Source: Centroscyllium fabricii (Eukaryota). From it: a stretch of DNA of 64,000 nt. The notes beneath the pieces are model-generated. The model saw nothing but the letters and a program-made list of their open reading frames with translations, ran no database searches and was not told the origin of the DNA. Location: the NCBI GenBank assembly GCA_051313645.2, contig JBNRSN020000016.1, positions 3,348,001-3,412,000 on the forward strand, read 5' to 3'. The translations under genes and the position numbers were made by a program. This document shows positions 1 to 64,000 of this stretch, in pieces (the stretch's first letter is position 1; every line of letters starts with the position of its first letter).

Positions 1-318
1 GCTGTGCGCAAATTGGCTGCAGTGTTTTTCCTATATTCGAAGTGACTACGCTTCAGAAGTAATTAATTGGCTGTGCAGTGCTTTGGGACGTCCTGAGTTG
101 ATGAAAAGCGCTGTATAAACGCAGGTTCTTTCTGTGTAATGGACATTGATGTTGAGTAGTTTTGAACTGAGCCTCTTCAGATTGTGGTGCTGATCTGGTG
201 ACATGAAGAGCAACACTTGGGTACGTACTTCTGTTTAGATACAGCTTTGGCAACACTGCAACCGTGCCCATGTATTGCATTATTGAGGTTGATGAGAGTG
301 GGAGCCAAGCGTGCAGCG

Positions 319-1378
319 GAGGATGTAACTGGGAAAATTGATCAGGGAGAACCAGTAGATGTGGTGTACTTGGACTTTCAGAAGGCGTTCGACAAGGTCC
401 CGCACAAGAGATTAGCATATAAAGTTAGGGCACATGGGATTGGGGGCAAGGTATCGACTTGGATTGAGAATTGGTTGGCAGACAGAAAGCAGAGAGTGGG
501 AGTAAATGGGTCTTTTTCCGAGTGGCAGGCAGTGACTAGTGGGGTACTGCAGGGATCGGTCCTGGGACCCCAGCTATTCACAATATACATTAATGATTTA
601 GAAAAGGGAACTAAATGTAATGTCTCCAAGTTTGCAGATGACACAAAGCTGGGAGGGCGTGTGTGCTGCGAGGAGGATACCAGGAAGCTCCAGGATGATT
701 TGGACAGGTTGGGCGAGTGGGCCGAGACATGGCAGATGCAGTATAATGTGGATAAATGCGAGGTTATCCACTTTGGGGGCAAAAACAGAAATGCTGACTA
801 TTATCTGAATGGCGATAGATTGGGAGAAGGGGAAGTACAACGAGACCTGGGTGTCCTGGTGCACCAATCACTGAAGGTGAGCATGCAGGTGCAGCAGGCG
901 GTTAAGAAGGCAAATGGTATGTTGGCCTTCATAGTGAAAGGGTTAGAGTACAGGAACAGGGAGGTCTTGCTGCAGTTGTACAGGGCCTTGGTGAGATCAC
1001 ACCTTGAGTACTGTGTGCAATTTTGGTCTCCTTATCTAAGGAAGGACGTTCTTGCCATGGAGGGAGTGCAGAGAAGATTCACCAGGCTGATACCTGGGAT
1101 GGCAGGATTGACGTATGAGGAGAGACTGAGTAGACTGGGTTTGTACACTCTGGAGTTTATAAGATTGAGAGGGGATCTCATCGAAACGTATAAAATTCTA
1201 ACTGGTCTGGACAAACTTGATGCAGGAAGAATGTTCCCGATGATCGGAGAGTCCAGAACCAGGGGTCATAGTCTAAGGATAAGGGGTAATTCATTTAGGA
1301 CAGAGATGAGGAATTTCTTCACCCAGAGAGTGGTGAACCTGTGGAATTCTCTGCCACAGAGGGCGGTGGAGGCTAGTT
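319..1378 (+). mobile_element. CR1 LINE, 5'-truncated RT fragment (continues at 5805)
   Basis: Motifs VDVVYLDFQKAFDKVPH, GVLQGSVLGP, KFADDTK, HLEYCVQFWSP, FFTQRVVNLWNSLP. Confidence 0.93.
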
Positions 1379-4300
1379 TCGAGTCATAGAGTAATACAGC
1401 ACAGAAAGAGGCCCTTCGGCCCATCGCGTCCATGCCGCCCATCAATCCCAGTCTATACTAGTCCCATTTTCCCGCATTTGGTCCGTAGCCTTGTATGCTG
1501 TGGCATTTCAAGTGCTCATCCAAATGCTTCTTGAATGTTGAGGGTTCCCGCCTCTACCACCCTTTCAGGCAGTGAGTTCCACACTCCAACCACCCTCTGG
1601 GTGAAAAAGTTCTTCCTCACATCCCCACGATACCTCCTGCCCCTTACCCTGAAATTATGCCCCATAGGTATTGACCCCTCAACCAAGGGAAAAAGTTCCA
1701 CTCCCTCCACCCTATTCCCCTCATAATTTTGTATACCTCAATCAGGTCCCCCCTCCGCCTCCTCTGCTCCAAGGAAAACAACCCCAGCCAATCCAGTCTC
1801 TCTTCATAGCTGAAGCTCCCCAGCCCAGGCAGCATCCTGGTGAATCTCCTCTGCACCCTCTCCAAAGCTATGACATCTTTCCTATAGTGTGGCGACCAGA
1901 ACTGCACACAGTACTCCAGCTGTGGTCTTACCAGCGTTTTGTACAGCTCCATCATAACCTCCCTGCTCTTATATTCTATGCCTCGGCTAATGAAGGCAAG
2001 TATCCCATATGCCTTTTTAACCACCTTATCCACCTGTCCTGCTGTCTTCAGGGACCTATGTACCTGCACACCAAGGTCCCTCTGATCCTCTGTCCTCCCT
2101 AGCGTCCTACCATTCATGGTGTATTCCCTTTCCATGTTAGACCTACCGAAATACATCACCTCACACTTTTCAGGATGAAATTCCATTTGCCACTTTTCCG
2201 CCCATCTGACCAACTCATCTATGTCGTCCTGCATGTTGCGGATTTCCTCCTCGCTATTTACCAACCCCCCAACCTTTGTGTCATCTGCAAACTTACTGAT
2301 CATGCCTTTTACATTAATATCTAAATCATTAATATAGACTACCAACAGCAAGGGACCCAACACCGATCCCTGTGGTACCCCACTGGACACAGGCTTCCAG
2401 TCACAAAAACAACCTTCGACCATCACCCTCTGCCTCCTGTTAATAAGCCAGTTTTGGATCCACTGTGCCAAGGTGCCCTGGATCCCATGGGCTCTTACCT
2501 TCTTGACCAGTCTCCTATGCGGGACCTTATCAAAAGCCTTACTGAAATCCATGTATACCACATCCACTGCACTACCCTCATCCACACACCTGGTCACCCC
2601 TTCAAAAAATTCAATCAAATTAGTCAGACATGATCTTCCTTTGACAAAGCCATGCTGACTATCCTTAATTAATCCTTGCCTCTCCAAGTGGAGACTAATT
2701 CTGTCCCTCAGGATTTTTTCTAGTAATTTCCCCACCACTGATGTCAGGCTCACCGGCCTGTAATTCCCTGGTTTATCCCTACTACCTTTCTTGAGTAATG
2801 GCACTACATTGGCCATTCTCCAGTCCTCCGGCACATCCCCTGTGGCCAGAGAGGTTCTGAAAATTTGTGTCACAGCCCCTGCAATCTCTTCCTTAGCCTC
2901 ACCCAGCAGCCTGGGATACATCTCGTCAGGGCTGGAGACTTATCCACTTTTAAGCCTGCTAAAACCGCTTGTACCTCCTCCCTGTCAATAATAATATGAT
3001 CAAGTGTATCGCATTCCTCCTGTCTTCTCCACAGTGAACACAGATGCAAAAAATTCATTCAAAACCCCACCCACATCCTCTGGCTCCACACACAGATTCC
3101 CACTTTGGTCCCTAATGGGCCCCACCCTTTCCCTCGTTATCCTCTTGCCCTTAATATACTTATAAAACATCTTAGGATTTTATTTTATTTTGCCCGCCAG
3201 GGTTATCACATGGCCCCTCCTCGCTCTCCTAATTTCTTTTTTAAGTACCCCCCTGCACCTTCCATACTCCTCTGGAGCCTCCTCTGTCTTTAGTCCTTTA
3301 TGTCTGCCGAAAGCCCCCTTTTTTCCCGATCAATTCCCGTATCTCCCTTGACCTCCAAGGTTCCCTGGGCTTATTGATCCCACCCTTGACCTTTAGGGGA
3401 ACATGTTTCCCTTGTACTTTCTCAATTTCCTTTCTGAATGCCTCCCATTGTTCTGATGTGGACTTTCCTTCGAGAGCTGGTCCCAGTCCACTTGGGCCAG
3501 CTCCTGCCTTATCATATTAAAATCGGCCTTGCCCCAATTTAGAACCTTTATTTCTGGTCCATCGTTGTCCTTTTCCATTACTACCTTAAATATTACCGAA
3601 TTATGCTCACTGTCCCCAAAGTGCTCTGCTACTGACACTTCTTCCACTTGCCCGTCCTCATTTCCCAGAATTAAGTCGAATACCGCCCCCTCCCTTGTAG
3701 GACTTCCTACATACTGGCTCAAAAAGCTCTCCTGGATGCACTTTAAGAATTCTGCACCCTCTAAGCCCTTCACACTTTGGCTATCCCAGTCAATATTGGG
3801 AAAGTTGAAATCCCCTACTATTACTATCCTATTATTTCCACACTTCTCCGAGATTTGCCTGCAAATCTGTTCCTCTATTTCCCTCTGACTGTTTGGGGGT
3901 CTATAGTATACTCCCAGTAATGTGCTTGCCCCCTTCTTATTTTTAAGTTCCACCCAAATAGCCTCATTAGAGGACCCTGCCAATATATCATCCCTTCTTA
4001 CAGCAGTGATTGATTCCTTAATTAATATCACAACACCCCCTCCTCTTTTCCCCCCCTCCCTGTCTTGCCTGAAGATTCTATACCCCGGAATATTGAGCTT
4101 CCAGTCCTGCCCCTCCCTCAACCATGTCTCTGTAATGGCAACAATATCATATTCCCATGTGTTTAACAATACCTTCAATTCATCCCCCTTATTCGCCAGA
4201 CTCCTTGCATTAAAATAAATGCCATTTAACCTTGCCCTACCCCCTTGTGCTGAGACATATTTGTTCTGCCTTCCAAGCTGACTTATTTTTTCCTCTATAT

Positions 4301-5804
4301 TTGTCTGCACATCACCCCCTATTTTTGCTCCCCTCTGTATCCCATCCCCCTGCCAAGTTAGTTTAAACCCTCCCCAACAGTGCTAGCAAACCTCCCCGCA
4401 AGGATATTGGTCCCGTTCTGGTTAAGGTTGAGACCGTCCGACTTGTACAAGTCCCACCTTCCCCAGAAGCGGTCCCAATGATCCAGGAAACTAAAGCCCT
4501 CCCTCCTACACCAACTCTTCAGCCACGCATTAAGCTGCTCTATCCTTCTATTCCTATACTCACTAGCTCGTGGCACAGGGAGTAATCCAGAGATTACAAC
4601 CTTTGAGGTCCCGCTCCTTAATCGTGTACCTAGCTCCCTGAATTCCTGCTGCAGGACCTCATCCCCCTTTTTACCTATGTCGTTGGTCCCAATGTGAACC
4701 ACGACCTCTGTCTGGTTGCCCTCCCCCTTCAGGATGCCCTGCAGCCATTCAGTGACATCCTTGACCCTGGCCCCAGGGAGGCAACAAACCATCCTGGAGT
4801 CACGTCTATGGCCACAGAAATGCCTATCTGTTCCCCTTGCAATAGAGTCCCCTACCACTATTGCTCTCCCACTCCTTTTCCTCCCATGCTGAACAGCAGA
4901 AACACCCCCGGTGCCAGGAAGTTGGCTGCTGCTGTCTTCCCCTGGAAAGTCATCCCCCCCACCCCCCCAACAGTATCCAAAACGGTATACTTGTTTGCGA
5001 GGGGGATGCCCACAGGGGTCCCCTGCTCTACCTACCTACTTCTACCATTCCTCCTGATGGTCACCCATTTCCCTTCTGCCTGTACACCCGTAGCCTGCGG
5101 TGTGACCAGCTCACTATGCGTGCTGTCCACGAGCCTCTCCGCATCGCAAATGCTCCAAAACTCATCCACCCTCAGCTCCAGCGTCTCAATGCGGCTTGTC
5201 AGGTGCTGAAGGTGGATGCATTTCCCACACACATGTTCGTCAGGGACATCAGCAGCGTCCTTGACTTCCCACATGCAGCAGGAGGAGCAGATCACGGGTC
5301 TGAGCTCACCTGACATGACTTCCCCTTGTATTAATTTACACTAATTCAAACCACCAATTAAACAGTAGGGCGCTTGTACGGCAAAAGTCCCCGCTAAACC
5401 ACAGAGATCCCAGACAATATAAGCCTCCCAAATCAAATCACTCCCACCAATTTGCACTCTAGTTAGTGATCTATTTAGAGACCCGAGGGGCAAAAAAACC
5501 AACAGAAATTGAAGTTCTTCAAAAGAGAGAATTACCACCAAATTTCTTATTTGTTTATTTCTCTCCTTCTGCTGCTACCCTTTAATTACTTGAAAATTTT
5601 AAATTTAATTCAGTCACCCCGACAATACAGTTAAGGTTTTTTAAGTTTGAAAGAGAGAAATACTCACCAGCCAATCACTTACCTGCTTTCTGGTGACGTC
5701 ACCCTTTGATTATTTTTTACCTCCCTACCTGCCGCTGAATGAGTACGCCCCTCGCTGCTGCCTCAGCTCCTTTTAAAGCCGCTGCTCCCGCCTCTGGTCT
5801 CGGC
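1379..5804 (-). mobile_element. Near full-length CR1 LINE (ORF1 zinc finger + SGNH esterase; ORF2 APE endonuclease + RT), frameshifted
   Basis: 5032-5316 has CSSC..CGKC plus a coiled-coil-like stretch. 4358-4858 has VGDS..HIGTND..DGL (esterase). 3393-4310 has YFNARS, ETW, GDFN (APE). 1644-2921 is RT. The ctctatgactc tail is at ~1381. Confidence 0.93.
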
Positions 5805-5980
5805 TCATTGAATATATTCAAGAAGGAGCTGGATGTATTTCTTAAGGCTAAAGCGATCAAGGGATGTGGGGCGAGGGCCGGGACAGGGTACTGAGTTTGG
5901 ATGATCAGCCATGATCTCATTAAATGGCGGAGCAGGCTCGAGGGGCCGAATGGCCTACTCCTATCTCTTTGCTTCTATGA
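5805..5980 (+). mobile_element. 3' end of the CR1 interrupted at 1378
   Basis: ggctagt|tcattgaatatattcaag rejoins as continuous CR1 sequence and ends in a ...cttctatg tail. Confidence 0.8.
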
Positions 5981-6377
5981 ATAGCTGTCGGCCGTGATAT
6001 GGGAAAGAGTAGTGGAGTGGGACTAACTGGATTGCTCTTTGCAAGAGCTGGCGCAGACTTGATGGGCCACATGGCGGCCTCCTGTGCAATACTATTCTGT
6101 GATTCTATCTTGGTTTAATTTATAAGCACCACCTGCTGCCTGCCTTCTGAACAGTGGAATGGTTTAAACTAAGTTCCTGCTTGAAAGTACTGTCGAGTTT
6201 CAATCCTCACGCTTGCTCTTCTTCCCCGTCCCTCCCCAACAGAAGACATTCACCAGTTGTTGGTACGATTTACCAACCCTGCTTTAGAAATTCAATCTGC
6301 ATAACTTGCAACTATAGTTTGTTGTTTTTACACAGTACTCTGGCGCTGTTAATATTTCACCCCATCCCTAGGAACTG

Positions 6378-6605
6378 AGTGGTTTGCTGGAGTCACATAT
6401 AGGCCCAGACCGGGTGAGGACGGCAGGTTTCTTCCCCTGAAGGACATCAGTGAACCCGTTGGGTTTTAACCACAATCCGACAACTTTATGGTCACTTTTA
6501 CTGATAGCAGCTTTTTAATTTCCAGATTTTTCGAGCCTGGTGTTCTCTATTGTTGCTTCAGTCCTCTGGATTACTAGTCCAGTACCTGACATAACTGCTA
6601 CCCTA
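6378..6605 (-). mobile_element. tRNA-derived SINE fragment
   Basis: The reverse complement starts with a tRNA-like head (ctggactagtaatccagagg), followed by a body I recognise as a common shark repeat. Confidence 0.45.
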
Positions 6606-7052
6606 CTGCACCCTGCAATGCACATTTTAAATACTGTACAGGGATTTTGAGTTTACTCCCTTTTCCCCCTTCCTCTCCTGCAAGTGCTGGGGCACATTTC
6701 CACGGGGTCTGCACCTCTGTTCAAGTAGCCGCTAGTTATGCGAGAGCCTGTGTTTAACTTTGGGGCATCACTGCAGTGCTCGCTATCGTCTTCCCCAGTG
6801 TTCAGTTGTGTCCCACTTCCAGCGGGGATAACAGTCAGCAGTGGGCACTCACTGACTTCATCCCCAGCTGCACTGGGGACTGCAGTATAAGCACAGTCTT
6901 TCGTACAGTCAGAACATATTTTTGACAAGATCAATTAACACTTTGTACAGAATCTAAGCAGATTTATCCAAGGGTTAATTTGTTTTAACTTGGTGCTGTA
7001 AATGCTGCGAGAAGCTCTATTGTAATGGAAGTGCCGGTGTCTTGTCTTGCAG

Positions 7053-7216
7053 TTCGTTCGTTCGGAACTGAGGATCGGCCTACGGACAGACCAATCCCAC
7101 CGCGTGATGAAGTATTTGAGTACATCATATTCCGAGGCAGTGATATCAAAGATCTCACTGTGTGTGAGCCTCCGAAGCCTCAGTGTTCTCTGCCTCAGGA
7201 TCCTGCTATTGTTCAG
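7053..7216 (+). CDS. LSM14A: LSM14A exon 2 (C-terminal half of Lsm domain)
   Basis: Acceptor ttgcAG and donor GTgagt; 164 bp. Translates (V)[54 protein letters not shown], the vertebrate LSM14A Lsm domain as I recall it. Confidence 0.96.
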
Positions 7217-7832
7217 GTGAGTTAATGTGGCTTGTCGGGTCAGGACAGCTGCTGTATTGCTATAGTCAGTGAGCTCTGGTGAGGGTTACTATTGTCCGGG
7301 GCTACTGTTCCTGATGGCTGTGTAGTTGATCCCACTGGGAAGTGTGCGGTCATCAGCTGACGACAGGATTGGGTTTGGCTGCGACGCCTGGCTTGGGCAA
7401 ATAAGCCTGCCAACACCCACTGTTTGCACTCTCATATGAGAAATGGCCACGGAGGGCGTCTAATTCTTGTGAAGTGTACCTCCGCAAGGAGTCAGTGGCT
7501 TCAGGATAAGGGTGGAGGATGGTTGAAAATGGTAGCCCTCTTCGATCTTGAGGGGAGAGTCTGGGCAGCGAGTGATGGCAGCCTATTCAGTCACTGGGTG
7601 CCTCACGGCCAAGTCCTTGCCAATCCTTGCTTTGCAGTCACCACGGGACACTTGGCCCGCACCATCGTGCGGAGCAAGCAACCTACTGCAACTCGATCTC
7701 TGCACCACATTTTAGATCGGAATCCAAGCGAAATCTGGATTGCTTGGCCATTTATTTAAGCAATATGAAAATTGCACTTGTGTACTTCTAGTATGTGTTG
7801 CTGGATAGCGATGGCTAAATCAGTTACTCTTC

Positions 7833-9310
7833 ATCATAGAATCATAGAAACGTACGGCACAGAAGGAGTCCATTCGGCCCATCGTGTCTGTGCCGGCCGA
7901 CAAAGCTCTCTGCCCTAATCCCACTTTCCAGCTCTTGGTCTGTAGCCCTGTAGGTTTCAGCTCTTCAAGCGCATATCCAAGTACTTTTTGAATGTGAGGA
8001 GGGTTCCTGCCTCTACCACCCTTTCAGGCAGTGAGTTCCAGACCCCATCACCCTCTGGGTGAAAACATTTCTCTTCAAATCCCCTCTACTCCTTCCACTA
8101 ATTGCTTTAAATCTCTCCCCTGGTTATTGACCTCGCTGCTAAGGGAAATAGCTCCTTCCTGTCCACTCTATCTCGGCCCCATATCATTTTATACACCTTA
8201 ATTAAATCTCCCCTCGGCCTCCTCTGTTCCAAAGAAAATAACCCCAGCCTCTCCAATCTTTCCTCATAGTTAAAATTCCCCAATAGAAACATAGAAACAT
8301 AGAAGATAGGAGCAGGAGTAGGCCATTCGGCCCTTCAAGCCTGCTCCGCCATTCAATGAGATCATGGCTGATCATCCAAACCCAGTAGACCGCCCCTGCC
8401 CTCTCCCCATATCCCTCAATCCCTATCGAGCCTACACCGACACATATCCCATCCTATCCCCGTAACCCCACATATTTAATCCCCCTAACACTAAGGGTCA
8501 ATTTATCATGGCCAATCAACCTAACCTGCACATCTTTGGACTGTGGGAGGAAACCGGAGCACCCGGAGGAAACCCACGCAGACACGGGGAGAATGTGCAA
8601 ATTCCACAGATAGTACCCGAGGCCGGATTTGAACCCGGGTCTCCAGTGCTGTGAGGCAACAGTGCTAACCACTGTGCCAATCCTGGCAACATCCTTGTAA
8701 ATCTCCTTTGCACCCTCTCTAGTGCAATCACATCTTTCCTGTAATGTGGTGACTAGAACTGCACGCAGTATTCTAGCTGAGGCCTAACTAGTGTTTTATA
8801 CAGTTGAAGCATAACCTCCCTGCTCTTATATTCTATGCCTAGGCTAATAAAGGCAAGCAATCCGTATGTCTTCTTAACCACCTTATCTACCTGGCCTGCT
8901 ACCTTCAGGGATCTGTGGACATGCACTCCAAGGTCCCTTTGTTCCTCTACACTACTCAGTGTCCTACAATTTATACTGTATTCCTTTTCCTCCCAAATGC
9001 ATTACCTCACACTTCTCCAGATTGAATTCCATTTGCCCACCTGACCAGTCCATTGATATCTTCCTGCAGTCTGCAGCTTTCTTCTTCATTATCAACCACA
9101 CTGCCAATTTTTGCATCATCTGCAAATTTCATACATTCACATCCAAATTATTGATATATACCACAAAAAGCAGAGGACCCAGTACTGAGCCCTGCGGAAC
9201 CCCACTGGAAACCGCCTTCCGGTCACAAAAACACCCTTCGACCTTTACCCTTTGTTTCCTGCCTCGGAGCCAATTTTGGATGCAAGTTGCCACTTCTCCA
9301 CGTGCCCCCT
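7833..9310 (-). mobile_element. Degenerate CR1 3' fragment, interrupted by a SINE at 8285-8677
   Basis: RT remnants (SGVPQGSVLGPLLF; ERVQRRFTRMLPGL) and a gattctatgattctatg-type tail at 7833-7850. Confidence 0.85.
8285..8677 (-). mobile_element. V-domain (HE1-like) SINE with CR1-derived tail
   Basis: tRNA-like A/B boxes, V-core (gtctgcgtgggtttcctccgggtgctccggtttcctcccaca) and (tttctatg)n tail. It splits the CR1 with a short CAAT duplication. Confidence 0.85.
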
Positions 9311-11644
9311 CCTCCCAGGTAACTCTGGAACCCAAGTGAAATTGGAGTGCCCTTACCTCTACCCTCGCCACAGACCAGGAATTGACTCCGAGACTGCCTT
9401 ACCTTGGTGGTTAATCTGCTCACTGGATAGAGGCTATTTCGCACATGGGTCACTTAAAAAGAAAGGAAAGCCTTGTTGAGAGATTTTCAGGCTGTCGGTC
9501 AGCTGGTGACAGTTTGTGTGGCTATGATGACCATAATATGCCATTTAAAAAAAATTTTAAAACCTGAAGAAGCTCCTTTGATGGCACAAGGACCAAATTT
9601 ATGTTGAGACCTGCCGCTTAACGGAATAGTCGTCAGTGAAAGCCCTGTTGTGTTTGAGGTCTGTATTGGTTATTTGGGGTTACAGTTCAGTGCATGATTT
9701 GAGGGGTGCAGGGGTTTGGGCAAGTGTATGATTTACCACGTGTGGAGGTGGGCAAAGAACACTTGTCATCACCGTGCAACCTGGGATACTTGAGGCCAGA
9801 TATACCATCTACTGTGGCTCTCCCCCCCCCCCCCCCCCCCCCGGGCTCAGGGCAGCACAGGCCGGAGATTGAATCTGGGTCCCTCCTGGTCTCTTAGGCT
9901 CCATTTCCCAGTGGGGACCATAATGTGGAGCTGTTATTTTTAAGTTCCACCTGTCTCTCTTGTGATGTGAAATGTTGGGTTTGCAGGTCAGGAGCTGCAC
10001 CAGCATCAGCTCCAGGCACCATGGAGTGCAGCAGCAGCACTGCAGGATTCTGACGCGATTTGGCAGCACAGATCTTTGCGTCTTCATTGCCTTAAATTTA
10101 ATGAATTTCTTAAATCTGTTGGCAACAATTAAATTTGCGGCCTTCCTATTTATTCCTGCGATTAATATCGTTAAATGTAGTGGAAGAAACAAAACCTGGA
10201 AACACCCATCAGATCTGAAGGGGGAAGACCTGTTTTATTTCAGCAGAGTGCTCAGTGTCAGGATTTGTTCCCCTCTTAACTTAGATGCTGTTGAATTCTT
10301 AAGTGGCTAGGTTTTGTTTCAAGTGGGGCTGCTGCACCTTTATTGCAATTTACATTATTCTCAACTCCCATTGATGAATCTCACCTTCGTCGTGGGCTGC
10401 TCCTCGGATTGTTTGCAACCTGAAGTTGGAGCCAGTCCAGGCGAAAGGGATGACAAGTCTCTTCTCTAAAGGTCACTGATTTATGGTTTGCACAGGAAAA
10501 TGGTTCGAATTCCAGAATATGATCCCCAAAACACTGGTTTAAAAAATCCTGGAATCTCTAACGAAAATTGAATAAATTAAAAAGTGCAATCACTAACACA
10601 ATGGCCCCGCCTGTAGTTTGTGGGAACGGGAGGTTTGGGACAAGACGTGGTTTTTGTTTGTCATCTTGCGCGAATGTGAGCTCTCTCTCTGGGCCGCTCT
10701 CTCTCTCTCTCTCTCAGCCGCNNNNNNNNNNNNNNNNNNNNNNNNNNNNNNNNNNNNNNNNNNNNNNNNNNNNNNNNNNNNNNNNNNNNNNNNNNNNNNN
10801 NNNNNNNNNNNNNNNNNNNNNNNNNNNNNNNNNNNNNNNNNNNNNNNNNNNNNNNNNNNNNNNNNNNNNNNNNNNNNNNNNAGGCACTCTGGCTCGGATG
10901 CTCTCTAGTATCAGGATTTGTTCCCCTCTTAACTTAGATTCTGTTGAATTCTTAAGTGGCTAGTTTTTGTTTCAAGTGAGGCTGTTGTCGGCCTGCCTCT
11001 CTCTCTCTCTCTCTCTCGGCCGTGCCCGCTCTCGCGGCCCCCTCTCGGCTGCCCCTGCTTTGCTTTTATTACTATTGGCTATTTGCTCCAACCACTCCAT
11101 GTGGCAGCACAGCAAGATCCGTTTTCTGGATAAAGTAGTTTCTCCTGAATTCCTTAACTGAACTATGAGTACCTATCTTGTATTTATGACCAGTGTTCCC
11201 TGTAACATGTGTGGTTGCGCAGGAATCCTGCGCAACTGGTTTGCTGGCTTTTCAATGCAAAACCAGCGCCATGTGTTATTTTGAATGGCCCGCGTGGCCC
11301 CAGGAAACATTGTTTATGACCCCTAGTTTTAGGCTCCTCCTCCTCCTCCTCTTTCTCTCCCCCCCCCCCCCCCCCCCCCCCACACACAATATCAAACCCC
11401 TTCTTAATTTTAGAAGTCGCTATTATGTTGTCCCTCAGCCTTCTCTTTTCGGGAAACATCCCTGTAACTTAAGTGGTGAAAACTTGAGTGGTGACTGACC
11501 TTGGCTGGGGCTGTGACAGGTGTAAACTCGGCCATGAAATGACAATGTCGAGGATGAGGCGGGTGGAGCTTACAAGCTGCAGAATGATCCCTCAGCACTG
11601 TACGTCTGTAATGTCCCCAACTTACTACTTCTTTGTCTCCACAG

Positions 11645-11777
11645 TCTTCACTTGGCTCGTCCTCGAGCTCTTCTTTCCAATCCGTGGGTTCCTATCCACC
11701 ATTCAGCAGAATGCCAGCGTACAGCCAGTTTGGGCCAAGCCCGCTCGTGCCGCAGCAGTACAACGCTGTGGGTGTCG
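11645..11777 (+). CDS. LSM14A: LSM14A exon 3
   Basis: Acceptor ccacAG and donor GTaagt; 133 bp, phase 0->1. [44 protein letters not shown] resembles human [28 protein letters not shown]. Confidence 0.92.
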
Positions 11778-12989
11778 GTAAGTTTTTGATTTTTTTTTTT
11801 GCACCACATTAGTAAGTGAAAGGTCGAGTACAAATTAGAATTGATTGTGTCCAGAGTCACTGCTTTCTTAATGCAGCCGTTCCTTAATGCTGCACTGGTC
11901 TGTGCCACCATCCCTCAGATGAGGCGTTAAACCCTCGGCCCCGTATCCCTGCTCGAATGGACCTAAAATATCCCGCAGCGCTATTTGAAGAGCAGAGGCG
12001 TTCTCCCCGGTGTTCCAGCTGACCGTTGCCTCTCGATCAACACCATAGAAAACAGATTAACTGATCACACCACTTGTGGGATCTTGCTGTGTGCGGATTG
12101 ACTGTTGAGTTGATCTGCAAAATATTCGTGATCCCACTTCATCGGCTTTGAAACGCTTTCAGGCTCCCCGAGGATGTGAAAGGTGCTATATAAATGTCAG
12201 CTCGTACATTCTTCCTGGCAGCGTCGTGAATGAACGAGTCCCAGGTTTTGTCTGGTTAAATTTTGCTTTGGCTTTGTTTATCTCACCATGATGAAGGAAC
12301 TGGTTGCAGTTGTCCAGCTGACCGTGGCGGGCCCATTTCTACGCTTGAGAAGATTTGAGAAGTTGTGCAGTAAGTTTAGACAGGATATATTGGGAGGTGT
12401 TGAGTGTAGGTTTGGTTGAGTGTGTCGACTGGTTTCTGTGTCATCTTTGAAGATTTGTTGTGTTCCATTACGATTGGAAACCAAATGTTTTGTTCAAGCA
12501 GATTAGATTAAGTACTGTAGTATTCATTTATTAATTTGCAGCCTCCACAAAGCAACTGGAATAAAGGCCAGGGTCACTAAGGGCGGTATATGTTTTTACG
12601 GCGCGATGCCACTTCTGTAATGCATATGAAGCAGGGCCATCCAGAAAACATTCAGGATTTCCAGCGAGAAACCCCAAGCTTCAATGTTTATGGGTGCTCA
12701 TTTTTGAACGAGTGTGAAATAGCCTCACTGCCGCTTGCTATTGATATTGTCCAGAGATACTTGAGCCCTTGGCCTCTGTTGAAGACTTCAGCAGGAGAAT
12801 GATCTGAGTTTGCTGCCGCAGCATTGAATGAGATGCTCTTTGTGTTCAGGAACCTGCACCAACACTCGCTCGCTCGCTGGCTGGCTTCCTGAAGTGTTTT
12901 CCCAGGTTCGCTCGCTCGCTCGCTTCCTGAAGTGTTTTCCCAGTGTTGTCCTAACTGCAAATAACCAAACCTTGCCTGGGATTTGAGAT

Positions 12990-13790
12990 CTTCTTCTTCT
13001 TCGTGTCCATATACAAAGCTATTCAGCTTATATAACGTCCAACCAGTGCTTGGTACATTGCTGTCCCTTGATGTTGTAGAGTGCTAGGTCCTTTGCTGTG
13101 CAGGGTCCACCTAACAGAGGACATCGAAGGAGGTGCTCCATGGTCTGGGGTTCTGTGCCACAGTCACATGTGGTTGGGCCACTAAGATAACCCCATCTGC
13201 TTAGGGCTTCCCTGGAACGGCCAACACCTGAGCGGAGTCGGTTCAAACACTTCCATTTTGCCCAGTTGTTATCTCCTGGTGGGAGGGTTTCGGCAGGGGG
13301 GATGAGCATAGTCGAGCTGTGTGGGTGTTTGGACAGCTTTTCCTTCCACATTTTAAGGCGGGCTTCAGATGGTGTTGTCTCCAGTGGAGCAGTGCTGGTC
13401 AGGAAACTTCTCCGTGATTTTAGTCGGCTGGGGGCAGGTACATGGCCATGTAGGGGGTGCCTCTCATCTGTGGTTTGCCTGCGCCGCTCTGTCCTGCTGG
13501 CTACCGCTCTTCTGATGTCTGGAGGGGCGATACCTGCCAGGATGTACAGGTCGTTGGTGTTAGTGGGCTTCAGGCACCCAGTGATACATCTGCAGCTCTC
13601 GTTAAGAGCGGGGTCCAGTTTTTTAGCATGGGTGGATCTTTCCCACGCTGGGCTGGCATATTCTGCAGTAGAGAAGCTGAGGGCAAGGGCTGTGGCACGT
13701 AGTGTCTTGGGACATGCACCCCATCTGGTGTTGGCGAGTTTGCGCAGGATGTTGTTGCGGGTGCTCACTTTTGCCTTTGTCTTCATGATG
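12990..13790 (-). mobile_element. 5'-truncated Ingi/Vingi-like non-LTR retrotransposon with 13-bp TSD
   Basis: Open ORF 13028-13786 with WGA..LR..ALAL..S.AEY, ITGCL..LAGIAPP and a C-terminal CDCG..QTMEHLLRC. (GAA)n tail. TGGGATTTGAGAT occurs at both 12977-12989 and 13791-13803. Confidence 0.8.
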
Positions 13791-13809
13791 TGGGATTTGA
13801 GATGAGCTG

Positions 13810-14172
13810 AATGGACGTCGAGTACCGTCTACAAGATGCACTGCAGCAACTCGCCAAGGCTACTTCAGCAGCACCTCCCAAACCCGCAATCTTTTACCAC
13901 CGAGAAGGACAAGGGCAGCAGGCACATGGGAACACCACCAACTGCAAGTTCCCCTCCAAGAGTCTCTCACTATTCTGATTTGAAAGTGTATTGCCGTTCC
14001 TTCATCGTTGCTGGGTCAAAATCCTGGAACTCCCTTCCTAACAGCACTGTGGTAGTAACTTCAACATATGGACTGCAGCGGTTCAAGAAGGCGGCTCACC
14101 ACCTTCTCGAGGGCAACTGGGGATGGGCAATAAATGCTGGTCTTGCCAGTGATGCCCAGATCCCATGAACAA
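13810..14172 (+). mobile_element. Non-LTR retrotransposon 3' fragment (CR1/L2 group)
   Basis: SF....KSWNSLP..V......LQRFK....HL C-terminal motif, then a ggcaataaatgc...gcc 3' end. A similar short tail occurs at ~32095-32150. Confidence 0.6.
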
Positions 14173-15739
14173 ATTTTTTTTTTTTTTTTTTAAAGTGAAA
14201 CCCCAACTGGGCTTGACTGTGATGCTCTCCACACTTGAATCACCTGCTGACGTTCACCTTTCTAGGCTCAGACTTAAACAATTTGCCACTTGAGCTAAAC
14301 ATTTATATAAAAAACAGTGTTCTCCAGTGCTGCAGCCATCTCTTGTCTTGGTGACAGTTCTTCAGTAATACTTGGTCAAAGTTCTCCACATGGGACTTGA
14401 GTCTCAAAGGTACGTAAACGGACTGGAATTGAAGCAAAGCCAATATATACGTGGAGCTTGGTTTAAAACTCCGACTTCGGAGTTGGTGGAATCTTGCACA
14501 AGGCAGAACCTTGATTCCAGAGGACAAGTATAATAATGGCACCTGGAGAGCTTCTGATTTGCTGTTGTCAGTTTGTGGTTCTTGGATTGTTCACTTTCTT
14601 TAGTGATGGTCAGGGTCATGTCATTGGTCCTACATTGTATAAAACTGCACCTGTTTTGAAAGGATATGTATTAAACCAAGGATTTTTATTTCCATTTCCT
14701 TTCCCTCTTTACCATTCCACAGTTGCAGTGACCCTAGAATACCTTGCCCAAGTGGTCGTTGAGTGTATTGGAACCGAGGTGGTGAATGGTGCCAGGCTGC
14801 TTGATCATTGAGAGCCTCACAGCCAAACCCAATCCTGTTCTCGCCCATTTACAGGCATCAACCTGGATTGTGATCGCAGTAGAAATCCTGGCTGAGTTGT
14901 TGTTCCCACCCTCCACAAACCACTGGGGCCATTCCCCCCACTGCTGCTCTGGCTGAATTTATTTGGCTAACTGATGAATCGAAGCTGGGATGCTTTGGTC
15001 TGTGTGGCCTCGCTTGTGTAGTGCCTTTACTTACGATGCTGTCCTAATCCTAGATCTGAGCTAATCCACGGATATTCGCCATAGCAACCTCCCGTCATTG
15101 CTTTGAGCAGTGATTTCTATAGGAGCAAGGCCAGCTGGTGTGCCTCGATACTCTCATACCATGAGGATGGGGCTGTCTTTGACCTCCAGTTCCTAGTGAG
15201 CTATATTTGAAGAACAATTCTCTCCAGAAGCTATTTTCTTTTTGCAAATGACCAGTGGAATGGATTCCATACAGAGCATGCACAGAATGACTTGGACATG
15301 TTTCAGATTATTCAGCTTTCTCCAAGGCCGTATCTCGAGTAGGTTAATCGGAAAAGCTTCTTTAAGTAGTCCTTATGGTAAAGAGGATTTGCATTTTGTG
15401 GTGCCTCTTCTGAGTACAAGTGCTCCCTCCCATCAGAATTTCTGTAGTATCTGAAGAGTAATTAATGGGAATTGAGACGCCCTACCTCACGGGATCTTCA
15501 TTCTACAAATAAAAGCATCCTCTGTATGCCGCATGGGCCCAACTGACTCCTGGCCCTTTGGGAGAAGTCTTTGCATATAAAATTGATGTGGGTGAGAGTA
15601 ATGGATTATTTTAAGAGTTTTTGTTTGGCTTGATAACGTCCAGGGAGGAACATAGTTCAGTTTGTGATGGCAACTTGAGATTCTCCAAATCTCTTAACCA
15701 GGTCATGGTTGTGATTCTCCCTGCTGGTAACGTGCAGGT

Positions 15740-15874
15740 CTCTCTCTTTCACCTGACGAAGGGGCAAAAGCTCCGAAAGCTTGTGATTTAAAATAAAACT
15801 GTTGGACTATAATCTGGTGTTGTGTGACTTCTTGCATTTGTCCACCCCAGTCCAACACCGACACCTCCACATCC
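15740..15874 (+). mobile_element. Penelope-like element terminal (pLTR) fragment with minimal hammerhead core
   Basis: tcac-CTGACGA-A-GGGGC-aaaa-GCTCC-GAAA-GCTT-gtga. The downstream sequence is shared with the GIY-YIG-bearing copy at 44416-45086. Confidence 0.8.
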
Positions 15875-15954
15875 TGGTAACCTGAGTTCACTCTTCCTAT
15901 TGTGTGGGGGATATTTCAGTTCAGTGTTTAGTTTTCTGACAGTCGTAGGTTAAT

Positions 15955-16360
15955 ATTGGGCCTATACTCTCTGGAGCTTAAAAAAATGAGAGGTGGAATC
16001 TTTTGATACATAAGATTCTGAGGGGGATTGACCGGGTAGATGCTGAGAAGTTGTTTCCCCCTGGCTGGAGAGTCTAGAACCAGGGGTCACAGTCTCAGGA
16101 TAAGGGGTTGGTCATTTAGGACTGAGATGAGGAGGAATTTCTTCACTGAGGATTGTGCATCTTTGGGATTATCTGCCCCAAAGGGCTGTGGATGCTGAAT
16201 TATTGAGTATATTCAAGACCGAGATAGCTACATTTTTGGATTTGAGGGGAATCGAGGGAAAGTGGAGTTGAGTTCGAAGATCAGCCGTGATCTCATTGAA
16301 TGGCGGAGCAGACTCGAGGGGCCGTATGGCCGACTCCTGCTCCTAATTCTTGTGTTCTTC
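15955..16360 (+). mobile_element. CR1 3' fragment
   Basis: Homologous to 1135-1378 plus the 5805-5980 tail. Similar fragments occur at 26735-27095(+), 28440-28870(-), 29787-30225(+), 32705-32960(+) and 41912-42180(-). Confidence 0.8.
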
Positions 16361-16550
16361 TTGAGTCTGGATGTGACCTTGGCAAACAGAATTTTTACAA
16401 TTGAATTAATAATTTGTTAAGCTTGTCTTGTGGGGTATGTTATGTTTTTTACTGTTTGTGTTGATGGATTTTGATGTGCCATGATGGCAGGATTTGTAAT
16501 CTTTTGCCTCTTTGACTTCTTCCCCTTGTTTTGTTCCTGAACACGAACAG

Positions 16551-16673
16551 GAGGTCCCTCGTCATCATTCAGCAGCAGCAAAACCAGCTTCGCATCACTT
16601 ACACAGACCAGCTCACTGGGTCCGACCATCAAACCTGATACGGGCTCACTGAAATTGCAGTTAGCTTTTCAGG
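16551..16673 (+). CDS. LSM14A: LSM14A exon 4
   Basis: Polypyrimidine tract, acceptor aacAG, donor GTaaac; 123 bp, phase 1->1, open frame. GPSSSFSSSKTSFASLTQTSSLGPTIKPDTGSLKLQLAFQ aligns loosely with human ...QDTRSLKTQLSQ. Confidence 0.8.
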
Positions 16674-16948
16674 GTAAACTCGGTAACATTTATAAAATAT
16701 ATATTAATATACTTTTGAAAACTTAAATGTAAAATTATGCAATTGAAAGGATGCAAAAAAAACTTGCATTTCTATAGCTCCTTTCACGACTTCAGGACGT
16801 CCTAAAGCGCTCTACAGCCAGTGAAGTAATTTTGAAATCTAGTTACTGTTGTAATGTGAGAGAGTTGAGGGAGAGGGCACCTATGAAAGTTTGCTATATA
16901 TACCCAACTGTACAATTTCCCTGTGCAGTGTCTGAAATGAGCAACATA

Positions 16949-17630
16949 CAAGTTGTGCACCGAAAATCCGTGTCCCGAAAAGCCGGCAGCTTCAGTCTGC
17001 CGGCACAAATTGCCCCGACTGCACTGCGCATGCGCAAGATGGCAGCCGCCATCGCTGCTTCGGCGAATGATCTGCGCATGCGCTGCTGAACGGGGAGCGC
17101 ATGCGCAGATCATTCAAAACGGCTGCCGGGTGTTTTGAATGATCTGCGCATGCGTCGCCGGACGACTAGCGCATGCGCAGATAATTCAATACGGCCGCCG
17201 GTTATTTTCTCGACAGCTGAGCCCCGTGACTGAGGCGGACAGTCACTAGGCAACAGCTGTCAGCCTGAGTCCGGCTCGGCGGCAGCAGCAACCCGAAAGG
17301 CGATGGAGAGGGAAGGCGGACCTACTGGGCCCGACCCGCGCCCGCACAACCCTCCTTCCCCCCCACTGCAAGACCGGCCTTTCACTGCTGCCCGACAGCC
17401 CTAAAAGGCAAACGGAACGCCACAAAAGCCTGAGCCCCTCAAAAAAAACTTCGGCGGCCATTATTGGTTGATCTGCGCATGCGCGCGCCAGCCAATCCCA
17501 ATGTTGTGCGCATGCGCGTGGCCATTTTGAATGGTGCGCATGCGCAGTGTCCAACTTCGTTCTCCCGGTTTTTTCAGTTTCCCGGCACGGGCCTGGTCCC
17601 GCCCGTGGCAGATTAATGGTGCACAACCTG
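16949..17630. mobile_element. Tc1/mariner-pogo-type MITE (TA TSD), CpG-rich
   Basis: TA|CAAGTTGTGCACC ... GGTGCACAACCTG|TA: 13-bp terminal inverted repeat with one mismatch; no coding capacity. Confidence 0.72.
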
Positions 17631-17969
17631 TATTATGAAAATGTATTGGGGGCCTCTCTGCTGCAGTGAACAGTATATTTCAATCACGTCCCATACTCGC
17701 ACTCTACCTCCTCCTGAAGGCTGTGACACACACTGGCTGTGGTTTCAAGGGCACCAAGCATCCTTCACTATCTTGCCCAATTGGTGGTGGTTCTTGTGCG
17801 TGACAAGGCAGTCGGTGTCATCAGGCACTTCATTCCCGAGGGACATCGGAGCCAAGCCTGATCTCCTCCTCCTGGGCCCTCACTTTATAGCGGGATTGAA
17901 ATTGGGAATGGGAACCCTGCCTGATTTTGTTTTTCCACTCCTGCCTAGCCTAAAGACTCCAAGGTCAAA

Positions 17970-18351
17970 AACATAGAAACATAGAAGATTGGAGCAGGAG
18001 TCGGCCCTTCGAGCCTGCTCCACCATTCAATGAGATCATGGCTGATCATCCAAACTCAGCACCCCGCCCCTGCCCTCCCCATATCCCTCGCTCCCACACC
18101 GATACATATCCCACCCTATCCCCGTAACCCCACATATTCAATCCCCCTAACACGAAGGGTCAATTTATCCTGGCCAATCAACCTAACCCGCACATCTTTG
18201 GACTGTGGGAGGAAACCGGAGCACCCGGAGGAAACCCACGCAGACACGGGGAGAATGTGCAAACTCCACACAGATAGTACCCGAGGCTGGATTTGAACCC
18301 GGGTCTCCAGTGCTGTGAGGCAACAGTGCTAACCACTATGCCACCGTGCCG
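17970..18351 (-). mobile_element. V-domain (HE1-like) SINE
   Basis: Near-identical to the 8285-8677 and 34055-34442 copies. Confidence 0.85.
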
Positions 18352-18789
18352 TGAAAGCAGTGCCCCGACTGAAATTAGCTAACCCACTACAGACAGAGCA
18401 TCAAATATGGGAGCTTCTAGGTTTGTAAGATCTGAGTAACCCTTGAACCAGTACACATACCAACTGACCCATTGCAGGAAGAACCCCAATCCTGTTATTT
18501 ATTTTAGTGAAGTTCATTTATTGCGGGTGGTTGAGGTGGATTGACCCTTGAGGTTCCATTTCGAGCGAGTCTCCATAATAGCAGTTGGCTGTGCCATTAT
18601 TATATTTTCACAGTTAAACTTCAACAGCTCTGACTCGGACATTTAGCTCAGCAGATCAACTAGACAATGGGACTTCTGAAATTGTGACCAAACGGGAGTC
18701 TTGTGTAATGCGCCAAAGTGTGCATACCTAAATATGTCCACTGCAGGACTAGTGTAGGCCGACACCTCAGCGCAGTGCCTCTTCCTGCT

Positions 18790-19375
18790 CCCACACCAGG
18801 ACCCCTGGTGTCCCCCAAGATTCTATCCTTGGCTGCCTCCTATTTCTCATTAACACACTGCCCCTTGGCAGCGACATCGAATAGCATATTAGGTTCCACG
18901 TGTTCGCTGCCGACACCCTGCTTTACCTCGCCATCACCTCTCTTCACCCCTCCACTGTCTTTGATTTTGTCACACTGCTTGTCCGACATCCAGTATTGGA
19001 TGAGCAGAAATTTCCTCCAGTTAAATATTTGGAAGACCAAAGCCATTGTCTTCTGTCCTGGCCGCAAACTCCATTTCCTGGCCACTGTCTGAGGCTGAAC
19101 CAGACTGTTTGCAACCTCGGCGTCCTGTTTGACCCTGAACTGAACTTATGACCACACATCCTCTCCATCACCAAGAATACCTCCTTCCACCTCTAATATT
19201 GACTGTCTCCGCCCCTGCCTCTGCTCATCTGCTGTTGGAACTCTCATCCATGCTTTCGGCACCTCCAGACTCCACTATTCAAATGCTCGCCTGGCCGGCG
19301 GCCTCCCATCTTCCACTCCCTGTAAACTTCAGCTCATCCAAAACTCCGCTACTCGTATCGTAACTTGCACCAAGC
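18790..19375 (+). mobile_element. Degenerate L2 LINE RT fragment
   Basis: ggtgtcccccaagattctatccttgg (GVPQ.S.LG), FAADT.LY and CLSDIQYWMSRNFLQLN..KT remnants. Confidence 0.8.
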
Positions 19376-19988
19376 AGGCAGACAGGACTTGAGTTTAATG
19401 TCTCATCTGAAGGACAACATTTCCAACAATACGGCAGCAGAGAGTTTCAGCCTAGATTGTGTACTGAAGTCCGAAGGGGGGGTGGGGGGTTAACCCACAA
19501 ACACCTTAAAGTCCGACCAAATGAGCCTAACTTTCACCATAACTTTGCAGGCGACAAAGATCTTGAAATTGTTTCATTGGGTTTTCTTGTCCATCCTCTC
19601 ACTGTTCCCTTGTGTTAACAGCGCTTTCCTGAAAGTGGTATAAGTTGGACACTGTCAGCAGAGGGTAGGGCAGGATATGGGTTCTTGGGCAGAGGGAGTG
19701 AAAATCTTCACAAGCCATTCTGGGCCATTGAGGTGTCGCCTCATCACCAGTTAGAGGGGCAGAGGCTTGAGAAGCTGTCTGCTCACTTCAGGAGCTGTCT
19801 GGGCAGGGGGAGAAGGCTTGAAGGTGAATAAAACTCAATGTATTGTTGGAAGTTGTTGTCATCCTGGAACTTTGCATACTAACCCTCTGGTTAGCTGTTC
19901 TCTATTTTAACTACAAGCGTTTGCAGTGTGCAGTCTGTCCGTGTGTCTGGATGTCTTTAATGCAGGTGTTTGGTGTATTCTTTTTCAG

Positions 19989-20153
19989 GCCGATCAAGTC
20001 CAAAACTGGATCCCTTGAGGAAAAGTCCGACTATGGAACAAGCGGTGCAGACCAATACTCCTCAGGCCCCTGTCGGCAGGAGGAGCCCCATGCCAGCCAG
20101 ACCTCTGCCATCAGTTCATCAGAAGCCAGTGGAGTCTCACGATGCAAGAAAAG
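19989..20153 (+). CDS. LSM14A: LSM14A exon 5
   Basis: Acceptor tttcAG and donor GTaaga; 165 bp. [21 protein letters not shown]...VGRRSP contains the conserved [10 protein letters not shown] motif. Confidence 0.94.
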
Positions 20154-21968
20154 GTAAGAATTCAGTTGATGTCGATTCACAGTTCCAGTCTGAACCAAAC
20201 GATTTGTCCCAATTCTCACTTGTGCTCGAGTGGACGCTGGTGTCTCATTTGCCTGATTGGAGATGCGCATAAATCTAGCGTCCAGCTGCTTTATTACAGC
20301 GCAACCTACAGTACAGGTGGTGTGAGGGTTTAGCTGCTGTGAACGGCACACCATTAATGAAGCGGTTCCGATTCACTGATCACCAGCAGTGCGCGAGTAA
20401 TAAGTGCATACGTTTCTGCACTTGTTTGAAAGTTAGGAACGGTTGCTTTTGTTTCTGGCCACGGATAGATCTGCCACAGCGAATGGGAGGGTCTGTACGG
20501 AGTCAGAGTCCTCGGCCGATTGCAATCTGTGCTGCTTTTTGAACTGTTTTATATTTGTTCCTGGTAGTGCTGCCGCCTCTGGTGAATCCAGGAAAGCCAC
20601 TTTTTGAGATGGTCCTCCGCTCCTCTAGGGGGCAGTCGTGTTGCTGCCATCACATCGTAGGGCTGTTACGAACATTGATGCTGTAATGGGATTTAATCAG
20701 ACGAGCGCCCTTTTATCTGTCTAAATGTATTTGCCTGTGCCTCTCTGGCGAGAGAATCAGCATCTACAACCTGCTCTGACCTCGTCTGGGGAGGAGAAGT
20801 GGGGGTGAGCTTCAGATCACAACCTTAACATAATCCCTCCCACCAAGCTTGACACAGCGACATGAAAATTTGTCAATAGTCCCCTGTACTCGTGTTTCAG
20901 TGGTTGGTTCCACGCTGTCCGTACCCATCTGTCAATCAGCTCCGTATGCAGCAGACAATAGCTGATGCTTCAAAGAACTAGATTCAAAGGCACTGGTGGA
21001 AAGTGAGTTCATTGGATGCCCTCCTGAAAGTTGTGTTTAAAAAGAAGTACTTTTTGCCCAATTGCTCTGAAGCCACAGATGCGATAGAGGGAAGTGTAGA
21101 AACCCCAAGCATTCATTGGGAATGATTCGGCAGAAGGCTTGGAACATCCGGTGACAAATAATTGAAAAGGAGCTTAATGTTACAGAAGTTAGTACTGCAA
21201 GTACCGTGTGTTATGAATTTATTCTGAGATGCGGGCTAACGCACAGTTTAGATTCAGCACCGGGTGTGTTGTAAAGTTCAAAGCATATGTGTAACGAATT
21301 TATGGCTTAGTTTGGCAATGGCGTGTCAAAGTTACTGGTATCTCGGGGAAAGTGTGCGTACACAACTGGTGAAAGTTTATCTTCGCTTCTATTGATAAGT
21401 GAGGGCCTTTACATTCCAGTGAGAATGAAGTATATGTGGTGCAATATCACCACCTACTGATGCAGTAGCAAATAACACACATAGATCATATTAAAATAAT
21501 CTCACAATTCATAGGTTCAGAGCAAGTCATTTGGCGTTGCTTAGAAATTGTTCCTATATAAATATGGACCAATTTCAATCGTTATTTGATATTCATTGAG
21601 AACTCGCCTGGATAGAAGATTGCAGTCGCCGATGAGTATGCTACTTGTGAGTATATAGACCTGTTTATGATTTCTGCTGATATTAATTAAACCCAACAAG
21701 TTAATTTATCTCTGGTGTCTGAAGCCACATCATTTAGATTTATCGCGATCTATCCAACATTGACCTGTAGTGTATTTCCAGTGTTGTCTGTTCTACCAGT
21801 TTTGAGGGTTTATTCCCCAAATTTTAATGCGGTAACCATCTTGTGTAGGATTTTCTGAGATCAGTACTTGAGTGCTTCAGTACTGAAATGTTGGTCCCAA
21901 GAAAGACTTGAAAAATAACGTTGGCATAAGCAGAGACAGCATTATTTATTGCACTTCTTTTTAATTAG

Positions 21969-22049
21969 TTTTTGAATCACACAAAGGTCTGCGGCCAGAG
22001 AGTGATCACTTTAAGAATGAAATCCGGGAACCAAACAGGAGGCCATCAG
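21969..22049 (+). CDS. LSM14A: LSM14A exon 6
   Basis: Acceptor ttaattAG and donor GTacgt; 81 bp, phase 1->1. FESHKGLRPESDHFKNEIREPNRRPS resembles human [20 protein letters not shown]. Confidence 0.78.
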
Positions 22050-22136
22050 GTACGTGACTTGCTTAACATCCAAATGTAACAGTTTCTTTGTTCTGTGCAC
22101 TGCTGGTAAAGTTTATGTAGGTGTGGTGTTCAGTCT

Positions 22137-22539
22137 GGCGGCACGGTGGCACAGTGGTTGGCACTGTTGCCTCACAGCACTGGAGACCCTGGTTCAAATC
22201 CAGCCTCGGGTACTATCTGTGTGGAGTTTGCACATTCTCCCCGTGTCTGCGTGGGTTTCCTCCGGGTGATCGGGTTTCCTCCCACAGTCCAAAGATGTGC
22301 AGGTTAGGTTGATTGGACAGGTTAAATTGACCCTTAGTGTTAGGGGGATTGAATATGTGGGGTTACCGGGATGGGGTGGGATATGCGTCGGTGCAGGCTC
22401 GATAGGGATCGAGGGATATGGGGAGAGGGCAGGGGCGGGATACTGGGTTTGGATGATCAGTCATGATCTCATTGAATGGCGGAGCAGGCTCGAAGGGCCG
22501 AATGGCCGACTCCTGCTCCTATCTTCTATGTTTCTATGT
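22137..22539 (+). mobile_element. V-domain (HE1-like) SINE, full length
   Basis: A box tggcacagtgg, B box ggttcaaatcc, V-core and CR1-type tail ...cttctatgtttctatg. Confidence 0.88.
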
Positions 22540-23208
22540 CTGGCTGCAATCGAGGAGACCAATGGAGCTGGGCAGCAAATGGAAATACTGTGGTACCCAC
22601 ACTCAGCTTCTTGGGGCTCCTTTACTTCTGGGATCTTTGAAGATATCTCGTGCAAGTGTACTGTAACAGCCTAGGTTCTTGCATCAGTGCTATGCCTCAC
22701 ATTGAATATCCTTGCATCCCAGGCCAGTGTTCCACAGACCAAAGTATTGTGTGTCTGGTTATGAACCTGTGTCGCCCATGAAAATGTTGTTACAGTGGGA
22801 GTGTGTCGCATTTTGAATCTAGCGGCGGCTTCTATTTAAATAACACAATTAACTTTTTTTTAAATAAGGTGTTACAGATATGGGTATCTGGAAACATATT
22901 TGGCCCAAGAAAGAATCGATCAGGCGGGATGATGACCTGATGCTTGCTGAACAGATGGGTTTTGAGGGAGTTTTAAAAGGAGGGGTGAGAGAGCAGGGAG
23001 GTTTTGTAGCCAAAGGATTTTTGCCCCAACTATTTCAGTTGGAAGCCTTGTAAGTGGCCACCTGTTTATAGTCTAAACCATTTCTCATTAATGTCTGTTC
23101 CTGTCTACAAAACGTCAAGCACCAGTGGGTTTTATTAAAATTAAAACCACTCCTTTCTTGAGCCAGAAACCAAATGTTACATTTGGACAAGTGATCAAGA
23201 GCCATGCG

Positions 23209-23370
23209 CAATGTTCCCTCTAATTTTATTTTCGTGCACAGTCCCTTTTAACTGGCTGCGCAGCCCAATCAAATTTCCGCGCATGCGTGGTCTCCTCCAT
23301 ACAAAGGCCAATGCGTGGCCTGCGCCGGACCTCCAGATCACGGTGGCCGCTCAGGTTAGCGGGAAAGTTG
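23209..23370. mobile_element. Short hAT-like MITE
   Basis: Imperfect TIRs CAATGTTCCCTCTAA ... TTAGCGGGAAAGTTG, flanked by GCCATGCG / GCCATGAG (8-bp TSD, one mismatch). Confidence 0.6.
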
Positions 23371-24589
23371 GCCATGAGGCCAGCAACGGTTTGGATCAGG
23401 GATCGACATTTTAATGCTAACTGACCAGCAGACCAGTTGGGGCCATTAATCCTGCTGACTCGGGCTGATCACAGTCGCCTCCACATACCATCGTGTCCCA
23501 AGGGAATTCCAGTTTTCCTTCAGTCTCCGTGATCTGCGTCACTTCAATCACAGTCAGACTCTCCAGTGACTAATGGCTCATCTCTGAAATCTACTTTGGT
23601 TTTGAAATGGTGGTTTTTGTTAATTGTGGTTTTGTAAGATTTGATTTTCATAAAATTATTGGTCGCATAAATGTAATTATCCCTTTTTTAAAAAAAATTT
23701 AAAAGTTGACTCGAAGCTTTGATCATAGGAAATTGGTCTTTTCAAGAAGTTATTAATGGTGATGAGGGGCTAGTTGATGGGATAAGCAGGAGGTGCAGTG
23801 AGGTGCCAAGAACAAGATACATTTTGAAAATCACAAGAAGCAGTGACTGGGGATGGGGAAAAATGAACTTGTTGAGATTACTCACAAGCTGGCAAAAAGA
23901 ATGTTCCAGTCTGAGTAACCTCGGAACTGCGGGATGGTTTCGAGCTGTTGTTGGATTGTTGGCTCCTGATCACTTGTCCAAATCTAACATTTGGTTGCTT
24001 GCGCAAGAAAGAAGTGGTTTTAATTTGGGCAAAAAAAACCACTGGTGCTTGATGCGTGCATCCTGCTTATTTTAATAAATTGCCAAATCGTAACTTGGGG
24101 CGGGGGGGAGTCTTGCCGCTGTGTCCTGGACTTAACTGCCAGCTTCATGAATGAGGCATTTCAAAAACCTATTAATCAGTTTTGTTGCCATGCCCTGCAT
24201 GGTGTGTTTTTCCTTTCCTTTATGAAGGTATTTTTCATTAAATAAACTTTCTTTGTTTTTGAAAGCATTTTCTTCAGCAACTTATTAAAAATAAACAACT
24301 TGAGCACCTCCTTTCCCTTGCTGAAGGGATTTCAGCCCCTGCTGCAGTACGGGTTTGACGGGCAGTGATCACTCGGGTGTCTGGTGCTGGTGTACGGGTG
24401 TCGGGTGGCTCGGAGCCCAGCCTCATTCTGACCTCATTCAACGTCGGCACTTCGAGCAGGAGTCACTGCAGTCATCGGGAGCGGGAAGCCTGGCTTCCTC
24501 CTTTTAATTTGGTGGTTACCCGCCACGTAGGTTTCCCTTGTTCCCAAGCTGCTCTGTTCATGTCACTGACTGGGAGGTGGCCTTTGCAT

Positions 24590-26655
24590 CCTTGACTCCC
24601 AACGCACTCCTGGCCGACCTCCCACATTCTAGCCTCCGTAAACCTGAGCTCATCCAAAACACGGCGGCCCGTGTCCTAACTTGCACCAAGTCCCGTTCAC
24701 CCATCACCCCCTGTGCTCACTGCCCCGTGTCCGAACTCGTACCCAGTCCCGTTCACCCATCACCCCCTGTGCTCACTGCTCCGTGTCCTAACTTGCACCA
24801 AGTCCCGTTCACCCATCACCCCCTGTGCTCACTCCCCCGTGTCCGAACTCGTACCCAGTCCCGTTCACCCATCACCCCCTGTGCTCACTGCCCCGTGTCC
24901 TAACTTGCACCAAGTCCCGTTCACCCATCACCCCCTGTGCTCACTCCCCCGTGTCCGAACTCGTACCCAGTCCCGTTCACCCATCACCCCCTGTGCTCAC
25001 TGCCCCGTGTCCTAACTTGCACCAAGTCCCGTTCACCCATCACCCCCTGTGCTCACTCCCCCGTGTCCGAACTCGTACCCAGTCCCGTTCACCCATCACC
25101 CCCTGTGCTCACTGCCCCGTGTCCTAACTCGCACCAAGTCCCGTTCACCCATCACCCCCTGTGCTCACTGCCCCGTGTCCTGACTCGCACCAAGTCCCGT
25201 TCACCCATCACCCCCTGTGCTCACTGCCCCGTGTCCTGACTTGCACCAAGTCCCGTTCACCCATCACCCCCTGTGCTCACTGCCCCGTGTCCTAACTCGC
25301 ACCAGAGCCCAGTTCAACCATCACCCCCTGTGCTCACTGCCCCATGTCCTAACTCTCACCAAGTCCCGTTCACCCATCACCCCCTGTGCTCACTGCCCCG
25401 TGTCCTAACTCACACCCAGTCCCGTTCACCCATCACCCGCTGTGCTCACTGCCCCGTGTCCTAACTCACACCCAGTCCCGTTCACCTCTCACCCCCTGTG
25501 CTCACTGCCCCGTGTCCTAACTCGCACCGAGTCCCGTTCACCCATCACCCCCTGTGCTCACTGCCCCATGTCCTAACTCGCACCGAGTCCCGTTCACCTA
25601 TCACCCCCTGTGCTCACTGCCCCATGTCCTAACTCGCACCGAGTCCCGTTCACCCATCACCCCCTGTGCTCACTGCCCTGTGTATAACTCACACCGAGTC
25701 CCGTTCATCCATCACCCTCTGTGCTCACTGCCCCGTGTCCTAACTCACACCGAGTCCCGTTCATCCATCACACACTGTGCTCACTGCCCCGTGTCCTAAC
25801 TCACACCCAGTCCCGTTCACCCATCACCCCCTGTGCTCGCTGCCCCGTGTCCTAACTCACACCCAGTCCCGTTCACCCATCACCCCCTGTGCTCGCTGCC
25901 CCGTGTCCTAACTCACACCCAGTCCCGTTCACCCATCACCCCCTGTGCTCACTGCCCCGTGTCCTAACTCACACCCAGTCCCGTTCACCCATCATCACCC
26001 CCTGTGCTCATTGCCCCGTGTCCTAACTCACACCCAGTCCCGTTCACCCATCACCCCCTGTGCTCGCTGCCCCGTGTCCTAACTCACACCCAGTCCCGTT
26101 TACCCATCACCCCCTGTGCTCGCTGCCCCGTGTCCTAACTCTCACCCAGTCCCGTTGACCCATCACCCCCTGTGCTCGCTGCCCCGTGTCCTAACTCACA
26201 CCAATTCCCGTTCACCCATCACCCCCTGTGCTCACTGATCTACGTTGGTTCTCGGTTAAGCAATGCCTCGATTTCAAAATTCTCATCCTTGTTTTCAAAT
26301 CCCTCCATGGCCTTGGCCCTCTCTATCTCTAAATTCTTCCAGCTCCACAACCCCCGAGATATCGGCGCTCCTCTAATTCTGCCCTCTTGAGCATCCCTGA
26401 TTATAATCACTCCACCATTGGTAGATCTTCTGTTGCCTGGGCCCTAAGCTCTGGAATTCCCTGCCTAAACCTCTCCACCTCTCTCTTCCTCTTAGACACT
26501 TCTTAAAATCTCCCTCTTTGACCAAGCTTTTGGTCACGCCCTAATTTCTCCTTATGTGGCTCGGTGTCAAATTTTTTGTCTTATTATACACCTGTGAAGC
26601 ACCTTGGGATGTTTTACTACCTTAAAGGTGCTATATAAATACAAGTTGCTGTTGT
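24590..26655 (+). mobile_element. L2 LINE 3' fragment containing an expanded minisatellite
   Basis: NALLADLP..LIQNTAARVLT before the array; L2 sequence and an L2 tail (aaggtgctatataaatacaag) after it. Confidence 0.8.
24669..26237 (+). repeat. 56-bp minisatellite, ~28 copies
   Basis: Unit ccgtgtcctaactcgcaccaagtcccgttcacccatcaccccctgtgctcactgcc. Confidence 0.95.
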
Positions 26656-29031
26656 AGATGTTGTTGCTGTTGTTTGGTTCTGTGGTTTAACATCAAGTTA
26701 ATGGGTGCTCTTCCAGATGAACAAATGACTTGAGCGGGATTGACTGGGTCGATGCTGAGAGGTTGTTTCCCCTGGCTAGAGAGTCTAGAACCAGGGGGCA
26801 TAGTCTCTGGGGGGGGAAAAAGGGGTCGGCCATTCAGGACTGAGATGAGGAGGAATTTCTTCACCCAGAGGGTGGTGAATCTTTGGAATTCTCTGCCCCA
26901 GAGGGCTGTGGATGCTGAGTCTTTGAGAATATTCAAGGCTGAGATCGATAGATTTTTGGACTCGTCGAGGGATATGGGGATCGGGCGGGCAAGTGGAGTT
27001 GAAGTCGAAGATCAGCCATGATCTGATTGAATGGCAGAGCATGCTTGAAGGGCCGTACGGCCTACTCCTCCTTCTTATGTTCCTATGTCTTATGCTGAGT
27101 TTGGGGTGAATGTGTCCTCTAACGTTGGCAGCAGGCCCTTGGTAAGAGAAAAGCACGGCACCTATTCACCGTCCCATTTGAAACTGCTTCATAAAACTGC
27201 CCCGATATAGTTACTAGGCTGAGCGATCTCCCTCAAAATTCCACAACCGTGTAAACAAGTGAACCCATTGTTCTCGTGTCCTGTGGACCTGCTAATAACA
27301 GACCTCACTCGGTACAAGTGTGTAAAACTGCTTTGCAATTTGAAAAATCGCCTCTTAAACCCGGAGTGTATTGGCGAGCACATTAGAAATGACTCTTCAC
27401 TCCAGTCAGGCAGCTTCTGTGCAGATAGTCCTGGTTTGTCCGATTTGCAACCTGTGGATGATCTGGGCCTCGAGGTTGCAGTTTAATCTCAGTAATAATT
27501 TCAGTTTTGTGTTTCTGTGACTGATTTCAGACTACCTGAAGTGTTGGGGTGTGGTGGCGGAGGCAGGGAGAGGAGAGAAGGAAAGATGAGGGCCCAGAAC
27601 GGAGGCTTCCCGCGGGAGCAAGCCTCCAACCTGCACTGACCTTGCGCGCCGGCCATTGAGCTGTGGGCCCGCGTGGGATTCCGATCCGGGGCCTGCTTTA
27701 ACTGCCGCGCTCCCGGATCCCAGCCGCAAAGAGAGTGCGATGGATCACGTGGGCCACGGAGGGCCAATCGGAGCAGAGAATGCTCCATTCATAAGTTTGA
27801 CAGGAAGAGCTGTCCGAAGTATGAAAACTACAAGCCCCAAAACATCACTGAAACTTCAAATAAAAAGCACTTTTAAAAAATAACTATAAATTACATTAAA
27901 TAACACTTTTAAAGTTAAAATTTTTGAAAAAATAATTTTTTTCCAACTGGGTTAAAAATAAACTTGCCTTTTAAAGTATTAAAAAATAATAAACCTGTGG
28001 AAAAATGTTTTAATTTGAATGAATTCACCACTTACCTTGTTAAAAGCAGGCCTTACGCCTGCTTTTTACATTTCTAAAATATTCAGACTTACCCAGAATG
28101 TGGAACCTGTATATAAAAAAAAAAAAAAGCTGAAGTGCATTGCGCCCGCGCTGCCGGTCCCGCACACGTGCTCCAACCTCTGAACCCTTCTGTCAGGGGA
28201 TCGGAAGTGCTGGTTTTGCATGCATGTGCTGTGCATGCATGAAACCGGCACTTTGGATGGGCCGACGGGTGAGTACCCCGTCCGTGCTCACCCATGGGGA
28301 CCCGAATTTCTGGCCCAAGATGTCCTCTTGATTAGCATATCCATCTGCAGGTACACATTGATTTGGTTTGGGAGGGCACTGTTCATTTATCCAATGGTCC
28401 GGGTGAGCCAGGTCTCCTGTAGATGGAATGCACTGTAGCTCATAGGAGCAGGAGTCGGCCGTACGGCCCCTCGAGCCCGCTCCGCCATTCAATAAGATCA
28501 CGGCTGATCATCGACCTCAACTCCACTTTCCCGCCCGATCTCCATATCCCTAGAGTCCAAAAATCTATCTATCTAAGCCTTGAATCTACTCTCAGACTCG
28601 GCTTCCACAGCCCTCCGGGGCAGATAATTCCAATGATTCACAACCCTCAGGTGAAGAAATTCCTCCTCATCTTGGTCTTAATTGGCCGACCCCTTATCCT
28701 GAGACTACGCCCCCTAGTTCTAGACTCTCCAGCCAGGGGAAACAACCTCCAGCCAGGGGAAGCAACCTATCGGCATCGACCCTGTCAATCCCCCTTCAGA
28801 ATCTTGTATGTTTCAATGAGATCACCTCTCATTCTTCTAAACTCCAGAGAGTACAGGCCCATTCTACACAATCTGGGATGTCACAAGTCTCTTCAGAAGA
28901 GGTCACCTCTTCGGTCCAATCTTTGTTGCTGTAACTGTAGGTGCTGCAGGTTGTGATGCTGACCACCTTGCTGCTGTTCCCTGTTTGAACTGGCTCCTTG
29001 ATGCACTGACGTTCTCTCTGCTTGTTGTCAG

Positions 29032-29202
29032 GGGGCCAGGCTGTCCGGCGAGGGCGTGGTGGGAGCAGATCAAGGGGTAGATTCACCGTCCGAAGAGACG
29101 GCCCCATGAAGTTCGAAAAAGACTTCGACTTCGAGAGCGCCAACGCGCAGTTTAACAAGGAGGAGATCGACAGAGAGTTCCAGAATAAGCTGAAATTGAA
29201 AG
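29032..29202 (+). CDS. LSM14A: LSM14A exon 7 (RGG + FDF motif)
   Basis: Acceptor gtcAG and donor GTaacc; 171 bp. Encodes RRGRGG...[37 protein letters not shown]. Confidence 0.96.
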
Positions 29203-30857
29203 GTAACCGCGTTTTCTTTTCCTGGCGCTCACTCTTGGCTGAGGTTACCGTTTCCGTGCAGCATCTTTGACACCTGAGGGCAGGCCAGCATCTGCCTTTA
29301 CTGCATGCACGTGTACCTGGGATTAGTGTCTCTGATGTCGCCCTTTCTTACTGCTCTGGCTCTCCCATATAGGCCCGGTGGGAAATCCAGAGCATGTGGC
29401 CAGCACATTCTACCATTGTCGTTTCGCGACTGCAGCACGTGCTTTCTCCTCTGGACCTGCTGTTAATTTTTCATTGGACTTTGTCCCGTTCTCGTGCAAT
29501 CTTTGTCCTCTCTGGGTCCGACCATGGTCTCTGGTCATAACATTTTTCCATAGTTGACTTAAATTCTGAGACGAACTTTCAAATTGGAGCCTGGCCTTGA
29601 TTTTGAGTGTTTAAAGAAAGACTCGCATTTCTATAGCGCCTTTCACGACCTCAGGACGTCCCAAAGCGCTTTACAGCCAATGAAGTACTTTTTGAAGTGT
29701 TGTCACTTATAATATAGGAAACATGGCAGCCAATTTGTACACAGCAAGCTCCCACAAACAGCAATGAGATAATGACCAGATAATTTGTCGTTGAATATAT
29801 TCAAGACAGAGATCGATAGATGTTTGGATATTACGGGAATCAAGGGATATGAGGACAGTGCAGGAAAGTGGAGATGAGGCAGAAGATCAGCCAATGATCT
29901 TATTGAATGGCGGAGCAGGCTCGAGGGGCCGAATGGCCGACTCCTCCTCATTTCTTATGTTCTTCTTATAATTGGCAGAAAACCAAAGGGAAGATGGAGA
30001 GAAAAATTACACCAAATTATGATCTGGAATGCGCTACCTAAAAGGGTAGTGGAAGCAGAGTCAATAGTTAGTTTCAATTGGAAATTGACTATATACTTGA
30101 AAAGGAAACATTTATAGGGCTGTGGGGAAAGATCAGGCCAGTGAGACTAAGTAGATAGCTCTTTCAAAGAGCCGGCACCGGTACGATGGGCTGAATGGTG
30201 TCCTTCTGTTCTGTATGATTCTGTGTGCTAACCCATGGAGCAAAACAACATGAAGCCCTTGATGTAGAGGCCTGTACAAGAGCTGACTAAACTCTTCTCA
30301 CTGAGGTCGGTACGGGAGCGGAGTTTGCAGTGTCTGCTTGGCTTAGTTGGTAACGCTCCTGATTCTGAGTCAAAAGGCTGTGGGTTGAAGACGAATGCCA
30401 GGACCTAAGCATGTAATGTGCGCTGACACTCCGGTGCAATACTGAAGGAGAGTTCCATTGCTGTCCTTCAGATGTGATGCTAAAATGAGGCTGCCATTGC
30501 TTGTTTCAGGTAGACATTAAAGATGCCTTAACACTATTCTATTCCTCCTTCAACCCACACCATGTAAAACACATTTACTGGTTGTTTGCCTTTGCCTTAG
30601 TGCAGTGACTTGCGTAGGCAAACAGATTCTGCACACAGCAAGAACACACACCGTAATTCATCAGATGTAAAGTGGTTCGAGATGTTTGTGAGACATTTCT
30701 TGGCTCAAATCTACAACCTGTTCATTAAATAGCACGCAATATTCTTGAACAGCCGGGCAGAGATTTGGAAAAGGAACAAACAAAAACTGCAAATAGAGGA
30801 AACTGAAATTAAAACAAAAAACAAAATGTTGGAAATAAGGCAAGTCCGCATGTGACT

Positions 30858-30995
30858 ACCCAAACCCTTTAATATCCCAACCAGACTAATTCCACTCTCA
30901 CACTTGCTCCCCAAACCCTTTAATATCCCAACCAGACTAATTCCACTCTCACACTTGCTCCCCAAACCCTTTAATATCCCAACCAGACTAATTCC
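30858..30995. repeat. 51-bp tandem repeat, ~2.7 copies
   Basis: cccaaaccctttaatatcccaaccagactaattccactctcacacttgctc repeated. Confidence 0.9.
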
Positions 30996-31531
30996 ATGAA
31001 TAACAACAGAAAATGCTGGAAAACTCAGCAGGCCAGGCAACATCCATTGAGAGAAACATAGAGTCGACGTTTCGTGTTGGGCCCCTATGTCATGCCGCAT
31101 TCTAACCACTTGCCCCATTGTCTTATTGATCTGTTTTCTGTAGCTTTGTATTTAGTCCAACAAACCTGCTTCAACAAGTGATGGCACTATTTCGAAGAAG
31201 AGCAGGGGAGTTCTCCCCGGTGTCCTGGGGCCAATATTTATCCCTCAACCAACATCACTAAAACAGATTATCTGGTCAATATCGCTTGCTGTGCGCAAAT
31301 TGACTGCTGCGTTTCCAACATTACAACAGTAACTACACTTCAAAAAGTACTTCATTGGCTGTAAAGCGTGTTGGGGTGTCCTGAGGTTGTGAAAGGCGCT
31401 GTATAAATGCTTGTTTATTCGTCATTTGATGTGCAAATCCATTCTCTTTTTATCAGATTTAAAGATTAACATTGGGATCGCGCTCTTAATTTATCAGTAA
31501 ACTTCAGGGTTCTTTTATTTTCTTCTGACAG

Positions 31532-31709
31532 ACGACAAGCAGCCTGATAAACCGGAGAAGGCCGTCAATGGTGAAGATAAAGGTGACTCAGGCATTGAAA
31601 CGCAAAACAGTGAAGGAAATGCCGACGAGGAGGACACCTCGGGACCCAAATGCTATTACGACAAAACCAAATCCTTTTTTGACAACATCTCTTGTGATAA
31701 TGAGAACAG
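31532..31709 (+). CDS. LSM14A: LSM14A exon 8 (FFD box)
   Basis: Acceptor gacAG and donor GTattt; 178 bp, phase 1->2. Encodes [45 protein letters not shown]. Confidence 0.95.
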
Positions 31710-32244
31710 GTATTTATTACCGGCCAAAAAAGCCAGCTTGGCTTTGCACAAGTGGCGATGCAGCGTTTAGTCTTTTTTTTAAGAAGGTGCAATTTCCTCT
31801 CCCATAAAGGTGTAAATTGCAAGCGCAGTGCGAGCAATGTTTTGCAACATTGACACTCGTTGAAGACTCCTCAGAGATCCGCAGTCCGCTCCTGCTCCCC
31901 AAAGTGTGCAGTGGTGCGGTTAATAATGCCCTTCTGCTAGAATTATCCATCTGCTGGACTGTGGAACAGCACAGATGGTGCCCTGGATTAATTCGCAGAC
32001 CAGGCTGCGTGGCTCTGTTGCTTGAAGGCGGGAAGCCTTTAAAGGAGGATTAGTCTGCAAAGGCGGATCATCACCAACCTCTCGCAGGCAGCGAGGGATG
32101 GGCAATAAAGGTCGGCCTTGCCCATGACGCCCACATCAGGAGAATGAATTTTTATTTTACGTAACTTTCATTTGAACAAAAGACAACAATCATTCTCTGC
32201 TGAAATGCAACATGGGTATGAGTGTCTTTGAATGGAAACAAATA

Positions 32245-32543
32245 GTGGTTAGCACTGTTGCCTCACAGCGCCAGAGGCTCGGGTTCAAATCCGGCCTCGG
32301 GTGACTATCTGTGTGGAGTTTGCACATTCTCCCCGTGTCTGCGTGGGTTTCCTCCGGGTGCTCCGGTTTCCTCCCACAGTCCAAAGATGTGCGGGTTAGG
32401 TTGATTGGCCAGGATAAATTGACCCTTAGAGTTAGGGGGATTGAATATGTGGGGTCACGGGGATAGGGTGGGATATGTGTCGGTGCAGGCTCGATGGGCC
32501 GAAATGGCCTCTATCTGTACTGCAGGGATTGTATGATTCTATG
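32245..32543 (+). mobile_element. V-domain SINE with an alternative short tail
   Basis: Same head and core as the other copies, but the tail is gatgggccgaaatggcctc...gattgtatgattctatg. Confidence 0.85.
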
Positions 32544-33028
32544 AAAATGCTGGTGTTGATCCTGGCTGTGTTTACAGGGACACTGATGGGATTGACTCAG
32601 TTGCCCCATCCCCCTTGACTTGAGTTGCATGGCCCATACTGAACCGCATCTTGCTGCTGAGCCTCATGCGGCAAATATTCTGGGTTCTGTGACTTAACAT
32701 CAGAGCTAGCCATTTAGGAGTGAAATCGTGAAGCAGTTTTTCCACAGAGGGCAGTGGAAATCTACAAATCCCTTTTCCAAAAGGCTGTGGATGCTCGGGT
32801 GCTGAATTGGAACTTTCAAGACGGAGCGAGATGTTTGTTGGGCAAGGGTACCAAGTGATACGGCTCAAAGGCGGGTAGATGGAGTTAAGGGACAGAGCAG
32901 CCATGATCTAATTGAATTGCGGAGCAGAGTTTAGGGGCTGAATGGCCTCTTCCTGTTTCTAATTTTGTGTGGCTGACCTGCATTTGCTGAGCATGCACTA
33001 ACTCTCTCTCCAGCTACTATTCTTCCAG

Positions 33029-33260
33029 GGATCGGAGACCCACCTGGGCTGAGGAGAGGCGGATAAATGCGGAAACGTTCGGAATCCCACTACGTCCGAT
33101 GCGCGGCCGCGGGGGCTACAGAGGGCGAGGAGGCTACGGATACCGGGGTGGGCGGGGTCGTGGAGGGAGAGGGAACTACGGCCCTCCCCGTGGTGGTTAT
33201 CGTGGAGGATTCAGAGGAAGCCGTGGAGGAGGCAGAGAGTTTTCAGACTTCGAATACAGG
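33029..33260 (+). CDS. LSM14A: LSM14A exon 9 (TFG box + RGG region)
   Basis: Acceptor tccAG and donor GTaact; 232 bp, phase 2->0. Encodes [35 protein letters not shown]...REFSDFEYR. Confidence 0.95.
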
Positions 33261-34054
33261 GTAACTATCTCCATTACACAACTTTCTTGGTGTTTTTTAA
33301 ACTTGTATAACATTGCCTGAATTTGTAAAACGAGAACTGTAAAAGTGGGAGATGGTTTGAAAGTTGTCACACATTACTGAATTCCTAATTATAATACCAA
33401 GGGCCAAAATTAGACGGCAAAAACGAAGGGCCATAAATATGAGAGAGTCATTAATAAATCCAATTGGGAATTCTGTGCTGTAAATTTGATGTAATAAGAA
33501 AGGTTGTGCATGAATTGTCCAAAAACTCTCCGCCGCTTTTGATCAAATCTGACTACTCTTGTTTTTAAAGTTGGTATTTTTGGAATCTGGTCCAGCCAAG
33601 ATTGCGAGTTTACACTGACTGCCTATTGGGGAGTGGAAGAACAAGCAACAGTCGTCCGCCAGTAACTCGCCCAAGCCGCAGTTCAATTCTGAGTCTCGGC
33701 GGTGAGCGTTGGCAGGCTATTTGACCATGGTGACAGCGCCACGCCCAACCCTGCCGCTCACATGCACTTCCAGCCGGAGTTATTGGATAGTGATCAGAAT
33801 GGGAATCTTGGATAGCTTTTTTTTTTTTACTTCCTCTCATCACCCCACTTTTTCCCCCCCAAGATAAGGATGTCAAGGTCAATTAAATGTCTCTCCACTG
33901 ACCTGGGGTTGAACTTTGGACCTTCCATGCCTCAAAGACACAAAACAAGGGATTGGGGCTTGCCATGAACAGCTGAGCCATCAGGGCAGCCCCAGCATTG
34001 CCTTGTGCTGAGTCAGAGTCCTGTTGTCATGGCCTAAATGCTACTACCTGAGAC

Positions 34055-34442
34055 ACATAGAAACATAGAAGATAGGAGCAGGAGTAGGCCATTCGGCCCT
34101 TCGAGCCTGCTCCGCCATTCAATGAGATCATGGCTGATCATCCAAACCCAGCACCCCGCCCCTGCCCTCTCCCCATATCCTTTGATCCCTATCGAGCCTG
34201 CTACCCACTCATCCCCGTAACCCCACATATTCAATCCCCCTAACACTAAGGGTCAATTTATCCTGGCCAATCAACCTAACCCGCACATCTTTGGACTGTG
34301 GGAGGAAACCGGAGCACCCGGAGGAAACCCACGCAGACACGGGGAGAATGTGCAAACTCCACACAGATAGTACCCGAGGCTGGATTTGAACCCGGGTCTC
34401 CAGTGCTGTGAGGCAACAGTGCTAACCACTATGCCACCGTGC
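34055..34442 (-). mobile_element. V-domain (HE1-like) SINE
   Basis: Same family as 22137-22539, reverse orientation. Confidence 0.87.
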
Positions 34443-34652
34443 TATGACACAGCAGCACATTTAGTCCCAGAGATGTGTTTCTGTTCAAACCTCCACTTTG
34501 GACCTCATTGTTTTTTTTTAATCTTTTGGATAAAATTTAGCCTGTTTCGCTTTAATTTCCAAAAGCTTCAGTCATATTTTAGTTTCAGTCTTTTCATTAA
34601 ATTTGAATTCTAACTTTTTGTTCTTATGTGCTGGTCTTTATTTTTATATGTT

Positions 34653-35075
34653 GGCCGTGGCTCAGTGGGTCCCACTCTCACCGGAGTCTGAAGGTCGTGG
34701 GTTCAAGTCCCACTCCAGGGACTTGAGCACATAATCCAGGCTGAGCCTCCCAGTGCGGTACTGAGGGAGTGCTGCACTGCCGGCAGTGCCGTCTTTCGGA
34801 TGAGACATTAAACTGAGGCCCCGTCTGCTCTCTGTGTGTAAGAGATCCCAGTGCACTATTTAAAGAAGAGCAGGGGAGTTCTCCCTGGTGTCCTGACCAA
34901 TATTTATCCCTCAATCAACATCACTTCAAAAAAAAAAAGTTTATCTGGTCATCACATCGCTGTTTGTGGGAGCTTGCTGTGCACAAATTGGCTGCCGCTT
35001 TTCCTACATTACAACAGTGACCACACTTCAAAAAGTACTTCATTGGCTGGGAAGCGCTTTGGAACGTCCTGCGCT
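34653..35075 (+). mobile_element. Deu-domain SINE (SacSINE1-like), near full length
   Basis: tRNA head (gtggctcagtgg..ggttcaagtccc), Deu-like core (ggatgagacattaaactgaggcccc..gagatcccagtgcact..ggggagttctccctggtgtcctg) and L2-like tail. Fragments also occur at ~1-135, 11885-12200, 16763-16860(-), 19380-19470(-), 29618-29785(-), 30335-30540, 31183-31412 and 42455-42602. Confidence 0.75.
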
Positions 35076-35243
35076 CAATAACAGCACTATTGAAATGCAA
35101 GATTTCTTTTCAGAAACTGTTCAAAAGTTGTATCAAAATAATGTCTGCATTGTTCTTTTAATTTGCCCGATGGCATATCATCATTTTAGTCGATGATAAA
35201 AACCTAAAATGTTGGAAATAGCAAGTCAGTCAGCATTTGTGAA

Positions 35244-35417
35244 CAATTGTAAGAAGTCACACAACACCAGGTTATAGTCCAACAGTTTTATTTGAAATCA
35301 CAAGCAACAGCTCCGAAAGCTTGTGATTTCAAATAGAACTGTTGGACTATAACCTGGTGTTGTGTGACTTCTTACAATTGTCCCCCCCCCAGTCCAACAC
35401 CGACACCTCCACATCAT
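35244..35417. mobile_element. Penelope-like insertion with inverted 5' segment and 12-bp TSD
   Basis: 62-nt inverted arms at 35244-35305 and 35319-35380. AGCATTTGTGAA occurs at 35232-35243 and 35418-35429. Confidence 0.82.
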
Positions 35418-35496
35418 AGCATTTGTGAAGAGGGAAGTCGGGTTTTAGCCCCAACACAAAGCGTTTATTGAAGTGCTTCAATTTTTCTTTTCGCAG

Positions 35497-35520
35497 AAGG
35501 ACAATAAAGTTGCTGCATAG
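35497..35520 (+). CDS. LSM14A: LSM14A terminal coding exon
   Basis: Acceptor ttttcgcAG, then AAG GAC AAT AAA GTT GCT GCA TAG = KDNKVAA*, a known LSM14A C-terminus. Confidence 0.9.
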   Translation, partial: KDNKVAA

Positions 35521-38500
35521 TATGCAAGCTGGATTTCACAAAAGAAGGACTTTAGATCTACCCGGTCCAGAGAATTTGTTTAGTTCAAACTTATTTTTGA
35601 CAGCAAGAATGAAGAAATTAATTTGCTGTATATCTGTCACCAGCACTGGTATTTACGTGCTTGACTTCAAAGGGGGAACACGCAATGTCTTGTTGTGGAG
35701 AAGGTCCGTCTTTACGATGTTGAGCATTAAATATTTGTCTTTGAAATAGCAGAAGGAAAATTTGTAAATGTATAGATGAGGCAAACAAAAACCACATACG
35801 ACTAGAACGTTGGAGCTTTCCAGTATTTTTGCATTGATAACGAGAGTGCTTTCTTTTTACTGAAAATGTTTGATAAAAATGCTGTCAGTTGCAAGAAATA
35901 CTGTATGCAGCCGGCCATCTACTGTGATTGCATTTTGACTCGCTGATACTTCACAGGAAACGACATTGAAAGCTCTTCAGAGTTATTTTTTTTCCATGGA
36001 ACAATAAACTTAGCTTTAATCTGCGTAGGACAAAACACATACACTTAACACGTGGTTGTACTGTTTTTTTGAAGAGAAAAAAGTGGGATCAGAACATCTT
36101 TCATAACACAAGGCACTGGAGATATCTCTCCTGTCCCCCTCCGGTGGGGATGAGTTACAAAACTCTCTGGTGTCTCCAATTAATCTTTATTGTTTTATGA
36201 AGGTGATCCCTTGGTAGAATTTTTTGTTTCGAACAAAAACGCGAGGTGGGGTGGGGGGGGGGAAATAAAACAAAATTTGTAGCTTTTTAATTTCTGGGTA
36301 AATTTAGCTCTGACACACACAAAGCATAAAGGGATCCAAAGAGGAACAATTTTTGAATTTATATAGCCATGATGTGAAACAATTTTTGAACTCCATTATT
36401 GACATATAATATATAGTGTATAGTTAGTGCCCTGATGATGTCTTGTCCACACATTTGAGCCTGATGGTACAAGAGATGAATTTCCTCAGTCACTGTCATT
36501 ATTCATCTTTCACCTACTTCCTTGCTACGCTCCTCAACATAACAGTAAACGTAACTGTACACTAAATATTATTAAATAACTAACGACTGTCGGTCAGTGA
36601 GTTTGAGGAAGTAATTCAGTCACTTGGGACTTTGCTCTTGTTTCATGATATCCGAACTGCTTGATTTGAATTCCATTCTTGGTACTTGCTGTAGATCTGA
36701 TCTGTTATCTATTTATTTGAATGCATTACAGGCTTTGGGGGGTGGGAGGGAAATGAAATGTTGTATCTGGGAACGTCGGTAAATGCAGGAAAAATAGCTC
36801 CAGGCTTATCTTGTGATGCAGCTGCCCTCACTCTGGCCTCTGGTGTGTGTGGAAGATGCATTGCCCAGACTTTTCCCTGGTGCCATTTCTGTTTATTTCC
36901 TGCTGCACCATGCCAAGTCTTCCTTCAATTTAAAATAATAAAAATAAAATAGTATAATACTTTGGAATAGTGTTTGGAGAGGTTGTGATTTCCAGGGAAC
37001 GGGGAAGGAGGGTAATGTGATTTCTGATGAGGGAGGGGGCGGGGGATGAGAATCTCCTTACACTTTACAATTCAGGGATGACTCCCATCAAAAAAAAAAG
37101 CCCCAAATATAACCCACCTCGCTTGCACTGTACCACCAGTTTGCACATGTTGGTGGGATGCAGTTGGCAGCTGTCATTGATGTCCCATCAGAATTATACA
37201 CACTCATGCAAATAAAACCCAACAAGTTGAATTCCATGCCAGCTCTTCATTGAGTGACCTTTTCCAGTCCTAACCAGCTTGTTTTTAAAGAGTGAGTCCC
37301 AAATAAAATTTGAATATTTGAGTTGGTACAAGCTATCTTGACCAGCGGCCTCCACTGCATTCTGACAGCAGCCTGGTAAGATAGCTTGCAAATCTGGACA
37401 GGGCAGAAGGTTGGTGATTAGGTGGTGGCAATACCTCACACAGTGCTTATTTGAATTGTCCCCTGCGGAGCTAGATTTCACTGTCGATGCTACAGATGCT
37501 GTGATGGTATAAATTTACACTTCTTTCTCTCCCCCTTAGCTCTGAATATTAACCAGTAGCGCTGGAGTTTATTTGACCCAGAGATTTACAGCCCAGTGTA
37601 TTTTCTGTTTACCTAACTGACTCGACATGAGGTTTTTATTCAATATTGAGAAATAAACCATTGTTCAGTAAATTCAGCTGCTTGGTGATGTGTTTCTAGG
37701 GACTGCATTTATTTGTGGGCAATGTTAAATGAAGGTTGGAGCAGTTTGGGGGGGGGGGGGGGGTAGGAAAAATACTTGAAGTACTTCATTTTCTCCGTGC
37801 AGCTTGAAGACTCTGATCAGCCAGCAGAACCCTGGGAATAGGGAATGGAACGGCTCGAATTCCCTGATTGCTATCCAGTTGGATGGTGTACATGTGTGGT
37901 CGATGAGCAAGGACAGGATTGGGTTTGAGTGGGATACATCCCTGTCTCCAAAGTCAAATTGTTTAGTGGCCCCACTGTCTTGACTTGCTCATGAAGTTTG
38001 GCGCATGGGTGTGAGGTGCAGGAGGGCTCCTTGGAACAGGTCCCTGCGTGAGTTGGCACCTATTTGGGGGGGGTGCAACTTACGCATCATAGCATCTGCA
38101 TGCGATGGACGGACCAACCAATGAGCTGAATGTGGTAAATGGGAGTGAAGGTTCTTCCACTCAGTGTGTTGTTACTGCTCCTGCAATGCTTCTGGGGGAC
38201 CTGATGGGTTGAGTAACCTTGGGGTCAAGTTGAAGTGTTTTATTTTGCAAAGTGGGATGGTGGGAGTTGGGTTGGTTACTGTTCAAAAAAAAAAAGCCAA
38301 GGCCCCAAATTGTAACTCAACCTTCTGACTCTGAGCCTTGCAGGGGGGGAAAAAGGGACCAATATATTAAACTTTTCCAAGTGTGTACAAGCTAGTGTGC
38401 GCAGTATTCCCCGACAGTGTGTACAAGCTAGTGTGTGCAGTATTCACCGACAGTGTGTACAAGCGAGTGTGTGCAGTGTTCAAAGTGTTGGGAGACACTG

Positions 38501-41500
38501 ACAGCAATCCAGTTTGAACACATCTTGGGGGACTGGGTGGTGCAGCGATTTTCAACCTTGTTCTTTCACCTCCTGAGGTCTGGGCACAAAACCAGACTGT
38601 TGGGATGGCCATCTCTGCTGTCTAGAAGTAGCTGACGTGAAATGCGTTTCGGCGGTCTCGACCCAGCTCCTGGTGGTCGTGTCCCCACTGTACCAGTTGG
38701 CACGAAAGCGGTAATCTCATTTGAGATGCTGGTGTTAAAATGGCTAAAGAGTGCACTGATTTACGGGTGGATCATGTGGAAGTTGGGATAGTTTAGAGGG
38801 AGCATACACGCGAGCGGACCTGTGCTACACCTGACTTTCGGGAGTGCTCGAAATGGAAAATTCACCGTAAAAGCAAGTTAGTTTTAACCCTGTGAAAACC
38901 TAACTTGGTGGTTTTGCTGTAATTGCACTGTAACGTAATCATTGCCTTGTTTTTGATGGGGCTTTTTAACTTCGGTTCCTGATGGCTTGTTTTGCTCGAT
39001 CTGTTTCCCTTCTGCCTCCAAATCTGGAACGACCTGTAGGTATGACATTTTTTGAAAGTTTTTTTTTTTTTTTTTTTAGCAGCGACACTTTCTTTGCTCC
39101 TAGCATCTCGACCTTTGATTTCTTTAAAGTCTTGTGATAGGTTCTGCTTTGGTGCTTCAAGCATAAGCAAGTAGGTTTGCAACATATTTAATCTGGTATC
39201 AGACTTGGCATTATCAGAGGACGCACTTGGTGCATTGCATGTACCTTCAATTAGATTGTGTCAGACAGATTCTGATTAAGTCATGGGGTTTTGTATTTTT
39301 TGTGTGAGATGCGATGATTTAAAAACTGGAAGCTTTTGACCAAATGTCCAAACCGAAGATCACATTCCTGGCCTCTTGCCTAATGTTCTGGATCTTGTGA
39401 TGATTCATTCCTGAAAACAAGGTTTAGATTTTTGCCATTTTATGGGGTTTTTTTTTAATTACAGAACTGGATGAAACTTATTCAACTCTTTGAGTGCTGT
39501 CTGCAACAGACAATGCAGGCTTGAAAAATTGATTCCATAAAGTTACTGAGAATTTGGATGCGGAGTCCTGAAATTTTGTTCATTTCTTGGCTTTTTAGCA
39601 GCTGCTGGGAATCTTCACATAATTGCTGCTGTTTGGGTCTTGATGGAGGTGCAGAAACCCTGCTCTCTTTTTCATGTCATTGCTTTGAGGTATTTGATGT
39701 CTCGTGTCCAAATACAGTTTTAAGGATTACTTCTGAAAAGGCTTTACAATGCCAGAGATTTGAATTATTTGCACATCATGATTGGCTGAAATGATTTGCA
39801 ATGTGAATTTTCAGGTTTTGGGTTGGAAGATGGGACTAAAAGGCAGAATAAAAATTTCAAAACACCGTGTAGCTTCATGTAAATTCTTCATTAAAGGTGG
39901 GTGAGTGCCTGTCATTATTGCTAAGTGTTGCATTTCATTGACATGAGCAAGTGGATTCCAATGGGATATGTAACACTCCCATCTCCAGGCCAAACTGAGC
40001 ATTCCCCCCCTCCCCAGAGTAGCAGACACATCCAACAGGCTCCTGGTGAAAGCAGATGAATCCTGAATCAATTAACTTCAAAAGGGAACTGGATAATATC
40101 ACTGTTAACAGGATTAAAGGCTGCTGGTCCGGGGTAGACTGAGGTGATCCAATGGCCCATGGAAGGTAAGGGTTCCTGTATTGATGAGTGGGGTGGGGCG
40201 AGCGGATTGCCTGTGGTAGAGAGCGGGCCACTGTTGAACAGTGGAGGTGTGGCCTGTGTGAAGATGTGAGAAGACCATCTCTTAGCTTGTCTGCTTTTAT
40301 TTTTTTATAGCAGTTTTTATAAAAATCTAGTTTTGCTGCACTAACTTCGAATAAAATGCATGTAGAGTGTGCATTGAAGGTGAAATGTTGATTGCTATTC
40401 AGGTGCAGAATCTCCATTTAAATTTATGCCTCTTTCCAATTTTTGATTTGAGTTGAAATGCAGAAGCACTGAATCAGTGTACAGATTCTGTGCTTTGAAG
40501 TGAGTCCGTCGTGACTATCGCTGCAGCAACGACGAAACAGCATGGAAAATGTGAAGATTGATACACCCATTAGTTGTCTCATTTTTATGGTGCTGTTTTT
40601 CCTGGAATGGTTCCCCACAAGCCTTGCTGGTCTCGATGGAAAAACCTGGTCTTTCCCACAATTGTTGTGCAGGAATTTTGTATGCAGAGGCCTCCTTCCC
40701 CCCGCCCCCCCCCCACACACACACACACACACACACACTTTCCTTGACATGCAGTTAGGATCAAGTTAAGGGACCCAAGAAAGTTCAAGTGGAAAGTTGA
40801 GTTGGGTAGAAATTGAAAAGGAATACCTGTTTTAATTAAAAATGGGATTTATTCAAGGTGGTTAGGATTTTTTTAATGCTGTTGGATGATTAGGCATTAC
40901 AGTACTATTAATGGAAAAAATCCTATGTTGGTGGTTTTACAACATCTCCATTACCAGTGCTATGAGCTCCTTCCCTGATGACCTGCATTGTTCTGGTATC
41001 ATTTGTCCACTTGCCTTTTGGGGAGGAGAGTGGGGAAAGAGAACAGACACGTGCATTCTCATCTTCTGCTCCATCGCTTTATGTTTGGTGCTCTTGTTGG
41101 GAATGGGAGTTCCATCGAAGCAGACAGCAAATATATTTGAAGTTGAGAGCTTATAAACTATTAACCCAATGGACTTCATTGCCATCACACGGGGCTTCTC
41201 TTGGCTCCACCTGGAACTGTACTGGAACAGGTGGTGGATCTACACGCCAACACCCACCACATTGCAGTCGTGTGCTGTGCCCTTACCCTCTGGAGAGAGA
41301 CATGAGAACTAGATACTGGAATATTTTTTGTGGGGGGAGGCAGGAAGAGAAGAAGTATTGATACCTCTTGAGATGTTTGAAAATTTTGGGCAGGGGTTAG
41401 AGAGAAGTTCTCTAACTTTTTTAAAGCATCTGCAAGTTCAAATCTGAGGCATGATCAAGTAGCAATAATAGACTTCATGTACTGTCCTGCCACAGTTGAG

Positions 41501-41790
41501 GTCACAATGCTGTGTTTTGGTAGCAAGTTTGCAGGTTCTTGTGTACACACTTGTGTAGGAAACATGAGCACCTTTTTGTCCCATCACATTCCCCGTCTCC
41601 CCCGCCCCCCAGGTGTGGTATAAATATATCAAGACATTTGGATTTTTCAATTTTTTTAAAAATGGGATTTAATGACTGACTGCCCTGAAAGCATAAGCGA
41701 TTCTAACGTGCTTTCTTGATGAATTGTACCTCTCTGTCTATATGTACTTCAAAAACGTTGTTAATAAAATGAAATTCAAGAATTTGAATG
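35521..41790 (+). other. LSM14A: Probable long 3' UTR of LSM14A with several candidate polyA signals
   Basis: AT-rich and nearly free of transposons compared with the flanks. AATAAA occurs near 36003, 36937, 37652, 40350 and 41763. The true end cannot be determined from sequence. Confidence 0.5.
38381..38481. repeat. 36-bp tandem repeat, ~2.8 copies
   Basis: gtgtgtacaagctagtgtg(c/t)gcagtattc(c/a)ccgaca. Confidence 0.88.
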
Positions 41791-42749
41791 CGTGGAGTTT
41801 CTCTGCAGAATTCCTTCCTCCAGAATGCCAAGTTGGGAAGCGAATGCTTACCATGTGGCTGTTAATGTGATCACCGGTTTCCATCTCGAAGCATGCGGTG
41901 TTTGATCTCATCATAGAATCATACAGCACAGAAAGGAGGCCATTCGGCCCATCGTGCCTGCTCTTTGAAAGCTATCAAATTAATCCCCCTCCCCCGTGCT
42001 CTTTTCCCCAGAGCCCTGCAAATGTCTCTGTTTCAAGTATTTCTCCAATCCCCTTTTAAAAGTTAAGATTGAACTTCCACCGCCCTTTCAGGCAGCCCAT
42101 TCCAGATCACAACAATTCGCTGCGGGGAAAAAATAAAATTATCCCCTCTGGTTCTTTTGCCAATTACCTTAAATCTGTGCCTGCAGCAGTTTCTGGGAGT
42201 CCATTATGGGGCTTTCCAACATTGTTTAGGTCATCAAGTTCATTTTGAATAGACAATTCCATTATATTCCCTGTCCTGATGTCCAACTCCAAATCTGAAG
42301 CTGATTTTCTCAATGGGCATGACTTGAGTGTTTTAATTTCTTTTAAGGGCAAATTAGACATTCAATAGCCAAAAACATGCATTTACATAGTGCAAACCCT
42401 GACATACACTACCACATGTGCGGGTGAACACGGCAGCTATCATTTTGCACGCAGGTGTTGGCTGTTATTCAGTGGGTAGCACTCTCACCTCCGTGTCAGG
42501 AAGTGTTGGGTTCAAACCCCACTCGACCTGAGCGCACAAATCTGTGCAGTACGGAGGGTGTTGTGCACTGTTGGAGGTGCCATCTTTCGGATGAGATATT
42601 AACAGAGATACCATCAGAGACAGGAATGCTGCCACTTCAAGGACACCTTCATTGGACTTGCAAGCTGAGCAGAGAGGTGGCAGCTGCAGTTCAACACAAA
42701 ATAATTACTAAATTTTTAAACTAAGATTTGGAGAAGAATACACCTTAAA

Positions 42750-43739
42750 TGGTCACTTGATAAATGTGAGCAAAGGTGTGCAGATACACAGGTAATTGAA
42801 AGTGGCAGAAGAAGCACATGAGCCCAGAAAGAAGGCAAGCAGATTCTTTGCTTTTATGTCTCGAGATTGGGAATACAAGCCCTGAATCGCATAGGCTCTT
42901 GCCTTCTTGACTAGCCTCCTATGCGGGACTTCGTCAAAAGCCTTACTAAATAAAATCCATGTTTCCCACATCCATTGCACTACCCTCATCCACACACCTG
43001 GATACCCCCTCGAAAAATTTAATCAAATTGGTCAAACATGATCTCCCCTTGACAAAGCTATGTTGACTATTCTTGATTAATCCTTGCCTCTCCAAGTGGA
43101 GACTAATTCAGTCCCTCAAAAAATTTTCCAATAATTTCCCTACCACTGATGTTAGACTCACTGGCCTGTAATTCCCTGGTTTATCCCTACTACCCTTCTT
43201 GAATAATGGTACTACGTTAGCTGTTCTCCAGTCCTCTGGCACATCCCCTGTGGCCAGAGAGGTTCTGAAAATTTGTGTCGGAGCCCCTGCAATCTCCTTT
43301 GCCTCGCACAGCAGCCTGGCGATTTATCCACTTTTAAGCCTGCTAAAACCGTTAGTACCTCCTCCCTCTCGATACTAATTTGTTCAAATATATCACAGTC
43401 CCCCTGCCTGATTTCTATTCCTTTAGGGCATCCTCTCTCTCTAGTCCTTTGTATCTGCCAAAAGCCCCTCTTCCTAATCCATTTTCTCTCTTTCACCTGA
43501 CGAAGGGGCAAAAGCTCCAAAAGCTTGTGATTTAAAATAAAACTGTTGGACTATAATCTGGTGTTGTGTGACTTCTTGCATTTGTCCACCCCAGTCCAAC
43601 AGCGGCACCTCCACATCATGTATATCCCTTGACATCCAGGGTTCCCTGGGCTTGTTTGGCCCACCCTTGACCTTTACGGAAACATATTGCCATTATACTC
43701 TCTCAATTTTCTTTCTGAAAGACTCACTGCTCTGATGTG
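42750..43739 (-). mobile_element. Degenerate CR1 fragment carrying a Penelope pLTR insert (43487-43619)
   Basis: Collinear with parts of 2480-3460. It breaks at ...ctctgatgtg, where the GA microsatellite and RTE-X array begin. Confidence 0.8.
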
Positions 43740-43880
43740 AGAGGGAGTGTGTGTGAGGGAGAGAGGGAGTACGTGTGTGGGAGAGGGGGAGGGAGGGTGA
43801 GAGAGCGGGAGGGAGTGAGTGAGGGGGAGGAAGTGTGAGGGAGGGAGTGTGAAAGGGAGGAAGTGAGAGTAGGAGTGAGT

Positions 43881-44075
43881 CAAATTTTGGAAACATCTAT
43901 AAATGAGCACATGCGTGATGACGTCGGGCACGTTTGTGCGCATGCGCGGTGATGTCATGACATCGGCGTGTCGGCACCGGCCGCGAGGGAGCAGCGCGCC
44001 TCGGGGGCCGGTGCCTGAAGTCTGTGGGTCTGACGGATTCGTCGGTGCATAGCGATCCGCCACGTGTGTGTGTGT

Positions 44076-44106
<31 letters not shown>

Positions 44107-44241
44107 TTATACATGGGTATATTTGTCCATTCACTTTGTCTAGATCTGCGTTTGTATGTTCAATTGTATATGTCCTTTTTCTGTGCTTTGGCAACATAAG
44201 ATGTATCTTGTCATGCCAGTAAAGCAATCTGAATTTAATTG
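43881..44241 (+). mobile_element. RTE-X-like unit A (short remnant + 3' tail)
   Basis: Starts caaattttggaaacatcta (KFWKHL, as in units B and F) and ends gctttggca..tgccagtaaagc..aattg, followed by GA repeats. Confidence 0.65.
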
Positions 44242-44415
44242 AGAGGGAGTGTGAGAGAGTCAGAGAGAGAGAGAGAGAGAGAGTGTGTGAGAGTCAGAGA
44301 GAGAGACTGGCCCATCCCACACATGGAAAAAAAACTACAATAAAAAACCAACTTATTACAATAAATGACCAATCTTAACATGAAATCGTTGCGCATCTCG
44401 ACCTGGAATATCCAA

Positions 44416-45086
44416 TGTAAGAAGTCACACAACACCAGGTTATAGTCCAACAGTTTTATTTGAAATCACAAGCTTTCGGAGCGTTACTCCTTCATCAGGT
44501 GTAAGAGAGATGCATTTAAACACAGCATACATAGTCGGAGAACAATGTAATCTTGCAAAATCATCGAGCAGAGGCTGATAGCCAAGTTCCGCACTCATGA
44601 GCATGGCCTCAACCGAGATCTTGGCTTCATGTCGCACTACATATGACCCCACCTGACGTCGTCATCCAGACTCGAGTTGTCTTTGGCTTGTCCTCACTAC
44701 AGATGCAGCTGGACCGGCTGCTATTTCCAGCAAGAAAAATCTTTTTTTTTATTGTTCTGTGTGGGTTTTCACACAGACCCAGACTGCAACATTTGACCCT
44801 TTGTGACTGCACCTCATTGTTCCTGGGGTGGTGCCTGCCTGACTGACTGATCTGTTTAAACACCATTCACACCTTTGATTGCTATGAATGTCTCTCTGCC
44901 GAGGTGTGATGAAGGGCAGTTGGAAAGATTACATTGTTCTCCGTCTATATATGCTGTGTCTCTTACACCTGATGAAGGAGCTGTGCTCCGAAAGCTTGTG
45001 ATTTCAAATAAAACTGTTGGACTATAACCTGGTGTGCGACTTCTTACATTTGTCCACCCCAGTCCAACACCGGCACCTCCACATCA
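44416..45086 (+). mobile_element. Penelope-like element: inverted pLTR + GIY-YIG C-terminal remnant + pLTR, 12-bp TSD
   Basis: 44554-44646 encodes CKIIEQRLIAKFRTHEHGLNRDLGFMSHYI*. Long inverted repeats (~135 bp). TGGAATATCCAA occurs at 44404-44415 and 45087-45098. Confidence 0.85.
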
Positions 45087-47249
45087 TGGAATATCCAAGG
45101 CCGACGCTCTTATGTGTTTGGTTTGAACAGCAGGACCCCAGAGTTCTTAGAGGAAATCAAAGATCTGGACATTATGATTTTGCAAGGAGCCTGGTGTAGA
45201 GGAGAATGGTCCACTGGGTGTCCCCCTGGGTACACAGAGTTGGTGGTTCCCTCCAATAAACTGCCAGGCGTAACCCAGGGTAGAGTGACTCAGGAGGCAT
45301 GTTGATTTGGCTTAAAGCAGAGATTAGGAATTGCATTGAATTTATAATAAAGGGCGAAAATCATATGTGGCTCAAGATTAAGAAAGACAATTTCTAGCAG
45401 GCAGAATGTTTTTATCTGCACAATCTATATCCCCCCTATAGAATCCCCATACTCCAAAGAGGACACCTTCCCCAACATTGAGAGAGAGATGAGCCATTTC
45501 CAGGCCCTTGGAAATGTGTTGATCTGTGGTGATCTCAACTCAAGAACTGGTGAAGAATCAGACTTTATCAGTTCTCGGGGGAATAATTACATATTTGGGA
45601 ATAACCATTTTGATCTTCCTTCTCGTTCACACAGGAATAATTACGACTAACAAACAAACGCAAATGGAAAGCAGCTCCTGCAGCTCTGTCGAAGCCTGGG
45701 TCTGTACATTGTCAACGGTAGGTTCAGAGGGGACTCTCTAGGAAGATCAATCTACTCTTCACCTCTTGGCACCAGCACCGTAGACTATATGATTACGGAT
45801 CTGGATCCATCCTCTTTCAGAGCATTCACAGTCAAACCACAAACACCTTTGTCAGATCACAGCCAAATTACTGCGTATATCAAAAGGGCAGAAACAACCA
45901 ACACAGAAACACAGCCCAGTAAGCTGTACAACATTTAAAAATCACACAGATGGGCCCAAAGCAGCACTGAAAAATACCAAAAAGCGACTGACTGCTAATT
46001 GCTTTTTGGTATTTTTCAATCAACTCAATCTCTCTTAGGCACCTTTCTGGAAAACACATACACCCACAATAAAGAAGGCGTAAATCTGGCAGTGAACAAC
46101 ATAAATCATATTTTTGATAATTTGGCATCAATGTCCGACTTGAAATTTTCCCAGAATAAATCCAAAACACAAAATCACAAAAAATGGTTTGATTCAGACT
46201 GTCATAACAGGAGGAAAAAACTCAGAAAAATATCAAACCAAAAACACAGACAACCAGAAAATGAGGAATTAATGTCAGGCACTAACACTAACACAATATA
46301 AAAACACACTCCGAACCAAGAAAGAACAGTATATTAAGAAAAAACTCAGCGTCATTGAAGAATCTATTCATTCTAATTGTTTCTGGGACAGCTGGAACAC
46401 ATTACACAAAAAGCAACAAGATGAATTGCCCATTCAAAATGGAGAGATATGGGAAAACCATTTTGAATGGGCAATTCATCTTGCTGCATACTAAACGAGA
46501 TGCTTAAACACACTGACAGTAAATTGAAATTGGCTATCCTGAAACTCTTCAACTTGGTTCTGAGTGTCGGTTACTTCCCTGATGTCTGGAACAAAGGACT
46601 CATGATGCCCATATATAAAAGTGGAGACAAACTCGACCCAAATAATTACTGAGGCATCTGTGTGAACAGTAATCTGGGGAAGGTATTCTGTAGTATAAAC
46701 AAAAGACTTACAAACTTTCTTACGGAGCACAATGTCCTGAGTAACAGCCAAATTGGATTCTTACCAAATTATAGAACATCTGACCATATTTTCACCCTAC
46801 ACACCCTAATTGACAAACATGTCCACCAAAACAAAAGCAAAATTTTTGCCTACTTTATAGATTTCCAACAGGCATTCGATTCTATTTGGCACGACGGTCT
46901 ATTCTTAAAACTTATTGAAAGTGGGGTAGGGGGAAAAACATACTGTAATGATATTGAGACTTCTGGCAGGAAGTCGGATGAACTCTGCTTATGAACTTCC
47001 AGTGACATCATTTCCTGTACATGTCACTTCCTGTGTAGTAGTATAAATTCTGCTACTATTCAGTCTGAGATAATGCTTCTCTATGTAAATATGTTAAAAC
47101 TCTCAACTCTGTAAATAGCTGATTAAAGCTTTGCTTAAAGTATTTGATGTGTAAGTCGCTTTTGTCACATCAATTTAATCAGCTACTACGCTCAAAATTT
47201 TTGACACCTTCGGACAAAAAGGAACTGAGGACCCAGGGAACCACCCATC

Positions 47250-48154
47250 ATGGAGAGCCTCTTCAAACCCAGAACTCTTGACCTGGATCCGAACTCGCCA
47301 TCAGCCGCAAAGGTATGGAAGCACTGCTACCATACTTTTGAAAATTTCCTGGAAGAATGTGGTGCGAGTGATACTGCTAAACTCCGGCTACTGGTAAACT
47401 ATGTATCCCCTAACGTGTATGAATATCTGGACAATTGGGATAACTTTAATGAAGCAATCCGAGCTCTTAAAGAACTGTATACAAAGCCACCCAACGAGAT
47501 TTATGCTAGACATATACTGGCCACAGCCCGGCAAGGGCCGGAGGAATCTATCGGTGAATTCCTGCAGACACTGCGCAGGCTCAGTACGAACTGTAACTTT
47601 CAGGCAGCCTCGGCCGCGCTTTACCGTGAGGAAATGATCCGCGATGCCTTCATCAGCGGGATTTCCTCCCCACTGATACGCCACTGGAGAGTAAGGCCCT
47701 AGAGTTGCAAAAAACTTTCGAACTGGCTTGCTCTCTTGATCTAGCAAAAAGAAACTCAGATCTTTATCAGTGGCCCAGAGCTCGAAGTGCTGCTGTAACT
47801 TCAAGCAGACCTTTCAAGGGGCCACAGGTGAACCCAATCATAGACGACTCTAGCCCTGATGAGCTTAGTGATGAGGAGGAGGATGACCCTACACTAGCAG
47901 CCTCTTGGCAGTCCAGGAAAAACTGCTTCTTTTGTGGAGATATCTTCCACCCAAGAAAATTCTGCCCAGCCCGTAATGCAATCTGCAGCTACTGCAGCAA
48001 AAAAGGGCACTTTGCAAAGGTGTGCCAATCCAGAACTTCTGCACGAGCTAATCAAGCTAGGCCCTACAGAGCTGCTCCAATTAGGGCCTACCAGGGTGCA
48101 TCAATTAGGCCCTATCAAGACGCACCAGCCAGGACCTATCAGGCTCCCACTTGA
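47250..48154 (+). pseudogene. Gypsy gag (frameshifted near 47690-47705), with tandem zinc knuckles
   Basis: ARQGPEESIGEF..LRRL...C.F and IRDAFISG capsid-like motifs; CFFCG..HPRKFC and CSYCSKKGHFAKVC knuckles. Confidence 0.85.
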
Positions 48155-48193
48155 AGGAGCTCGTCTAGAATCACTGCTGCACTCTGTGCTATC

Positions 48194-51022
48194 ATGCCAA
48201 TAACAGCTGCATGCCCTCAGAATCTGGTCCAGGCAGCCACAAGGGTCACAATTAATGGATATGCTTTTGATGCCCTAATTGACTCTGGTAGCACCGACAG
48301 CTTTATTAAGGGGCAAATCGTTAAAAAATTGAAACTGCACACTTATCCATCAGACCAGGCAATTGCAATGGCCCAATCTTCTCTTAATACTAGAATCTCG
48401 GGCTTCTTTATTGTGGACTTAACCCTTAATGGGCGCCTGTATCCCTCCACCCGTCTCTCAGTCCTTAAGGATCTATGTAGTGATATAATTCTGGGACTAG
48501 ATTTCCAAAGACAACATAACAAGCTGACCATTGAGTTCGGGGGTTCTAAACCCGGACTCATTATCTCTAAATCATCCAAAACGCCATTTTGTGCACTGTC
48601 AGCAGCCTCTCTGGACGAACCATCGTTATTTACCAGCGTTATGCCTCAGTGCAAGCCGATAATAACTAAGTCTCGGCGCTTTAGTCAGGAGGATCGATCC
48701 TTCATTAATACAGAAATCTCTCGACTCCTGGCCGAGGACATCATTGAACCTTGTTCATCGCCTTGGCGGGCTCAGATTGTCATTGTTAAAAACTCTTTGA
48801 AACCTCAGAAGAAACGCCTATGTATCGATTACTCTCAGACCGTTAATCTATATACAGATTTGGATGCTTACCCACTGCCACGTATCGATGATATGGTGAA
48901 TAAACTGGCTGAATATTCTGTATTCTCAACTTATGACCTGCAGAGTGCTTACCATCAGGTACCCCTACGGGCCTCGGATAAGAAATATACAGCCTTTGAG
49001 GCTAACGGACGATTGTATCAATTTTGCCGTCTCCCATTCGGAGTCACCAACGGAGTAGCCGTCTTTCAACGAGCCATGGATGGCTTGGTGAAGCAAGAAG
49101 ACTTGAGGGACACTTTCCCTTATCTCGACAATATTACGGTTGCTGGCCATGACCAACAAGAACATGACGACAACCTTCGAAGATTTCGGGATGCACTTTA
49201 TCGTCGCAATCTGACTTTAAATGAAACCAAATCCGTGGAATCACAGCCAACCATTAATATTCTCGGCTACTGTGTGGGTAATGGCATCATCAAGCCTGAT
49301 CCTGAAAGACTTCGGCCCCTCCAGGAGCTTCCTCCACCTAACAGTCCTGCTTCCTTGCGTCGGGCCCTCGGCCTATTTGCCTACTATGCGAAGTGGATTC
49401 CGGATTTTTCTGACAAAATTCAACCTTTGTTGAATGCCAGGACATTTCCATTAGGAACAATGGCCATTACAGCCTTTACTACCCTTAAACAACATTTGAA
49501 GACAGCAACCCTCCACTCCATCGATGAGAACCTTCCATTCGTGGTCGAATGTGACGCTTCAGAGGTGGCGATCTCAGCTACCCTCAATCAGGAAGGTCGC
49601 CCTGTAGCTTTCATGTCTAGGACCCTACAGGGTGCCGAAGTGCACTATCCACCGGTGGAAAAAGAAGCCACGGCCATCATTGAGGCTGTACGAAAATGGA
49701 ACCATTTTTTAGCTCGCCGACACTTCACGCTGATAACGGACCAGCGATCAGTAGCGTTCATGCTGGACAATCGCAAAAGAACCAAAGTCAAGAACAATAA
49801 AATACAACTGTGGAGGATGGAATTGGCCTCTTTTGGCTATACTATTCACTATCGCCCTGGTAAAGATAATGTGGCCCCGGACACTCTTACTCAAGCATTC
49901 TGCGCTGCTACATCACCCTCCACTCTCGCAGATATTCATGATGGATTATGTCATCCTGGTGTGACACGTATGTTACATTTTGTAAGGTCACGAAATCTCC
50001 CATTCTCAACCGGAGACATCAGGAAAATGTGTTCGGAATGCAGAACCTGTGCTGAGCTAAAACCCCACTTTTTTCGGCCCCCTGATGGTGTACTTATACA
50101 TGCGACACAACCAATGCAACGACTGAGCATTGATTTTAAGGGCCCAGTACCCTCGTCCACTAGGAACATATATCTGCTTACGATGGTCGACGAATATTCA
50201 CGTTTCCCATTCGCCTTCCCCTGCTCTAATATGCTGTCTTCCACAGTAATCAATTGTCTCGAACAGGTATTCACGCTCTGTGGCATGCCAGCTTACATCC
50301 ATTCGGATCGGGGTCCATCTTTCATGTCCACTGAACTTAAGGACTGCCTCTCGGAAAGAGGTATCGCGACAAGCAAAACAACACCATACCACCCCATCGG
50401 TAACGGCCAGGTAGAACGATATAATGGCATCATATGGAACTCTGTACGCCTTGCCCTGAAATCCCAGGGTCTACCCAACCAGCAATGGGAGATGGTGTTA
50501 CCAGATGCATTGCACTCCATACGGTCCTTGCTTTCCACAGCCACGAACACGACGCCTCATGAACGGTTCTTCAGTTTCCAGCGTCGCTCATCGTATGGAG
50601 CATCACTCCCTTCATGGCTGACCACTCCAGGGCCCGTATTGCTCCGGAGATATGTCCGAACCTCCAAGCATAACCCTCTTGTGGACGAGGTAGAACTAAC
50701 GGAGGTCAACCCCACCTACGCTCACATACGACACCCTGACGGACGAGAGTCTACAGTATCGTTGCGGGACCTGGCACCCTGCCCATCAGGACCTAGAGGG
50801 TCATCTAGGGATAATACCCTACCGGGAACCTCCAGAGAACCACTAGGTACCACTCTTCAGGACCCCGATCAGGCACCAATGACCTTTGAGCCAGTAGGAT
50901 CCCGCACTCGGAGCTTCGACTCACCTGGTACCTCATTCCAGGATGCTGCTCAATCCTCGACTGACACGGAGCCCATAGGGGCTCGTACGCGGAGTCATGA
51001 TCCTCTCTGTGCCCCATGCTAA
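48194..51022 (+). CDS. Gypsy pol polyprotein (protease, RT, RNase H, integrase)
   Basis: LIDSGS (PR); LPFG..YLDN (RT); ECDAS..EKEA..TDQ (RH); HHCC plus IDFKGP..VDEYSR..SDRG..NGQVER (IN). 942-aa open frame. Confidence 0.93.
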   Translation: MPITAACPQNLVQAATRVTINGYAFDALIDSGSTDSFIKGQIVKKLKLHTYPSDQAIAMAQSSLNTRISGFFIVDLTLNGRLYPSTRLSVLKDLCSDIILGLDFQRQHNKLTIEFGGSKPGLIISKSSKTPFCALSAASLDEPSLFTSVMPQCKPIITKSRRFSQEDRSFINTEISRLLAEDIIEPCSSPWRAQIVIVKNSLKPQKKRLCIDYSQTVNLYTDLDAYPLPRIDDMVNKLAEYSVFSTYDLQSAYHQVPLRASDKKYTAFEANGRLYQFCRLPFGVTNGVAVFQRAMDGLVKQEDLRDTFPYLDNITVAGHDQQEHDDNLRRFRDALYRRNLTLNETKSVESQPTINILGYCVGNGIIKPDPERLRPLQELPPPNSPASLRRALGLFAYYAKWIPDFSDKIQPLLNARTFPLGTMAITAFTTLKQHLKTATLHSIDENLPFVVECDASEVAISATLNQEGRPVAFMSRTLQGAEVHYPPVEKEATAIIEAVRKWNHFLARRHFTLITDQRSVAFMLDNRKRTKVKNNKIQLWRMELASFGYTIHYRPGKDNVAPDTLTQAFCAATSPSTLADIHDGLCHPGVTRMLHFVRSRNLPFSTGDIRKMCSECRTCAELKPHFFRPPDGVLIHATQPMQRLSIDFKGPVPSSTRNIYLLTMVDEYSRFPFAFPCSNMLSSTVINCLEQVFTLCGMPAYIHSDRGPSFMSTELKDCLSERGIATSKTTPYHPIGNGQVERYNGIIWNSVRLALKSQGLPNQQWEMVLPDALHSIRSLLSTATNTTPHERFFSFQRRSSYGASLPSWLTTPGPVLLRRYVRTSKHNPLVDEVELTEVNPTYAHIRHPDGRESTVSLRDLAPCPSGPRGSSRDNTLPGTSREPLGTTLQDPDQAPMTFEPVGSRTRSFDSPGTSFQDAAQSSTDTEPIGARTRSHDPLCAPC

Positions 51023-52472
51023 AATGCCAATGGGCCATCGACAAGCTTGGTACCTTCTCCCGACCAAGGGCAGATCAACTCTGAACCTGTTGGATCTCGC
51101 ACACGGAGCCATGATTTCCACTACCCATCGCCGGGTAATCCAGGCCATGTTGGATTTGACCCAGATTCGAAGACCCGCAAACGGCCCAGTAACTCAGACA
51201 TTGACCATCAAGACAGTCTACCAACCCAAGAGAGCGAACTTAAACGTATGCGGCTCCTCATACAACTGCTTCAGAATATTTGATTTCTGCCTCATAATCT
51301 TCTAGGAGGGAAGAATGTAATGATATTGAGACTTCCGGCAGGAAGTCGGATGAACTCTGCTTATGAACTTCCAGTGACATCACTTCCTGTACATGTCACT
51401 TCCTGTGTAGTAGGATAAATTCTGCTACTATTCAGTCTGAGATAATGCTTCTCTATGTAAATATGTTAAAACTCTCAACTCTGTAAATAGCTGATTAAAG
51501 CTTTGCTTAAAGTATTTGATGTGTAAGTCGCTTTTGTCACATCACATACGATGTAATTAAATCAATGAACACAGGTAACAAATGTGCAGTTAAAATCAGA
51601 GACAAACAAACAAAATATTTCTCACAGGGTCGTGGCGTGGCACAGGGCTCGTCTAACTCACTGACTCTTTTTAATATTTATATAAATAAACTGGCAAAAC
51701 TACTGGAACAATCTACAGCACCTGGCCTCGCCCTACATGACTCTGAGGTTAGATTCCTCCTCTATGCAGATGATCTGGTTCTGCTGTCACCAACAGAAGA
51801 GGGTCTACAGCAGAACCTTGATCGGCTAGAGTCGTTCTGCCAGAATTGGGCCTCGACAATAAACCCCCAAAAAACTAAAGTTCTTGTGTTCCAGCAAAGA
51901 TCCAGACATCAGGGAACCAAAACAAACTTCACACTAGGAGCAACTAAAATGGAACAAACTACAAACTATACCTACTTAGGCTTAAAAATCAGTTCCACGG
52001 GAAATTTTCATTTGGCTGTGAATGAACTGAAAGAGAAAGCAAAAAGGGCTTTCTATGCCATTAAGAAGTCAATCCAAATAGAAATTCCAATTGGCATTTG
52101 GATCAAAAAAATTTAATCAGTAATTGAACCAATCGCACTTTATGGCAGTGAGGTGTGGGGTCTGCTAACACACCACGAATTTGCAAAATGGGACAAACAC
52201 CTAATTGAGACTCGACATGCTGAATTCTGTAAGAGTATCCTCCGGACTCAGAGGAAAACCACAAACAATGCATGCAGGGCAGAGTTAGGCCAATATCCAC
52301 TATTAATTAATATCCAAAAAAGAGCCATCAAATTTGGAAAACATCTAAAATTGAGCAACCCCCACAGCTATCACTACAAAGCCCTGAAATGCCAAGAAGC
52401 GAACATAAAGAAAAGTCCCCTCAGCCAACTGGTCCTGGGACTCAGCGAAGTAACTACTAACACTATTGGTAA

Positions 52473-53258
52473 TGGCCCTGTCACACCTTGACATTTTAGC
52501 CAGCGTATGCAAATTTGGCTAAAACGCTGGGTTACATCGGATACGTTATGGGTACGTTTTGCATACGTTAAGAGCACGCTGGCATACGCTGGCCATAAGT
52601 TGCATACGTCGTTGTACTCCGAGTAAGTCGAGAAATTTTGAGCATGCACAAAATTTCTCGACGTACCTTGCGTATGATTCACACGTTCCGCATACGCTGG
52701 CCATACGTTGTAGGCACGTTAGGCGATCGTTGACACACGTCGACACATGTTACTTGTAAGTTAGTCATAAGTCAAAATACGTCGAGATAATGTCTAGCGT
52801 ACCCGGAACTTATTTCTAACCTATGAGTAACGTGCTTTGAACCTATGTGTAACGTATCTCCAACGCATATTGACGTATTTGACGTCTTCCGGACGACCAC
52901 AGAACTTATGCCCCTGTCATGCCCTGTCACACCTTGACGATTTAGCTAGCGTATGCCGACGTATCAAAATTTATCTAAAACATCGGCGATACGCTGCCGC
53001 GCGCTATGCATACATTAGACTATCGTTGGGCATAAGTTGTGAACGCCGACAACACGCTAAGCATTCGTTGGTATAAGTTATCTGTAACTTATCGAAACGT
53101 TCTGTGTACGTTACTAATACGTTATGCATACGTTATGCGTACGTCCAACTCGTTATGAATACGCTATTATACGGCCAAAACTGAAAAAAACATCGATAGT
53201 TCAGCGTTTTAGCCAAATTTGCATATGCTGGCTAAAACGTCAAGGTGTGACAGGGCCA
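52473..53258. mobile_element. PIF/Harbinger-like MITE, ~57-bp TIRs, TAA TSD
   Basis: TAA|TGGCCCTGTCACACCTTGAC...GTCAAGGTGTGACAGGGCCA|TAA. The empty-site sequence ggTAAcaacc is visible in unit F. Confidence 0.85.
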
Positions 53259-54224
53259 TAACAACCAGCCCCAGGACAGTGACATCCTAGCCCACAGAAT
53301 TTGACCCAACACAATTATTACTAAACAAAGAGAAAAATATTTGACATACTGGACAGAAACGACAAAAACCCAAAACAAACTAGATTGTTATTTGGCCCTA
53401 AACAGACAGTACACCATGGCTGATTACCTGACCATGGTGAAAGATAGCAAACTGAGAAAAACCCTGACAATGTACAGACTTAGTGAGCACAGCCTAGCCA
53501 TCGAAAAAGGCAGACACAGAAAGACTTGGCTGCCCAGAGAGGAAAGGCTGTGCTCCCACTGCAGTCAGAGAGTGGTATAGACAGAGCTGCACTTCCTCAC
53601 AACTTGCGAAAACTATCAGGGAATAAGGGGAAATTTCTTCCCAAAATTTGTAACATGCCCTGAATTCAAAAATTTGAACGACCACCAAAAACTCCCATAT
53701 CTATTGGGGGAACAGAGGGACTGTATAAAATTAGCGGCAAACTACGTCACAGCTTGCCATAAGCAGAGGGACAACCAGTGACCATTGAAGCTAGGAAGAG
53801 CATACAAGATCTATATGCGGGTATATATGTATGTGTTTGCATAGTTATTCATTCAACACGTCTGGTTATGCATTTGTATGTCCAATTGTATATGTTCTTT
53901 TTAGATCTACATGTGGGTTTTTATGTGTATGTGTATGCATAGTTATTCATTCAATACGTCTGGTTATGCATTTATATGTCCAACTGTATATGTTCTTTTT
54001 CTGTGCTTTGGCAACATAGGATGTATCTTGTCATNNNNNNNNNNNNNNNNNNNNNNNNNNNNNNNNNNNNNNNNNNNNNNNNNNNNNNNNNNNNNNNNNN
54101 NNNNNNNNNNNNNNNNNNNNNNNNNNNNNNNNNNNNNNNNNNNNNNNNNNNNNNNNNNNNNNNNNNNNNNNNNAGAGAGGGAGAGTCAGATAGAGAGAGT
54201 GTGAGAGAGAGAGAGTGAGAGAGA

Positions 54225-54755
54225 CTCAGTAACCATAATCTAGAAATAGAAAAGGGACGCCATAGGAAGCACTGGAAACCAAGAGAGGAGAGGATATGTA
54301 AAAACTGTGATTCAGGAGAGATAGAAACGGAATTCCACTTTCTTCTCTCATGCCCAACATATGAATCTCTCAGAAGGGCTTTCCTAAGTCAAGTTAGAAA
54401 CAGTATCCCATCATATGACAGCAAAACATGTGATGAAAAAATACGCATATGTCTGGGAGAAACATCAGAACTTCTCGAGTTAGCTGCAGAATATGTGACA
54501 GCATGCCATGATGCAAGAGAACACTTGAACATTGGACATCTCAGTCCCAATCTGATCACAGCTAAACCACTGTGACAAACTGCATTTAAACTATATATCT
54601 ATTGATATTATTACTGATGCTGTTGTATATATTCTGTTTGTACTGTTGTTATTACGTCTATTAATGTACTATTTTTGTGTATATTACAATGCTTTGGCAA
54701 CAACGGTTGATACCATTCATGCCAATAAAGCTATTTGAATTTGAATTTGAATTTG
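54225..54755 (+). mobile_element. RTE-X-like unit C (3' fragment)
   Basis: LSNHNLEIEKGRH..REERICKNC...ETEFHFLLSC, 3' stem-loop and (ATTTGA)n tail. Confidence 0.82.
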
Positions 54756-54830
54756 TGAGAGAGAGTCAGAGAGAGAGAGCGAGAGCCAGAGAGAGAGAGT
54801 GAGTGAGAGAGTCAGAGAGAGTGAGAGAGA

Positions 54831-57800
54831 CAGGGAAATGTGCTACTATGTAGGGACCTGAATGCGAGGACCGGATGTGAACCCGATTACATAGACCCAC
54901 ATGGCAACAACCATGTGTTCGGTCAAACCCCCTTGTACGTCACACCAACCATCACCAACCGGAACAACCTTGACTGTGAAATAAATAAAAGTGGCAGAGA
55001 GGTAGTGCATCTCTGTCGAGCCTTAGGCCTGTACATAGTTAATGGTAGGTTCAGAGGGGACTCGCAGGGGAGGTTCACATATTCCTCAGCTCTTGGGTCT
55101 AGCGTGGTGGACTATGCAATCACTGACATGGACCCCTGTACTATCAGTGCATTCACTGTTAGGCAGCAATCCCCTCTCTCAGGCCATAGCCAAATCAATG
55201 TGTACCTAAAATCTTCTGTTCAAACTAAAGACATAAAAAAGGAGCCCAGTAAGCTGTATAAAATAAATCAGACATACAGATGGGCTCCAGACAGTGGAGA
55301 TAAGTTCATCATGGCCCTGAATACACCTGACCTCACAAATAAAATATCAAAATTCAAGATAAACCTATATGAGACTACCAGAGATGGTGTAAACATGGCC
55401 ATAGATGACATCAACATGATCTTTCACAGGGCAGCTATTAAAGCTGACCTTGTGAAACAGAAAAGAAAAATTATTAAAAAATACAACCATGAAAAATGGT
55501 TCGACCACGAGTGCAAAAGTGTCAGGAAAGATCTGAGAAGGATATCGAACCAAAAACACCACCAACCAAACAACCCAGACTTGCGTATTAGATATAATGA
55601 AACTCTCAAAAGATATAAACACACTACTAGGAACAAAAAACAAAATTACACCCACAAAAGACTTGAAGAGATTGAAAACTCCATAGATCAAAACCAATTC
55701 TGGGATATGTGGAATAATCTGAGCACAACAAAACCACAAACATTACCAATTCAAGATGGTGATATCTGGAGAGCACATTTTGAAAACCTATATAAAGACA
55801 TCCCAATAAATAAAATAAACTCAAATTACTCTCATACCAAAGAAAAACTCCAAGCATTAGAAACAACAATTAAAGACTACCAAAACCCTCTCGACTTCCC
55901 GATTACTTCGGAAGAATTGGTCACAAAAATAAAATCTCTCCACTCAAAGAAAGCCTGTGGTACAGACATCAAAAATGAAATGCTCAAGTACAGCACTCCA
56001 GAGATGCAGGACGCAGTGCTCAGGCTATTCAACCTCATATTACGTTCGGGCTATTTTCCTGATAATTGGTGTCAAGGGCTTATTTCGCCCATTTATAAGA
56101 GCGGAAACAAATCAGACCCAAACAATTACCGTGGCATCTGTGTCAGTAGTTGCCTAGGGAAGTTATTCTGCAGTATTATAAATAGTAGAATGCAGGATTT
56201 CCTTAGCAAACATAATATCCTCAGTAAAAACCAAATTGGCTTCCTTCCGAAACACCGCACCACTGACCATATCTATACCCTTCACACTCTCATTGGAAAA
56301 CATATACACCAAGCAAAAAATGGTAAAATATTTGCATGTTTTATTGACTTTAAGAAAGCATTTGACTCTATATGGCATGAAGGGCTCTATTACAAACTTC
56401 TCCATTGTGGTATAGGAGGAAAGGTATATGACCTTATTAAATCAATGTATCTGAACAATAAATGTAGTGTTAAAATTGGGGACAAATGCACTGGTCTCTT
56501 CACCCAGGGGAGAGGCGTCCGGCAAGGCTGCAATCTGAGCCCGACACTGTTTAATGTGTATATAAACGATTTGGCAGTAAAGTTGGACCAGAGCGCAGCG
56601 CCGGGCCTCCGTCTTCTGGACGGAGAGGTAAAATCCCTGTTTTATGCGGATGACCTGGTTCTGCTGTCTCCCACAGAACAGGGACTGCAGCAACAGTTAG
56701 ATCTACTCGATGAGTACTGCCAAAATTGGGCCCTGACAGTAAATCTGAAGAAAACCAACATCATGATTTTTCAAAAAAAAAACAGATGTCAGGAAGACAA
56801 ATACCAATTCACTCTTAAAGATACCATTATCGAACACGCTATGAGCTACACTTACCTTGGTCTAACCATTGCAGCATCAGGGAGCTTCAGCATGGCAGTG
56901 AATGCACTAAAAGAGAAAGCTCGAAGGGCTATGTATGCAATCAAAAGAAAATTCTACAACATCCAAATTCCAATTAAAATCTGGCTTAAAATATTTGATA
57001 GTGTAATCCAACCCATTGCGCTTTATGGTAGTGAAGTATGGGGTTCGCTCAGTCATCATAGTTATGTTAAATGGGAAAAACACACAGTGGAGGCCCTACA
57101 TGCGGAATTTTGCCGGAGCATCCTCCGCACCCAAAGGAAAACACCAACAAACGCATGTAGGGTGGAATTAGGCAGATACCCACTGATAATAAATATCCCA
57201 AAAAGAGTATTAAATTTTTGGAATCACCTTAAATCTAGTCCCCCAGACTCCCTCCAGTTTAAAGCCCTCCAAACCCAAGAGCGGAACCCAGAAAAGAGTC
57301 CCCTGTGTCAGTTGGTATTGAGACTAACTACCCCTACTCAGTCAAACCTTGACCAGTCTCAGATCAACACTGCTTTCCAAACACCAATTAGAGTGGACCA
57401 AATCATCAAAAAATGCAAAGAAACCTATTTGGAACATTGGGATAAAGCAACCAAAAACCAAAGCAGATTAGAATGTTACCGTGCCCTAGAAAGAGATTAT
57501 AAATTGGCAGACTATCTTTCAACTGTCAGAAATATAAAGCAGAGACAGACCCTCACCAGGTACAGACTAAGTGACCACCAGTTGGCAGTCGAAAAAGGAA
57601 GACAGAAGAAATCCTGGCAGCCAAGAGAAAATAGAATATGCGGTCACTGCTTGACAGATGAGGTTGAAACAGAGATGCACTTCCTCCTAAAATGCAAAAA
57701 ATTCAACAAAACAAGGAGAACCTACTTTGACAAACTAAGCCTGGCAATCCCAGATTTCAAAGAACTAGATGATATCTTAAAAGTAAGAATAATCCTTGGC

Positions 57801-58147
57801 GAGGGAAATAGGGCACAGCTTGGTGCACAATACGTAACAGCATGCTACAACCTGAGAGACAGTGAATGACCAACATGCACACATGCACGCACACACAAAC
57901 AGAGACTAATCAACACTAATTATTATACTGTTTGAAACTGCAATGACATGTAGCAACCGAAAAAAGGTTACAGATGTGTATATATATATATATATATACA
58001 CATATATACAGGGGCATATCTGCCCATACATTGTATACCTGTATCTGTATCTGTATTTATGCATTTTAACTATGTATGTTATGTTTTATACTTTGGCAAC
58101 ATAGGGATATATCCTGTCATGCCAATAAAGTTTTTAAATTGAAATTG
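54831..58147 (+). mobile_element. RTE-X-like unit D, 5'-truncated with an uninterrupted 1009-aa ORF (54840-57869)
   Basis: Partial APE (DLNAR, VDY), RT (IDFKKAFDSIWH, GVRQG, FYADD) and C-terminal CGHC..HFLLKC. Confidence 0.88.
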
Positions 58148-58195
58148 AGTGAGTCAGGCAGAGAGAGAGAGTGTGAGAGAGTCAGAGAGAGAGAG

Positions 58196-60290
58196 CTCAT
58201 TTTACGTGCAGGCGATTTTCCAGATATCTGGTGCCAAGGGCTTATCTCGCCCATCTATAAGAGCGGAAACAAATCAGAACCAAACAATTACCGCGGCATA
58301 TGTGTCAGTAGCTGCCTAGGAAAGCTATTCTGCAGTATTATAAATAGTAGAATGCAGGATTTCCTCAGCGAACATAATATCCTCAGTAAAAACCAAATTG
58401 GCTTCCTCCCGAAACACCGCACCACTGACCATATCCATACCCTTCACACTCTCATCGAAAAACATATACACCAAGTAAAAAATGGTAAAATATTCGCCTG
58501 CTTTATTGATTTTAAGAAAGCATTTGACTCTATCTGGCATGAAGGGCTCTACTACAAACTTCTCCATTGCGGTATAGGAGGAAAGGTATACGACCTCATC
58601 AAATCAATGTATCTGAACAATAAATGTAGGGTTAAAATTGGGGACAAATGCACTGGTCTCTTCACCCAGGGGAGAGGCGTCCGACAAGGCTGCAATCTGA
58701 GCCCGACACTGTTTAATATATATATAAACGATTTGTCAGCAAAACTAGAACAGAGCACAGCGCCGGGCCTCCGTCTTCTAGACGGAGAGGTTAAATCACT
58801 GTTCTATGCGGACGACCTGGTTTTGCTGTCTCCCACAGAACAGGGACTGCAGCAACAGTTAGATCTACTCGATGAGTACTGCCAAAACTGGGCCTTGACA
58901 GTAAATCTAAAGAAAACAAACATCATGATTTTTTTTAAAAAAAACAGATGTCAGGAAGACAAATACAAATTCACCCTTAAGGATACCATTATCGAACACA
59001 CCATGAGCTACACTTACCTTGGTCTAACCATTACAGCATCAGGGAGCTTCAGCATGGCAGTGAATGCACTAAAAGAGAAAGCTCGAAGGGCTATGTATGC
59101 AATCAAAAGAAAATTCTACAACATCCAAATCCCAATTAAAATCTGGCTTAAAATATTTGATAGCGTAATCCAACCCATTGCGCTTTATGGTAGTGAAGTG
59201 TGGGGTTCGCTCAGCCATCATAGCTATGACAAATGGGAAAAACACACAATGGAGGCCCTACATGCGGAATTCTGCCGGAGCATCCTCCGCACCCAAAGGA
59301 AAACACCAACAAACGCATGTAGGGCGGAACTAGGCAGATACCCACTGATCATAAATATCCAAAAAAGAATATTAAATTTTTGGAATCACCTTAAATCTAG
59401 CCACCCAGACTCCCTCCAGTTTAAAGCACTCCAAACCCAAGAGCGGAACCCAGAAAAGAGTCCCCTGTGCCAGGTGGTGCTGAGACTAACTACCCCTACC
59501 CAGTCAAACCTTGACCAATCTCAGATCAACACTGTTTTCCAAACACCAATTAGAGTGAACTAAATTATCAAAAAATGCAAAGAAAAATATTTGGAACATT
59601 GGGAAAAAGCAACAAAAAACCAAAGCAGACTAGAATGCTACCGCTCCCTAGAAAGAGACTATAAATTGGCAGACTATCTTTCAACTGTCAGAAATATAAA
59701 GCAGAGACAGACCCTCACCAGGTACAGACTAAGTGACCACCAGTTGGCAGTCGAAAAAGGAAGACAGAAGAAATCCTGGCAGCAAAGAGAAAATAGAATA
59801 TGCGGTCACTGTTCGACGGATGAGGTTGAAACAGAGATGCACTTCCTCCTAAATTGCAAAAAATTTAAAAAAACAAGGAAATCATACTTTGACAAACTGG
59901 GCCTAGAAATCCCAGATTTCAAAGAATTAGATGATACCCTAAAACTAAAAATAATCCTTGGCGAAGGAGACAGGGCACAGCTTGGTGCACAATACGTAAC
60001 AGCATGCCACAACCTGAGGGACAATGACTGACCAATATGCACACATGCACGCACACACAGGCAGAAAATGACCAACATTGACTGTGATATTGATTGAAAC
60101 TGCATTTAAGCTATATATCTACTGATATTACTACGGATGCGGCTGTATATACTCTGTTAGTACTGTTGTTATTACGTCTAATAATGTATTTTATATATAT
60201 GTTATAAATGTATTTCTATGTATGTTAAAATGCTTTGGCAACAAAGGTTGATACCATTCATGCCAATAAAGCTATTTGAATTTGAATTTG
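58196..60290 (+). mobile_element. RTE-X-like unit E, 5'-truncated, one premature stop at 59561-59563
   Basis: Closely similar to unit D in the coding region; (ATTTGA)n tail. Confidence 0.88.
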
Positions 60291-60346
60291 AGTGTGTGAG
60301 AGAGTCAGAGAGAGAGTGTGAGAGAGTCAGAGAGAGAGAGTGTGAG

Positions 60347-60381
<35 letters not shown>

Positions 60382-60588
60382 CGGAGAGAGTGTGTGAGAG
60401 AGTCAGAGAGAGAGTGTGAGAGAGTCAGAGAGAGAGAGTGTGAGAGAGTCAGAGAGAGTGTGAGAGAGTCAGAGAGAGAGAGTGTGAGAGAGTCAGAGAG
60501 AGAGTGTGAGAGAGAGAGAGAGTCAGAGAGAGAGAGTGTGAGAGAGTCAGAGAGTGTGAGAGAGAGAGAGAGTCAGAGAGAGAGAGTC

Positions 60589-60619
<31 letters not shown>

Positions 60620-60625
60620 GAGAGA
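60291..60625. repeat. (GA)n microsatellite with GTCA/GTGT interruptions
   Basis: The same satellite type occurs at 43740-43880, 44242-44306, 54174-54224, 54756-54830 and 58148-58195. Confidence 0.95.
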
Positions 60626-61795
60626 CTCATTGAAAGTGGGATGGGGGAAAACATACGATGTAATTAAATCAATGTACACAGGTAACAAATGTGCAGTTAA
60701 AATCGGAGATAAACAAACAAAATATTTCTCACAGGGTCGTGGCGTGGCACAGGGCTCGTCTATCTCACCGACTCTTTTTAACATTTATATAAATAAACTG
60801 GCAAAAATACTGGAACAATCTACAGCACCTGGCCTCGCCCTACATGACTCCGAGGTCAAATTCCTCCTGTATGCAGATGATCTGGTTCTGCTGTCACCGA
60901 CAGAAGAGGGTCTATGGCAGAACCTTGATCGGTTAGAGTCATTCTGCCAGAATTGGGCCTTGAAAATAAACCCCAAAAAAATTAAAGTCCTTGTGTTCCA
61001 GCAAAGATCCAGACATCAGGGAACCAAAACAAACTTCACACTAGGAGCAACAAAAATCGAACAAACTACAAACTACACATACTTAGGCTTAAAAATCAGT
61101 TCCACGGGAAATTTTCACTTGGCTGTGAATGAACTGAAAGAGAAAGCTAAAAGGGCTTTCTATGCCATTAAAAAGTCAATCCAAATAGAAATTCCACTTG
61201 GCATTTGGATCAAAATTTTTAATTCTGTAATTGAACCAATTGCACTTTATGGCAGCGAGGTGTGGGGTCTGCTAACACACCACAAATTTGCAAAATGGGA
61301 CAAACACCCAATTGAGACCCTACATGCTGAATTCTGTAAGAGTATCCTCCGGACTCAGAGGAAAACCACAAACAATGCATGCAGGGCAGAGTTAGGCCAA
61401 TATCCACTATTAATTAATATCCAAAAAAGAGCAATCAAATTCTGGAAACATCTAAAACTGAGCAACCCCCACAGCTATCACTACAAAGCCCTGAAATGCC
61501 AAGAAGCGAACATAAAGAGAAGTCCCCTCAGCCAACTAGTCCTGGGACTTAGCGGAGTAACTACTAACACTACTGGTAACAACCAACTTAGCGGAGTAAC
61601 TACTAACACTACTGGTAACAACCAACTTAGCGAAGTAACTACTAACACTACTGGTATCAACCAGCCCCAGGACAGTGACATCCTAGCACTCAGAATCCGA
61701 CCCAACACAATTATTACTAAACAAAAAGAAAAATACTTGAATTACTGGACAGAAATGACAAAAACCCAAAACAAACGAGATTGTTATTTGGCCCT
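60626..61795 (+). mobile_element. RTE-X-like unit F (same subfamily as B), interrupted by a Gypsy element
   Basis: ORF 60630+ is nearly identical to 51545-53400 once the MITE is removed. Confidence 0.88.
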
Positions 61796-64000
61796 TGTAG
61801 TATCGTCGATTACTCCAATTAAAAGATGACAAGTAGATACCGAAACTAAAAGGCTTTTAATTGCTAAACAATGGAGCTACTCTCCAGACGAACAACTGTA
61901 CAGAACAGGGTGGAGCCACACCTATATAGAGGCTCACAAGGGGAGGAGTTGGGGGTGTGGCTGACCTGGCTCCCAACAAGATTACAGTAAACAGGGCTGT
62001 GCCCAACATCTGCACAGCCCATAATTAGTCATGGTAATACATTGGAATAACTGTGGAATATAGTGGAATAGAACGGTTACCACATTCACCCCTTCTTAAA
62101 AACTTTGAGTCCAGGGGGGTGAATGGATCGAACAGTTCATTATAAGACGGTCCAGCGGTAGTTTCTTCCTGGAGGACTGTCGGCGCACCGGTGTTGGAGG
62201 TGATGCCTCCATGGTTGAATAGTCCGCCTCTGCCGGCGCTGTGACTTCCGGTGGCGGTGTGCTCGTCGGGTCGCAGTCAGGGAAACTCGGGGGCAATCCT
62301 GTGTCTGGTGGGTGAACAACTTGATGGCCGGCGGGGGGTGCTGTCGTGGTGTTTCCGGCCGGGGCCAGGTCCCTGATGGACACGGTGTCCTCACGCCCGT
62401 CTGGGAACTGCACGAAGGCGTAGTGCGGGTTGGCGTGTAGTAGCTGTACCTTGTCCACCAGGGGGTCCGTTTTGTGGCTCCGGACGTGTCTCTTAAGTAA
62501 AACCGGCCCCGGAGTCGTCAGCCATGGGGGAAGGGCTGTTCCCGAAGTAGACCTCCTGTGGAACGAAAAAATGAGATCATGCGGAGTGGCGTTAGTAGCA
62601 GTACACAACAGTGATCGGATAGAGTGCAGCGCATCTGGGAGGACTGCCTGCCAATGGGACACTGGAAGGCCTCTGGACTTGAGAGCCAGGGTGACCGCCT
62701 TCCAGATGATCCCATTCTCCCTTTCTACCTGGCCATTCCCCCGGGGGTTATAACTGGTCGTTCTGCTCGTGGCAACCCCTCTCTGGAGCAGAAACTGGCG
62801 CAGTTCATCGCTCATGAACGATGACCCCCGGTCGCTATGGATGTAGCCGGGGAGACCGAAAATGGCGAACAGCGTGGTGAAGTGTTTGATCACCGTTGCG
62901 CTCATCATATCTGGGCAGGGGAAAGCGAAGGGGAAGCGGGAGAACTCATCCACTACCGTGAGGAAGTATGAGTTGCGGTCAGTGGAGGGGAGGGGGCCTT
63001 TGAAGTCTACGCTGAGACGTTCAAAGGGGTGGGTGGCCTTGATGAGATGCGTCGTGTCTGGCCGGAAAAAGTGGGGTTTGCACTCGGCACAGACAGGGCA
63101 CTCTCTGGTTATATCCTTGATCTCTGTGATGGAGTAGGGGAGGCTACGGGATTTGACGAAATGGGCGAGTCTGGTGACACCCGGGTGACAAAGGCGGTCG
63201 TGGAGGTCCTTCAGCCGGTCTAGCTGGGCACTGGCGCACGTTCCCCTGGACAGTGCGTCCGGGGGTTCATTGAGTTTACCTGGTCGGTAAAGAATGTCGT
63301 ACTCGTAAGTCGAGAGTTCGATCCGCCACTGCAGGATCTTATCATTCTTGATTTTACCCCGTAGTTTATTATTAAACATAAACGCCACCGAACGTTGGTC
63401 GGTGAGCAGGGTAAAACGCTTACCGGCCAGGTAATGACGCCAGTAGTGCACGGCCTCCACAATGGCCTGAGCCTCCTTTTCCACTGCAGAGTGGCGAGTC
63501 TTGGGTCCCTGTAGGGTGTGGGAGAAAAACGCTATGGGCCTGCCTGCCTGATTCAGGGTGGCAGCAAGGGCAAAGTCCGAAGCGTCGCTCTCCACCTGGA
63601 AGGGAATGGATTCATCAACAGCGAGCATGGTCGCCTTGACGATGTCTTCCTTTATCCTTGCAAAAGCCGTCTGGGCTTCTGCAGAAAGGGGGAAGGCGGC
63701 AGCCTTGAGAAGTGGTCTAGCCTTATCTGCGAACTGTGGGACCCATTGTGCATAATAGGAGAAAAATCCTAGGCATCTCCTCAAGGCTTTGGGGTTGTGA
63801 GGTAGGGGCAGTTCTTGCAGGGGTCGCATACGCTGTGGGTCGGGGCCGAGGAGCCCGTTCTCCACCACGTATCCGAGAATGGCGAGCCGGGTTGTATTAA
63901 AGACACATTTGTCTTTGTTATACGTAAGGTCCAGCTTGTCCGCCGTGGCGAGGAATTTGGCCAGATTGGCATTGTGGTCCTGCTGGTCGTGGCCGCAGAT
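61796..64000 (-). mobile_element. Second Gypsy element (3' LTR 61796-62084, PPT, pol RT-RH-IN), running off the window
   Basis: ORF 62096-63868 is homologous to the 48194-51022 pol. PPT gaaggggtgaa (minus strand) precedes a TG..CA LTR. Confidence 0.92.

Follow-up and report, generated by a model that had tools for sequence, protein, structure and literature searches.

The window, the whole 64,000-nucleotide stretch analysed here, contains in its right-hand part an array of six copies (A to F) of one LINE family, which are separated by GA/GT satellite and differ in their 5' truncation points. All array features given below lie on the plus strand unless stated otherwise. BLAST with unit D and self-BLAST of the window found no family copy before 43.7 kb, in agreement with the first-pass annotation, and the 10 kb upstream of the window (L095) gave no match to the family reference sequences.

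The array begins with a G-rich GA/GT/GGGA tract (43739..43880) followed by copy A (43881..44241), in which an ORF-like scrap of ~28 bp, identified by eye, leads into a GC-rich dispersed repeat (~43922-44063, 88% identical to an inverted stretch in L179), a B-type 3' UTR (85-86% identity to B-type copies) and a degenerate tail. A GA/GAGTCA spacer (44242..44307) separates it from copy B (44308..54034; 88-95% identity to L125 and L128), which retains the end of the ORF1-ORF2 linker, a broken ORF2 with APE, RT and a C-terminal Cys/His motif, and the 3' UTR, while its 3' end and tail lie under an N run (54035-54173). After the run, a GA satellite spacer (54174..54224) leads to the 5'-truncated copy C (54222..54756), which has an (ATTTGA)n tail and a longer relative in L119 (98.5% identity). 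Beyond the next GA/GAGTCA spacer (54757..54830) lies copy D (54831..58148; 97.5% to L112), whose 1014-codon open frame covers the C-terminal half of APE, RT and the C-terminal domain and is followed by 3' UTR and tail. A further GA/GAGTCA spacer (58149..58195) precedes copy E (58196..60291; 96.5% to L191), a D-type ORF joined to a C-type 3' UTR (81% to C type), and the longest spacer (60292..60625, ~330 bp) precedes copy F of the B type (60625..61795). Copy F is split by an LTR retrotransposon on the minus strand (61796..64000, ending at L091:2799; 5-bp duplication GCCCT) and resumes past the window at L091:2800-3487. There it is followed by a seventh copy, G, and by ~0.8 kb of satellite with 11 AATTGAATTGA tail pieces.

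Three further insertions, unrelated to the LINE family, are nested in copy B: a dispersed repeat that we take to be Penelope-like (44416..45086, no strand assigned, 12-bp flanking duplication), a plus-strand Gypsy-type LTR retrotransposon (46944..51544) with Pfam protease, RT, RNase H and integrase, LTRs of 98.7% identity and the 5-bp duplication CATAC, and a presumably Harbinger-like inverted-repeat element (52473..53258, no strand assigned, TAA duplication). The transposon island of more than 18 kb described in the first-pass annotation is real and continues past the window, but ~8 kb of the 18-kb array consist of nested elements of other kinds.

Identity comparisons confirm the six plus-strand copies and at least three subfamilies among them, B/F (94.5%), D/E (92.7%) and C as a third type, with ~68% between B/F and D/E. 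Together with the distinct truncation points, the three subfamilies rule out tandem duplication as the origin of the array and uphold the earlier view of independent insertions. Wherever a 3' tail is visible (A, C, D and E), it passes directly into GA, as had been described. The accompanying claims of differing 5' truncations and of 5' junctions within GA satellite hold in general, the spacers having been located, but less well for copy A, which is more than a plain truncation and has the weakest 5' junction, preceded by a G-rich tract instead of GAGTCA.

Coding capacity and classification

The RTEX-clade label used here is our assumption, based on the architecture. The family codes for an esterase ORF1 and an APE-RT ORF2. 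In L125, ORF2 matches the Pfam families Exo_endo_phos (3.5e-9) and RVT_1 (7e-40); the ORF1 esterase matches Lipase_GDSL_2 with E=2e-4, below the Pfam cut-off, as well as PAF-AH (2e-5) and the ORF1 protein of PDB 4c1b (0.0018). Both an ORF2 with APE and RT and a full ORF1 with an SGNH esterase are present, as expected of RTEX, and the family appears RTEX-like; the esterase ORF1 points away from the Tx1 clade. Copy D shares 81% amino acid identity with WPH61295.1, 'reverse transcriptase [Somniosus microcephalus]', and 64% with a trout cluster representative. As described in the cited sections of PMC3905857, SGNH-esterase ORF1 proteins are known in CR1, RTEX and Penelope-like elements, and in RTE proper ORF1 is rudimentary or missing.

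The catalytic positions of APE are invariant across 18 relatives, and the best fold match of its predicted model is the L1 endonuclease. The length of the hairpin loop T230-S238, a low-confidence part of the model, was discarded as a sign of specificity, since its 7 residues, fewer than in L1 (9) but as many as in the R1Bm graft (7), are not diagnostic. No loci from other species emerged from two scans of metagenomes or one of viral sequences, and a scan of genome contigs returned four matches, two of them chance-like and two short fish-like fragments. The 3' flank is GA-rich in one of these fragments and A/G-rich in the other, an anecdotal observation.

Oriented enrichment in GA/GT satellite

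A flank census on contig C1 placed 11 of 81 D-anchored copies in GA/GT tracts (13.6%, CI 7-23%) and 0/81 in TC/AC; the remaining 70 have ordinary 3' flanks. With 229 of 59,820 background windows being GA/GT (0.38%), the enrichment is ~35-fold. Among pooled copies, 33/174 are in satellite (19%, CI 13-26%) and 141/174 in ordinary DNA, and GA flanks are found in 13/26 of the nearest D relatives and 5/17 copies of other types. Kojima (2015) treats a LINE as target-specific if the target type makes up more than 20% of its flanks (PMC4494074), a rule against which all four of these proportions can be read. For B copies in the first 73 Mb of contig C1 the count is 1/30. About 80-85% of family copies end up in ordinary DNA.

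Of 29,246 ATTGA tails genome-wide, 1,830 run into (G[AT])5 and 13 into its reverse. The 6.3% found in GA/GT compare with shares of 0.21% and 0.78% expected from use of any GA and of any GAG, respectively. Such generic tails were rejected as a count of family copies, as 43 of 60 sampled ones belonged elsewhere, and became the control. Forward-strand tails of the family enter GAGAGA in 910 of at least 5,333 cases for the B type and 89 of 663 for the D type (13-17%), where 17% is an upper bound because the B-type denominator comes from a stricter pattern, and anchors and gap lengths differ among B, D and the control. The fixed orientation proposed earlier is borne out: a single copy among 237 3' ends, array copies not being fully independent as counts, points into the TC strand (L004). 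Other parts of the genome contain similar arrays, and in one of them, at C1:83 Mb, all 25 tails are co-oriented. The target is broader than the (GA)n/GAGTCA repeat first named, and includes GT/GA, GAAA, GATA and GACA units.

Tails join the local unit directly, sometimes at non-GA bases (L002, L017, L029), and junctions between tail and satellite are in phase with GA. By a strict score, 13 of 27 copies with a GA 3' flank and a called 5' junction have GA on both sides; it is found only 3' in 14 copies and only 5' in 7. Several one-sided cases resemble nested insertions. Locus-specific units on both sides indicate that the repeat pre-existed the insertion, which places the GA tract outside the element, as target, in line with the first-pass annotation. 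GA-flanked D copies are confined to two sub-lineages, with 0/30 in the remainder. Age was dismissed as the reason why lineages differ, since the older branches are of similar length whether they are GA-rich or GA-free. Among B copies GA-flanking is not clustered (346 of 500 shuffles were as low).

An internal control is provided by a Rex1-like LINE of the same genome, which shares the family's tail and is more abundant. Only 160 of its 38,547 forward-strand tails enter GAGAGA (0.4%), none of 30 and none of 40 copies on contig C1 are in GA/GT, and its GA rate is at least 30-fold lower than that of the family. Tail pairing alone is therefore insufficient. Of the endonuclease or priming preference suggested previously, the one-way preference is strong and the priming half is weakened.

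Solo copies carry a related bias. G exceeds C downstream at 98 versus 31 loci (133 examined), compared with 33 versus 31 (64 examined) for the Rex1-like control; inside CR1-like ORFs 13 solo copies are sense and 1 antisense (control 2 versus 5), and N[AT]G follows the tail in 38/124 solo copies versus 8/64 controls. The skew spans ~300 bp, far past an endonuclease footprint. Taken over all 123 solo loci, the 5' side shows no skew (65:56), and the two sides are skewed alike only where a duplication was called, at 33 loci (21:12, 21:11); a downstream-only skew was discounted as mostly an artefact of 5'-junction calling. Target duplications of at least 5 bp occur in 33/124 copies versus 8.6 in shuffled data. 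The idea that insertion preserves or duplicates its target is upheld as to preservation, satellite being present on both sides, but only a minority of copies show a duplication, and those called are no longer than 5-10 bp.

A probable loose nicking preference and its alternatives

We consider it rather probable that the seven separately truncated, co-oriented RTEX-like copies came to lie in one GA/GT satellite through the element's own nicking preference. This reading draws directly on the enrichment, the single orientation, the absence of the enrichment in the same-tail LINE, the G-rich bias of solo copies and the short duplications. Judging from the sequence, the endonuclease is probably the bearer of the preference, which is likely loose and strand-specific for G-rich strands and not a strict target. 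The array would be built by repeated target-primed insertions. In each of them the endonuclease would nick a C/T-rich strand whose complement is G-rich, for example opposite GA-G(A/T)-G or GA-TA-G, and 1-3 bases at the (AUUGA)n end of the RNA would pair with the 3' end that this sets free. In a GA/GT satellite suitable sites would recur at every second base, all in one orientation, and as each insertion would leave satellite on both sides, the tract could be hit again and grow head to tail. Such satellites would act as oriented sinks for a loose nicking preference.

Alternatively, the state of the target and not its sequence could matter. Asymmetric G-rich/C-rich DNA forms R-loops, triplexes and single strands that an RNP might enter one-sidedly, and the same strand bias would be expected of R-loops or of fork-associated single strands. 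The skew over hundreds of bases, the many unrelated satellite units and the CR1-like sense strands fit this idea, which we nevertheless regard as unlikely, because the Rex1-like LINE shows no skew in the same genome and a near-identical 3' junction recurs in four copies of two subfamilies in one dispersed repeat. Somewhat less likely still is guidance by RNA, in which satellite-borne sources transcribed through the tail would carry a GA-rich extension that anneals to TC strands elsewhere. It would account for the two D sub-lineages and for the excess of copies with GA only 3', but tails meet locus-specific units with no shared transduced piece, B copies are unclustered and some one-sided cases look like nested insertions.

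Passive accumulation, by which random insertions persist in satellite regions with few genes while those in inverted orientation are eliminated, appears improbable. Satellite insertions are indeed regionally clustered, and three unrelated elements have gathered in copy B; however, the commoner Rex1-like LINE is not enriched, and for 17 GA-flanked copies the sampled locus contains no further 3' end of the family, yet no sampled focal copy is in reverse orientation. We give even less credence to tail microhomology alone, with RNA ending in GA priming at any target GA: the in-phase junctions and a tail/target correlation described for RTE-clade LINEs (PMC6007223) agree with it, the control rate and the expected share of just 0.2-0.8% do not. 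Strict Kibi-like targeting by the whole family, as first proposed, suits the arrays lying wholly in satellite and the nearest D relatives, yet is scarcely tenable. For the whole family it is refuted by the predominance of ordinary flanks, including those of equally young copies, an outcome that the first-pass annotation itself had named as refuting.

The preference quantified in this RTEX-like family is oriented but leaky, and offers an intermediate state in which the evolution of specificity can be studied. As the control shares both genome and RNA tail with the family, site choice driven by protein can be told apart from pairing of the tail. The proposal would also explain how, in a genome of 7.2 Gb, small satellites grow into extensive LINE islands of uniform orientation. 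Tentatively, this may be an RTE-group LINE midway to microsatellite specificity, with sub-lineages that differ heritably (0/30 versus about half or more in two) and an ancient G-strand preference shared with teleost relatives.

Comparison with known systems

In its proteins the family resembles fish RTEX-clade LINEs, which share the esterase ORF1; the literature searched, Repbase being outside its scope, contained no account of their target preference and no report of an oriented GA/GT preference for RTEX. For RTE-clade LINEs, Nishiyama and Ohshima (2018) found that the microsatellite-like RNA tail correlates with the first bases of the target, with weak site preference (PMC6007223), both of which resemble our observations. 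Those elements differ in a T stretch upstream, and the cited sections report neither a satellite sink nor a G-strand bias; the term 'RTEX' is absent from the main text. Mino/Waldo (R1 clade, AC/ACAY) and Drosophila Waldo-A/B also lie in dinucleotide repeats, which for Waldo-A/B was put down to passive accumulation (PMC3812793), whereas here the same-tail control and the single orientation speak against it. Target specificity in LINEs has been reported mostly from the early-branching, Tx1 and R1 groups (PMC4640811). Among such elements, Kibi on (TC)n, Koshi on (TTC)n and the crocodilian Tx1 families on (TTCC)n/(TTTC)n (PMC4494074, PMC3812793) are likewise vertebrate APE-type LINEs tied to purine/pyrimidine microsatellites. 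They are described as specific, in contrast to the ~14-19% in satellite, the many unit types and the esterase ORF1 seen here; most likely, the present family behaves like Kibi, but far less strictly.

Anatomy of the array

In the 7.2-Gb assembly of Centroscyllium fabricii, six LINE copies (A-F) lie on the + strand of the window from 43.7 kb on with GA/GT satellite between them. The first-pass annotation had described these copies in GA-rich repeats, and its three subfamilies are borne out by identity. When longer natural copies are taken as the reference, three subfamilies separate: B with F (94.5% identical), D with E (92.7%), and C on its own; identity between B/F and D/E is about 68%. The array runs on into the neighbouring locus L091, where F is completed and followed by a seventh copy (G) and by about 0.8 kb of satellite that contains 11 tail pieces; the whole array covers about 26 kb. 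Insertions with duplications of their own are nested in B (three) and F (one), and the tail of B is masked by an N run.

The satellite unit at L091:5127-5935 and 3540-3570 includes the LINE tail AATTGAATTGA, 11 times at a spacing of 50-100 bp, and is possibly a minisatellite originating in a tail-only insertion. 3' UTRs have been exchanged between subfamilies: a D-type or B-type ORF is joined to a C-type UTR in copy E (58196-60291) and at L021, L122 and L123, which suggests template switching or recombination. A Gypsy-type element nested at 46944-51544 is young (LTRs 98.7% identical, pol frame of 955 codons), and ORF2 of F contains an in-frame triple repeat of 39 bp (61547-61663). A GC-rich repeat with GCGCATGCGC motifs adjoins the TA-rich part of the family 3' UTR at three loci (L140, L159, L074), and a similar motif occurs at 17065-17208. 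The C-rich minisatellite at 24668-26237 (56-bp unit, 28 copies) is free of family insertions.

Flanks across the genome

Genome-wide there are 10,424 exact matches to the B-type 3' end and 1,353 to the D-type anchor. Terminated (ATTGA)3 tails enter (G[AT])5 in 1,830 of 29,246 cases and its reverse, in either phase, in 13; the 12-mer GA(G[AT])5 occurs 1,840,674 times, and the observed 6.3% compares with 0.21% expected if any GA were used or 0.78% if any GAG were. Among 60 generic tails sampled on contig C1, 17 belong to this family, 40 have a different 3' end and 3 are unassigned. Most of the others come from a second LINE with APE and RT, which its motifs mark as probably Rex1/Babar-like. This control (L161-L250) has about 76,700 anchor matches and the same (ATTGA)n tail after a similar CAATAAA signal. 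Although the tail is common to both families, it runs into GAGAGA in only 160 of 38,547 forward matches of the control, compared with 89 of 663 for D and 910 of 5,333 or more for B; the anchors and gaps differ between these counts, and the B share is an upper bound.

The census on C1 took in every one of the 81 D-anchored copies, of which 11 have GA/GT flanks and none a reverse-orientation satellite flank. The census background, from 15 arbitrarily chosen 10-kb regions, is 0.38%. GA/GT flanks were also found at 1 of the first 30 B copies on C1, 5 of the 17 family copies from the generic-tail sample, 3 of 9 on C2, one of them unassigned (the 9 were read from 19 places listed), 13 of 26 best matches to D (from 29, after setting aside 3 whose 3' end was not called) and 2 of 17 best matches to F (from 29, after setting aside 12 whose locus contained no 3' end). 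Pooled without duplicates, this gives 33 of 174 family copies against 0 of 65 controls. The first-pass annotation had proposed a candidate microsatellite-targeting LINE system. Its interpretation is partly supported: by its own refuting criterion strict targeting does not hold for the family as a whole, since most copies lie in ordinary flanks (70 of the 81 on C1), while a GA/GT enrichment of about 35-fold holds.

Further arrays share this arrangement. Seven 10-kb stretches of C1:83.11-83.36 Mb hold 25 tails, all on the + strand in GA or GT/GA satellite, and L111-L113 hold arrays of mixed subfamilies in GATA/GAAA/GTAACAGA-type units. The units differ by locus and agree on both sides of insertions; the satellite is therefore the target and lies outside the element. 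Of 237 copies, a single one faces the TC strand.

When 69 D-type 3' ends are arranged in a tree, the GA-flanked copies all belong to two groups with support (5 of 6 and 15 of 33 members; the larger group was collected for its likeness to window copy D), and none is among the remaining 30. Restricted to the census rows, the counts are 6 of 13 versus 0 of 30 (p=3e-4, post hoc); shuffle tests of the clustering are marginal (32-42 of 500; ORF tree 21-28 of 500), and GA-flanked B copies show no clustering. We regard lineage dependence in the D type as a lead.

Solo insertions and a possible mechanism

Duplications of 5-10 bp were called at 33 of 124 solo insertions versus 8.6 after shuffling, frequently overlapping the TGA/GA of the tail (controls: 5 of 56 versus 1.65). 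Downstream DNA has G>C at 98 and G<C at 31 of 133 solo loci, compared with 33 and 31 of 64 control loci. The 5' side shows no strand bias over the whole solo set (65:56), and where a duplication was called (33 loci) the skew is symmetric (21:12 and 21:11). Inside presumed CR1-like ORFs, 13 family copies are sense and 1 antisense (controls 2 and 5). Four copies inserted in one dispersed repeat have nearly identical 3' junctions.

LINEs are known to insert by target-primed reverse transcription. The family's machinery probably favours, loosely, nicking of the C/T-rich strand, with priming aided by tail pairing over 1-3 bases; together these would turn GA/GT satellites into oriented, reusable sinks. 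The strand preference may stem from the endonuclease or from DNA structure, both of which fit the data.

Relatives and known microsatellite targeters

We call the family RTEX-like, a tentative label resting on architecture rather than on a reference tree. In the long B-type copy L125, an ORF1 region with a coiled stretch and an SGNH-type esterase lies upstream of APE and RT. This architecture underlies the label because, in PMC3905857, such esterases are listed for CR1, RTEX and Penelope-like elements, and RTE proper is without a full ORF1. APE catalytic positions are invariant across 18 sequences, and the predicted APE structure (pLDDT 81) has its best match in the L1 endonuclease. The best named protein match is from Greenland shark, with relatives in trout, huchen, seabream, carp, characins and frogs. 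One of 158 proteins scanned, a predicted protein of Sparus aurata (P0056), starts with an RE repeat and continues into the RT region; this is a truncated relative adjoining a GA tract in a teleost. Short contigs in bacterial assemblies (L312, L314) with a 3' end of the family's kind look like fish DNA contamination.

The literature searched, available in part, holds no report of an RTEX microsatellite preference; one may already be on record in supplements or Repbase entries. Microsatellite targeters that these sources list as known include Kibi, Koshi, Mino, Waldo, Dong, Togen, some HERO and crocodilian Tx1 families (among PMC3812793, PMC4494074, PMC4640811, PMC6007223, PMC3905857, PMC1950540, PMC5753468, PMC3747384 and bioRxiv 10.1101/2024.09.09.611499).

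Follow-up and report, generated by a model that had tools for sequence, protein, structure and literature searches.

The window analysed here is a 64,000-nucleotide stretch of the Centroscyllium fabricii genome, and it carries two Gypsy elements, referred to below as elements 1 and 2. Element 1 has the TG...CA LTR pair, target-site duplication, polypurine tract and pol domain order (protease-RT-RNase H-integrase) of a Ty3/Gypsy LTR retrotransposon, and its nearest solved relative is Ty3. Its parts are located as follows.

46939..46943 (left) and 51545-51549 (right), + strand: target-site duplication CATAC, flanking element 1
46944..47172, + strand: 5' LTR, 229 nt, TG...CA ends, family D15
47250..48154, + strand: gag, with two zinc-knuckle motifs at about 47924-48025
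48155..51022, + strand: pol, with protease, RT, RNase H and integrase (Pfam)
51304..51315, + strand: polypurine tract
51316..51544, + strand: 3' LTR, 229 nt

The two LTRs are 99% identical, and the family is young and abundant. The gag gene is broken by a frame break near 47630-47702 and by an in-frame stop at 48152-48154, and it had no match in Pfam. The initial annotation described a double-knuckle gag and an element lacking a chromodomain, and this description holds, since both zinc knuckles are present in gag and Pfam returned no Chromo match in either element of the window. Among the matches listed, 40 of 40 LTR and 150 of 150 RT matches of family 1 were at 98-100% identity. The family is also nearer to invertebrate and other homologues (70-90%) than to the group of element 2 in the same genome (58%), and from these identities horizontal transfer of family 1 is possible.

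Element 2, which belongs to the same clade and is 58% identical to element 1 in RT-RNase H, lies on the opposite strand and continues beyond the window.

61791-61795: target-site duplication AGGGC of element 2
61796..62084, - strand: 3' LTR
61855..61868, - strand: predicted self-primer, 3' LTR copy
62096..64000, - strand: pol (RNase H, integrase), running off the window
contig position about 3414480-3414800, beyond the window: 5' LTR and 14-nt self-complementary site

The 5' LTR of element 2 ends in CC, not CA, and its two LTRs are 94.6% identical overall, with an 11-nt indel between the 5' and 3' copies. In its LTR group (L165-L177, L184 and L021, the last being element 2 itself), a small GGAG...CTCC hairpin is conserved immediately 5' of the primer segment. 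U5 of this group also contains a second, incomplete copy of the primer site, with which the hexamer could pair in the context of the 3' LTR. Many LINE fragments (RT and endonuclease frames, labelled by eye) occupy window positions 202-5035, 13028-13828, 46500-46943 and 51545-61829, with an esterase-like frame, also labelled by eye, at 4358-5035, and the two Gypsy elements have inserted into LINE copies that are related. A target-site preference was considered and rejected, as the flanks of 20 family-1 copies were unrelated by eye. The window also contains a tandem array of a 56-nt unit at 24521-26335.

At the position downstream of the 5' LTR where a primer-binding site (PBS) is expected, element 1 carries a sequence complementary to its own LTR.

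47116..47127, + strand: predicted self-primer, with ATTAAA (47122-47127), the predicted poly(A) hexamer, as its 3' end; the cut is predicted to follow 47127
47174..47185, + strand: primer-binding site, without TGG, that pairs with the element's own LTR

The LTR is followed by one A (47173) and then by TTTAATCAGCTA (47174-47185), which is the exact reverse complement of TAGCTGATTAAA (47116-47127), inside the LTR. The exact 12-nt complement, the missing TGG site and the overlap with ATTAAA had all been pointed out in the initial annotation, and each is borne out in the sequence. When the LTR was shuffled with dinucleotide content preserved, none of 2000 shuffles reached 12 nt (mean 5.3, maximum 10), and the 25 nt past the 3' LTR, used as a control, paired over 4 nt only. 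The own-LTR complementarity of element 1 is thus confirmed. It had further been predicted that a site matching its own LTR would be found past the 5' LTR of the second element, and the sequence found there was TTTTAATTGCTAAA, with 14 bp of pairing. This site differs from that of element 1, as does the segment of its own LTR with which it pairs perfectly, over a length that none of 2000 LTR shuffles attained. The corresponding motif noted earlier in the 3' LTR of element 2 is also present, at 61868-61855, although the coordinates first given for it were about 2 nt off.

Pairing was then evaluated across a clade sample of 35 elements in 16 LTR groups. Protein-based scans gave 93 loci, and direct repeats were found in 27. 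Clade LTRs fit for use came from 16 of these (3 of them truncated at a contig end), and 3 belonged to a tRNA-primed, Gmr1-like lineage in which RT-RNase H adjoins the 3' LTR. The other 8, being assembly overlaps or repeats unrelated to the clade, were excluded. The sample from the shark's own genome comprised 34 matches to two LTR-end patterns, 1 protein match and 5 chromodomain matches, and LTR pairs were obtained for 16, 1 and 2 of these, respectively; for the pattern matches, this means a full LTR pair around pol within the stretch taken. LTR ends were corrected by hand in about a dozen elements.

Relatives without LTR-PBS complementarity had been named as evidence that would count against self-priming; what was found was covarying own-LTR pairing of at least 10 perfect bp in 31 of the 35 clade elements, and of at least 12 bp in 30. 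Selection by a pattern that forces 5 bp of pairing applied to 16 of the 35, and among the elements selected without a DNA pattern, 17 of 19 paired with their own LTR over at least 10 bp. In the cross-group control, 17 of 1088 pairs reached 10 bp, and the flank past the 3' LTR paired over 3-7 nt. The elements that fell below 10 perfect bp were L071 and L072, which are old copies with one mismatch, and L155 and L166. A TGG tRNA site was absent in all 35, and the clade sites included 23 distinct 12-mers. The remaining 74 loci were divided into 28 that could be located by gag, 42 without a gag start, and 4 too near an end. An inverted repeat of 10-18 bp preceded gag in 18 of the 28 gag-located loci, some of which are copies of families counted already, compared with 0 of 28 control windows, and in the other 10 the repeat was shorter than 10 bp.

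The clade duplex is 12-18 bp long. In an alignment of 31 distinct rows, with the register set to maximise pairing, positions 1-12 (counted from the inner end) were paired in 30-31 rows and position 12 in all 31, while beyond this point pairing extended to position 13 in 27 rows, 14 in 18, and 15-16 in 13. Between 2 and 5 pair types were seen at positions 4-9 and 12. Compensatory changes were common in the clade, and double changes were found even between close relatives (L025 and L050, L150 and L159, element 1 and L146). The inner end of the duplex is fixed, as the site begins 1 nt past the LTR in most elements and the 3' end of the segment points towards U5. From the 3' end of the paired segment to the LTR end there are about 37-65 nt (77 in L064), and the last bases of the segment are usually TTAAA(A), followed by GC(C/T) or ACC. 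The LTR-PBS pairing is real and extends across the clade, and it is very likely functional.

Homologous proteins at 57-76% identity came from hosts that include cnidarians, crustaceans, a nematode and cartilaginous fishes, and an annotated homologue exists in Nematostella; no relatives were found in viral contigs. Animal-type Gypsy elements also turned up in contigs of bacterial metagenome-assembled genomes (L102-L113), where they are most likely host DNA contaminating the bins. To place the clade, we rely on a carefully searched RT-RNase H tree of 24 rows, with which a 52-row tree from a quick search only agrees. The focal clade had support of 100/100, and the chromoviruses, also at 100/100, formed a separate branch, consistent with the earlier view that element 1 is not a Gypsy of the Tf1/sushi type. 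It was apart as well from Mag-like, CsRn1-like and Gmr1-like elements of the same genome, labels that, unlike the chromovirus label, were assigned by characteristic motifs and domain order. The Mag-like branch (96/97) excludes the focal clade, and the link between the two is weak (72/60). A sister relation with the chromoviruses, represented by those of the same genome only, was not rejected (p-AU 0.126), which leaves an independent origin of self-priming no more than possible. TGG sites were present in those tRNA-primed Mag-, CsRn1- and Gmr1-like controls for which an LTR pair was available (L108, L110, L113, L224, L271 and L273). A degenerate tRNA-site pattern had given 20 stretches, mostly unusable, although some of the RT matches were included in the first tree. 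Across the whole genome (7.2 Gb), the two LTR-end junction patterns had 12,696 and 78,256 matches, and the reversed-pattern controls 145 and 1,335, indicating that the clade is extremely abundant.

The position of the paired segment within the RNA depends on where transcription starts, and two candidate promoter elements lie upstream of it in element 1.

47042..47048, + strand: canonical TATA box (TATAAAT), kept in sister families L146 and L183
47086..47092, + strand: second TATA-like element (TAAATAT), 31 nt before A47117

The initial annotation placed the start near 47116, downstream of a TATA-like tgtaaata. This motif exists (47084-47091), but the canonical box at 47042 had been missed, and it is the canonical box that is kept in the sister families, the TATA-like element at 47086-47092 being absent from both. 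The canonical box predicts a start at about 47062-47072, which is 45-55 nt upstream of the paired segment. Of 19 own-genome elements, 18 had a TATA 62-95 nt ahead of the segment by a loose pattern, which was chosen post hoc with the sequences already seen. Under a strict score, 13 of the 19 had a TATA 64-90 nt upstream of base -11 (counted back from the predicted cut), and a TATA 25-35 nt from that base was limited to 2, one of them element 1. An initiator-like TCATT or TCAGT was found 29-32 nt past the TATA, and 37-44 nt before the segment, in 11 of 18 elements, which represent 3 LTR groups only, and in element 1 such a word lies only 20 nt past the TATA. No TATA at a fixed place was found in most metagenome relatives. 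Logan contigs aligned to the element displayed no poly(A) tails and no transcript starts or ends, which favours neither reading. A TATA far upstream, together with duplexes of up to 18 bp, suggests that the RNA starts upstream of the segment and that the primer is probably internal, and a start near 47116 is accordingly doubtful, despite the TATA-like element at -31 and a conserved AG described below.

The alternative is a 5'-terminal primer of the Tf1 type, in which the RNA would start at A47117, its first 11 nt would be cut off as the primer, and the upstream TATA and initiator would drive another transcript. Several observations fit this idea. The bases before the predicted cut are conserved as AG regardless of the length of the A-run (A at -11 in 28 of 31 rows, G at -10 in 29 of 31), which agrees with an 11-nt primer in an initiator-like context; 11 nt is the length of the Tf1 primer, as given in the accessible part of PMC7175516, and Tf2 uses alternative starts, according to that of PMC5341516. 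The same length was found in two chromodomain Gypsy elements of this genome that served as controls.

L160: C933:135095500-135105000
L161: C1266:4102500-4112000

Both carry an exact 11-nt self-primer that begins 29 nt past a TATA, the spacing expected of a 5'-terminal primer of the Tf1 type, and is separated from the LTR end by about 410 nt. There is a compensatory change between the two families, and, with the focal clade, two putatively self-priming lineages coexist in the genome. In these controls pairing stops at 11, unlike in the clade, where positions 12-13 covary and several relatives pair over 15-18 bp, and an RNA starting at A47117 would not contain these additional bases. Since a TATA at the required distance is also limited to 2 of 19 own-genome elements and is missing from the sisters of element 1, we consider the 5'-terminal primer less likely than the internal one.

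The RNA fold around the duplex was also predicted.

47128..47141, + strand: small hairpin directly 3' of the predicted cut (predicted fold)
47144..47173, + strand: U5 stem-loop that stacks on the primer duplex (predicted fold)

Positions 47110-47190 were predicted to fold as a three-way junction (z -5.16), with none of 200 shuffles as stable, and the local duplex of element 1 had a predicted probability of 0.95. Across the 16 groups, the first three bases past the cut were more paired than in shuffles in 13 representatives, while the fold between the cut and the LTR end showed no general gain in stability over shuffles (mean z -0.5, 9 of 16 below 0). The hexamer of element 1 had a predicted unpaired probability of 0.06 in the 5' context versus 0.82 in the 3' LTR context, so the duplex may additionally serve to mask the poly(A) signal; most elements have ATTAAA or AATAAA inside it. 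If the pairing did nothing but hide the 5' LTR poly(A) signal, priming would fall to a tRNA fragment or other host RNA. We regard this as very improbable: L056, L104 and L105 keep the pairing with a second AATAAA outside the duplex, showing that masking cannot be the sole function, and L064 and L024 keep it with no canonical hexamer inside. Moreover, the site sits where the control lineages carry their TGG tRNA sites, and a single host RNA could not follow 23 different 12-mers (the host tRNA genes found by our search were Cys and Lys only). Least probable of all is a primer from the 3' LTR copy, in which the 3' end of the same or a co-packaged RNA would pair with the site and be trimmed after the hexamer, because, even though both LTRs carry the segment, the poly(A) signal puts it near the RNA 3' end, and upstream bases would always be included and explain duplexes longer than 11 bp, the 5' copy is only about 37-65 nt from the site with its local duplex strongly predicted, and trimming would presumably deprive that RNA of the R stretch on which its strand transfer depends.

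We therefore return to the internal primer. Self-priming in some form is highly probable for the clade, and the proposal of tRNA-independent self-priming in a non-chromovirus Gypsy, as first made for element 1, is supported at the sequence level by the site of the second element, the covariation and the tree. For element 1 itself, we lean towards a primer taken from an internal R segment of the RNA, 12-18 nt long and ending in the predicted poly(A) hexamer. Transcription would start about 40-55 nt upstream of the paired segment, and the RNA would fold back, pairing the 12-18 nt that end in the TTAAA(A) hexamer with the site past the LTR. By analogy with Tf1, RNase H would cut after the last A. 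The capped fragment left by this cut, about 50-65 nt in length, would prime from its 3' end a strong-stop DNA of about 40-65 nt. The short part of R that lies 3' of the cut and 5' of the poly(A) site could then serve for strand transfer. As a side effect, pairing would hide the poly(A) signal in the 5' LTR and leave that of the 3' LTR free.

A broader proposal can be offered only tentatively, namely that this is a second form of Ty3/Gypsy self-priming, independently evolved and present in animals as far apart as cnidarians and vertebrates, with the poly(A) signal as the primer 3' end and one duplex that silences the 5' signal and, after an internal cut, yields a long capped primer. If it is true, copies of this genome numbering in the tens of thousands would owe their origin to poly(A)-signal self-priming. 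Self-priming in a large animal clade outside the chromoviruses would in itself mean that tRNA independence is far commoner than recognized, has possibly evolved twice, and presumably escapes silencing by tRNA fragments directed against primer sites. An internal primer overlapping the poly(A) signal would represent a novel arrangement, in which control of the 3' end is coupled to priming. Since the site is self-complementary and not a tRNA site, annotation tools report no primer site in these elements.

Repbase curators have reportedly annotated some animal Gypsy families as self-primed, which makes prior notice plausible. Nothing corresponding to the clade turned up in the literature on Smaug, Saci-2 and Cigr-1/CsRN1 or by an RT motif. 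We found no paper on self-priming in a non-chromovirus animal Gypsy clade, in a search that included the accessible parts of PMC3601003, PMC6934838, PMC8220671, PMC12440569 and PMC2864245 and that left most subscription papers and Repbase notes outside. MolGy and PolGy are large non-Mag, non-chromovirus animal Gypsy clades for which no primer type is given in the available portions of their descriptions (PMC6238403, PMC8556966), and the focal clade may belong among them. Saci2 has 4-bp duplications, versus 5 bp in the focal clade, and tRNA primers are assigned to it in the part available of PMC12471100, whose supplement text, to the same extent, makes no mention of the primer sites.

Among the lineages compared, Mag is the neighbour of the focal clade in the tree, by a weak link. 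What we take to be the Mag layout (A/B and C clades), with a double zinc-knuckle gag and a compact single frame, resembles the focal elements. The Mag-like elements of the same genome, however, form their own branch, carry TGG tRNA sites (L271, L273), and are 27-31% identical to the focal clade. To our knowledge, experimental proof of self-priming exists for Tf1 only. There is thereby a precedent for self-priming as proposed for the focal clade. Tf1 primes with the first 11 nt of its RNA, released by RNase H (PMC7175516, PMC4600332, as far as accessible), which cuts between bases 11 and 12 (PMC7175516). Self-priming has been described for Tf1/sushi chromoviruses, plant Tcn1 and TAR copia elements (PMC6317226, accessible part), so that within Gypsy the published cases we could consult are confined to the Tf1/sushi/Tcn1 chromoviruses. 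In the TAR lineage of plant Ty1/copia (Houba, Osr-1), which belongs to another superfamily and another host kingdom than the focal clade, it was predicted from LTR complementarity alone (PMC6317226).

The closest parallel is with Tf1 and Tf2 of Schizosaccharomyces pombe, Tj1, Tf1/sushi and Tcn1, which, like the focal clade, have no tRNA site and a post-LTR sequence that pairs with their own LTR; in the Tf1 group, as in element 1, a predicted U5 stem adjoins the duplex. The focal elements differ from Tf1/sushi in lacking a chromodomain, in their separate branch, and in being only about 30% identical in RT-RNase H to the chromoviruses of the same genome. They differ from chromoviruses also in duplex length (12-18 bp, not 11) and in the distance of the segment from the LTR end (about 37-65 nt, not about 410), and, in contrast to the Tf1 type, their segment overlaps the predicted poly(A) hexamer and is probably internal to the RNA. 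What is new here is thus a probable case of Tf1-type self-priming outside the chromoviruses, with a primer that probably lies inside the RNA, over the predicted poly(A) signal.
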